Assembly: GCA_964358645.1 (NCBI GenBank)
Contig: CAYHPW010000001.1
Coordinates: 62,264 to 126,263, forward strand
DNA length: 64,000 nucleotides
Direction: 5' to 3'
Source of the DNA: an uncultured Bacteriovoracaceae bacterium
GTDB lineage: Bacteria > Bdellovibrionota > UBA1018
The translations under genes were made by a program, and so were the position numbers. The notes below the pieces were generated by a model, which was not told the DNA's origin, searched no databases, and saw nothing but the letters and a program-made list of their open reading frames with translations. This document shows positions 1 through 64,000 of this stretch, one piece after another (position 1 is the first letter of the stretch; each line of letters starts with the position of its first letter).

Positions 1-2008
1 GTCGACATCAAACTCTTGGCATATGATATGTAAACCGTCGGGTCGATTGTTTCACGTGACATCGCTTTTCTGTAAAATCTTTGCGCTTCAGCATACCGCC
101 CTTGTTTTTGATACATATCAGCGGCTGCCTTATCAATCGCACTTTGTGGAACAGATAGCTTCCTGAAGGTATCCATGGCATTTTGTGCCTCATTCCATTC
201 GTAACTCTGTATCAACACATTGATATATTTAGACCAAATTTTAATGTCTTTCGGTGCACGCCTGGTGGCCATGTGATAGTTTAATCTGGCATTGCCGATA
301 TCGCGCAACATAAGAAACATATCCCCCATTTTCACAAGCGGGGCTGGCGATGCATCATTTGCTCGCCTTGCCTCTAAAAACTGGATGAGTGCCTCTTGAT
401 ATTTGCCTTCTTTAAGTAATTTCTCCCCCTCTCCCATGAAAAAGTACATCCTCGCTTCTGGCCTTAATTTTTCAATAGCGTCCCCGGCTTTCGCCCTGAG
501 TTGGTAAAATTCAAGCAGATAATCATGATTTTCTGGAGCTAACTTCACAGCACGTTCAACATCCCCCAGGGCCTCATCCCATTTCTTGTGCATCTCATTT
601 AAGATCGCATGATAATAATATGCCTGTGCAAGACCCTGAGGCGGCACCAGTTGTACATTACCCACGATATAATCCAAATGGCCAGCAGCCTGCTGAAGAT
701 TATTGCGCTTATACATAAGTTCAGCAATTTGAAGTCTTGATTTAACGTGATCAGGACGCATTTGAATCGCTTTTTCAAATTCCCGCAACGCTCCATCGTC
801 ATCTGAGAGTTTTTTCAGTATCAGTCCACGAAGGTAAAAAACTTTGCAACTAAAAACCTTGTTATCCGGTATCTGTGAAACATACTTGGCAGCAGACTGA
901 AAATCGCCGCGCTGGTAATAAGTCAATGCTAAATAATAAAAAAGCTCTAAACCAAACTGGTTATGGGTCTTTGTATATTCAACAATCCTGTTCTGGGCGG
1001 CCTCAGGCTTGTTAACAGTAATAAAGAACTCAACATCGGCTATCACCGTTTCGGATAAATCTGTAGCCTTTGCGCGTGACATTTCTATTAATTTTGAAAT
1101 AACATTAAAATAATTATCATCCTTATTCGATGAATCTATAAGATTAAGATAACTTGACGCCAGCATGGCCAATGCTTTTATATTGTCGGCATCCATTGAG
1201 ATAGCAGTATCAAACATCCGTGCCGCCAAGCGATATCCATCGACATTATCTAATACGTAATACCGGATACCATCCTCGTACGATTTTACGCTTTTTTCAG
1301 GATCTGGTTTTATTTTTGAAAAGGCGGGCAGCCTTGGCTTGATTATCTGTACCCGGAAAGACGCACCTTGTTTTTCTGGTAAAAAAAGTTCTGCCGCAAC
1401 ACCAAGGATGGCCAGCAATACGGCTATTGTCCGCATGATGTTTTTAGTTCTCGGTTTATTAAATTTTTCAAAATGCCTGCCCATTTTCAACATCTGTTCA
1501 GGTAAGATAGCAGGACGAAAAACAATGGTCTCTTCCTTTGATATGGTCTTTTCTCGAGAAACCACATTCAATTCAACGCCTGAAACATCATTAACATCAA
1601 AGCCTTGGTGATCCTCTTTAACCAGTGCCGGTGCTACCTCAACAGGAGGATTTGCTTTTACGTCATCTACTTTAGCAGCATCTTGTAATAACTCTGGGAT
1701 TGACCCAAATTTTTCGCTACCAACTAAGGCTTCCGTCGCGCCTGGTAATACCCGTGTTGTAGTTAGATCTTTATTAGACAAATTACTCTGTCGACCTTTA
1801 ACCCCGACAGAAAGTTTTACTAAAAGCAATGTTGCCAGTTCTGGGATTTGGCTGATTTCTCTCCACTCTCCATGTGGATATTCACGAGCTGTTTCCGTAC
1901 CTACAATGTGGTTCTTTTTTATTAGAATCCCGACTCTATCAAGATCCACAGGCCCTATTATGCGGCCAGAACCAAGTTTAATCTTATACAACGACCCAGA
2001 GGCCATTT
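1..2008 (-). CDS. TPR-repeat protein with one predicted TM segment (partial; 3' end runs off window start)
   Basis: Hand translation of minus strand from ATG at 2006-2008 gives a continuous reading frame to position 1. Repeated TPR-like A/Y/L-rich 34-residue motifs. ORF track lists nothing because the ORF is not closed inside the window. Confidence 0.5.
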
Positions 2009-2048
2009 ATCAATTTCCTCCACGGCGCTGGCTTAATGGTGAGGAATG

Positions 2049-3554
2049 CTAAATACTGGCAATTGCTTTTTTAGCGACCGACACGGTACGCGCCGGTAGC
2101 ACGCCTATATGCAACGTAAGCACCACCATAGCGGCAACCAAAATCGCTGCCATGGTGGGAACCCGCGCCTCCCCAGCGCCTACAACAGGATCCCTCATGT
2201 AAATGTACACCAGAACCCTAAGATAATAGTACACCGAAATAGCGCTACAGAGCACGGCTATTACCACGAGAGGTACTTCATTAGCCTGGACTGCCGAATA
2301 AAATATAAGGTATTTCGCGGCAAATCCGGCCGTTGGAGGCACTCCGGCTAATGAAAAGAAAAAAATCGCCATTGAAAAAGCTAACCACGGGTGGCGCTTC
2401 GATAACCCTGCCATATCATGTAAATTCAACCCACTATCCGCGCGGCGGGCTAAAACAGTTAATACGACAAAGGCACCCATATTCATTACAATATAGCTTA
2501 CCAGATACATAACGACTGAGGAGTAGCCCTCTTCACTTTGCGCGCCTGATAAAATACCTATCAATATATAACCAGAATGGGCGATTGATGAATATGCAAG
2601 CAGCCTTTTAAGATTCGTTTGCGTGAGCGCTATAAGATTACCAACAACCATTGTTAACACCGCACACCACCAAAGTATCTCATGCAGGTGGGCGTCTAGT
2701 ATGGCTGATAAATTCTGTCCATAACCCAAATAAAGAAATATCCTTAAAAATACGGCAAATGCAGCTGCTTTAAGGCCGGTTGTCATAAAACCGGTAACTG
2801 GTACCGGTGCGCCTTCATAAACATCGGGCATCCACATATGAAAAGGAACACACGCAACCTTAAATAGAAAGCCGATCAATACCAACCCTACTCCCAAGTT
2901 AAACACCGTAGTAAAAACAACAGGGTTGTTCTGCACAAGATTAAGTATAGACCTGACGTCTGTATATCCGGTGGCTCCGTAAAGCAGTGCTGTCCCATAA
3001 AGCAGGACCGCTGACGCCGCGGACCCAAGGATAAAATACTTCATTGCCGCTTCGTTTGAACGCCTATCGTTTCTTCTAAATCCTACTAAAACATAAACAG
3101 CAAGCGACATCACTTCCAGGGAAATAAAGACCACCAATAAATCAGTAGCAGATGATAAAAGCATCATGCCAAAAGCAGAAAACATCAGAAGCAAATAATA
3201 TTCCGGGTGATGAAGTTTTTCTTGTTCAAGATAATTCAAAGATACAAGTGCTGTAATAGATGCGGCCAACAAAAAAATAATATTGAAAAAATTTGAATAC
3301 GCATCGGAAACCATCATGCCATTAAATAGGGTAACCGGGTCAGCGTGGAGCAACGCCGACGACGCTTTAGCGCCAACCACCGCAGTTAAAAGAAGCACCA
3401 GCAAAACACCCAGTCGCGAAAAATCTTTTCTAATTGCCGCAATCAGCGTGCCCATCAAAATACCAGCTAACACCACAATGTACGGGAACAACGCCTCAAT
3501 TTGTTTGCCAGTTAATGACAATAATTCCGGCTTAATTGTTATCAAGGTGTCCAT
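2049..3554 (-). CDS. nuoN: NADH-quinone oxidoreductase subunit N
   Basis: 501-aa polytopic membrane protein with the antiporter-like motif FHMWMPDVYEGAPVPV. Last gene of a syntenic nuo operon. Confidence 0.9.
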   Translation of the reverse strand: MDTLITIKPELLSLTGKQIEALFPYIVVLAGILMGTLIAAIRKDFSRLGVLLVLLLTAVVGAKASSALLHADPVTLFNGMMVSDAYSNFFNIIFLLAASITALVSLNYLEQEKLHHPEYYLLLMFSAFGMMLLSSATDLLVVFISLEVMSLAVYVLVGFRRNDRRSNEAAMKYFILGSAASAVLLYGTALLYGATGYTDVRSILNLVQNNPVVFTTVFNLGVGLVLIGFLFKVACVPFHMWMPDVYEGAPVPVTGFMTTGLKAAAFAVFLRIFLYLGYGQNLSAILDAHLHEILWWCAVLTMVVGNLIALTQTNLKRLLAYSSIAHSGYILIGILSGAQSEEGYSSVVMYLVSYIVMNMGAFVVLTVLARRADSGLNLHDMAGLSKRHPWLAFSMAIFFFSLAGVPPTAGFAAKYLIFYSAVQANEVPLVVIAVLCSAISVYYYLRVLVYIYMRDPVVGAGEARVPTMAAILVAAMVVLTLHIGVLPARTVSVAKKAIASI

Positions 3555-5149
3555 CAGTATATTCCCTTATCCTGTTTAGTCATGGCTTGTATAACATGTG
3601 TAGCCGCTGGGTTCGTGGCATATTCTGTCACTACTGTACTTCTGGTGGATCGAACCAAAAATCTGTCTACTGACTGGTTTAATTTATCAAATACGAAGTT
3701 AGGGTATATCCCCATTACAAAAACAGCCACAATGAGCGGGATCAAAGCTATAAGCTCTCTAAAAGATAAGTCATGTAGCACAGAATTTTCTTTCTTATTT
3801 ATCTGCCCAAACATTACTCTCTCAAACATCCACAACATATACACCGCACCAAAGATCGTCCCTAAGGCCGCTATGACGGTCAACCCAGGATTTACAGCCC
3901 AAGCTCCCAAGAGGATCATGAATTCACCAATAAACCCGTTTGTCCCCGGCAAGGCAATTGATGATAAAGTGAAGATCATAAATGCCACGGCAAACAGTGG
4001 CATTGCCCTGGCGATTCCTCCAAATTCTGAAATCATCTTGGTATGCCTGCGCTCATAAATCATCCCAACAATAAGAAAGAGCGCTCCGGTTGAAACACCA
4101 TGATTTAACATCTGGTAATAGGCTCCGGTGACTGAGAGAGAATTTAAGGTGAATAGTCCAAAAACAACGTACCCCATATGACTAACGGATGAGTAGGCAA
4201 CAAGTTTCTTCATGTCGGGCTGAACCATGGCAACACATGCTCCATAAACTACCGCCACTGCTCCTAAAATCATGAATGGTACCTGGAATAAACTTACTGC
4301 TTGTGGAAAAAGCGGGAATGCCAAACGCATGAAGCCGTACCCACCCATCTTTAATAAAATAGCGGCCAGAATCACGCTCCCGGCCGTCGGAGCCTGCACG
4401 TGCGCATCAGGCAGCCAAGTATGCAATGGAAAAAGTGGTACCTTCACCGCAAATGCTAAGGCAAAAGCAAGGAAAAGAATTGACTGTGTTGACCAAAAGC
4501 CATCCCCAGGTAATTGTAATTTGTACAAATCCGTTATTCCCATCGAATACACGCCGAATTGATGCTTATACTGGTAGGCCAAATAAAAAATCGCAACTAG
4601 CATTAGAAGTGATCCAACTAGCGTATAAAGAAAAAATTTCATAGCTGCATAAACACGCTCATTAGCCCCCCAGATGCCTATGAGAAAATACATCGGGATA
4701 AGCATTGATTCCCAGAACACATAAAACAAGAACACATCAAGCGCTACAAAGGCGCCAAGCATCCCGCTTTCAAGTAATAACAATAGAAAATAATATTCTT
4801 TGATCCTATCTTCTATCCCCTTAAATGACCCCAAAACTGCTATCGGCATCAGCGTAGTAGTAAGAAGTACTAGCCATAAACTGATGCCATCAATTCCTAG
4901 ACTATAAGAAATACCAAAGGCTGGCACCCATTCCGTCTTTTCAATGAATTGAAATTCTGCCCCGGATGGCGCATACCCCCGATAGGCTAGGAATGAAACA
5001 CCCAGTGTTATTAATGTTGTCAAGAGGGTCCACACTTTGATCGCTGTTTTTCCGGTTTCACTCCCAGATGGGATCAACAAGCCTAAAACACCTAGGGCCA
5101 CTGGGAGAAAAACGATTGTTGTCAAAACATGCGAATCAAACCATTCCAT
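3554..5149 (-). CDS. nuoM: NADH-quinone oxidoreductase subunit M
   Basis: 531 aa with motif HTWLPDAHVQAPTAGSVILAA. Position between nuoL and nuoN. Confidence 0.9.
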   Translation of the reverse strand: MEWFDSHVLTTIVFLPVALGVLGLLIPSGSETGKTAIKVWTLLTTLITLGVSFLAYRGYAPSGAEFQFIEKTEWVPAFGISYSLGIDGISLWLVLLTTTLMPIAVLGSFKGIEDRIKEYYFLLLLLESGMLGAFVALDVFLFYVFWESMLIPMYFLIGIWGANERVYAAMKFFLYTLVGSLLMLVAIFYLAYQYKHQFGVYSMGITDLYKLQLPGDGFWSTQSILFLAFALAFAVKVPLFPLHTWLPDAHVQAPTAGSVILAAILLKMGGYGFMRLAFPLFPQAVSLFQVPFMILGAVAVVYGACVAMVQPDMKKLVAYSSVSHMGYVVFGLFTLNSLSVTGAYYQMLNHGVSTGALFLIVGMIYERRHTKMISEFGGIARAMPLFAVAFMIFTLSSIALPGTNGFIGEFMILLGAWAVNPGLTVIAALGTIFGAVYMLWMFERVMFGQINKKENSVLHDLSFRELIALIPLIVAVFVMGIYPNFVFDKLNQSVDRFLVRSTRSTVVTEYATNPAATHVIQAMTKQDKGIY

Positions 5150-7154
5150 ACAGCAAGTACCCCATACTAATCACAAGACCCAATAATAGAATAAAGGCAT
5201 AAAATTGAACTGAGCCAGTTTGGGCAATCCTAGCGGCTTGGCCGGTAAGCTGTGATATCCTTCCAAAACCAAGAACCGTCTTGTCAATCACACCCATATC
5301 CACGGACTTCCACAGGGACACCGAAAGTGTCTTTATTGGTTTTATAAAAAATACATTATAAATTTCATCTATGTACCACTTATTAAATGCAACTTTATAA
5401 AGAGCACTCCACTTAGTAGCCCATCTCTCCATCACGGCTAGATCTTTATATGCCCTCAACGCAAAATAAATCCCAAATCCTGCTCCAGCAACGCTAACCC
5501 CCATTAAAATCCATTCCATATTGCCGTGCGCGCCTCCGGCCTGCGCATGACTAACGACAACTGGCTCAAGCCAATGCTCAATCCAGCTTAGGTGTGGTAT
5601 TCCGATTAGACCGCCAAATAAACTAAGAACAGCAAGAACCTGCAGCGATACAACCATCGTCCAAGGCGACTCGTGTACCTCATTACCTACATTATGCTCT
5701 GTATGTTTATCGCTGGCTTTTCCGATATGGGCTATTGTTGAATTTTTCTTGGCCGGTTTGTAGCGAGAATCCCCTAAAAAAGTCAGCGAAAAAAGTCTGG
5801 TCATATAAAATGCTGTCATAACCGCAGTCAGTGCCCCCAGCCCCCATAAAAACTTGGAACCATGTGGTGAACTGTATGCCTGCCATAAGATTTCATCTTT
5901 GGAAAAAAAACCAGAAAACGGCGGGATCCCACAAATAGCAAGCCAGCCGGCAGCAAACGTCAAAAAAGTGCGCGGCATTTTTGATTTCAAGCCGCCCATT
6001 TTAAAAATATTTTGTTCCTCGTGTAGACCATGAATCACGCTGCCTGCGCCCAGGAATAATAACGCCTTAAAAAATGCGTGCGTCACGACATGTGTTACTC
6101 CGGCCGAAAAAGCTCCCACCCCACACCCTAAAAACATGTAACCAAGTTGTGAAACGGTCGAATAGGCAAGAACTCTTTTAATATCCTGCTGAACAATCGC
6201 GATTGTGGCCGCAAAAAATGCGGTAAGTGCTCCTATGATAGCTACAAAATGAAGCGCTACCGGCGATAAGCTATAGATAAAACTTAACCTAGAGACAAGA
6301 TAGATCCCAGACGTAACCATGGTTGCTGCATGAATCAATGCCGAAACAGGAGTGGGGCCAGCCATAGCATCAGGGAGCCAAACATAGAGTGGAATTTGTG
6401 CCGATTTTCCCATGCAGCCCACGAACAATAAAATGCAAATCGTTGTAATGAGAGCGCTGCCCGCGCCACCGGCCAGTCCGGCACCATGCCCTTGCGCGAT
6501 AGCGTCATACAGTTTGGAAAAATCAAGCGTCCCAAAATTCTGAAAAATTAGGAACATCCCCAGCAAAAAACCAAAATCACCTATCCTGTTTACAACAAAA
6601 GCTTTCTTGCCAGCCCTAGCCTTTTCGATGTCGTCATACCAATAACCGATAAGCAGATAACTACAAAGTCCTACACCCTCCCATCCAAGGAAAAGTATTG
6701 GTAGTGACGATCCAAGAACCAGCACAAGCATCGCAAAACAAAATAAGTTCAAATATGCGAAAAATTTCCCTGGGCTTGGGTCATGCCCCATATATCCTAT
6801 AGAATAAAAGTGTATAAGGAAACCAACCCCAGTAACTACTAGCGTGAATACTGATGCTAATGCGTCCAACCGCAACGCCACTTGAAGATCAAATGCTCCA
6901 GAAGACGTTGCTATTGTTATCCAATGAAACAGCGTCTGCTCAATAACTCGACCTTCCGTTGGCGCACCCTTAAGCTGCAGAAAAAGCAAGACGGAAACCA
7001 AAAAAGACATGAATATGCTCAGCGTTGCTATGGTGCCGGTAATAACAGCTCCGGCTTTTGGTTGTCCTTGGCGGGACTGAAAAAAAGCGTACCAAATCCC
7101 ATTTATCAAGAAACCAATCAAAGGGAAAAGTGGTATTAGCACTAACATTTTCAC
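5136..7154 (-). CDS. nuoL: NADH-quinone oxidoreductase subunit L
   Basis: 672 aa with WLPDAMAGPTPVSALIHAATMV and HAFFKALLFLGAGSVIH motifs, plus the C-terminal long-helix region (WYIDEIYN...). Confidence 0.9.
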   Translation of the reverse strand: MKMLVLIPLFPLIGFLINGIWYAFFQSRQGQPKAGAVITGTIATLSIFMSFLVSVLLFLQLKGAPTEGRVIEQTLFHWITIATSSGAFDLQVALRLDALASVFTLVVTGVGFLIHFYSIGYMGHDPSPGKFFAYLNLFCFAMLVLVLGSSLPILFLGWEGVGLCSYLLIGYWYDDIEKARAGKKAFVVNRIGDFGFLLGMFLIFQNFGTLDFSKLYDAIAQGHGAGLAGGAGSALITTICILLFVGCMGKSAQIPLYVWLPDAMAGPTPVSALIHAATMVTSGIYLVSRLSFIYSLSPVALHFVAIIGALTAFFAATIAIVQQDIKRVLAYSTVSQLGYMFLGCGVGAFSAGVTHVVTHAFFKALLFLGAGSVIHGLHEEQNIFKMGGLKSKMPRTFLTFAAGWLAICGIPPFSGFFSKDEILWQAYSSPHGSKFLWGLGALTAVMTAFYMTRLFSLTFLGDSRYKPAKKNSTIAHIGKASDKHTEHNVGNEVHESPWTMVVSLQVLAVLSLFGGLIGIPHLSWIEHWLEPVVVSHAQAGGAHGNMEWILMGVSVAGAGFGIYFALRAYKDLAVMERWATKWSALYKVAFNKWYIDEIYNVFFIKPIKTLSVSLWKSVDMGVIDKTVLGFGRISQLTGQAARIAQTGSVQFYAFILLLGLVISMGYLLYGMV

Positions 7155-7459
7155 TCCTTAAGCATCCTGATATCGTCTGTATCAACGCTTCTAAGCGTCC
7201 TGAACATTGCTATCAAAAGACCTAAACCAACTGCAGATTCCGCCGCTGCAACAGTAATAATGAAAAAAACAGACATTTGCCCACCTGGGTGGGCTAATTG
7301 TTTTGAAAACGTAACGAAAGAAAGGTTAACGGCATTGAGCATGAGTTCTATACTCATTAATACGATCAGGATATTTCTCCGGATAAGCAATCCGACAAAT
7401 CCAATAAAAAAAATCATTGAACAAAATGATAAAATCACCCACGGTTCAACTTTAGGCAT
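7151..7459 (-). CDS. nuoK: NADH-quinone oxidoreductase subunit K
   Basis: 102-aa, 3-TM protein with a conserved Glu-containing helix (LIVLMSIELMLNAVNL). Synteny. Confidence 0.85.
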   Translation of the reverse strand: MPKVEPWVILSFCSMIFFIGFVGLLIRRNILIVLMSIELMLNAVNLSFVTFSKQLAHPGGQMSVFFIITVAAAESAVGLGLLIAMFRTLRSVDTDDIRMLKE

Positions 7460-8003
7460 TGTGCCCTCCGGATTCGTTCTGTGATGGCTTCCGTCTCGCG
7501 ATGGCTACCGCCCCGACTATCGCCACAAGCAAAACGACCGATGTCAGCTCAAAAGGTAAAATATACTCTGAAAACATCATTTCTGATATAACCCGCGTAT
7601 TACCACCGGCCGCTTCAATTCGGTCGATCGTAAAATTTCCAGTAAATTTTGGCGGGGGATTATGCCTGAAAGCCCAAACAAACACGCAAAGCCCCAGGGC
7701 GCCGGCCGCAACAGCTAACAACCTATATATTTTACCTGCGCGAGCAATATCCAAAGATACAACGTCTGAATTAAGCAGCATTATCACAAATATAAAAAGA
7801 ACCATTATGGCGCCGGCATAAACAAGAATCTGGATTGCCGCTACAAGATGGGCATCAAGCAATGCATAAATACCAGCGAATGAAAAAAACACCAATATCA
7901 GACTGAATGCACTAGATACCGGATTTTTTTTCAATATAACAAACAACGACCCCGCTATTGCAAGCCCTGCGAAAAGATAAAAAAAGCATGGAGAGATATC
8001 CAT
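7452..8003 (-). CDS. nuoJ: NADH-quinone oxidoreductase subunit J
   Basis: 183-aa membrane protein in a position consistent with nuoJ. Confidence 0.8.
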   Translation of the reverse strand: MDISPCFFYLFAGLAIAGSLFVILKKNPVSSAFSLILVFFSFAGIYALLDAHLVAAIQILVYAGAIMVLFIFVIMLLNSDVVSLDIARAGKIYRLLAVAAGALGLCVFVWAFRHNPPPKFTGNFTIDRIEAAGGNTRVISEMMFSEYILPFELTSVVLLVAIVGAVAIARRKPSQNESGGHNA

Positions 8004-8446
8004 TACTTACTCCCCCTCTGTTCGAGTAAAAATTCCTTGTCATAGATCGGTCTACTGGTACAACTCATCTCATAAATCGTGCTTAATTTTATCGCGTCCT
8101 TCGGGCATGCCTCTTCACACATCCCACAAAAACAACATCTAAGAACATCAATATCGAACCTAACTGGATATTTTTCCTTATCAGGCCTTTCAGCGGCTTC
8201 GATATGAATACATTCAGCAGGACACACCGTGGGGCACAGCATGCATGCTGTACAATTTTCCACGCCATTTGTGGCCTTAATATAATGCATCCCGCGGAAG
8301 CGTTCGGAATACTTTCGGCGTTCTTCCGGGTATTCGATTGTCACCTTTGGCGCAAAAAATAAGTTCTTAATAGTAATACCAAGTCCGCGAGCTATCTCGA
8401 TCACGTAAAACTGCTGTAAAAAATTCTTCTTCCCTTTAACAATCAT
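8003..8446 (-). CDS. nuoI: NADH-quinone oxidoreductase subunit I (2x[4Fe-4S] ferredoxin-like)
   Basis: 147 aa with two CxxCxxCxxxCP motifs (CTACMLCPTVCP and CCFCGMCEEACP). Confidence 0.9.
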   Translation of the reverse strand: MIVKGKKNFLQQFYVIEIARGLGITIKNLFFAPKVTIEYPEERRKYSERFRGMHYIKATNGVENCTACMLCPTVCPAECIHIEAAERPDKEKYPVRFDIDVLRCCFCGMCEEACPKDAIKLSTIYEMSCTSRPIYDKEFLLEQRGSK

Positions 8447-8449
8447 CGC

Positions 8450-9538
8450 CTAAACCCATCCAAAATAAATAATAAGTGTAGTCACGCAAATGTTGGCCAT
8501 AGAAAGGGGCAAAAGCACCTTCCATCCGAAATCCATAAGTTGGTCATACCGAAATCTCGGCAATGTCCACCGCACCCAAACAAACAACCACATAAAAAAT
8601 CCAACCTTTAGAAAAAAAGACGTCATTTCAAGAATAACGCGGGCCCAATCATGCGACATCCCTGTTAGTGGTAAAGCACCAAGCAACCACCCCATTCCAG
8701 GCAAGAGTTGCCATCCACCGAAATAAAGCGTCGCTAGCAATCCTGACGCCGTAAACATATTCATGTACTCAGCCATAAAAAACATCGCGAATTTTATAGA
8801 GCCATACTCAAGATGATATCCCGCTATGATTTCTGACTCCCCCTCGGGTAGATCAAACGGCAGTCTGTTGGTTTCCGCATAAAGTGTTGTTAAAAATATG
8901 ACAAACCCGAGGGGTTGTATAAAAATCCCCCACTTAGGAACGGTAAACCCGCCAATTTGGCTAAGCGCCTGCCCCTGTGCGCTTACAATCTCGCCTAGGT
9001 CTATACTTGAAAAAGCCATTACTATTCCAATAATCGAAAGGCCCATTGAAACTTCATAGCTGATCATCTGTGAAGAGCTCCGGAGGCTGCCAAGAAGTGA
9101 AAATTTATTATTTGAGGACCAGCCGGACATGATGATCCCATAAATTCCAAGTGAAGCTATCGAAAAAATATAAAGCAATCCTACATTAAGGTCAGCAGCC
9201 TGAAATGTAATCACTCTTTCCCCAATTTGGATCGGGCCAGCAAAAGGGATCACAGCAAAAGTCATAAACGCCGGAACTAGTGCCATCAGCGGCGCTAATA
9301 CGTAATATGTCTTTGACACATGCGCTGGAACCGGGTCTTCTTTCCATAAAAATTTTACTACGTCCGCCAGCGGTTGGATGAGCCCAAGAGGGCCTACTCT
9401 GTTCGGCCCAAGGCGATTCTGTATCAATGCTGAACCACGCCTCTCAACCCATGCCATTATTGGAACAGTTGTTAAAAGTACAACCGCAACAAAAATCACC
9501 TTCACAACCATCACGCTCAAACTAAAAGCAGTCATCAC
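8450..9538 (-). CDS. nuoH: NADH-quinone oxidoreductase subunit H
   Basis: 362 aa with NuoH/ND1 signature RLGPNRVGPLGLIQPLADVVKF. Confidence 0.9.
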   Translation of the reverse strand: MMTAFSLSVMVVKVIFVAVVLLTTVPIMAWVERRGSALIQNRLGPNRVGPLGLIQPLADVVKFLWKEDPVPAHVSKTYYVLAPLMALVPAFMTFAVIPFAGPIQIGERVITFQAADLNVGLLYIFSIASLGIYGIIMSGWSSNNKFSLLGSLRSSSQMISYEVSMGLSIIGIVMAFSSIDLGEIVSAQGQALSQIGGFTVPKWGIFIQPLGFVIFLTTLYAETNRLPFDLPEGESEIIAGYHLEYGSIKFAMFFMAEYMNMFTASGLLATLYFGGWQLLPGMGWLLGALPLTGMSHDWARVILEMTSFFLKVGFFMWLFVWVRWTLPRFRYDQLMDFGWKVLLPLSMANICVTTLIIYFGWV

Positions 9539-10999
9539 TTATAGCTCCAGGACTTTCTCTTTCTTGCCAGTATTACTTTCTGTTGTGGCTTTAAGCTCTC
9601 CCGCTTGCCACAAAGACAATACATCTTCCACCGCCATGCTTTGACCTACTGGCTTTATGGCCGGTGAAATTTTTTGTTCCCGCCCCTCAAAATTAATTAT
9701 AGTACCTTTCTTTTCGGCGAAACTTAACCCAGGTAAAATCACCCGGAAGTCTTTCGCTTGTTGTTGAAGGAAAACACCTATACCAATTATCGTTTTAATC
9801 CCTTTTAAATTTGGCAATACGGCACGTCCGCCGCGGAATATAACCGCCGTATCAACACCTACTGGAGTATGCTCAAATCCTTTAAGGCCCATCTTTTCTA
9901 ACCCACAGAGATTTGATGTTTTGCTTTTCATCTTAAGAATTTCATCTTCGTACCCATCATTAGTAGAGGAATAAATCCCTGGGGTGCCAAAATGAAATGT
10001 GGTTGTGTCTTTAAAATTTTGCTTTAAAAAATTAAGTATCTCCGCAGTCTCTTCCAAAGTCATATCAGACCCTATTAGAACCAACGGCTTTTTACCGGTT
10101 ACTGCATTTTTAGCTATACCTAAGGACTCTTCCCATCGGGATGCGGAAAGCCCTTCTCCTTTATGTACCTGTGGGTTGCAGATTCTTTTCTCATCATTAA
10201 CATATTGAAAATTGAATCTTCCCTCATCGCAAAGCCAGTATTTATTTATTTCTAAGTTTTCCCGTGCAATACAACGGTAAATAATATTTCCGTCCTGTTG
10301 GATTTCCATATTACACCCACGAGAGCACCCCTCACAAATCGTCGCTGTTTTCTTGAGAAACCAAGCCCGCTTCTTAAACCTGAAATCCTTCAGTGTAAGC
10401 GACCCTGTCGGACAAATATCAGAATAATTTCCGGCATACTCCGTCTCAAGCGGTATGCCATTCATGGTGCTGATCTCAGTATTGTTTCCCCTGCGTGTGG
10501 CCACCATCTCTCTAATACCGGCAATTTCATCTCCAAAACGAATACAACGGGTGCAATGAATGCATCTGTTCATGTTCTTTTTGATAACAGGCCCCATGTC
10601 TAAATCAGCATAGGTGCGCCTTTCTTCGGTATAACGTGAATACGCATCTCCATAGGTATACGAAAAATCTTGCAGATCACATTCTCCGGATTTGTCACAA
10701 ATTGGACAATCTAATGGGTGATTTATCAGCAAAAATTCCATCACTGATTTCTGATTTTTTTTGGCCCGCTCTGACTGTGTTTTAACAATCATACCATCGG
10801 TGGCAGGAGTAGAACACGCCGCCTGAAGTTTCGGCATCTTCTCTATTTCAACAGCACACATCCTGCACTGGCCAACCACTGATAAACCTGGGTGATAGCA
10901 AAAATACGGTATCTTTACCCCAACTCTTTTCGCAACCTCTATCAGATTTTCGCCGGGTTTAAATTCAACCTCACGACCGTCAATCACGCATTTGGGCAT
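9539..10999 (-). CDS. nuoG: NADH-quinone oxidoreductase subunit G (short form, 486 aa)
   Basis: N-terminal 2Fe-2S and 4Fe-4S cysteine motifs ([29 protein letters not shown]). Much shorter than the roughly 700-900-aa NuoG of many bacteria. Confidence 0.85.
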
Positions 11000-21783: not shown

Positions 21784-22826
21784 TTGAGCATGCCCCCAAT
21801 ATTAATCACCCCCTCACCAAATAAAGCCAATAATGAAAGCGGTCCAAGTATTCTCCAGCAGTAATATGTAATCTGATCCGACCGCCTCCTGGGTAAAGCA
21901 TTATTTAAAAAAACCATCACCAACATAAGAAAAAAACACTTAATAAACAAACAGCCAAGTTGTGTAATATTAACAGCTGGATTACCACCGATATATGTGG
22001 CGGCAGAGATAAGCCGTGGTGGCAAATTCCAAGCCCCAAGATATAAAATTACAGCCATAATCGACCAAAGAAAAATCGAATAACAATACAACAGCTTCGA
22101 TAAAATAATTCTCATGCCTTTTCCATAATCATTATAGACAAATACACCATCTAATATATTAGACAGCCCAAACAATGCGACCCCGCTGCTAAGAAAAACC
22201 AAAAACGATATAAATTGAAATGGATTTGAAAACGCTGACCAATATAATGGTGAAAAACCCTGCTGGTCAACCACCATCGTCCACTGAAAAGAACCAGAAT
22301 GAAGGGCGGCACATACTATGGTTACTGACGCTGGAAAAGCCCCAGCAACAGCCTGTGCCCAGATTTGCATCCCTAAAAACCAGCCCTGTGCCGACCCATG
22401 GCTTATCCCAACAAACATGGTAGCAAGCATCGCGGCAAGTACGATCCAGAAAAAAAACAATATACCAAGCTCAGAATTAAATATTGATGCAGCAAAGCCG
22501 AGGGGAATTATTGCTATAGTTGAAAAAAAAATCATCCACCTTAGATAAAACCATATCAGTGGCGCCAATGGGGCTTCTTTAACAACTGTGTGTCTTTGTA
22601 ATATTTTTAATAAGTCAGCAACTGGTTGAAACATCCCGGCTGGCCCGACAACCGCCGGTCCTATGCGAGCGTGAATATCTGCAGATATTTTTCGGCTTAA
22701 ATATACAAATATGGTTAATAATGGAACGATGACCAATAATGTCGCGATAAACACTCCAAAAAAAGATTGTACCCATGAAGGAAAATAATCATTTACCCAT
22801 GGAAAAAAACTGGTCCATGGAGTCAT
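21780..22826 (-). CDS. NuoH-like subunit (second cluster)
   Basis: 348 aa with RIGPAVVGPAGMFQPVADLLK, a divergent form of the NuoH signature. Confidence 0.75.
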   Translation of the reverse strand: MTPWTSFFPWVNDYFPSWVQSFFGVFIATLLVIVPLLTIFVYLSRKISADIHARIGPAVVGPAGMFQPVADLLKILQRHTVVKEAPLAPLIWFYLRWMIFFSTIAIIPLGFAASIFNSELGILFFFWIVLAAMLATMFVGISHGSAQGWFLGMQIWAQAVAGAFPASVTIVCAALHSGSFQWTMVVDQQGFSPLYWSAFSNPFQFISFLVFLSSGVALFGLSNILDGVFVYNDYGKGMRIILSKLLYCYSIFLWSIMAVILYLGAWNLPPRLISAATYIGGNPAVNITQLGCLFIKCFFLMLVMVFLNNALPRRRSDQITYYCWRILGPLSLLALFGEGVINIGGMLK

Positions 22827-23956
22827 TTATCAACCTCAGACATTCCTAAATCCATGCTAGAAAGAATTACAGATAGATCATCTAATTTATTCCCTGGTAA
22901 AACTTTCGGCAGCGCCATAACTCCGGCCATAGAAGGTGTTCTAAATTGAATCCTGGCTGGTGTTGGTCCCCCGTCTGAAACTACATGACAACCAAGAAGC
23001 CCCCTAGAACTCTCCACGCGTATATAAGCCTCACCCCGTGGAACGATAATTTCATCTTCTGGTTTTTTGCTGCAAAAATCCCCTATGGGCATTTTTTCTG
23101 CGGCCTGTTTAAGTATATCTATACTTGTTGCGATCTCCTGTATTCTTATCAAAATTCTGGCATAGGCATCTCCTAAGTGCTCGTGGCCCGCTGGGGCTAA
23201 GGGCACGTTAATATCAATGTCAGCATAACCGCTATATGGTGAGGATGAGCGTACGTCGTACATAAGGCCAGTCGCCTTGGCGTTTGGACCCGTCATACCG
23301 GTCTCGTTTGCTAATTTCTTTTCTATCAATCCAACTTTTTTTGCCCTTCCAATAAATGTGTCGGAAAAAATCAGCGTCTTATCGTACTCCTTCAGCCTTA
23401 TCAGTATAGTTTCACAGGTCTCTATCATCTTTTCGATAAACCCATCACTAACATCCTCCTTTACACCACCGAACCGCAAGAAATTTGGTGAAAATCTAGC
23501 CCCACTAACCAGCTCAAGAAGATCTAAAACCTGTTCGCGATCCCTTAATACATGATGCATGACTGCTAAAGCTCCGGTCGATCTTGCAACTGCTGCAACA
23601 CATGCTAAATGTGAGCTTATCCTGTTAAGTTCTGATAAAATGATCCTTATTTTTTGTGCTCTGGGTGGTACTGGAAGCATTATGATTTCTTCCACACCTA
23701 AGCACAGCGCTAGTTCGGCAAAAACAGCGGCGCTAGAGTCAAGCCGATCGGCATAGGCAATAGATGCTCTCCACTTTTGTATTTCAAGGGCTTTTTCAAC
23801 GCCTTTATGTAAAAAACCGGTTTCAATAGCTGCAGAAACAATTAGTTCACCATCAGCTTTCAGTGATAGCTTCATCGGCGCCTGTAATCTATAATCATAG
23901 GGGCCAATTTCAAAAGTGTTTAAATCGGTATTTAGCCACTCACTACTATCAAACAT
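22823..23956 (-). CDS. Divergent NuoD-like 49-kDa subunit (second cluster); canonical quinone-site His/Tyr replaced
   Basis: 377 aa. The N-terminus aligns to the NuoD motif as GPYDYRLQAPMKL against GPTHPAMHGALRM (His to Gln), and DRLDS aligns against DRLNY (Tyr to Ser). No NiFe-hydrogenase CxxC pairs. Confidence 0.7.
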   Translation of the reverse strand: MFDSSEWLNTDLNTFEIGPYDYRLQAPMKLSLKADGELIVSAAIETGFLHKGVEKALEIQKWRASIAYADRLDSSAAVFAELALCLGVEEIIMLPVPPRAQKIRIILSELNRISSHLACVAAVARSTGALAVMHHVLRDREQVLDLLELVSGARFSPNFLRFGGVKEDVSDGFIEKMIETCETILIRLKEYDKTLIFSDTFIGRAKKVGLIEKKLANETGMTGPNAKATGLMYDVRSSSPYSGYADIDINVPLAPAGHEHLGDAYARILIRIQEIATSIDILKQAAEKMPIGDFCSKKPEDEIIVPRGEAYIRVESSRGLLGCHVVSDGGPTPARIQFRTPSMAGVMALPKVLPGNKLDDLSVILSSMDLGMSEVDK

Positions 23957-24488
23957 TGCTAGTCACCTGCTGACAATGACTAATGCCTAAAACTTGTTTT
24001 GGAAAAACATAGTCTTTCCTTAATGGAAACCCGACCCAACCGTGTAGCAAAAGACTTTTTTCTTTTTTATGTAATGTCCCATCCTGAAAAGAAACGCCAA
24101 ACAACTCTTCGATCTCACTCTCAAATGCTATAGCCATTGGCCAGGTTTTAGTTACAGACGGGAAGCTTACAATGCCACCAGAAACATTTATATCTGCAGA
24201 ACCTCTTAATATCAGTGTACTGCCAAATTTCCATGAAGACACCACATAGGTAAAAACTAGCGCTTCTCCGATCTGCATCGCCGATAAATTCTCAAGCCAA
24301 TCCAATGATATTTCATTATCTTGTTTAATAATTTCGGCTACCCTTTGAATGCTTTTTGTTTCTATCCACAAACATACCATCTCAGAACGACCCATTCGTT
24401 GCTTTCTTAAAACGGCACCAGGAACAACTTCATTTAGTTTCGATAGCAATGTCTTTTTGTCCATTTTCCAATCCTGAAATAACTTCAA
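23949..24488 (-). CDS. NuoC-like 30-kDa subunit (second cluster)
   Basis: 179 aa in nuoC position between the NuoB-like and NuoD-like genes. Confidence 0.6.
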   Translation of the reverse strand: MKLFQDWKMDKKTLLSKLNEVVPGAVLRKQRMGRSEMVCLWIETKSIQRVAEIIKQDNEISLDWLENLSAMQIGEALVFTYVVSSWKFGSTLILRGSADINVSGGIVSFPSVTKTWPMAIAFESEIEELFGVSFQDGTLHKKEKSLLLHGWVGFPLRKDYVFPKQVLGISHCQQVTSNV

Positions 24489-24924
24489 TCAGCTTAATCA
24501 ATCCATTCATAATCGCCTCCGGACGAGGAGGGCAGCCTGGAATATAAATATCAATAGGTATTATTTTATCTACGCCGGCAATAACAGAATAGCTGTACTC
24601 AGGTGCAAAAGCACCACCGCAATTAGTACATGATCCTACTGAAATGACCCATTTCGGAAAGGGCATCTCTTCATAAAGCCCTTTCAAATAAGGTGCGATC
24701 TTGTATGAAACTGGCCCAGCTACAAATAATAAATCTGCCTGTTTGGGATCAATTTGTGGAATGCAACCAAATCTTTCTATGTCGTATTTACATCCTAAAA
24801 CGTTCGTTAACTCTTCGGCACAGCAACCATGACAAGCAGCTATATACCATAATGACCTTTTTCTCGCCCAAGTTATGGCGCGCTGAAGCGTTCCTATTCC
24901 CGCTTGGTTTTTCCGTCCTGCCAA
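24430..24924 (-). CDS. NuoB-like subunit (second cluster), N2 ligands conserved
   Basis: 164 aa with CCAEE, GSCTNCGG (GxCxxxGG) and GCPP motifs. Confidence 0.8.
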   Translation of the reverse strand: MAGRKNQAGIGTLQRAITWARKRSLWYIAACHGCCAEELTNVLGCKYDIERFGCIPQIDPKQADLLFVAGPVSYKIAPYLKGLYEEMPFPKWVISVGSCTNCGGAFAPEYSYSVIAGVDKIIPIDIYIPGCPPRPEAIMNGLIKLIEVISGLENGQKDIAIETK

Positions 24925-25313
24925 TCCATATCTCCTTTTTTAAGTGAGTGAATCAAGCCAAGCAGCATAATAATACTGCTTGTTAAAATGGCTATAAGTG
25001 CCGCTAAGGCAACATCATCTTTACTGTTCCTCCTAAAAACAACAACGGAGGGGGCCACGCTAAGAGCGAGACTTACAAATAAAACAGACGTGCTTGCCAC
25101 CAAAAAAAATCTTGTATTAAGTTTTCTGCCAATTGAATCATGTAAAACAACAGATTTAATTTCCCTACGGTGCGGACAATATTCTTTTTTAATAATTAAT
25201 TTTTGACCTATTCTTGAAAAAAAAACCGCGCAAAGCCATAATATTGCCGGCAGCAATAGAGAAGCAATTAATCCTAAAAAAAATAAGTTATAAATACCCA
25301 AGCTATTTGGCAT
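24894..25313 (-). CDS. NuoA-like subunit (second cluster)
   Basis: 139 aa with 3 TM helices. First gene of the cluster, divergent to mfd. Confidence 0.55.
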   Translation of the reverse strand: MPNSLGIYNLFFLGLIASLLLPAILWLCAVFFSRIGQKLIIKKEYCPHRREIKSVVLHDSIGRKLNTRFFLVASTSVLFVSLALSVAPSVVVFRRNSKDDVALAALIAILTSSIIMLLGLIHSLKKGDMDWQDGKTKRE

Positions 25314-25378
25314 TTCAAAACCCAGCGAAAAGACTACTGAAGTTGAATTTTTGTGTCAAGCCAAGTAGATTATCAGCG

Positions 25379-28300
25379 ATGCATCCCTGCACTGCTAATG
25401 ATGTATTCTCTTCACTTAAAACTACAGGCCGACCAATCCGAGTAAGTGGTGGTACTCCGGCAGTAGCGGCACTACTTGTGTCACAATACTCTTTTTGTTC
25501 AGATAACGCTTCTATCGTCATATTGTGCCAAAATGATGATGCAGCTGTAGAATTTGTAACGGATCTAGAAAGCCTTTCTGGGCTTAATGACACAAAAGAA
25601 TCTCTTGCGATTCACCATTTCCCGACGTGGGAAAGTCCAGTGCACAGTCCAATAGCACTATCATTACGAACTCGTTTGCAACGCGTAGCTGTTCTTAGCT
25701 CCTTGGTAAGTTCGACAAAGAAAAAGATAATTGTAACATCCATCCAGGCCGCTTGCCAGCTAACAATGCCCATCTCCATGTTTTTGGACCGCTCCATTAG
25801 ATTAAACATCTCGGATGTAGTTGAATCAAGAAATGCTCTACTTTCGTCATTACAAGACTTAGGGTATGCACGAATTGACCCGGTTGAAGATCCCGGTAGC
25901 TTTGTCTCGCGCGGAGAAATTGTGGACGTATTCCCACCGGGCCGGTCTAAGCCCTTAAGAATAGAGCTTTTCGATACAATGATAGAGCGAATTCGTGAAT
26001 TTGATCCAACCACTCAGCGCACTACCAACAATGTTGATGAACAAATTGAACAAATCACCATTTCGCCGGCACGCGAAGTCATAATAAACACCCATACCGC
26101 ACAGTGTCTTCGTGAAAAAGTAAAAGAACTTGCAGACAACTCTGGAATATCACGATCCATTAGAGACCCATTGCTAGAATCTATTCAAAATGGGATCTAC
26201 CCAGACCATTGTGACGCTTGGGCGCCTCTTGCCTACAAAAACCCTTCGACATTTTGGGACTATTTAACAAATCCGTGGCTTGTGGTTTGGAACGACGAAC
26301 CCACCTGTTTACACGCTTTGGATGATTTTAAGAAAATAAATTTAACCCCCCCTACTGAAAAAAGCGGGTCAAGTGTGGTGGTTCCCCCTGGTGACTACCT
26401 TTTCCGTTTTTCTAAAAGTGATCTTAGCCATATCTATGAAAAAACGACCTTGTTTCTGGATCGATTAGATTTAATGACACCGCAAGAAATAAATGCCTTG
26501 AACTTATCTACATCTTCATTCAATGACAGGCACCACATCCTTACAGAGCCAAATAATGATTTAGCGACTGGAACAAAACGCTCATTGGGTGATTTGGAGC
26601 CAAAATTACGTTCTTGGCTTAAATCAGGTTTTAAGATTGCTGCATTTGCTTCTACTTCAAGTCAATTAGAACGAATGCGTTTTTTATTTGAAGAACGCGG
26701 ACTGCCAGTCAAACAAGACGGCAAACCACAACCGTTATTCATATCATTACATAGAGGGTTATTGTCGTCTGGTTTTAAGTGGCCAGCAGAAGGACTAGTT
26801 GTCCTGACAGACGCAGAAATCCTAGGCAAAAAGAAAAATACACTTAATACCCGCTACAAATCTACCGGTCGCTCCTCTGCATTAAAAAGCTGGTCTGGAT
26901 TAAATATTCTTTCAGATCTATCAATCGGTGATGCCGTCGTACATATTGATCATGGAATCGGAATTTATCAGGGCTTAATTAGGCTTGATATATCGGGCGC
27001 CCCCTCTGACTTTCTAATGTTAGAATATGCTAATAAAGATAAGCTTTATTTGCCAGTTTATAGGCTAAATACAATTCAAAAATATATCGGCTCTGGCCAG
27101 TCAGCCCCTTTAGATCGACTTGGAAACCAGCATTTCACAAAGGCAAAAGAAAAGGTGCGTGGTGCGGTTAAAAAGTTAGCTGTTGACCTTATCCAGCTAT
27201 ATGCAGAACGGCAAATACGAAAAGGATTCCAGCATTCTCAACGGGATGCTTTCTTCAGTGAATTTGAAGCTAAATTTATATTCGACGAAACGGACGACCA
27301 ATTAGCTGCCGTAGATGATATTTTAAGCGACCTCGCTTCAGGGCGTATAATGGACCGGCTGGTTTGTGGTGATGTCGGTTATGGAAAAACCGAGGTTGCA
27401 ATACGAGCGGCGTTCCGTGCGGTTACGGATGGCAAACAGGTTGCCGTGCTTGTACCAACCACTGTACTAGCATTTCAACATGAGCAATCATTTAAAACAC
27501 GTCTTACTGATTATCCTATAACAATAGACTCAATCTCGAGATTCAAATCGCTAAAAGAACAAAAATCAACGGCCCTAGCCTTAGCTGCCGGAAAAATTGA
27601 TATTATCGTCGGCACACACCGATTGCTTTCAAGAGATATTAAATTTTCAGATCTCGGTTTGATAATTATCGATGAAGAACATAGGTTCGGGGTGGAGCAT
27701 AAAGAAAAACTAAAGACATTAAGAGCCAACACCCATGTGTTAACGCTTACTGCAACACCAATACCGCGCACACTACACATGACTCTTGCGGGTCTGCGAG
27801 ACATTAGCTTAATAAACACCCCTCCGGTTGATAGGCTCCCAATTAGAACCTTTGTGTCACGATTTGATGAAACAATAATAAAACAGGCAGTTGGATTTGA
27901 ATTAACCAGGGGGGGGCAATTATTTTTCTTACATAACCGCGTACAATCGATTCATGAAACAGCAGATAAGCTACGAACATTGGTTAAAAATGCCCGTATA
28001 GCCGTGGCGCATGGTCAAATGCCTGACGGTGAGCTAGAAAAAACAATGGTAGATTTTTATCAAAAAAAGACTGATGTCCTCGTATGCACAACCATAATTG
28101 AGTCTGGTTTAGATATTCCGTCTGCAAATACAATTATAATTAATCGCGCAGACATGCTTGGTCTGTCACAATTATATCAAATACGCGGCCGCGTTGGACG
28201 TGGTCAATATAGAGCATATGCGTATCTTCTTATACCTGCAGAAGGCGACTTAACCGAAGAGGCAAAGCAACGTCTCGAAATTATCCAACGCTTTGTCGAG

Positions 28301-28915
28301 CTTGGGAGTGGTTTTAGTATAGCAAATCATGACTTGGAAATACGTGGAGGTGGTGACCTTTTAGGGCCGCTGCAGTCTGGTCATATTAGCGCAGTTGGAT
28401 TTGACCTGTATACCGAGCTGCTAGAAGAAGCTGTACGCGAAATCCAAGGGAAACCAATGCTGCCACAAGAATCGTCACGTGAGCCCGAAATTAAGGCGCC
28501 ATTTCCGTCATTTCTTGATGAACAATACGTACCAGATGTACACCAACGCCTTTCATTTTATCGGCGCCTTTCAAGCTCAGTAGACGAATCCTCTCTAGAA
28601 AAACTAGAGGCCGAACTTATTGATCGTTTTGGTCCCCTACCTACGGCTGCACAAAATCTATTATGGATTATACGCATAAAGCAGCTATTAAAAAAAGCAG
28701 GGATAGATTGCCTTACTGTTGGAGAAGGAAAAATTTCCCTAACCTCTGGACCAATAAGCAATCTTAACCCTGAGCGCGCAGTTGCTCTAGTTGCTACAGA
28801 CCCTAAAAAATATCAGCTAATATCCGGCTCAAAACTCCTAAGCAGAATGGATACCTCTAACATTAGAGACCTTTTTTTCAACCTAGAAGACCTCATGAAC
28901 CGCTTAATTCTTTAA
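25379..28915 (+). CDS. mfd: Transcription-repair coupling factor
   Basis: UvrB-homology N-terminal region, DEAD/H helicase motifs (GDVGYGKTEVA, DEEHRFG) and TRCF domain. The ORF track begins at 25214, which overlaps the nuoA-like gene, so an internal Met near 25379 is the more plausible start. Confidence 0.85.
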   Translation: MHPCTANDVFSSLKTTGRPIRVSGGTPAVAALLVSQYSFCSDNASIVILCQNDDAAVEFVTDLESLSGLNDTKESLAIHHFPTWESPVHSPIALSLRTRLQRVAVLSSLVSSTKKKIIVTSIQAACQLTMPISMFLDRSIRLNISDVVESRNALLSSLQDLGYARIDPVEDPGSFVSRGEIVDVFPPGRSKPLRIELFDTMIERIREFDPTTQRTTNNVDEQIEQITISPAREVIINTHTAQCLREKVKELADNSGISRSIRDPLLESIQNGIYPDHCDAWAPLAYKNPSTFWDYLTNPWLVVWNDEPTCLHALDDFKKINLTPPTEKSGSSVVVPPGDYLFRFSKSDLSHIYEKTTLFLDRLDLMTPQEINALNLSTSSFNDRHHILTEPNNDLATGTKRSLGDLEPKLRSWLKSGFKIAAFASTSSQLERMRFLFEERGLPVKQDGKPQPLFISLHRGLLSSGFKWPAEGLVVLTDAEILGKKKNTLNTRYKSTGRSSALKSWSGLNILSDLSIGDAVVHIDHGIGIYQGLIRLDISGAPSDFLMLEYANKDKLYLPVYRLNTIQKYIGSGQSAPLDRLGNQHFTKAKEKVRGAVKKLAVDLIQLYAERQIRKGFQHSQRDAFFSEFEAKFIFDETDDQLAAVDDILSDLASGRIMDRLVCGDVGYGKTEVAIRAAFRAVTDGKQVAVLVPTTVLAFQHEQSFKTRLTDYPITIDSISRFKSLKEQKSTALALAAGKIDIIVGTHRLLSRDIKFSDLGLIIIDEEHRFGVEHKEKLKTLRANTHVLTLTATPIPRTLHMTLAGLRDISLINTPPVDRLPIRTFVSRFDETIIKQAVGFELTRGGQLFFLHNRVQSIHETADKLRTLVKNARIAVAHGQMPDGELEKTMVDFYQKKTDVLVCTTIIESGLDIPSANTIIINRADMLGLSQLYQIRGRVGRGQYRAYAYLLIPAEGDLTEEAKQRLEIIQRFVELGSGFSIANHDLEIRGGGDLLGPLQSGHISAVGFDLYTELLEEAVREIQGKPMLPQESSREPEIKAPFPSFLDEQYVPDVHQRLSFYRRLSSSVDESSLEKLEAELIDRFGPLPTAAQNLLWIIRIKQLLKKAGIDCLTVGEGKISLTSGPISNLNPERAVALVATDPKKYQLISGSKLLSRMDTSNIRDLFFNLEDLMNRLIL

Positions 28916-29000
28916 AACCGACAATAAAAGGCAATCTTTCCGTGTTTAATTTCTTGTAATTTACAGACAATTTGCCATCAATAAAAAGTCTGCTAACCTT

Positions 29001-29858
29001 ATGGATATGACAACAAAACTTTCTATAAAATCGTTGGCAATAACGCTTATTATCACCAGTCTTCTAATTTCCACTAAATGGAAAAATTCCGTTTATGCCG
29101 CCACAGAGTTGGCAAAGGTAAATGATACGGTTATCACGTTAGAAGACTTTAATAAGAAATATAAGGATAATTTAAAATTCTTCCAATTCAAAGCTCCCAC
29201 AAAAGAGGGGGTTCTTGAAGATTTAATAAGGCGCGAAATCGGCATTCAAGAGGCAAAAAGGCAAAAAATAGATAAAGACCCAGAAGTGATTGAGCGGATG
29301 AACACAGTTTTATATCATGCCCTATTGGACAGGAAATTAAGCAAAGAGTTTGAAACAATTCATGTAACCGATGAAGAAGCTAAAGAGTTTTACAAGAAAA
29401 ACCCGGAAATCAGGACAAGCCATATATTTATATCTGTCAAACCTGATGCAAACCAAGAAGAGGTTAAAAGGGCACACGAAAAGATTAAAACCATCTATAA
29501 TGACCACGTACGCCCAGGTAAATTAGGTTTCGCTGAAATAGCACAGCGCTTCTCCGAGGGTGTGGCTGCCCCGATGGGTGGTGATATAGATTATCAAACT
29601 AGGGATAAACTTGATCCAACATATTATCAGACTGCATTAAAATTATCATCACCAGGAAAAATCAGCGAAATAGTTCGTTCGCAGTTTGGCTACCATGTCA
29701 TAAAGCTTACTGCAATTAAAGCATGGGGAGATGTGGATAAATCCCAAGTTAAACGACAAGTATTTGACGAACGCCGTGCAAAAATCTTTGACAATTTTAT
29801 GAATACACTCCGCCAGCAATCACATGTGTCTATTCATAAAGAACTGATAAAAGATTAA
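29001..29858 (+). CDS. Parvulin-type peptidyl-prolyl isomerase (PpiC/PrsA-like), secreted
   Basis: 285 aa with N-terminal signal peptide and parvulin domain (HIFISV...GGDIDYQTRDKL...FGYHVIKL). Confidence 0.75.
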   Translation: MDMTTKLSIKSLAITLIITSLLISTKWKNSVYAATELAKVNDTVITLEDFNKKYKDNLKFFQFKAPTKEGVLEDLIRREIGIQEAKRQKIDKDPEVIERMNTVLYHALLDRKLSKEFETIHVTDEEAKEFYKKNPEIRTSHIFISVKPDANQEEVKRAHEKIKTIYNDHVRPGKLGFAEIAQRFSEGVAAPMGGDIDYQTRDKLDPTYYQTALKLSSPGKISEIVRSQFGYHVIKLTAIKAWGDVDKSQVKRQVFDERRAKIFDNFMNTLRQQSHVSIHKELIKD

Positions 29859-29907
29859 CTTCCTCGGGCATTTAAAATAGTCTTTCCTTGCAGAACCCTA
29901 GTCGTCT

Positions 29908-30921
29908 GTGACAAGAATTACCTCAAGTATGAAATGGTTTGTATTACCTATTGTTACATATTATTTTGTCGCTGGGCTGTTTTGCTATGCTGATTATACA
30001 AATGCTCAACAGATCTTAATTGATAGGCTTGTGGCTTCGGTTAATGCCACAATAATACTGCAGTCAGACGTGAAAAAATTTAGAGAAACCTTGCGACTTC
30101 GTGCCCAACTTGACCCTCTTTTCTCTGGGACCGCCGTAGCCACCAAAGGTGCGGGCGCCCTTATTGCCGATGTGGTAGAATTTCTTGTAGATGAAACAAT
30201 CATCGCACAACATTTTCCAGTAGCTGATTCAGAAGTTGAACAAGAGATAAACTCAATACAAGTAAACAACAAAATTGATAGGGCGCGGCTCAAGGCGGCT
30301 ATCAACGAACAGGGGTTTTTATTTCAAGATTATTTTGAGCTTATACGCATCAGCACAAGCAAACGAAATTTAATAGATCGCGATATTCGCACTAAGGTTG
30401 CTATATCTGAGGATGATGTTAAAAATTTCTTTTACAACCGCTACAGCAAAACCTCTATAGTACCACTTGAATATAAGCTTCAAATCATTTCCGTTAGTAT
30501 TATAAATTACAAGACCTCTACTGCCGCTAAGGATGTCATAGAACGCGCTAAGGCGGCTTTGCGTGGCGGTGAATCTTTTGAAGAGGTTGCAAAACGGTAT
30601 AGTGATCATTTTTCCTCCTCTTCGGGTGGTGAATTAGGAACCCTCACCGAGGATCAGATGTCATTAGTGATTCGTGAAGAAGTAAAAAAACTTAAAATAG
30701 GTGAGGTTAGCCCTATATTCGGTGGTTTATCTTCCCGAGCATATTATATCGTAAAGTTAGTTGATGTTAAATCGAGCGAAACCTCCAAGCTAGAAAAAAT
30801 GAAGGATGAAATTAGAAACCAGCTTACGGCCTCAGAATATCAACATCAGATTTCGTTGTGGCTAGAACGACAACGGCAAGTTTCATTTATTCACAAAGTG
30901 GAACCGCTAGCCGTACAATAG
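29908..30921 (+). CDS. surA: SurA-like periplasmic chaperone / PPIase
   Basis: 337 aa with signal peptide, SurA N-terminal chaperone-like region and one C-terminal parvulin-like domain. Located immediately upstream of pdxA, as in the proteobacterial surA-pdxA unit. Confidence 0.6.
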   Translation: MTRITSSMKWFVLPIVTYYFVAGLFCYADYTNAQQILIDRLVASVNATIILQSDVKKFRETLRLRAQLDPLFSGTAVATKGAGALIADVVEFLVDETIIAQHFPVADSEVEQEINSIQVNNKIDRARLKAAINEQGFLFQDYFELIRISTSKRNLIDRDIRTKVAISEDDVKNFFYNRYSKTSIVPLEYKLQIISVSIINYKTSTAAKDVIERAKAALRGGESFEEVAKRYSDHFSSSSGGELGTLTEDQMSLVIREEVKKLKIGEVSPIFGGLSSRAYYIVKLVDVKSSETSKLEKMKDEIRNQLTASEYQHQISLWLERQRQVSFIHKVEPLAVQ

Positions 30922-30934
30922 CCATAAATCTTTT

Positions 30935-31969
30935 ATGAGCCACATTCGCCCTATTGTAATAATCACGGTCGGCGATCCAGCTGGAATCGGGCCTGAGATA
31001 ATCTATAAAGCACTTTCTTCTAAATCAATTTTAGAATTCAAAAAAAAATTTACTTTTCTTTGTATAGGCGCCCGTAAACCTTTTGATAAACTTGGTGCTC
31101 CGATAAAAGAAGTAACAGTTAATTCAATCAGAAAAGACACCTCTATAAATAACGATTTTAAAAACCATATCCTTTTATTACCAGCACCGGAGAGAACTCC
31201 AAATAAATCCCTCCTCCTGGAAGGATTCCAAAGTGGCTGGGCAATTAAAAAGGCAACCTCACTTCTTATGAATAACTTTGCAATAGCTATGGCCACTGCA
31301 CCAATAAGCAAGGAGCGACTTAATGCAGGGGGATTTTTTTATGCCGGCCACACTGAATTCCTGGCCGCGCTTTGTAAATCGCCAGATGTGACAATGATGT
31401 TAGCAAACAACCTAGTGCGCGTCTCCTTGGTGACAACCCATGCGCCCATACGGAAGGTCCCTCTGATGATAAATCCCAAAAAAATTGAGGTCTCCGTTAA
31501 AAACACTGCTTTATGCCTTAAAAGATGGTGGAATATTAAACGGCCGCGCATAGCCATAACCTCCCTCAATCCACATGGGGGTGAGGGGGGGTTGTTCGGT
31601 AATGAAGAAAAAACAATCCTTCTGCCAACAATAAGCCGATTGCGGTATGAAAACTGTAAAAATTATTCCCTCGAGGGGCCGTTCCCCGCAGACACTCTGT
31701 TCGCCAATCAGCTTTGGGATAAAAAAAGCACAAGATATGATGCCATAGTGTGTATGTATCATGATCAGGGATTAATACCTGTTAAGTTGCTTGATTTTCC
31801 CAACACCGTCAATGTAACCTTAGGTTTGCCAATTATCCGCACTTCTGTAGACCATGGTGTGGCTTTCGATATTGCAGGCAAGGGGAGAGCGGATCCGTCC
31901 AGCTTAATAGCTGCAGTACGGCTTGCGGTTCACCTAGGGGTGTTAAACAAGGATAAAAGGGGGCTATAA
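30935..31969 (+). CDS. pdxA: 4-hydroxythreonine-4-phosphate dehydrogenase
   Basis: 344 aa with PdxA-family motifs (ITVGDPAGIGPEI, GHTEFLA, NVTLGLP). Confidence 0.8.
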   Translation: MSHIRPIVIITVGDPAGIGPEIIYKALSSKSILEFKKKFTFLCIGARKPFDKLGAPIKEVTVNSIRKDTSINNDFKNHILLLPAPERTPNKSLLLEGFQSGWAIKKATSLLMNNFAIAMATAPISKERLNAGGFFYAGHTEFLAALCKSPDVTMMLANNLVRVSLVTTHAPIRKVPLMINPKKIEVSVKNTALCLKRWWNIKRPRIAITSLNPHGGEGGLFGNEEKTILLPTISRLRYENCKNYSLEGPFPADTLFANQLWDKKSTRYDAIVCMYHDQGLIPVKLLDFPNTVNVTLGLPIIRTSVDHGVAFDIAGKGRADPSSLIAAVRLAVHLGVLNKDKRGL

Positions 31970-31970
31970 C

Positions 31971-33398
31971 GTGCCAATAACAATCAAACCCTCCATTTTT
32001 CGTGAATATGATATCCGCGGAATCATAGAAAAAGAATTATCCCCCGAGCTTGCCAAATACCTCGGCATTGCTTTCGCAAAATATTTAAAATCAAAGCTGC
32101 CAATAGAACAAAAACACATGCCGACAATAGCCGTAGGAAGAGATTGTAGATTTTCTGGTGAAAGTTATGCACATGGCCTTATTGCGGGATTAACCGAACA
32201 AGGAGTAAACGTTGTAGTTTTAGGTGTTTGCCCCACGCCTCTGACATATTTCAGCCTTTTTCACCTAAATCTCGATGGTGGAATCATGATTACCGGCTCT
32301 CACAACCCACCAGAATATAATGGATATAAAATTTGCGTTGGTAAAGAAACAATACACGGGCATCAGATACAAGAACTTCGACAGATAATGGAAGCCCTTA
32401 CTAATACACAAATAAACCCTCTCCAGCCGGAAAAGCGCGGCAATACCTCCGAATACCCAATTATTAATGCATATATAGATTATCTAATAAAAAATTCATG
32501 TGCGCATAATACAAAAAAAATCGTGCTAGATGCCGGAAATGGTGTGGCTGGCTGTGTAGCTCCAGCAATGTTCCAAAGGCTTGGGGCCACGGTCATACCG
32601 CTTTATTGTGATATGGATGGTTCATTCCCAAATCACCACCCGGACCCAACGGTCCCAGCAAACCTTAAAGATCTTATTGCGACAGTTAAAAAGGAAAATG
32701 CAGATTTTGGTATCGCATTTGATGGGGATGCCGACAGGATAGGTCTGGTTGATGAAAGGGGAAATATTTTATTCGGTGACGAGCTTATGGTTATATTTTC
32801 TCGCGCAGTTTTAAAGGATAGACCTGGCGCCACTATCATTTCAGAGGTTAAATCAAGTCACCGATTATACAATGATATTTTAGCACACGGTGGAAAACCA
32901 CTGATGTGGAAAACCGGGCATTCATTGATTAAAGCAAAAATGAAAGAAACAAAAGCCGCTCTTGCTGGTGAAATGTCAGGCCATATTTTTTTCGCGGACA
33001 GGTATTTTGGGTATGACGATGCAATTTATGCAGCATTACGTTTTTACGAAATAGCAGGATCCACAACCAAACCTGCATCATCATTCCTGGAAGATTTACC
33101 AAAAACAATAGCAACACCAGAGATCCGTATAGAGTGTGAAGAGGCTAGTAAATTTGCGCTTGTTGAAGAAACAAAGCGGCATCTTTCCGGTTCAGAAGGA
33201 AAGATAAATGACATCGATGGCATTCGTATCGATTTTGGCGATGGATGGGGATTGCTCCGAGCGTCCAACACGCAGCCAGTGTTAGTATTACGTTTTGAAG
33301 CCCCCACAGAACCGAGATTAATTGATATCAAAAATAAAATGGAAACCGCACTTCAGCGTGCGGCAAAAACTCTCGGGCACGTCCCTTTGGTGTTGTGA
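31971..33398 (+). CDS. Phosphomannomutase/phosphoglucomutase (alpha-D-phosphohexomutase)
   Basis: 475 aa with active-site loop TGSHNPPEYNGYK, metal-binding DGDADR and sugar-binding GEMSGH. Confidence 0.85.
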   Translation: MPITIKPSIFREYDIRGIIEKELSPELAKYLGIAFAKYLKSKLPIEQKHMPTIAVGRDCRFSGESYAHGLIAGLTEQGVNVVVLGVCPTPLTYFSLFHLNLDGGIMITGSHNPPEYNGYKICVGKETIHGHQIQELRQIMEALTNTQINPLQPEKRGNTSEYPIINAYIDYLIKNSCAHNTKKIVLDAGNGVAGCVAPAMFQRLGATVIPLYCDMDGSFPNHHPDPTVPANLKDLIATVKKENADFGIAFDGDADRIGLVDERGNILFGDELMVIFSRAVLKDRPGATIISEVKSSHRLYNDILAHGGKPLMWKTGHSLIKAKMKETKAALAGEMSGHIFFADRYFGYDDAIYAALRFYEIAGSTTKPASSFLEDLPKTIATPEIRIECEEASKFALVEETKRHLSGSEGKINDIDGIRIDFGDGWGLLRASNTQPVLVLRFEAPTEPRLIDIKNKMETALQRAAKTLGHVPLVL

Positions 33399-35917
33399 TT
33401 TACGGAGAGATGTTAAACGAAGAAGCTATCATTATACGCGGAGCTCGCGTTCACAATCTAAAAAATATTAATGCGGTTATTCCAAGAAATCGTCTAGTTG
33501 TCATAACCGGCCCATCCGGGTCGGGAAAGTCATCCCTTGCTTTTGATACAATCTATGCCGAGGGGCAGAGGAGATATATTGAAAGCCTCTCTGTATATGC
33601 CCGCCAATTTCTCGAACAGCTTAATAAACCAGATGTTGATTTTATTTCTGGCCTAAGCCCAACGATTTCCATTGAACAAAGGACTGCTTCATATAATCCA
33701 CGCTCGACCGTTGGCACGGTAACAGAAATTTATGATTATCTTCGCCTGTTATTTTCACGTATTGCCAAACCATTTTGCTGGAGTTGCAAAAAACAAATAT
33801 ACTCTCAGTCTCCACAACAAATGGTTGATCTACTGATGACATCTCCAGATGGATCAAAAATTTCAATTTTAGCCCCCATTGTACGTACAAAAAAGGGCGA
33901 ACACCAGCGCGAATTACTCCAGCTAAGACAAAGCGGATTTGTCCGCGCGAAAGTAAATGGAGAAACTTTGGATATCTCTGACGAGATAATCCTAGATAAG
34001 AATAAGAAACATGACATCTCTGTGTATATTGATCGCTTTATTATTAAACACCCACAAATTCTCTCTGAGATGACAAGATTAAGTGAATCTGTCGAACTAG
34101 CACTAAAACTTGGTGGTGGGTTAATTATTATTGAAGCTTTATATGGAAATAAATTAACAGAAACTTTATTGTCAGAACATTTTGCTTGCCACGACTGCCA
34201 AGTCAGCTATCCACCACCAGAACCGCGGAGTTTCTCATTCAATAGTCCAATGGGCGCGTGCCCTTCGTGTAACGGCCTTGGGATAGATATTCAGCTACCA
34301 ACGCAAAATTGTTCTCTTTGTAATGGCTCCAGATTACGTAAAGAAAACCTAAGTTTTAAAATCTCAAATAAGAATATTGCCGAATTATGTTCTCTAACGA
34401 TATCTGCGCTTGGTGGCTTTTTTTCTTCGCTGCCGCTCAACGAGCGAGAAACCATGATTGCAAAACGTATCGTGCATGAAATTATATCTAGGTGCAACTT
34501 CCTTGAAGATGTCGGGGTTGGCTACTTAAGCCTTAATAGAACAGCAGAAAGCCTCTCAGGCGGAGAGTCCCAGCGAATACGTCTAGCGACACAAATCAGC
34601 AGTACTCTTGTTGGTGTTATATATGTACTTGATGAGCCAAGTATCGGGCTGCACCAAAAAGATAATAAAAAATTAATAACAAGTCTTAAACGTCTTAGAG
34701 ATTTAGGCAACTCTGTCATTGTTGTGGAACATGATCGCGAAATGATCGAAAATGCTGATTGGATACTTGATCTTGGTCCTGGCTCCGGCAATTTTGGAGG
34801 TCAAATTATGGCTGAGGGAGAATTTAAGAAAATACTCCTTTCGGAAAATAGCCTTACTGGCAAATACATGCGCCACGAACTAACTATAGACATACCCATG
34901 AAGCGTCGCTCATGGAAAAGAGGACATGTTATTTCAATCAAAGGTGCGACAAAAAATAATTTAAAAAAAATTAACGCAGACATCCCACTAGGAGTATTCA
35001 ACTGTATAACTGGTGTCTCCGGGAGCGGGAAAAGTTCCCTAATCATTGACACCTTATATATGCTGCTTCTTAAGTCAGTATACAAAACAGATATTGTGAC
35101 CGTGCCTATTTCTTCGGTCGACGGATTAAATCATGTAGACAAGGTGGTAATAATTGACCAGACTCCCATCGGGAAAACACCAAGATCTAATCCTGCCACA
35201 TATACCGGTATTTTTAGCTTAATAAGAAATCTTTTTGCTAGCCTTCCTGAATCAAGGTTGCGTGGTTACTCCTGTGGACGATTTTCTTTTAATGTAAAAG
35301 GCGGCCGTTGCGAATCATGCGAAGGGGATGGTGTTAAGAAAATAGCTATGCATTTTTTGCCAGACGTTTTTGTTCAATGTGCCATTTGTAAAGGTCATAG
35401 ATACAATCGTGAAACGTTAGATATCCACTATAAGAAAAAGACAATCTCTGATGTTCTAGAGCTTTCAGCAGATGAGGCATTTTCGTTTTTTGAGATGATC
35501 CCCGCGCTTCGAACAAAGTTAAAAACACTTTGCGAGGTCGGTCTCGGTTATGTACACCTAGGACAAAGTGCTAACACCTTATCGGGCGGAGAAATACAAA
35601 GAGTCAAACTTGCAAAAGAGCTAAGTAAGCGTGGTACGGGCAAAACCGTATATATCTTAGACGAGCCCTCTGCGGGCCTTCATTTTGACGATATTAAAAA
35701 ACTGATACAAATCCTTCAATCACTGGTGAATCAAGGAAACACAGTAATAGTAATAGAACACAACCTTGATATAATTAAAGTTGCTGATCATATAATTGAT
35801 CTTGGCCCGGGGGGTGGTGCCAACGGAGGATTTATTATAGCTACGGGAACACCAGAACAACTAGCTAAAATGCCAAAAAGCGATACTGGCACTAGTCTGG
35901 GTCCCCTTTTACAATAA
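33395..35917 (+). CDS. uvrA: Excinuclease ABC subunit A (840 aa, shorter than typical)
   Basis: Two ABC ATPase modules (GPSGSGKSS, GVSGSGKSS; LSGGESQR, LSGGEIQR). UvrB-binding-domain-like segment present (ILAPIVRTKKGEH...GFVRAKVNGE). Confidence 0.85.
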   Translation: MIYGEMLNEEAIIIRGARVHNLKNINAVIPRNRLVVITGPSGSGKSSLAFDTIYAEGQRRYIESLSVYARQFLEQLNKPDVDFISGLSPTISIEQRTASYNPRSTVGTVTEIYDYLRLLFSRIAKPFCWSCKKQIYSQSPQQMVDLLMTSPDGSKISILAPIVRTKKGEHQRELLQLRQSGFVRAKVNGETLDISDEIILDKNKKHDISVYIDRFIIKHPQILSEMTRLSESVELALKLGGGLIIIEALYGNKLTETLLSEHFACHDCQVSYPPPEPRSFSFNSPMGACPSCNGLGIDIQLPTQNCSLCNGSRLRKENLSFKISNKNIAELCSLTISALGGFFSSLPLNERETMIAKRIVHEIISRCNFLEDVGVGYLSLNRTAESLSGGESQRIRLATQISSTLVGVIYVLDEPSIGLHQKDNKKLITSLKRLRDLGNSVIVVEHDREMIENADWILDLGPGSGNFGGQIMAEGEFKKILLSENSLTGKYMRHELTIDIPMKRRSWKRGHVISIKGATKNNLKKINADIPLGVFNCITGVSGSGKSSLIIDTLYMLLLKSVYKTDIVTVPISSVDGLNHVDKVVIIDQTPIGKTPRSNPATYTGIFSLIRNLFASLPESRLRGYSCGRFSFNVKGGRCESCEGDGVKKIAMHFLPDVFVQCAICKGHRYNRETLDIHYKKKTISDVLELSADEAFSFFEMIPALRTKLKTLCEVGLGYVHLGQSANTLSGGEIQRVKLAKELSKRGTGKTVYILDEPSAGLHFDDIKKLIQILQSLVNQGNTVIVIEHNLDIIKVADHIIDLGPGGGANGGFIIATGTPEQLAKMPKSDTGTSLGPLLQ

Positions 35918-36250
35918 CTAGCGCCCCCTAACAATTATACAATATTTTGCAAAGACCCCTAAGAAGCTATTTATGTGTTCATCCACCGATGAGATCATTG
36001 TAATCCCACCGTTTCGCCTGGCGGTTTCAATGCTTGAGTCACCAACAGCAATAATTCCCGCAAAAGACTTAGAACATGCCTCACCAACGCGGTTTCCAGC
36101 TTGATTTGATGATATAGCCATCCCATAATATAAATCTGAAAATCCAAAACCAATAATTGGTGTTCTCGTCCCTGTTGCACAACTTAAAAATAACCCTATC
36201 GGGCTGCTCAAACAAACCAGCACCAATACTTTTTTTAGGAACAAAGGCAT
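35918..36250 (-). CDS. Small predicted lipoprotein (unknown function)
   Basis: 110 aa with signal peptide and lipobox (LVLVCLSSPIGLFLSCATG). Located immediately downstream of atpE. Confidence 0.4.
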   Translation of the reverse strand: MPLFLKKVLVLVCLSSPIGLFLSCATGTRTPIIGFGFSDLYYGMAISSNQAGNRVGEACSKSFAGIIAVGDSSIETARRNGGITMISSVDEHINSFLGVFAKYCIIVRGR

Positions 36251-36326
36251 ATCTTATTTACCCCTATTGTGGCTCAAGTAACCCAGGCAGAAAAAAGCCC
36301 TTACTTTTACCAGAAATTGCTAATAT

Positions 36327-36638
36327 TCAGGTCTTTATCTTTACAAAAGATATTACAAATGCGTACAGAACTAATGACTCAATAAGAGCTAGCCCTATAA
36401 TCATTGGAACAAAGATTTTTTGCTGCGCCGCTGGGTTTCTTGCGATACCCTCAAGCGCCGCAGCCGCGGTTTTCCCTTGCCCTAAAGCACCACCGAATGC
36501 CGCAAGCCCGATAGCGAGTGCCGCGCCTAATGATGCGTACTGGTCTCCTCCACTTGTGGCTTCATTAGCAAACGCAACAGATACGCCTACCGTCAAAAAA
36601 ACTACCAATAATAAAAAAATTGCTTTACGAAAACTCAT
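36327..36638 (-). CDS. atpE: F0F1 ATP synthase subunit c
   Basis: 103-aa hairpin proteolipid with GLAAFGGALGQGK loop and the conserved carboxylate helix (IIGLALIESLVLYAFVI). Confidence 0.85.
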   Translation of the reverse strand: MSFRKAIFLLLVVFLTVGVSVAFANEATSGGDQYASLGAALAIGLAAFGGALGQGKTAAAALEGIARNPAAQQKIFVPMIIGLALIESLVLYAFVISFVKIKT

Positions 36639-36661
36639 CGACTCTTACCATCCTTTCTTCT

Positions 36662-37375
36662 TTAATGATCATGTGATGTAGACAAAGAAATATAAACCAT
36701 CGTCATGAGACAAAAAACAAATGCTTGAATAAAGGCCACAAACACGCCTAGTGCATAAAATGCTACCGGCAATAAGTACGGAACCAAAGAACTAAACACA
36801 CCCAATACAACGTGATCGCCCATTATATTCCCTCTAAGACGAAGCGCTAATGAAAGCGGGCGAAAGATGTGTGACGCAAGCTCAATAATTACCATTAGCG
36901 GCGCTAACCAGACAACTGGTCCGATGAAATGCTTCAAATAAGACAAACCCTGCGTCTTAAGGCCAGCATAATTATAATAAATAAAAACAAAAGCCCCAAG
37001 CGCCAATGTTGTATTAAGATTATCTGTCGGGGGTAAAAAACCAGGGATTAGGCCGATTACATTCGAAGCCAATATAAAAATGAATAACGAACCAATTATA
37101 GGAAAATATACCGGTGCATCATAATGTCCAATTACCGATTCTGTAAGTTTGTACAAATTTTCCGCCACTATTTCGAAAAAATTTCTATAGTTCAGTCGTG
37201 GCTCTGGGATAATTCCACCCTCGGGCCTGCTAGTTACGATACGTAAATGATTGCTAGCTATTAATGTAGTTAAAATAAGCACCACAGCTACAAGCATCGC
37301 CATAACCACGTGATTCGGCAACTCCTCTAACCCTGGAATTATTGATAACCAATTAAACCCCTGCTCTTCATGCAT
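36662..37375 (-). CDS. atpB: F0F1 ATP synthase subunit a
   Basis: 237 aa with C-terminal conserved Arg helix (LSLALRLRGNIMGDHVV) and the following helix. Confidence 0.85.
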   Translation of the reverse strand: MHEEQGFNWLSIIPGLEELPNHVVMAMLVAVVLILTTLIASNHLRIVTSRPEGGIIPEPRLNYRNFFEIVAENLYKLTESVIGHYDAPVYFPIIGSLFIFILASNVIGLIPGFLPPTDNLNTTLALGAFVFIYYNYAGLKTQGLSYLKHFIGPVVWLAPLMVIIELASHIFRPLSLALRLRGNIMGDHVVLGVFSSLVPYLLPVAFYALGVFVAFIQAFVFCLMTMVYISLSTSHDH

Positions 37376-37853
37376 ATCGCATACTCTCTCGGGCCCAAAT
37401 CCATCCGCTTACAATTGGTATAATTACTAATGTACTTAAGCCTATTACCAGAACCAAACCAGGAATGACAGATGCTTTCATAAAAAATAATACAAAAAGG
37501 ATAAAAATAAATACCTTTATCAATCCCCAAAAAAACAACTTGCCGACCGTCTGCCCCCTTTTTTTTTGTTCCGTTCCCACAGCTAAAAATAATGCTGACT
37601 TCACCATTTTTGCTAAAACAAATAAATCTAGAAGAGAGAGCACCCATAGTGTCAAAAATGATTTAAGTATAAAAATGAAAGCTATTTCTTTTGAAACAAA
37701 TAAGCAACAGATTAGCATCCCAATAAAGCACCAAACCGCCGAGACTGATAAAACGATCTTGCCCCAGTTCCGTCTCGTTTCTGTATTATTTATCTTCATT
37801 GCTATCTCTTTGTGAAATTCTATAAAGCTGCCACATCGCGGCTCCAAGACCAA
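37368..37853 (-). CDS. AtpI-like ATP synthase accessory membrane protein
   Basis: 161-aa (probably shorter) 4-TM hydrophobic protein immediately upstream of atpB. Contains an A9G5 homopolymer. Confidence 0.45.
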   Translation of the reverse strand: MVLEPRCGSFIEFHKEIAMKINNTETRRNWGKIVLSVSAVWCFIGMLICCLFVSKEIAFIFILKSFLTLWVLSLLDLFVLAKMVKSALFLAVGTEQKKRGQTVGKLFFWGLIKVFIFILFVLFFMKASVIPGLVLVIGLSTLVIIPIVSGWIWARESMRYA

Positions 37854-38016
37854 GAAGTGCTGTAAACATAATTATCCACTGTGGTGCTCCGATTTTTTTC
37901 CAAACAAGATATCCAATTGCCATTCCAGCACCGGTAAATGCTAATAAATCTCCAATAATAACTGAAAATAAGGCGAGGCTTCGTATGTTATTTTTTTGCT
38001 GTTTATCTTTTTTCAT
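37786..38016 (-). CDS. AtpZ/AtpI-family small membrane protein
   Basis: 76 aa with two TM helices, in the usual position at the head of an F0 operon. Confidence 0.45.
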   Translation of the reverse strand: MKKDKQQKNNIRSLALFSVIIGDLLAFTGAGMAIGYLVWKKIGAPQWIIMFTALLGLGAAMWQLYRISQRDSNEDK

Positions 38017-38052
38017 TAAACTTCATGGGGTTAGCATGAAAAGCCACTTATA

Positions 38053-38874
38053 TCAACGACTTCGCTGAATTTTACGTTCTCGTATTCTTGCTAATTTAAT
38101 TTCTATTATTCTTGGAACTATATAATCACTACGTAATGTTTCATAAGCATGATAAGCCGCATTAAGTTGATCCATTTCTTCCAAACAATTTGCTATCCCA
38201 AATTTAGCTTCCGGTACAAACCTGCTTTTTGGATATTTTTTTAAAAATATTTCAAAAGTGTCTATTGCATCTTGGTACGATTCGCTCCCCCGGTTACCTT
38301 TCGTATAATATGAAACTCCAATTTCGTATGCTGCTCTTTCTCGCCATACAGACTCTTGATTGGTATTTACCAAGCTAGAAAAAGCAGAAATTGCTTCATT
38401 AAACTGACCTAAGTAAAAATGGCTCTTTGCTATCCTAAAAATGAACTCTTGTACATCCGGCGCTTTTGGGTTCTTTTTAATTAAAGAGGAATAATGATGA
38501 ATTGCCTGGTCATATTGTTCACTTTTTGAATAAAGGATTTCACCTATAAGTTTTTCTGCTTCCCAGGCTTGCGCGCTGTCTATAGAAATTATATTCAGAT
38601 ATTGTCTCAATTTTCTTGCTGCTTCATCATATTGAGACAAAAAAAATAATTGTGTGATGGCAGCACGAAAAAGTGCTTGTTGACCTAGCTTTCCATTTAA
38701 ATCCCCCGTTGTTACTTTTTCATATTCAACAACAGCTGCCGCATATTTCCCGTCATTCCAAAGTTTTTCCGCAAGTATATAATTTTTTCTAGCGGTGTTT
38801 ATTCCACAAGCTACTATGGTGGTAAAAAAGGTTATTATAAAAAAATTTTTGGCTGGTCTTGGTAGAATATTCAC
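38053..38874 (-). CDS. TPR-repeat lipoprotein, BamD/YfiO-like
   Basis: 273 aa with N-terminal signal and Cys (TIVACG), followed by TPR repeats. Confidence 0.45.
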   Translation of the reverse strand: MNILPRPAKNFFIITFFTTIVACGINTARKNYILAEKLWNDGKYAAAVVEYEKVTTGDLNGKLGQQALFRAAITQLFFLSQYDEAARKLRQYLNIISIDSAQAWEAEKLIGEILYSKSEQYDQAIHHYSSLIKKNPKAPDVQEFIFRIAKSHFYLGQFNEAISAFSSLVNTNQESVWRERAAYEIGVSYYTKGNRGSESYQDAIDTFEIFLKKYPKSRFVPEAKFGIANCLEEMDQLNAAYHAYETLRSDYIVPRIIEIKLARIRERKIQRSR

Positions 38875-41389
38875 TGAGTATGTGTATTATCTTGCCCGGC
38901 AGTAGCTTCTACAGGGATCCCTACAGACTCAATGGTACTTTCTGCCATATGTTCAAAAGAAACAACTTTCTCTCCTAAAGATATAGTCATAAGCCTTACA
39001 CCCTGTGTGTTTCTTCCTTGTTCAGAAATTTCTCCAACATGGATTCTGATCATTTGGCCCTTATTAGACACAAGCATGATATCATCTCTAAGCAGGACCT
39101 GCCTAGCTCCCATGACGGCCCCATTTTTTTCTATGGTCTTCATGGTTATAATTCCCTTACCGCCGCGGCTTTGGATACGATATTCATTTACTGGTGTTCT
39201 TTTCCCATAACCGCCTTCAGTTATAGTAAGAATTTCACAATCTCCTCCTTGGGTTGCTCGGTTAAGCACCTCCATTGCCGCCACTATGTCTCCAGAATCT
39301 AAAGTCATCCCAATAACACCACGCGTGGCTCTACCCATGGGCCGGACGTCTTGTTCAGAAAATCTAATACTCATACCACTACAGGAACATAAAAAAATGT
39401 CATTACCACCGTCAGTTAACTTGGCACATATAAGGGAGTCTTCTTCGTCTATAGACATTGCGACAATTCCGGAGGATCTGATATTGGAAAACTCACTCAA
39501 GGCGGTCTTCTTAATAATGCCTGATTTGGTAATCATAATCACATATTCATTCTCTCTGAACTCTTGGACCGGGAGGATGGCTCTTATCTTTTCTCCTGGA
39601 GCAAGTGATATAAGGTTCACTATGGCTTTACCTTTGGCGCTTCGACTTGCCTCTGGAATCTTATATACTTTTAACCAATAAACACGTCCCTTGTCTGTAA
39701 AACATAAAAGGTAACTTAGTGTGCTTGTCTTATAAATTGCCGTGACAAAGTCTTCTTCTCCTGGGGCTACTGCCTTTATTCCGCGGCCGCCTCGGTGCTG
39801 ACTTTTAAAAAGATTTGGGTCAGCACGTTTAACATAACCAGAGTGGGTGATGGAAACTAACGTTTCCTCATTCGATATTAAATCCTCCACATCAAATTCA
39901 GTTGTAACTCCATAAACTATTTCTGTGCGTCGTTTGTCTGAATATGTCTTCTTTATTTCTAATAATTCATTTTTAATTAAGGTATATATAAGTACATCAT
40001 TGCCAAGAAGTTTTTTTAGCTCGTCAATCAAGATTAAAACCTGCTTATGTTCATTTATTATTTTTTCCCTCTCCAGTCCTGTTAAGCGCTGTAATCGCAT
40101 ATCTAAAATTGCCTGGGCTTGTATTTCAGAAAAAAGGAACTGCTTGACCAACCCGTCCCTGGCGCTATCAGGATTTTTTGCAGACTTTATGAGATTAATA
40201 ACCGCATCTATCTTTTCAACCGCACTTGCAAGACCTTGTAGTATATGGGCGCGTGCTTCTGCTTTTTTTAAATCAAAAATACTACGTCTGGTTACAACAT
40301 CCTTTCGATGCTCAATGAATGCCCAAATCATATCGCGTAAATTAAAAATTTTAGGCTGATTATGGTGAATGGCTAACAAGTTAATGCTATAACTTTCTTG
40401 CAGTTGTGTTAGCTTAAAAAGTTGATTTAGGATGACGTTTGAGTTTTCACCTTTTCTGATTTCAATAACTATACGCATCCCTGAACGATCTGATTCATCG
40501 CGCAGATCAGAAATGCCTTCTATTTTTTTGTCCCGGACTAATTCTGCAATTCTTTCTATTAAGCGTGCTTTATTAACTTGGTAGGGGAGTTCAAAAACTA
40601 TAATTCTTTCACGATCCCCTTTGAAAGCTTCTATTTCTGTTTTTGCGCGAAGTATTACAGACCCTCTCCCGGTCATATATGCTTCCCTTACTAACTCTCC
40701 ACCAAACAAATAGGCACCCGTCGGGAAATCTGGCCCCTTGATATGCTGTAAAAGTGCATCGCTTTTAAGTGCTGGGTTGTCTATCAACGTTATTGTAGCA
40801 TCAATAACCTCTCCTAGATTGTGTGGTGGAATGCTAGTTGCCATGCCAACGGCTATTCCGGCAGATCCATTCACTAACAGATTAGGTATTTTTGCAGGTA
40901 ATAATAGGGGTTCTGTCAGGCTGTCATCATAGTTTGGGCCAAAATCAACGGTTTCTTTTTCTATATCAGAAAGGAGTTCATCTGTAATCCGTGCCATACG
41001 AATTTCCGTATAGCGCATGGCCGCTGGAGCATCGCCGTCTATGGAACCGAAGTTCCCTTGACCGTCAATCAATGGGTAGCGTAGAGAAAATTTTTGAGCC
41101 ATTCTGACTGCTGTGTCATAAACAGCCACATCCCCATGTGGATGATATTTACCAATAACATCTCCCACTACGCGTGCTGATTTTTTATAGGGCTTGTTGT
41201 GTGCATTGCTTAAATTATACATGGCGTACAAAATGCGCCTATGAACCGGTTTTAATCCATCGCGAACATCTGGAAGCGCTCTACCTACTATCACACTCAT
41301 CGCATAATCGAGATATGCGCCGCGCATTTCGTCCTCGATAGTGACTACTACAGTGTTTTTCTCATGCCCTATAATTTCAGTCATATCGC

Positions 41390-41417
<28 letters not shown>
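38871..41417 (-). CDS. gyrA: DNA gyrase subunit A
   Basis: 848 aa with active-site region AAMRYTE and C-terminal beta-pinwheel repeats. The true start is probably an internal Met (MTEIIG, about 41384), which avoids overlap with fabH. Confidence 0.9.
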
Positions 41418-44841
<3,424 letters not shown>

Positions 44842-44849
44842 TTACTTCC

Positions 44850-45480
44850 AATAAAATTCCATTTTCTGTTGAAGCAATAAACATTTGCTAGTTTGTACTA
44901 GGTAAAAAATTTCTTCTCTCACTATCTAGTTCTGCTGAAAAATCGTCTAGTAGGAAGATTGGTTACTTCCCTGAAAATGTCTATTTCACTAAGTTTCAAA
45001 GCAAGGAGTACCGAACGAATTTCTCCTTGGGATGAATAGCCTTTCAAAGATCATTTGTTAGCTAAAAATAATAACTTATCACGGTGTGGTCCAACTAACG
45101 TATGACCTATCCTTCTCTATGTTTCCTCAAAAAATGAACCCCTATTAAAAAACTCCCTTCCTATTTTTTTAAATGAAGGTATCTCATTGTGTCCAGTAAA
45201 ATGTTCCATATTTAATCCCTTCTCTTTTAGTGCTTAACTCACCATGTATGGAACATTTATTCTTTAAAATTCAGCTCAATCTCCTCTGTTTTTTTGTTTA
45301 TTATACCAGTTAGCTTGTCTTGCTAGGTTATCCTTTTTAAAACTATTTTACTTCCACTTTTAATAAGCAGTTCGGTAATTGAGTCTATTAAGTTTTAGGA
45401 AATATTTTTTTAAAAAATGGTCCTACCCCACCGGCTCAACTGCCGTGGTCTTACACCAATCTGGTAATTTTTTTATTCCA
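44850..45480 (-). pseudogene. recF: recF remnant (frameshifted/truncated) in the canonical dnaN-recF-gyrB position
   Basis: No ORF of 60 aa or longer on either strand across a 644-bp gap. Hand translation of the minus strand gives YSSQGEIRSVLLALKLSEIDIFREVTN (RecF signature region) in one frame and LLDDFSAELDSERRNFL (RecF Walker B, LLLDDVFSELD) in a second frame. Stops follow both. Confidence 0.6.
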
Positions 45481-45482
45481 AT

Positions 45483-46589
45483 TTAGATGCGCATTGGCAT
45501 TATCACATATGTGTGATTTTGTTCTGATGATCCTCTGATTAAACCAGGACTCAATCTATCTTTTAAATTAAACTCTAAACTGTCTGCTTTTGTTACTGCT
45601 AGTAATTCTAAAAAATATTTAAAATTAAATCCTATATCAAGAGATTCTCCGCTATAAGATATATCCATCTCTTCCCTTGCTTCACCCATATCTGGATTGC
45701 TTGATGATATTGTTAATACATTATTTTGAAATACAAATCTTATTCCTCTGCTTTTTTCATTTGCAAGTAAGCTTACCCTCTTTAAGGCGGAATTAAACAC
45801 TTCTGTTTCTATTTTAATAAGCTTATCCATGTTTTGTGGGATAACTAATTTGTAATCGGGATATTCGGCATCTATTAATCGAACAAATAAGTAAGAACTA
45901 TTATTTTTTATAAATATATACCCTTTTTCAAATGAAAGGCCTATCGTTGAACCACTTTCAGACAGGAATTTTCTTATCTCATACAATCCTTTTTTAGGTA
46001 TTATGATCCCTCTTTTAAGATCAGGATTTCCTGTAAAAACCTCCATGTCTACAAAAGATAACCTATGACCGTCTGTAGCGGTCATTCTCATTACATTGTT
46101 TTCAATATTTTCAAAATATACTCCATTTAGGTGATATCTGGTTGCATCTGTAGAAATTGCAAATTGAGTTTTATCTATCATGTTTACTAAAGCTTCAGAT
46201 CTGGCATCTATATATTTTTTTTCTTCAAATATTGGTAACGCCGGATAATCATCTGCTGGTAAGCTAACAATATTAAACCTTGATTTTTCACAAGTGATTT
46301 CTATCCAATTATTATCTTTTTTTATAACATGAAGAGGCTTGTTAGGTAATTCACGTGCAATTTCAAAAAAATGCTTTGCTGAAAGAGTTATTTTACCTTC
46401 TTGTTCTATTTTTGCATTAATAACTAATTTAATACCTACTTCAAGATCGGTTGCAGATAGAGAGATACTGTTTTCATTAGAGACACATAAAATATTTCCA
46501 AGAATTTGAATGGTATTCTTTTTTTCAACAACGGACTGAATTTTTTGCAATGAATTAAAAAGAGCTTCACGCTCAACTGTAAATTTCAT
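45483..46589 (-). CDS. dnaN: DNA polymerase III beta sliding clamp
   Basis: 368 aa with three-domain clamp pattern and C-terminal MPMRI. Confidence 0.9.
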   Translation of the reverse strand: MKFTVEREALFNSLQKIQSVVEKKNTIQILGNILCVSNENSISLSATDLEVGIKLVINAKIEQEGKITLSAKHFFEIARELPNKPLHVIKKDNNWIEITCEKSRFNIVSLPADDYPALPIFEEKKYIDARSEALVNMIDKTQFAISTDATRYHLNGVYFENIENNVMRMTATDGHRLSFVDMEVFTGNPDLKRGIIIPKKGLYEIRKFLSESGSTIGLSFEKGYIFIKNNSSYLFVRLIDAEYPDYKLVIPQNMDKLIKIETEVFNSALKRVSLLANEKSRGIRFVFQNNVLTISSSNPDMGEAREEMDISYSGESLDIGFNFKYFLELLAVTKADSLEFNLKDRLSPGLIRGSSEQNHTYVIMPMRI

Positions 46590-47131
46590 TAATTTCTCTC
46601 TTTATCCTCATTCATTACTAATTACTAGGAATTAGAATATTATATATAGTAGTATTAGTAGGGAATACCTATATGTGAATAACATTGTTATCATAATGTA
46701 ATTATTGAAAAAAAGCTGTTAATAATTTTGGTGATAATTAGCGTTTAAAAGAGGATCTTTTTGTTGATAAAAAAAAATATAAATAGTTTGCTTGTTATCA
46801 ACACAGTTTATTCACAGAGAAAGTCTTATAAACGAAAATACAATATAAATTTACATGGACTTAGTTAGAAAATTTAATAATAAAATAACTTTAAGATTAC
46901 TTATCAACAATAATTGATTGAATACGACTGGTTTATAAGAATAAAAATATATTTAGTGAATGGATAAGTTGATAATAAACCATAACATATTAATTATATT
47001 ATGGTTTATTACGGCTAACAAATAAAAAAAAGTGTGAATTATTTGTGTATAACTATTTATCTACTAGTTATTTTATAGATATCAACAAATATATCCACAA
47101 GTAGAGCCAACCCGATAATAATAGTATAATT
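46590..47131. promoter_or_regulatory. Putative chromosomal replication origin (oriC): AT-rich non-coding block with clustered DnaA-box-like 9-mers
   Basis: 542-bp non-coding block, by eye well over 70% A+T. Contains TTATCAACA x3 (two forward, about 46794 and 46903; one reverse, about 46761), TTATTCACA x2 (forward about 46806, reverse about 46672), ATATCCACA (47091), TTATCCTCA (46601), and A/T-only tracts plausible as a DNA-unwinding element. Confidence 0.55.
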
Positions 47132-47545
47132 TTAATCAGCAAGGATTGTGTGTATATAGTTTACTATTGAGCTCAAACTTGTTCCTGGTGTGAAAACTTC
47201 ATTTACCCCATTGTCTTTTAAAAACTTAATGTCTTCTTCTGGAATAATTCCACCAACAAGCAATATAGCATCTTGTAATCCCGCCTTTTTAAGACCCTCT
47301 GAAATCATTGGAACAAGAGCATTGTGGGCCCCGGAAAGGATACTAACCGCAACTACATTAACATCTTCCTGAATAGCGGTATTAACAATCATATCAGGTG
47401 TTTGATGAAGACCTGTATATATAACTTCAAAACCAGCGTCGCGCAGAGCTCTTGCAATGACTTTTGCACCACGGTCATGACCATCCAATCCAGGCTTTGC
47501 AACCAACACGCGGATTTTATTTTTTATTTTTTTTTTGATAAGCAT
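47132..47545 (-). CDS. Methylmalonyl-CoA mutase small subunit (B12-binding domain)
   Basis: 137 aa with DxHxxG cobalamin-binding motif ([11 protein letters not shown]). Overlaps the large-subunit stop by 4 nt. Confidence 0.85.
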
Positions 47546-47547
47546 TT

Positions 47548-49230
47548 TTAGAATGTCCTCTGTTCTTTGTATTGTCCAAACACCTTACGAAGGACATCAC
47601 AAATTTCTTGTAAGGTTGCATATTTTTTTACTGCACTTATAATTGGTTCAACAAGATTATCACCACTACTTGCTGCTTTAGCGATACCAGTTAAAGACAG
47701 CAATACATCTGTATTTGAGCGACGGTTTTTAAGCGCAGCAAGGCGGGAAACTTGTTGGTGTTCAATAGACTTGTCAATATAAAGAGTATTAATTTGTTGT
47801 GAATTTTTAGTTGTCTTATACTTATTCATTCCAACCATTATTTTTTTATTTTCTTCTAAAAGACGTTGAAAATGATAAGCGCTATTTGAAATCTCTATTT
47901 GTGGAAACCCAGCTTCGATTGCTGCTACCATTCCACCCATTTTAGCTATCTTGTTGAGATATTTTTCCGCTTCTTGTTCCATTTTAGTTGTGAGTGATTC
48001 CATGAAATATGATCCACCAAAAGGATCAACTACATTAGCAACGCCACTTTCTTCTGCTAAAATTTGCTGAGTGCGGAGAGCTATCATTACAGATTCGTCT
48101 GTCGGTAGGGCGAGTGTTTCATCCATGCTATTTGTATGCAACGAATTAGTTCCACCCAGAACGGCCGCCAGACCTTGAATTGCTACGCGGACAATATTAT
48201 TGTGTGGTTGTTGAGCAGTCAGTGAAACGCCCGCGGTTTGTGCATGAGTTCTCAACATGCATGATTTTGGATCCTTAGGGTCGTATTTATCACGAATAAG
48301 TCTGGCCCACAGTCTGCGTGCAGCGCGGAATTTTGCTATTTCTTCAAAAAAATCGTTATGAACATCAAAGAAAAAAGACAACCTTGGAGCAAATTCATCG
48401 ATACTCAAGCCGCGTTCTATACATGCATCAACATAAGCAAGTCCATTGGCAATTGTAAATGCTAACTCTTGTATAGCGGTCGCCCCAGCCTCACGTATAT
48501 GATAACCACTGATGCTTATTGTATTCCAATTAGGGTAGTACTTTGTTGCATTTTCAATTGTATCAACAACTAAACGTACTGCTGGTGTTATTGGGAAAAG
48601 CCATTCTTTTTGAGCGATGTACTCCTTTAAAATATCATTTTGTAGCGTTCCACGGACCTTTTCTCTAGGGACACCTTTTTTTTCAGCAACTGCTAAATAC
48701 ATTGCAAGAATAACTATCGCTGGGCCATTAATAGTCATAGAAGTGGTGACTTCCCCTAGCGGTATCCCGTCAAATAATCTTTCCATATCTTCAAGTGAAG
48801 AAACAGAAACACCGCACTTTCCGACTTCTCCTTTTCCAAGAGGACTATCAGCATCATAACCCATTAAGGTAGGCATATCGAAAGCTACAGAAAGACCTGT
48901 TTGTCCATGTTGGAGAAGAAGTTTAAACCGTTCATTAGTTTTTTCCGCTGTAGCAAAACCAGCAAATTGGCGCATCGTCCAAAGCCTGCCGCGGTACATG
49001 TTGTAATAAACTCCACGTGTATATGGAAATTCTCCAGGAAACCCGAGATCGCGGAGGTAATTAAAATGCATATCCGCTAAATCATCAGGGGAGTTTAATA
49101 ATGGAATGCTCATATCACTCCATGTTGTAAACGACCCTGGTCTTATGGAATTTTGATCCTCAGATTTTTTAAGTCTAGTTTCCCACTCCGTTTTTGCTTT
49201 ACGGATAGCACTCAGCTCTTCATTAAACAT
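47548..49230 (-). CDS. Methylmalonyl-CoA mutase large (catalytic TIM-barrel) subunit
   Basis: 560 aa with acyl-CoA mutase motifs ([35 protein letters not shown]). Confidence 0.85.
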
Positions 49231-49264
49231 TTAGTTACTCCCGTAAGTAAGACAGCACATAACT

Positions 49265-50428
49265 CTAAGAGTTATTGGCCAATTCTTGTGCAGCAATTAC
49301 TATTCTTTGTATTTCTGAGGTTCCTTCATAAAGTTCTGTTATTTTTGCATCACGAAAGTTTCGTTCCACAATATATTCCTTTGTGTAACCATAGCCACCA
49401 TGGACTTGTATTGCTTTAGTGGTTATCCACATAGCGGCTTCTGATGCTGCCAGCTTAGCCATAGCAGCAGCCTTCGTATAGTTTTGGCCATAGTCCTTCA
49501 ATTTTGATGCATGCCAGGTCAATAATCTAGCCGCTTGTAGTTTAGTTGCCATATCAGCTATGAAAAACTGAATTGCTTGAAGTTTAGCAATTGGCGCCCC
49601 GAATTGTTCTCTCTCTGTTGAAAAATTTTTTGAAGCATCAAGAGCACATCTAGCAATGCCAAGCGCTTGAGCGGCGATGCCGATTCTTCCACCATCAAGT
49701 GTTGATAGAGCAATTTTTAATCCTTGACCCTCACACCCGAGAAGACATTCTTTAGGTACAAATACATCATCAAAAAATAATTGAGCGGTTGATGAAGCTG
49801 TAATTCCAAGCTTATCTTCTAGTTTTGAAACCTGAAAGCCCGGGCTTTTAGTATCAACGATAAAAGCACAAATCCCTTTATGACCCAGCGTTTTATCTAT
49901 TGTAGCAAACAATATACATACATCAGCCTCTTTACCATTTGTGATCCAGTTTTTTGTGCCCCGAATTTTATATCCCCCAGCGGATTTAATTGCTTGGCAT
50001 TTTAATCCGGCTGGGTCAGAGCCATGGCCAGGTTCGGACAAGGCAAAGCAGCCTAGCTTTTCACCTCTTGCTAAAGGGATTAAAAAAGATTTTTTTTGGT
50101 AATCATTTCCAAAAGCATTCAATGGATAGCACACTAATGAATTGTTAACAGACATAATCACAGCAGTTGAAGCGCACGCAGCGGCTACTTCTTCCATTGC
50201 CATTACATATGAGACACAATCCATACCAGCCCCACCCCATTGTTCGGGCACCATCATACCCATTAACCCCATCTGGCCTAATTGCTGGATTATTTCAGAC
50301 GGAAATCTGCCATCCGAGTCGAGTTCGTGCGCCTTAGGGGCTATTTCCGCCTTTGAGAATGCATGGACTTGTTCAATCAACATCCTTTTAGATTCGTCTG
50401 TTTCTGGCCAATCATTAATTGGAGTCAT
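49265..50428 (-). CDS. Acyl-CoA dehydrogenase (short/branched-chain type)
   Basis: 387-aa ACAD fold with C-terminal catalytic Glu region (YEGTSEIQ). Confidence 0.8.
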   Translation of the reverse strand: MTPINDWPETDESKRMLIEQVHAFSKAEIAPKAHELDSDGRFPSEIIQQLGQMGLMGMMVPEQWGGAGMDCVSYVMAMEEVAAACASTAVIMSVNNSLVCYPLNAFGNDYQKKSFLIPLARGEKLGCFALSEPGHGSDPAGLKCQAIKSAGGYKIRGTKNWITNGKEADVCILFATIDKTLGHKGICAFIVDTKSPGFQVSKLEDKLGITASSTAQLFFDDVFVPKECLLGCEGQGLKIALSTLDGGRIGIAAQALGIARCALDASKNFSTEREQFGAPIAKLQAIQFFIADMATKLQAARLLTWHASKLKDYGQNYTKAAAMAKLAASEAAMWITTKAIQVHGGYGYTKEYIVERNFRDAKITELYEGTSEIQRIVIAAQELANNS

Positions 50429-51282
50429 ATTTGTCCTTGAAAAATTGGTTTTCTTTTCTCTAGGAAGGCATTCATGCCTTCCTTTTGATCATAACTACAG
50501 AAGAGTTGTCCAAAGGCCTGTACTTCGCCATCCAATTTAGAGTTAAGACCGGCTGTTTCAGAAAACTCATTCAAGAGTTGTTTTGCTCTAGCTACAGCGC
50601 TAGCGGACTGCATACTGATTGAACGCGCTATCTCTAATACACTTTGCATAAAACCTTCTATTGGAAGGACTCTATTCACAAGGCCAAACGAAAGAGCCTC
50701 TTTAGCGGATATTTTTTTACCGGAATAAATAAGCTCTTTTGCTCGTGGCAAGCCAATAAATTTAGGCAGTCTAAATGTTGCGCCAAAACCTGGTATTACA
50801 CCTAATCCAACCTCAGGTTGCCCAAACACGGCTTTTTCATTGGCTAGTATAAAATCGCAAGCCAAGGCCATTTCAGTCCCTCCACCAAGCGCATAGCCAT
50901 TAACCGCAGCAATAGTTGGTTTGGGCATTAACTCTAAAAGTTTAGCAACATCATGACCTAGCTGTGCAAACCGAACAGCTTCTGTTGCGCTCTTGTCTTT
51001 CATTTCAGCAATATCAGCACCAGCAATAAACGCCTTATCGCCTGCGCCGGTAAGCACAACTACCCGTACATCAGGGTCTGATGCAAGGGCAGAAAGAATC
51101 TCTTTCATTTCAGAAAGAACAGCACTGTTCAGGGCATTTAAACTCTCTTGTCTTGAAATTTTTAGCACGACTATTTTTGGATCCACTCCTTCTAGAAGGA
51201 GGTATTTAAATTTCAATTTATTTAGAATCATAATTATAAAACCCCCGCCCAGATTTTTTCCCCAACCAACCAGCAGCGACAT
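50425..51282 (-). CDS. Enoyl-CoA hydratase (crotonase family)
   Basis: 285 aa with crotonase-fold motifs (VVLTGAGDKAFIAGADI, GYALGGGTEMALACD). Confidence 0.75.
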   Translation of the reverse strand: MSLLVGWGKNLGGGFIIMILNKLKFKYLLLEGVDPKIVVLKISRQESLNALNSAVLSEMKEILSALASDPDVRVVVLTGAGDKAFIAGADIAEMKDKSATEAVRFAQLGHDVAKLLELMPKPTIAAVNGYALGGGTEMALACDFILANEKAVFGQPEVGLGVIPGFGATFRLPKFIGLPRAKELIYSGKKISAKEALSFGLVNRVLPIEGFMQSVLEIARSISMQSASAVARAKQLLNEFSETAGLNSKLDGEVQAFGQLFCSYDQKEGMNAFLEKRKPIFQGQI

Positions 51283-52081
51283 ATTGTTTTAAAAGTGGGG
51301 ACGGTCTATACCTCGGGTCACCCAGACCTTCATGTAATACATTTAAAATAGCTAAGCATGTGTCTAGGCCGATAAAATCAGCAAGGGTAAGCGGTCCCAT
51401 TGGTTGATTTGTTCCCAATTTCATCGCTGTGTCGATATCTTCGATGGACGCGACTCCTTCATATAACGCCGTTATTGCCTCATTAATCATAGGCATCAGG
51501 ATCCGGTTTACCGTGAAGCCAGGCATATCTTTAGCTTCTATAAATATTTTTCCCATTTTTTCTACAACAGAGCGTACCGTTGTAAAAGTTTCATCTGAAG
51601 TCTGGAGTCCTCGGATTCCTTCAACCAGCTTCATTAATGGAACTGGATTCATAAAGTGAACGCCCGCCACAAGATTAGGACGTTTGGTTTTTGCTGCAAT
51701 AGCGGTAATGCTAATGGAAGAAGTGTTTGATGCAAGAATTACTGATGGAGATATAACTTCATCTAACTTTTTAAAAATGTCATATTTAAGCTCCGTCTTT
51801 TCTGTAACTGCCTCAATAACTAATTGAGCGGGCTTAAGGTCTAAGAGTGTATTTACCGGTTTAATTAATAACAATATTTGATCATACTCGTTTTTTTGTA
51901 ATTTTCCCTTTTCAACCTGTTTTTGAAGCTGAAAAGATAGTTTACTTTTCCCTTTTTCAGCTATGTCTAAATTTATATCTGCTAGAAGAACCTCGAAGCC
52001 AGCTTGTGCTGCTGTTTGAGCAATACCGACCCCCATTTGCCCGGCTCCAAGGATGCCTATTTTGTTAATGGTTAAATTCAT
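51218..52081 (-). CDS. 3-hydroxyacyl-CoA (3-hydroxybutyryl-CoA) dehydrogenase
   Basis: 287 aa with N-terminal Rossmann GAGQMGVGIAQ and HBD C-terminal domain. Confidence 0.8.
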   Translation of the reverse strand: MNLTINKIGILGAGQMGVGIAQTAAQAGFEVLLADINLDIAEKGKSKLSFQLQKQVEKGKLQKNEYDQILLLIKPVNTLLDLKPAQLVIEAVTEKTELKYDIFKKLDEVISPSVILASNTSSISITAIAAKTKRPNLVAGVHFMNPVPLMKLVEGIRGLQTSDETFTTVRSVVEKMGKIFIEAKDMPGFTVNRILMPMINEAITALYEGVASIEDIDTAMKLGTNQPMGPLTLADFIGLDTCLAILNVLHEGLGDPRYRPSPLLKQYVAAGWLGKKSGRGFYNYDSK

Positions 52082-52146
52082 ATTAACAGCCTCCTTTTTT
52101 CACACGTCTTTGCTGTAATATAAGTAAGCACCTCACTAAACAAGTA

Positions 52147-53595
52147 TCATTTGCCAATACAAAACTGCGAAAAAATAGCCTCCAAAATTTCATCTGGCAA
52201 TAAATCTCCTATAAGGGGGCCTAAGGCGTAACGAGCTTGTCTAATATCAGAGGCGAATAAGTCAAATTCATGGATTGTTCTTGCGCGGTACAAGTGCTCA
52301 AGTGAGACTCGCACGGCATTTTCTTGTTCTGGGCGAGTTAGAAGTAATTCATCATTGCTATTTGGAAGCCAGCGTCCACAAAAGTCTGCAATTTTGTAAA
52401 TTGCATCTGAAATGCCATCACCCGTTAGTGCTGAAGTAGCAACCCAAGTATTAATATTAAAAAATACACGAACTTTAGCTGTTACTGATGATAGGGAACC
52501 TTTAATAAGATCACATTTGGACAATATTCCTATAGTCTTATTTACCGGTTTACCTAAAGCATCCCATTGTTCAAGTGTGGAAGCGAGATATCTCGCGGAT
52601 GATTTTGATGCATCAACCACTAAAATAAGCAAGTCAGCTTCGGAGGCGGCTGTTATTGCTCGCTCTACACCATGACGTTCTGCTTTATTAGTCTTAACTC
52701 TTAGTCCTGCTGTATCATGAAGGTGGATAGTAATAGTTTGCTTGTCGGTATTTATTGTAAAGAATTCACTAACCACATCTCGCGTGGTTCCGGGCATTTC
52801 TGATATAATAGAACGGTCTTCTCCAAGTAAAGAGTTGAAGAAACTTGACTTGCCGGCATTTGGCAGACCGATTAATGCGACAGAAATACCTTCTTGTATC
52901 CTACGTCCGCGTTCGTAGCCAGCATAGAGAGTTTCCAGAATTCTAATTAGGTGATCGAGTTTGGTTTTTATAGAAGAAAGGGAAAATTCGTCAATAGATT
53001 GATCAGAAAAATCTATATTTGCCTCCGTAATAATAGAGAGCTGCTTCAACTCTTCTGCAATGGATTCAAGAATAACTTGTTGTTTTCTAGAAAGCTTACT
53101 TAGCGCCAGCGAAACAGCATTATCGTTAGGGGCGGATAGCAGATCAGCGACAGCTTGGGCTTGTAGTAGCGTCATTTTTCCGTTACGTACAGCGCGAAAG
53201 CTGAATTCCCCAGGGAGTGCCTGCCGGATCCCGATATCAAGGAGTGTTTCCATTAATGAATTAGCTATATAGGATCCCCCATGAAATTGAATTTCAGTAA
53301 CATCTTCACCAGTAAAGCTAGAAGGGCCCTTAAAATATACAATCATCGCCCGATCTATTTTTTTTCCATTTTTATTAAACAGATCAGCAAGAATCATTTT
53401 TTTTTGATCTTTAGGTAAAGATTTTTTAGTTAATTTAATAAGAGTCTCATGAGCGGCTGGCCCGCTAATCCGGATTATTCCTATAACCCCACCGGCAGGG
53501 GTAGCAAGCGCTGCAATTGTGTCATCTGAAAAATATGAATGAGAAAAACTTTTATTATTTTGCTTGAGCGACCACCGGCGTGACATTGGGGCCAC
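52147..53595 (-). CDS. mnmE: tRNA modification GTPase MnmE
   Basis: 482 aa with G-domain motifs (GLPNAGKSS, DTAG, SKCD) and the C-terminal CxGK tetrapeptide (CIGK). Confidence 0.85.
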   Translation of the reverse strand: MAPMSRRWSLKQNNKSFSHSYFSDDTIAALATPAGGVIGIIRISGPAAHETLIKLTKKSLPKDQKKMILADLFNKNGKKIDRAMIVYFKGPSSFTGEDVTEIQFHGGSYIANSLMETLLDIGIRQALPGEFSFRAVRNGKMTLLQAQAVADLLSAPNDNAVSLALSKLSRKQQVILESIAEELKQLSIITEANIDFSDQSIDEFSLSSIKTKLDHLIRILETLYAGYERGRRIQEGISVALIGLPNAGKSSFFNSLLGEDRSIISEMPGTTRDVVSEFFTINTDKQTITIHLHDTAGLRVKTNKAERHGVERAITAASEADLLILVVDASKSSARYLASTLEQWDALGKPVNKTIGILSKCDLIKGSLSSVTAKVRVFFNINTWVATSALTGDGISDAIYKIADFCGRWLPNSNDELLLTRPEQENAVRVSLEHLYRARTIHEFDLFASDIRQARYALGPLIGDLLPDEILEAIFSQFCIGK

Positions 53596-55153
53596 CTAAT
53601 TTCTTATTTAAGATGATTTGCTGAAAAATACTGGCTACGGCATTTACAAGCATGTAAAGAGTTAATCCTGACGGTAAAGCGAGCATGAATGCACCGAAAA
53701 TTAAGGGCATAAATTGCATCATACGCGCTTGCGTGGGGTCAGTGGCGGTTGTTGGTGTTAATTTTTGTTGGATATACATAGTAATGGATAATAGAACTGG
53801 GGTTACATAGTATGGATCCCTGCTTGAAAGATCAGTCACCCAAAGCGCGAAGGGAGCATGATAAAGTTCAATCGAGCTATATAAAACACGATATAAGGCA
53901 AAGAATATCGGCATTTGTATAAGTATAGGCAGGCAGCCAGCCATTGGATTGTATCCATGGCTTCGCATGAGTATGAGCATTTCTTTATTTAGCTTTTCCT
54001 TATCATCCTTAAATTTTTCACGGAGTTTTTGGATTTGTGGCTGTATTTTTGCCATCTCTTTCATGCTTTTCATGCTTTTTAAAGTTAGAGGATAAGTCAC
54101 TATCTTTAATAAGAGGGTCAATAAAATGATTGATACCCCATAATTTCCGGCGAAGGTATAAAACCATTTAAGCAATCTAAGTAATGGATAAGCAAATACA
54201 GTAAACCAACCAAAATCTACCGTATGGTCCAATAAAGGTTCTGCGGAACGCAAGCTTTCAAGGTTTTTTGGTCCAAAATAAACACGCACCGGGATTTCTA
54301 TTGAGTCGCCTATAATCGGATATACCAAACTTACTCTTGCGGCTAGCGGCCCCATTGGTTGTATAAGGGCTCTTGGTTCGTTTAATCCACGATTTATTAC
54401 AGAGAGCAAAAAATAACGACTAGCTGTACCTATGTATTTTACAGTAGTGGCGACATCTGTTTGTTTTGATACGTTTTGCACCAAAATGCGCTCAAGATCA
54501 TTATTTGTCCAATAAACGATTTGTCTATCTTGCGCTTCTTGATCATCTTTAGTTCCATGAGAAAAAAGCGACAAAAACGCATATTTAGGCTTTTTTGTCT
54601 TAAATTGCGCCATAATAGCAACATCCAGATACTGCTGGTTTTCCGAAGCGACTACGTGTTTTGTAAGGCGAATATTTTGATCTTCATATTCAAAAAGCCC
54701 GCCGGTTGGTTCTGATTTTAGCGTTCCATAGGAGGTCTCAAGATAACTAAGATGCGGGTCATCAAAAGCAAAAACAAACTGTTTATTATTATTGGTAATA
54801 AGAGTCAAATCAACTAGTGCAGAATTTTTATTTATTTCAGTGTGATAATCTTTTAGCTGCCAGTTTGTAATGAGTGAATTTCCATTGCTAAGCGATAGAG
54901 GACCCGTTCCTGTTTGAATGGATACCTGTCGGAGAGATTGTTGGGCTGATTGTTTTTCTACCATCAACATTTTCTCATTGTATTGAGAAGCGGAATTTAA
55001 ATTATTATCATTCAACAGAGCATTAGACGGCACAGGGGAAGCTGAGGGCGACGCATGTATTCCTTGGGACACTCTTGGTTCAATAATAATTTTTTGCCAT
55101 AAAACCAGAATTAAAAAACTAATGGCAATAGCTATGAGTGTTTTACGGTCCAT
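53555..55153 (-). CDS. yidC: Membrane protein insertase YidC
   Basis: 532 aa with N-terminal TM, periplasmic domain and C-terminal 5-TM Oxa1 core. Confidence 0.85.
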   Translation of the reverse strand: MDRKTLIAIAISFLILVLWQKIIIEPRVSQGIHASPSASPVPSNALLNDNNLNSASQYNEKMLMVEKQSAQQSLRQVSIQTGTGPLSLSNGNSLITNWQLKDYHTEINKNSALVDLTLITNNNKQFVFAFDDPHLSYLETSYGTLKSEPTGGLFEYEDQNIRLTKHVVASENQQYLDVAIMAQFKTKKPKYAFLSLFSHGTKDDQEAQDRQIVYWTNNDLERILVQNVSKQTDVATTVKYIGTASRYFLLSVINRGLNEPRALIQPMGPLAARVSLVYPIIGDSIEIPVRVYFGPKNLESLRSAEPLLDHTVDFGWFTVFAYPLLRLLKWFYTFAGNYGVSIILLTLLLKIVTYPLTLKSMKSMKEMAKIQPQIQKLREKFKDDKEKLNKEMLILMRSHGYNPMAGCLPILIQMPIFFALYRVLYSSIELYHAPFALWVTDLSSRDPYYVTPVLLSITMYIQQKLTPTTATDPTQARMMQFMPLIFGAFMLALPSGLTLYMLVNAVASIFQQIILNKKLGGPNVTPVVAQAK

Positions 55154-55156
55154 GAA

Positions 55157-55462
55157 TTATCCTTTGAATGAAGATTTGTGACAATACGGCAAAGGGGCGG
55201 GATCAAAATAAGATGTGGACTTGAAAGAAAAAGGCTGGCAGCGCAAAAGTCGGTAAATACTCAGCCAAGCCCCCTTTATTATATTATGAGTTGTAAAAAC
55301 CCGTTTTACATAGGCGCTGCATGTCGGTTCAAACCTACATCCTGAGTTAGCGCCAGCAAATAAGTGAAGAACTGGTGAAACAAAAAAACTATAGATAAAA
55401 AAGAAAATATTCACACACAACAAAAAAAACTTTTTCATATTTGATAACCTATTCATAACCAA
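55157..55462 (-). CDS. yidD: Membrane protein insertion efficiency factor YidD
   Basis: YidD motif SPVLHLFAGANSGCRFEPTCSAY...RLLRCQPF. The true start is probably internal. Confidence 0.75.
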   Translation of the reverse strand: MVMNRLSNMKKFFLLCVNIFFFIYSFFVSPVLHLFAGANSGCRFEPTCSAYVKRVFTTHNIIKGAWLSIYRLLRCQPFSFKSTSYFDPAPLPYCHKSSFKG

Positions 55463-55844
55463 CAGTATGATGGTTAATGGCTAACACTAGCTCATTACTA
55501 AGGCATGTTCCAAGCCTTACCGGGAAGGGATGGGACAAGTTTTTTGAAGATGGAATGACAACATTGTAGTCACGACTTCCGAGAAGGCCATGGCGTTTAG
55601 AAAGAAAGCGGAAACTTTCTCTAATCTTTCGCTTAACCCGATTCCTCTCTATAGATAAGCCGCGGGCTTTAAGGGTTATTCCAAGCCGATAATGACAAAA
55701 AGTATTATTAGTTACATACACCAAACACTCGGATAAACGCATTACTCTCCGGTTTGCGAAGAATCTTTTAAAATCTGATGAACTACGAATCCGGTGTTTT
55801 GACCCAAATGAACGAATAACAATCGCCCCCTCGTTGGTCACCAA
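55449..55844 (-). CDS. rnpA: RNase P protein component
   Basis: 131-aa basic protein with RNR motif region (ERNRVKRKIRESFR). Non-ATG (TTG) start per ORF track. Follows rpmH. Confidence 0.75.
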   Translation of the reverse strand: MVTNEGAIVIRSFGSKHRIRSSSDFKRFFANRRVMRLSECLVYVTNNTFCHYRLGITLKARGLSIERNRVKRKIRESFRFLSKRHGLLGSRDYNVVIPSSKNLSHPFPVRLGTCLSNELVLAINHHTVGYE

Positions 55845-55854
55845 ATAGGCAATG

Positions 55855-56004
55855 CTATTTTTTTGAATTTACAGGAACTAAGCGGGTACGTTTTCTCGCA
55901 CGGCGCCTGCTTATTACACGACGGCCGTTTTTTGTTTTCATACGGGCCCTGAAGCCATGTCTACGGCGTCTTTTGACGCGACTTGGTTGATAAGTTCTTT
56001 TCAT
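55855..56004 (-). CDS. rpmH: 50S ribosomal protein L34 (49 aa; missed by ORF track, under 60 aa)
   Basis: Hand translation gives [49 protein letters not shown], ending at TAG at 55855-55857, which matches the L34 family. Classic rpmH-rnpA-yidD-yidC order, divergent to dnaA. Confidence 0.85.
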
Positions 56005-56105
56005 ATTAACTACTCCACAGAATTCGTGACGCGAGTCAAACAGTTATAGGAGATAGGATTCGTTGTCAAGGAGAAGACCACATGTTATGCGATTAACTCG
56101 CCCAT

Positions 56106-57587
56106 ATGAGAACGAGTTTAGAGGTTGATATTAAAAAATGGCCGGAAGTATGGCAGGCAGCCTATCGTGTTCTGGAGCAGTCTGTTGTTTCTAATCAATT
56201 GCAAGCATGGATACAGCCGCTTGAACTAATTGATACAAAATATAGTGATGATAACACTACCGAGGTTACATTTGAGGCGCCGAATGATTTTTCTGCGCAG
56301 TGGGTGCGTGATTATTACCAGAAAACAATAGAGGCGGCCTTTTTACAAGTAACGGGAAAACCTTGTGAAATATTAGTTTATGCAAAAGAAAATAACAAAG
56401 CCACTAACAGGCAGACATCTCATAGTGAGAATGATGGCAGTGAGCCTGAGTTGCAATCAGATTTAGCAGAAACCGAGGTTCACAATGTACAGACTGAAAA
56501 CGGTGGTTCACGGTATTTCATGCGTAGCGAAGAGCGCGTAGCGATGAACAGTTCGGGCCGGCAAGAATTTGAAAACAATTTAGATCATCGTTATTTTTTT
56601 GAAAATTTTATAGTAGGGGCCAGCAATCAATTTGCATATACAGCGGCAACAGCCATAGCAGAACAACCAGCTAAGCAGTATAATCCGCTATTTATTTACA
56701 GCCCCCCGGGTTTGGGTAAGACTCATTTACTGTATGCAATAGGGAATAGATTTAAGGAGAAAACCCCTTCTGCGAAGGTAGTATATTTATCTGCCGAAAA
56801 ATTTGTGAATGAACTGATAGACTCTTTACAACATAAGCGTATGTCTCAATTCAGAATAAAATATAGGGATAGTTTTGACATGATACTTATTGATGACATT
56901 CAGTTTATCGCTGGTAAAAAATCTACAGAGATAGAGTTTTTTCACACGTTTAATACACTCCACAGCTCGAAACGCCAGATAGTAGTTACATGCGATAGGC
57001 CACCGAGGGAAATAGAGGGTCTAGAAGAACGAATACGCACCAGGTTTGAATGGGGCTTAGTTGCAGATATTAGTCCACCAGAAATTGAAACACGGATCGC
57101 GATACTTAAGTCAAAGGCCGAAAGGGAGGATATTTACCTTCCTGATGACGTGGCTATATTTTTGGCAAGCCATATAAAAGCAGATGTCCGAAAACTAGAG
57201 GGCGCCCTTGTAAAACTTCAAGCTCACGCTTCATTAACTGGTGCAGAAATAACCTTAGAAATGGCTCGACAGGAATTTAAAACGATGGTTCCAGAGGAGG
57301 GAACCCATATCACCATTGAAGCGATCCAAAATGCGGTAGTTAAATATTTTAATTTAAAGTCACAAGACTTTAAGTCCACTACGCGCGCAAGAAATGTGGC
57401 ATTACCACGCCAAGTCGCCATGTATTTAATTAGAAAATATACTGGTAGCGGATTTAAAGAAATAGGACATTATTTCGGCGGCAAAAACCACACAACAATA
57501 CTTTATGCCTGCAGTAAAATAGAAAAAGAATTAGAAACGGATGAACACATTCGTCAGGCGGTAGAGTCCATACAGAATATGTTATAA
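56106..57587 (+). CDS. dnaA: Chromosomal replication initiator DnaA
   Basis: 493 aa with AAA+ Walker A (GLGKTHL), Walker B (LIDDIQF) and C-terminal DNA-binding domain (VALPRQVAMYLIRKYTGSGFKEIG). Confidence 0.9.
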   Translation: MRTSLEVDIKKWPEVWQAAYRVLEQSVVSNQLQAWIQPLELIDTKYSDDNTTEVTFEAPNDFSAQWVRDYYQKTIEAAFLQVTGKPCEILVYAKENNKATNRQTSHSENDGSEPELQSDLAETEVHNVQTENGGSRYFMRSEERVAMNSSGRQEFENNLDHRYFFENFIVGASNQFAYTAATAIAEQPAKQYNPLFIYSPPGLGKTHLLYAIGNRFKEKTPSAKVVYLSAEKFVNELIDSLQHKRMSQFRIKYRDSFDMILIDDIQFIAGKKSTEIEFFHTFNTLHSSKRQIVVTCDRPPREIEGLEERIRTRFEWGLVADISPPEIETRIAILKSKAEREDIYLPDDVAIFLASHIKADVRKLEGALVKLQAHASLTGAEITLEMARQEFKTMVPEEGTHITIEAIQNAVVKYFNLKSQDFKSTTRARNVALPRQVAMYLIRKYTGSGFKEIGHYFGGKNHTTILYACSKIEKELETDEHIRQAVESIQNML

Positions 57588-59138
57588 TCTTTTTTCTTTT
57601 TTTATGAATTGAATGAGATTCATGAGGAAGTGTGGGAAAATGCGTAGTTTATCCAGCCAATGCCTCTTATAAAGCTCAATAAAACTACGAAATGCTAGAT
57701 ACTGATAAGGGGTATAAGGAAACCACCATGGAGACTTAAATGTGAATAACCGCGAGCGTGGTTTATGAATGTGTCGTATATTTACAAATTCATATAGACC
57801 TATATCAGCATGTGTGCGCCCCATGCCGCTTTCCTTAACCCCTCCCCATGGGGTTTCGGCAAGGCCGGCTGTATATACAACTTCATTTATCATGACTGTG
57901 CCGACTTGTAGTTGCTTTGCGATATCTTCACCAAGTGCGATGTTTTGTGTAATAACAGATGCTACCAGCCCGTAGCGCGAATTATTTACTTTTTCAATTG
58001 CCTCAGCAGGGGATTTAAACGTGGTCACCACTAAAATTGGACCAAAGCTCTCTTCGTTATATATTGAAAGATTCTCCACACCAGGGCCAGTGACGATAGT
58101 AGGTTCTAACCAGGTTTTATCTGGCGAAAAGGCACCACCACAGATGAAGCGGGCGCCAAGAGCCTTGGCCTCGTTTATTTGGTTTTCGTATACCGCTTTT
58201 TGTTTTCCAGAAGTTATTACAGCTAGATCATTTTGGGAGGAATCAGACACACCATGTCTCAGGCTGCCTATTTTCTTGGTTAGTAACGAGATAAAATTAT
58301 CTACAATACTTTCATGGACCAATATACGTGAAGCAGCTGCACAGATCTGACCAGAATTACTAAAGCCTCCCCAAAGAACCGCACTGGATGCAAAATCAAT
58401 ATTGGCGTCTGGGAGGATAATCGCGGCATTTTTTCCTCCAAGTTCTAAGTTAACAGGGATCAGGTGTTGTGCGGCGGAGGATAAGATTTTTTTCCCAGTC
58501 ATAGCGCTCCCCGTAAAAAAAATCTTATCAGGTTTTTGTTCAATTATTGCGGCACCGACAGCCCCGTCGCCGATAAGTGTTTGTATTGTATTAGATGGCA
58601 AACCGGCCTCTTCATATAGAGTTTGGATTTTTAAACCAACAAGGGGGGTTTCCTCACTTGGTTTAAAAATAACAGCATTGCCAGTAATTAATGCCATTAA
58701 TATTTGCCCCATCGGGAGCATAAAAGGGTAGTTCCAGGGTGAAATAATAGCAACGACACCAATGGGCCAGTAATTTAAATAGCTTTTTCGGTGTTTCATA
58801 ACGGTTAGTGGAATGGGTTTGTCCTTAAGCAGAGCAGGCGCCCGCTTTGCAAAATATGTAAGCATGTCTACAACGGGGATTAATTCACTAGTCAAGGCCT
58901 CATGGCGTGGTTTGCCGTTTTCTCTAACTATTAAATCGATTAGCTCATCTGTGCGATTAAGCAGTGTCTCACGAAGTTGGATCAGTCGGCTAGACCGGGC
59001 GGCTACTGATAGAGCGGCCCATTTAATCTGGGCCACACGGGCTTGGTTAAATATATTTGGCAGCGCAGATATAGAGGTGGTTTCTATTTCTTCTAGAACT
59101 TCGCCGGTTGCGGGGTTTCTACAAATCATGCTCGCCAT
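57582..59138 (-). CDS. NAD(P)-dependent aldehyde dehydrogenase
   Basis: 518-aa ALDH fold with catalytic Cys region (FSNSGQICAAASR) and Glu region (LELGGKNAAII). Its 3' end overlaps the dnaA stop by 6 nt. Confidence 0.75.
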   Translation of the reverse strand: MASMICRNPATGEVLEEIETTSISALPNIFNQARVAQIKWAALSVAARSSRLIQLRETLLNRTDELIDLIVRENGKPRHEALTSELIPVVDMLTYFAKRAPALLKDKPIPLTVMKHRKSYLNYWPIGVVAIISPWNYPFMLPMGQILMALITGNAVIFKPSEETPLVGLKIQTLYEEAGLPSNTIQTLIGDGAVGAAIIEQKPDKIFFTGSAMTGKKILSSAAQHLIPVNLELGGKNAAIILPDANIDFASSAVLWGGFSNSGQICAAASRILVHESIVDNFISLLTKKIGSLRHGVSDSSQNDLAVITSGKQKAVYENQINEAKALGARFICGGAFSPDKTWLEPTIVTGPGVENLSIYNEESFGPILVVTTFKSPAEAIEKVNNSRYGLVASVITQNIALGEDIAKQLQVGTVMINEVVYTAGLAETPWGGVKESGMGRTHADIGLYEFVNIRHIHKPRSRLFTFKSPWWFPYTPYQYLAFRSFIELYKRHWLDKLRIFPHFLMNLIQFIKKEKRL

Positions 59139-59175
59139 TGTTAATACAGTAATTTAGAACAACATATGGAGCAAG

Positions 59176-60915
59176 TTGAAGCTGGATATATGTATGAAAG
59201 AGAATAAAACAATAATAAAACAAGAGCCCAACCTAACGCAGAACGCCATAGGGGTGTTAGAGAAGAGATATCTTTTAAGAGATAAGACAGGAAGGATTTG
59301 TGAAACTCCTGCAGAGCTTTTTAAAAGAGTTGCTTCAGTAGTTGCAGGGGCAGAAAAGTATGACCGCGATATTTGGCTAGAGCGGTTTTATAATTTAATG
59401 GTTTCTAAACGTTTTATGCCAAACAGCCCGACTCTTATGAATGCCGGAAAACAAAGGGGACAGCTATCGGCTTGTTTTGTGTTACCAGTGGAAGATTCGC
59501 TTGAAAGTATTTTTGAGGCACTAAAATTTACTGCTTCCATACACCAGTCAGGCGGAGGTACTGGTTTTTCTTTTTCAAAGCTAAGACCACGAAACAGTAT
59601 AGTTGGCAGCACGCAGGGGGTCGCATCTGGCCCAGTGTCCTTTATTAAGATATTTGACATAACGACAGAAACCATAAAACAGGGAGGGGCGAGACGCGGC
59701 GCTAACATGGCCGTGCTTAGAGTGGATCATCCCGACATTATTGAATTCATCGATTCAAAACGGGATTTTCATTCAATTACAAACTTTAATATCTCTGTAG
59801 GTGTAACTAATGAGTTTATGAGAGCGGTTATGTTGAATAGTAAGTTTGTTCTTCGTAACCCCACCACAGGAAAGAAAAGTCATTCCATAAAGGCTGGGGA
59901 ACTTTTTAGTAAAATAACCCAAGCGGCCTGGGAATGTGGGGATCCTGGGCTTATATTTCTAGATCGGATAAATATTTTCAATCCAACACCGAACGAAGGG
60001 GTAATTGAAAGCACCAATCCTTGCGGTGAACAACCACTTCTCTCATATGAGTCATGCAATCTCGGCTCTTTGAATGTCTTAAAATATCTAAATGGTAATG
60101 ATATCAATTGGGAGGACTTCCGTTCTGACATACGAATTGCAACGCGTTTTTTGGACAACGTGATTGATGTAAATAAATATCCTATCGAGGCATGTAGAAA
60201 AATTACACTACGTAATCGTAAAATTGGTCTTGGCATAATGGGGTTTGCAGATTTGTTGCTAGCGATGAGTATTCCATACGACTCACAAGAGGCACGTTTT
60301 TTTGGTCAAAAAATCATGAGTTTTCTTGATCGAGAAGCTAAAAGATATTCAACTGAAATGGCTATCCAGAAAGGCGTCTTCCCTAATTGGCATCGGTCTA
60401 TATGGAAAAAACTTGGTTACCCACCTATGCGTAATTCAACCGTAAGCACGGTGGCCCCAACGGGGACAGTTAGCATTATCGCTGGTGTTACTGGTGGCAT
60501 TGAGCCGATTTTTTCGGCGAGGTTTTATAGAAATATTTTAGGTGGTGAAAAACTTATAGAAATTCATCCCGCGATTAAAAATGTGCTTCGGGCCAGTAGT
60601 ATTAAAGCCAAAGAGGCAAGCCGTCTTTCCAATATAGAAATAAGTAATATTATTGGGGCAGCATGGGAACCAGCGCTAAAAATTTCTATCGATGGACATG
60701 TTATGATGCAGGCCGCTTTTCAGCGGCATACCGATAGCGCAGTTTCTAAGACAATAAATCTTCCAGAATCCACACCCGTCTCGGAAGTCCAACGCGCATA
60801 TATGTTAGCCTATCAGGAAGGTTGTAAAGGTATTACCGTTTACCGTGACAGAAGCCGCGCCGACCAGACGTTAGAACAGATCCCTGAAGAAAAAGGTGTT
60901 TGTACTTCTTGTTAA
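59176..60915 (+). CDS. nrdJ: Adenosylcobalamin-dependent (class II) ribonucleotide reductase
   Basis: 579 aa with class II RNR motifs (SNPCGEQPL thiyl-radical Cys loop, LMNAGK) and C-terminal redox cysteines (CTSC). Confidence 0.75.
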   Translation: MKLDICMKENKTIIKQEPNLTQNAIGVLEKRYLLRDKTGRICETPAELFKRVASVVAGAEKYDRDIWLERFYNLMVSKRFMPNSPTLMNAGKQRGQLSACFVLPVEDSLESIFEALKFTASIHQSGGGTGFSFSKLRPRNSIVGSTQGVASGPVSFIKIFDITTETIKQGGARRGANMAVLRVDHPDIIEFIDSKRDFHSITNFNISVGVTNEFMRAVMLNSKFVLRNPTTGKKSHSIKAGELFSKITQAAWECGDPGLIFLDRINIFNPTPNEGVIESTNPCGEQPLLSYESCNLGSLNVLKYLNGNDINWEDFRSDIRIATRFLDNVIDVNKYPIEACRKITLRNRKIGLGIMGFADLLLAMSIPYDSQEARFFGQKIMSFLDREAKRYSTEMAIQKGVFPNWHRSIWKKLGYPPMRNSTVSTVAPTGTVSIIAGVTGGIEPIFSARFYRNILGGEKLIEIHPAIKNVLRASSIKAKEASRLSNIEISNIIGAAWEPALKISIDGHVMMQAAFQRHTDSAVSKTINLPESTPVSEVQRAYMLAYQEGCKGITVYRDRSRADQTLEQIPEEKGVCTSC

Positions 60916-60973
60916 TGCAAAAATACATCTTTATTGATCGTTCTAGCTATTTACGTTAACGTGAGCTACTTAT

Positions 60974-61050
60974 GCGGGTGTAGCTCAGTTGGCTAGAGCG
61001 CGAGCTTCCCAAGCTTGAGGTCGAGGGTTCGAGTCCCTTCACCCGCTCCA
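60974..61050 (+). tRNA. tRNA-Gly (anticodon CCC)
   Basis: Folded by hand: 7-bp acceptor stem GCGGGTG/CACCCGC, D-stem GCTC/GAGC, anticodon stem CGAGC/GCTTG with loop TTCCCAA, T-arm GAGGG-TTCGAGT-CCCTT, discriminator U and encoded CCA. Confidence 0.85.
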
Positions 61051-61056
61051 AAGTTT

Positions 61057-62958
61057 ATGTATTTTGATGTAATAATCATTGGTGGTGGTCATGCTGGATG
61101 TGAAGCAGCCCACGCAAGCGCCAAAAGTAAATGCCGCACGGCGCTAATAACGCTCGATATTAATAAGATGGCCTTAATGTCATGTAATCCCGCGATTGGT
61201 GGGTTGGCCAAAGGACATCTTGTAAAAGAAATAGACGCACTAGGTGGATTGATGGCGGTTAATACTGATAAAACAGCTATTCAATATAGGAGGCTAAATG
61301 CCAGCAGAGGACCAGCTGTTAGATCTTCTAGGGCACAGTGTGATAAACGGTTGTACTCAGCCCAAATGCAAAAACACTTATCATGCATTGATAATCTGAC
61401 AATTATCCAGTGTGAAGTTAGCGAGCTTCTTGTAAATAATTCCAAGATTTGTGGGGTACTAATAAAGACTGGCGATGAGATTTATTGTAGCGCTGTAGTT
61501 ATTACAACAGGGACATTTTTATGCGGCACAATGTATATTGGATTTGAAAAAGAACATGGAGGTAGGGCAGGAGATAGCGCTGCCGAGGGATTAAGTGAAA
61601 GTCTAGATAAGCTTGGTTTTGGATTGCGTCGTTTAAAGACCGGAACGCCACCGCGATTAAAAAAAGAGAGTATAAATTTTAGTAAACTTGAAATTCAACC
61701 TGGTGATAGCGAGCCGGAGCCGTTTTCATTTTATTTCAAGCCAAAGATTTTTCCTGTTTTACCACAAACATGTTGTCATATTACATATACCAATACAGAA
61801 ACGCATGATATTATAAGAGAAAATCTTACCCGGGCACCGATTTTCGCCGGAATAATTAAAGGAATCGGACCGCGTTACTGCCCCTCAATCGAGGATAAGA
61901 TTCAGCGATTTTCTGATAAAGAAAGGCACCAGCTTTTTTTGGAACCCGAAGGGCTTGATTCCGATGAAATTTATGTAAACGGGATATCAACGAGCTTACC
62001 TCGAGAGGTGCAAGAAAAATTTGTTAAGACAATTCCAGGCTTAGAAAGAGCGGAATTTGCCAGATATGGCTATGCCGTTGAGTATGATGCAATTGATCCT
62101 ACGAATTTAAAATCTACACTCGAATCAAAAAAAATCAGCGGATTATTTTTCGCGGGGCAAATTAATAGTACCTCAGGGTATGAGGAAGCCGCCGCACAAG
62201 GGTTGGTTGCTGGTGCTAATGCAGCAATATTTGTAATTGGAAATGAGCCACTGATAATTAGCAGATTTGATGGTTACATTGGGGTATTAATAGATGATCT
62301 GATCACTAAAGGCGCAGACGAGCCATATAGGATGTTTACTTCGCGTGCAGAATATAGATTGCTATTAAGAGAGGATAACGCGGATCTTCGACTAAGTGAG
62401 ATTGGTTGGAAACGTGGATTACTAGATCAATGTGCATATGATTCTTTTTGTAAAAAGCGAGAAAAGATTACTTATTGGAAACAAAAACTTTTAGAATTTC
62501 AACTATCACCCAGCGAAAGAGTTAACTCTCGACTTCATGAGTTAGGCCAGAGCACAATATTAGATCGTATTTCTGGCGAAATACTTTTACGTAGACCAGA
62601 CATCTGTTGGAATTTGCTTTGTAGCTTAGGATTTGATGGTACCGCTGTAAACAAAGATGTTTATGAAGAAATAGAAATTCAAATTAAATATGAAGGATAT
62701 ATTAAGCGCGATATCGAGCTATTAAATGGGATAAAAAAGAGTGATAACTTACAGATACCTACTGATATAGATTTTGAAATCATCCCCGGCTTATCAAATG
62801 AAATAAAAGGCAGATTTAAGCGTATACGCCCGGAAACAATCGGACAAGCGACCAGAATTACTGGCGTAACACCAGCTGCAGTTGCAAATTTGTTAATTTA
62901 TCTAAAAATGCTCAAAAGGGATAAGATTTCAACAAAAAATCAGCGTGGTGAGCAATAA
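61057..62958 (+). CDS. mnmG: tRNA uridine-5-carboxymethylaminomethyl synthesis enzyme MnmG (GidA)
   Basis: FAD-binding motif [16 protein letters not shown]. The ORF track begins at 61015, inside the tRNA, so the start at MYFDV (61057) is preferred. Confidence 0.85.
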
Positions 62959-63641
62959 TGGTAGACAGCAAAAAGCTTAATGATCTTTTGACTAATAATT
63001 GGTTAGGTTTAGACGCGGCCGCTAGAGATAAAATCTGTGAATTTTACAATCTAGTGTATAAAGAGAATCAAATACAAAACCTAACCAAACTTATCAATAT
63101 AAGCGATTTTTTCGAAGGACATGTTATTGATGTTAGAGAACTCTTAAAATCATGTCTTATTAATTACCCCGCGTTAGATCTGGGGTCTGGGTTGGGCGTC
63201 CCAGGGTTGATGGCCGCAGCAGTAGAACAAAAAACATGGATTATTTCAGAAGCAGAAAAAAGAAAGGCGGACTTCTTAATAAGAGCAGTTAGAAAATTGA
63301 ACATACAGGGCCATATAACGGTTTTTAGTGGTAGAGCGGAGGATTTCCTTATTAACAATAAGGTTCAATCGGTGGTTGTTAGAGCAGTTGGCCCCATAGA
63401 TCGTATTTATCGCTTAATTCGTAGATGTTCCACGTGGAACAATCTAATTCTTTTCAAAGGCCCCGCATGGGAAAGGGAGTGGTTGGGTTTTAATAAAAGC
63501 CACTTTTGCAAAGAGTTGATTTTGACATCTACCCATGAATATTTTATTGGTAGTGATAAAAAATATCGCATCATAGCAAAGCTTAATCGTGTTCCACGCG
63601 GAACAAAAAGTATCAATAAGACGTCAATATTCTGTCAGTAA
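62958..63641 (+). CDS. rsmG: 16S rRNA (guanine527-N7)-methyltransferase RsmG (GidB)
   Basis: 227 aa with SAM-binding motif LDLGSGLGVPGL. gidA-gidB-parA synteny. Confidence 0.8.
   Translation: MVDSKKLNDLLTNNWLGLDAAARDKICEFYNLVYKENQIQNLTKLINISDFFEGHVIDVRELLKSCLINYPALDLGSGLGVPGLMAAAVEQKTWIISEAEKRKADFLIRAVRKLNIQGHITVFSGRAEDFLINNKVQSVVVRAVGPIDRIYRLIRRCSTWNNLILFKGPAWEREWLGFNKSHFCKELILTSTHEYFIGSDKKYRIIAKLNRVPRGTKSINKTSIFCQ
63426..63441. promoter_or_regulatory. parS-like centromere site (perfect 16-bp palindrome TGTTCCACGTGGAACA)
   Basis: 14/16 identity to the parS consensus TGTTTCACGTGAAACA, with symmetric substitutions. Inside the rsmG 3' region upstream of parA. Confidence 0.55.
63590..63605. 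promoter_or_regulatory. Second parS-like site (TGTTCCACGCGGAACA)
   Basis: 15/16 identical to the first site. Near-perfect palindrome 165 bp downstream of it. Confidence 0.5.
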
Positions 63642-63874
63642 TTAATATTTTATTGGATATCCACCGTTAGTTTTAAGGTTTATCTAAAGAAAAATCTTGA
63701 TCTGCCAGCTATTCACGGCTAGCCTTTAAGAGTAGTCGTTTAAATGGCAGGAAACGACAAAAGTTTGCTTAATGAAAAGGTTATCCATACCAACCACAAC
63801 CATAAAGTGTCCGTGATTTAAGGGGTGTTAGTTGTTAACGCCCCTTACACGGGACTATAGAAAGATAATGATGG

Positions 63875-64000
63875 ATGGGGAAAGTAATAGCAGTAACTAA
63901 TCAAAAGGGTGGGGTAGGTAAAACCACAACGACAGTTAATTTAGCCGCAAGCCTCGCGATAGCGGAGAGGAAAACGTTAGTCATTGACTTTGATCCCCAG
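63875..64000 (+). CDS. parA: Chromosome partitioning ATPase ParA/Soj (partial; 5' end only)
   Basis: [28 protein letters not shown] deviant Walker A. Runs off the window end. Confidence 0.8.

Follow-up and report, generated by a model that had tools for sequence, protein, structure and literature searches.

The 542-bp gap at positions 46590–47131 of the window, by which we mean the whole 64-kb stretch of DNA that was analysed, is bounded by the start codon of dnaN and the stop codon of mcmC, a gene for a B12-binding mutase domain. An Rfam search of the gap matched no families and the longest open reading frame within it spans 35 aa, and an RNA gene or small reading frame in this region was therefore rejected. 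The gap is also the GC minimum of the 64-kb window, with values of 0.185, 0.20 and 0.218 over 200, 300 and 542 bp, respectively, against a window mean of 0.406; the second-lowest GC content is that of the neighbouring dnaN gene. An earlier sequence-only reading of this DNA had described the gap as non-coding and as the most AT-rich block of the window, and the open reading frame, Rfam and GC scans bear out both statements. The long A/T-only runs noted at that time are likewise present, each 12–20 bases in length. Because the same gap sequence occurs in three independent groundwater metagenome assemblies, to the last base, it is not an assembly artefact.

Read from left to right, the minus strand carries gyrA, a fabH-like gene, gyrB, a 645-bp recF remnant, dnaN, the gap, mcmC, mcmN, genes for an acyl-CoA dehydrogenase and a crotonase, hbd, mnmE, yidC, yidD, rnpA and rpmH. 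To the right of rpmH lie dnaA on the plus strand, an aldehyde dehydrogenase gene on the minus strand and then, again on the plus strand, nrdJ, a tRNA gene, mnmG, rsmG and the start of parA. The last of these begins near position 63888 and is truncated by the end of the window, and parB follows to the right of the window; extension in this direction by way of rsmG added only 4.3 kb of sequence. This arrangement agrees with the gene order that had been read from the sequence, in which dnaA starts at 56106 on the opposite strand and diverges from rpmH, a metabolic operon and mnmE-yidC-yidD-rnpA-rpmH separate dnaN from dnaA, and mnmG, rsmG and parA are near the proposed origin. The features of the locus are collected in Table 1.

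Table 1. Features of the putative origin and its surroundings (window coordinates; relatives are described in the text)
Feature	Position	Strand	Observation or basis
recF pseudogene (context only, outside the origin)	44839–45482	−	tblastn with RecF of relatives finds no more than the C-terminal half
dnaN, sliding clamp	45483–46589	−	TIGR00663, E = 2.6e-101; stayed with the unwinding end of the putative origin
Putative oriC region, whole	46590–47131		Intergenic, mcmC stop to dnaN start; non-coding; 22% GC; 8 boxes; collinear with the scaffold of relatives
Putative DNA unwinding element	46611–46646		AT-rich tract from the trios to the dnaN ribosome-binding site; placed like the TATATATA tract of relatives
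Five DnaA-trios	46647–46661	+	Plus strand TAG TAG TAT TAG TAG, that is, 3′-GAT-5′ repeats; aligned with CTACTACTACTACTA of relatives
Degenerate second box of tandem pair, ATATAGGTA	46666–46674	−	5 mismatches; alignment with relatives
Anchoring DnaA box, TTATTCACA	46674–46682	−	1 mismatch, fits TTATNCACA; aligned to the upstream member of the double box TTATCCAC(T/A)TATCCACA of relatives
Three phased boxes	46717–46770	−	TTATTAACA 46717–46725, TTATCACCA 46729–46737, TTATCAACA 46762–46770; homologous to the direct array of four boxes in relatives
Two opposite-strand boxes	46795–46816	+	TTATCAACA 46795–46803, TTATTCACA 46808–46816; L028 has boxes at equal offsets from dnaN
Box TTATCAACA	46901–46909	+	Matches the single inverted box of relatives, alignment shifted by 3 nt
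Upstream double box, degenerate	46959–46975	−	TTATCAACT 46967–46975, TTATCCATT 46959–46967
Two boxes	47033–47052	−	TTATACACA 47044–47052, TAATTCACA 47033–47041; box search and alignment
Two distal boxes	47079–47099	+	ATATCAACA 47079–47087, ATATCCACA 47091–47099; box search and alignment
mcmC, B12-binding methylmalonyl-CoA-mutase C-terminal-domain gene	47132–47545	−	Profile match
Inverted block	47132–57587		mcmC, mcmN, acd, crt, hbd, mnmE, yidC, yidD, rnpA, rpmH (−); dnaA (+)
rpmH	55855–56004	−	rpmH–dnaA gap of 101 bp
dnaA, initiator, intact, 9 kb from the putative origin	56106–57587	+	TIGR00362, 517 bits (cutoff, 344); aligns with 8btg, the DnaA structure of B. subtilis, at E = 4.6e-115

DnaA-box 9-mers with at most one mismatch to TTATCCACA occur 33 times in the 64 kb of the replicon that were searched, and eight of these are inside the gap. 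From 0.17 to 0.20 would be expected there, and none of 5,000 shuffles that preserved the base composition of the gap itself reached eight. Elsewhere in the 64 kb, once the gap and its immediate flanks are set aside, no 542-bp stretch holds more than two. The sequence-only reading had counted at least seven boxes; all seven of the 9-mers it listed are in place, but the count falls one short, as it omits TTATACACA at 47044–47052.

Relatives provide a guide to the organization of these boxes. A DnaN scan of species-representative genomes yielded 23 loci, of which the nearest belong to uncultured Oligoflexia/Bdellovibrionota. Nine close relatives (L004–L011 and L013), whose DnaN proteins are 57–68% identical to that of the window, carry upstream of dnaN an array of roughly 550 bp with 11–20 boxes, mostly perfect copies of TTATCCACA at fixed offsets. 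The array ends in the double box TTATCCAC(T/A)TATCCACA, the GC-rich spacer C(G/C)CCC, (CTA)x5 and TATATATA, located 50–190 bp before the dnaN start codon, such that a TATATA tract follows five CTA repeats, which are DnaA-trios. The window gap aligns over the whole of this scaffold with a constant 22-bp offset, and a recognizable box persists at about 13–14 of the 19 scaffold positions. The fourth position of the phased array (46741–46749) has decayed in the window, and a further box at 46602–46610 lacks a counterpart in the relatives and, judged by this alignment, may be a chance match. The MAGs of this sister clade (L004–L013; for example, JACPOE010000066 and CAVWVI010000003) share with the window the scaffold, the box offsets, the unwinding core described below and the inverted gene order. 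They differ from it in having 11–19 perfect copies of TTATCCACA and two similar modules about 290 bp apart, whereas perfect boxes are lacking in the window and a search of its gap for an internal duplication of this kind detected no repeat. The sister-clade boxes, which lie approximately 100–650 bp upstream of dnaN with 12-bp phasing, are unusually uniform for a natural origin.

At the dnaN end of the gap, the minus strand reads TTATTCACA-TATAGGTATTCC-CTA CTA ATA CTA CTA-TATATAATA. A box and five trios, with a 12-bp spacer between them, have therefore been kept 58 bp before dnaN. The spacer has the same length as in the relatives, although only half of it is G+C. Four of the five trios are GAT (GAT GAT TAT GAT GAT), and the central A is present in all five. 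Published rules for recognizing a basal unwinding system (BUS) call for a box with no more than two mismatches, a spacer no longer than 16 bp (with a peak at 10–13 bp) and three or more trinucleotides whose central base is A, preferably 3′-GAT-5′ (PMC8287927). A second tandem box with up to four mismatches is optional, being present in 57% of predicted modules, and B. subtilis requires only the upstream box of its tandem pair (PMC8287927). In the window, the anchoring box TTATTCACA has one mismatch, the 12-bp spacer is inside the peak, and the five trios are consecutive and oriented on the strand in agreement with both the relatives and the published scheme. The optional second box, ATATAGGTA, has five mismatches against the four allowed. 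On sequence grounds, the core is of the published BUS type, and the same core lies beside dnaN in the more distant genomes L014, L016 and L017. The AT tract at 46611–46646 is the likely unwinding site, judging from its place in this core. The long A/T-only runs, which lie mid-gap and to which the sequence-only reading had given that role, are less likely candidates than this short tract beside dnaN.

This architecture suggests how initiation might proceed. On the basis of homology and of established knowledge of such modules, we propose that DnaA would bind about 13–15 boxes over some 500 bp, and that the dnaN-proximal box at 46674–46682 would steer a DnaA–ATP oligomer over the 12-bp spacer onto the trios at 46647–46661. 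The oligomer on the trios would then open the AT-rich tract around 46611–46646, just upstream of the dnaN start, where the helicase would load and from which two forks would depart. Binding of DnaA, the position of unwinding and firing at this gap are all steps that we infer from its sequence.

The features by which an oriC is commonly assigned coincide at this locus: a box cluster well above chance (8 compared to 0.17–0.20), an element flanking the boxes that is AT-rich by composition (46611–46646, in a gap of 22% GC), neighbours that mark origins (dnaN, dnaA, rpmH, mnmG, rsmG and parAB) and an intact cognate initiator gene, dnaA, in the same genome. We put the probability that positions 46590–47131 constitute the chromosomal oriC of this uncultured groundwater member of the Oligoflexia/Bdellovibrionota at roughly 0.87. 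The sequence-only reading had already proposed a putative oriC beside dnaN, and this proposal gains support from the homologous box arrays, from the core of box, spacer, trios and AT tract, and from the precedent of Bdellovibrio bacteriovorus.

The weakest part of the case is GC skew. The cumulative skew (1-kb bins) reaches its minimum at about 52–53 kb and so misses the gap, on its right side, by 5–6 kb, and skew at four-fold sites changes sign near 39 kb, with gyrA behaving anomalously. Specifically, the top-strand skew at four-fold sites in gyrA (38871–41417) is +0.25, opposite in sign to the −0.3 to −0.5 of the genes just to its left. Mean skew is about −0.13 for the minus-strand genes left of the gap and, to its right, −0.09 for the acyl-CoA operon and about +0.03 for mnmE–rnpA, so that the acyl-CoA operon is intermediate between the two sides. 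Among relatives with the gene order of the window, same-strand skew jumps at dnaN–recF in four of five (about −0.03 on one side, about +0.15 on the other), and the switch in the relatives is located between dnaN and gyrB. For the window, the strand switch is bracketed only to approximately 39–52 kb, with the gap inside the bracket but not pinpointed. By the skew check suggested alongside the sequence-only reading, the fit is only loose, in that the sign change brackets the gap but the minimum lies off it. We dropped GC skew as a precise locator, since both measures fluctuate too much over 64 kb and have codon usage and the strand of the genes as confounders.

The displaced skew minimum is one of three observations that could instead be explained if the gap were a retired or weakened origin, now serving chiefly as a DnaA-regulated dnaN promoter, with firing outside the window or elsewhere in the 47–56-kb interval. 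The others are that every gap box deviates from TTATCCACA, against 11–19 perfect copies in the sister clade, and that the adjoining recF pseudogene indicates decay at this locus. We consider this explanation decidedly unlikely, because the trios and the 12-bp spacing are intact and the box changes concentrate on positions 5 and 6, with positions 1–4 and 7–9 kept, a pattern that looks like ongoing selection rather than neutral decay. Furthermore, perfect boxes number zero in L027, which has the same layout as the window, and six in L028, and degenerate arrays are therefore normal in the group. The 64 kb also hold no other box cluster, either in the 101-bp rpmH–dnaA gap, in the 65-bp hbd–mnmE gap or elsewhere.

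Origins adjacent to dnaA are common, and total GC skew in the window is positive from about 53 kb onwards. These facts would suit an origin in the rpmH–dnaA promoter region (56005–56105), for which the dnaN-side cluster would be the auxiliary half of a split origin. Such an arrangement is highly improbable, given that this 101-bp gap, in which the sequence-only reading had correctly seen no box cluster, has an ordinary rather than AT-rich composition (GC content about 0.43), no box within one mismatch and no run of trios, and that all relatives examined, those of standard gene order among them, have the unwinding module beside dnaN. A second origin half was sought in both the dnaN–gyrB gap, whose 645 bp are the recF pseudogene, and the rpmH–dnaA gap, which has no boxes, and none was found. 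Finally, TTAT-containing words are commoner in AT-rich sequence, but the notion that an AT-rich spacer acquired box-like 9-mers by chance from its composition is excluded by the shuffles described above and by the offsets that the window boxes share with those of the relatives.

Degeneracy of the boxes, which counts against the assignment, sets the putative oriC in the window apart from those of the sister clade. Three gap boxes fit TTATNCACA, four are TTATCAACA or near it, and several carry a C6-to-A change. Over 18 sites, the numbers of matches at box positions 1 to 9 are 15, 16, 15, 16, 8, 7, 12, 12 and 13, and the mismatches therefore cluster at positions 5 and 6. The apparent consensus in the window is TTATYMACA. 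The C6-to-A change reduces the affinity of E. coli DnaA for its box, and position 5 has no reported effect on affinity in either E. coli or M. tuberculosis (PMC5043019). We also considered whether the window holds a uniquely eroded origin copy, an idea that is weakened by the counts of perfect boxes in L027 (0), L028 (6) and the outgroup L014 (3). The contrast with the sister clade could have arisen either by erosion in the window lineage or by homogenization in the sister clade. From these counts, box degeneracy appears to be a continuum in the group, with no tie to the DnaA substitution described next.

The DnaA protein encoded in the window is intact and has 493 aa. In E. coli DnaA, Asp433 belongs to a highly conserved D-H dyad with base-specific contacts. 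The full set of E. coli base-contact residues comprises R399, P423, D433, H434, T435 and H439 (PMC2533591). Equivalents of R399, H434 and T435 are kept in the window protein, P423 is replaced by K throughout the clade, and H439 is replaced by Y, as it is in a few homologues. At the position of D433 the window protein has N, which is shared by none of the 119 closest homologues (residues ~432–441, window 57399–57428, read FGGKNHTTILYAC). If this D433N substitution and the box changes were linked, they would show DnaA and its box co-evolving in nature. It is unlikely, however, that D433N together with an origin lacking TTATCCACA marks a shift or relaxation of initiator–origin recognition in the window lineage. 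A tie between D433N and the C6-to-A boxes is weakened by L028, whose DnaA has Asp and whose origin shares with the window two TTATCAACA boxes at matching offsets. Moreover, L027 keeps Asp yet has an origin without a perfect box, whereas L028 combines Asp with six.

The separation of dnaA from the dnaN side can be traced by synteny. In L014–L022, dnaA is directly upstream of dnaN. In L014, whose DnaN is 48% identical to that of the window, yidC, mnmE, hbd, acd, mcmN and mcmC are on the opposite strand and diverge from dnaA, and flipping the L014 block from dnaA to mcmC reproduces the exact order of the window. That order is common to L004, L005, L008, L010 and L011, as well as to L027 and L028, which were found through DnaA homologues, and the inverted order has been inherited throughout a clade that numbers eight or more genomes at species level. 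By comparison of these gene orders, a single inversion of about 10.5 kb (47132–57587) is the simplest account. The sequence-only reading had supposed that a rearrangement separated dnaA from the origin, and the synteny with L014 and with the seven relatives of like order shows that event to have been an inversion.

According to this account, the ancestral order would have been rpmH-dnaA-oriC-dnaN-recF-gyrB. One breakpoint would lie in the interval between the dnaA stop codon and the outermost box, and the other past mcmC, the last gene of the acyl-CoA operon. The inversion would have kept oriC on dnaN and moved dnaA to the opposite strand, at a distance of 9 kb. By geometry, the inverted block should be wholly on one side of the origin, with rpmH to mcmC head-on to the fork and dnaA co-directional with it. 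The locus thus offers a traceable case of dnaA becoming unlinked from oriC, with a breakpoint at the outer edge of the putative origin and the ancestral state surviving in L014. At the inversion breakpoint, where mcmC adjoins the origin, L008 (981–9430) and L010 (6615–9430) hold 2.8–8.4 kb of extra genes, and this junction appears to be prone to insertions.

Unlinked initiator genes have counterparts in other bacteria. Cyanobacterial origins are beside dnaN without an adjacent dnaA, and oriC of E. coli is about 42 kb from dnaA. As in those cases, the initiator gene in the window is not linked to the putative origin, and dnaN or mnmG serves as the neighbouring marker, in keeping with DoriC/Ori-Finder practice. 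Unlike in those cases, the separation is small (9 kb) and traceable to one inversion, with the ancestral state found in L014. Origins on the dnaN side with dnaA elsewhere were thus already known from other phyla, and what is new is the putative origin of this clade together with a traceable inversion.

The closest characterized system is that of B. bacteriovorus, whose oriC is between dnaA and dnaN and combines eight boxes and four trios with a GC-rich spacer and an unwinding element that has been mapped (PMC5124646). Its DnaA binds this oriC in vivo and in vitro and unwinds it (PMC5124646). B. bacteriovorus (Makowski et al. 2016) and the window belong to the same phylum-level group and have in common an origin position upstream of dnaN, boxes, a GC-rich spacer, trios and an AT-rich element. 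In B. bacteriovorus, however, dnaA is directly upstream, the gap is 232 bp and two of the eight boxes are inside dnaA, whereas in the window dnaA is inverted away and the 542-bp gap follows a 19-position scaffold. The window differs further in its recF pseudogene and in the fabH-like gene between gyrB and gyrA. The BUS in incC of B. subtilis (boxes 6 and 7; PMC8287927, PMC6669920) resembles the window in its tandem boxes, short spacer, 3′-GAT-5′ repeats and AT tract, and in both the upstream box is the one closer to consensus. The B. subtilis origin is split around dnaA, whereas the window has a single cluster without adjacent dnaA and a second box that is almost unrecognizable. Taken on its sequence, the gap is probably a standard origin of DnaA boxes and DnaA-trios, homologous to oriC of B. 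bacteriovorus and set in an altered gene context. It would leave the current understanding of initiation unchanged. For a lineage represented by metagenomes only, the assignment aids genome orientation, replichore analysis and coverage-based estimates of growth rate.

Several additional features of the locus and of its relatives were observed. The recF remnant at 44839–45482 has four in-frame stop codons and a frameshift, which are the same in the three assemblies, and recF of the relatives is intact between dnaN and gyrB. The fabH-like gene (41390–42406, minus strand) encodes a ketoacyl-ACP synthase III, and its position between gyrB and gyrA is kept in most relatives, including L014. A tRNA gene at 60974–61047 on the plus strand, between nrdJ and mnmG, overlaps the longest mnmG reading frame, so that mnmG must start further downstream (near 61057). 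The ATP synthase genes are split by the putative origin: those for the a and c subunits are on the left (window 36327–37375, minus strand), and those for b, b′ and delta, with the genes that follow, are on the right (L030:13222–14955), after parA, parB and a bactofilin gene.

Among the relatives, the gyrB matches of L004 (12320–17767) fall into three pieces about 1.2 and 1.7 kb apart, which suggests inteins or insertions. Two relatives carry a gene beside the origin that fuses an ORF6N domain to DnaA domain IV (Bac_DnaA_C), at L007:3–779 on the plus strand and L008:7862–8716 on the minus strand. Such a fusion gene is absent from the window; where present, its product could be a box-binding competitor or regulator.
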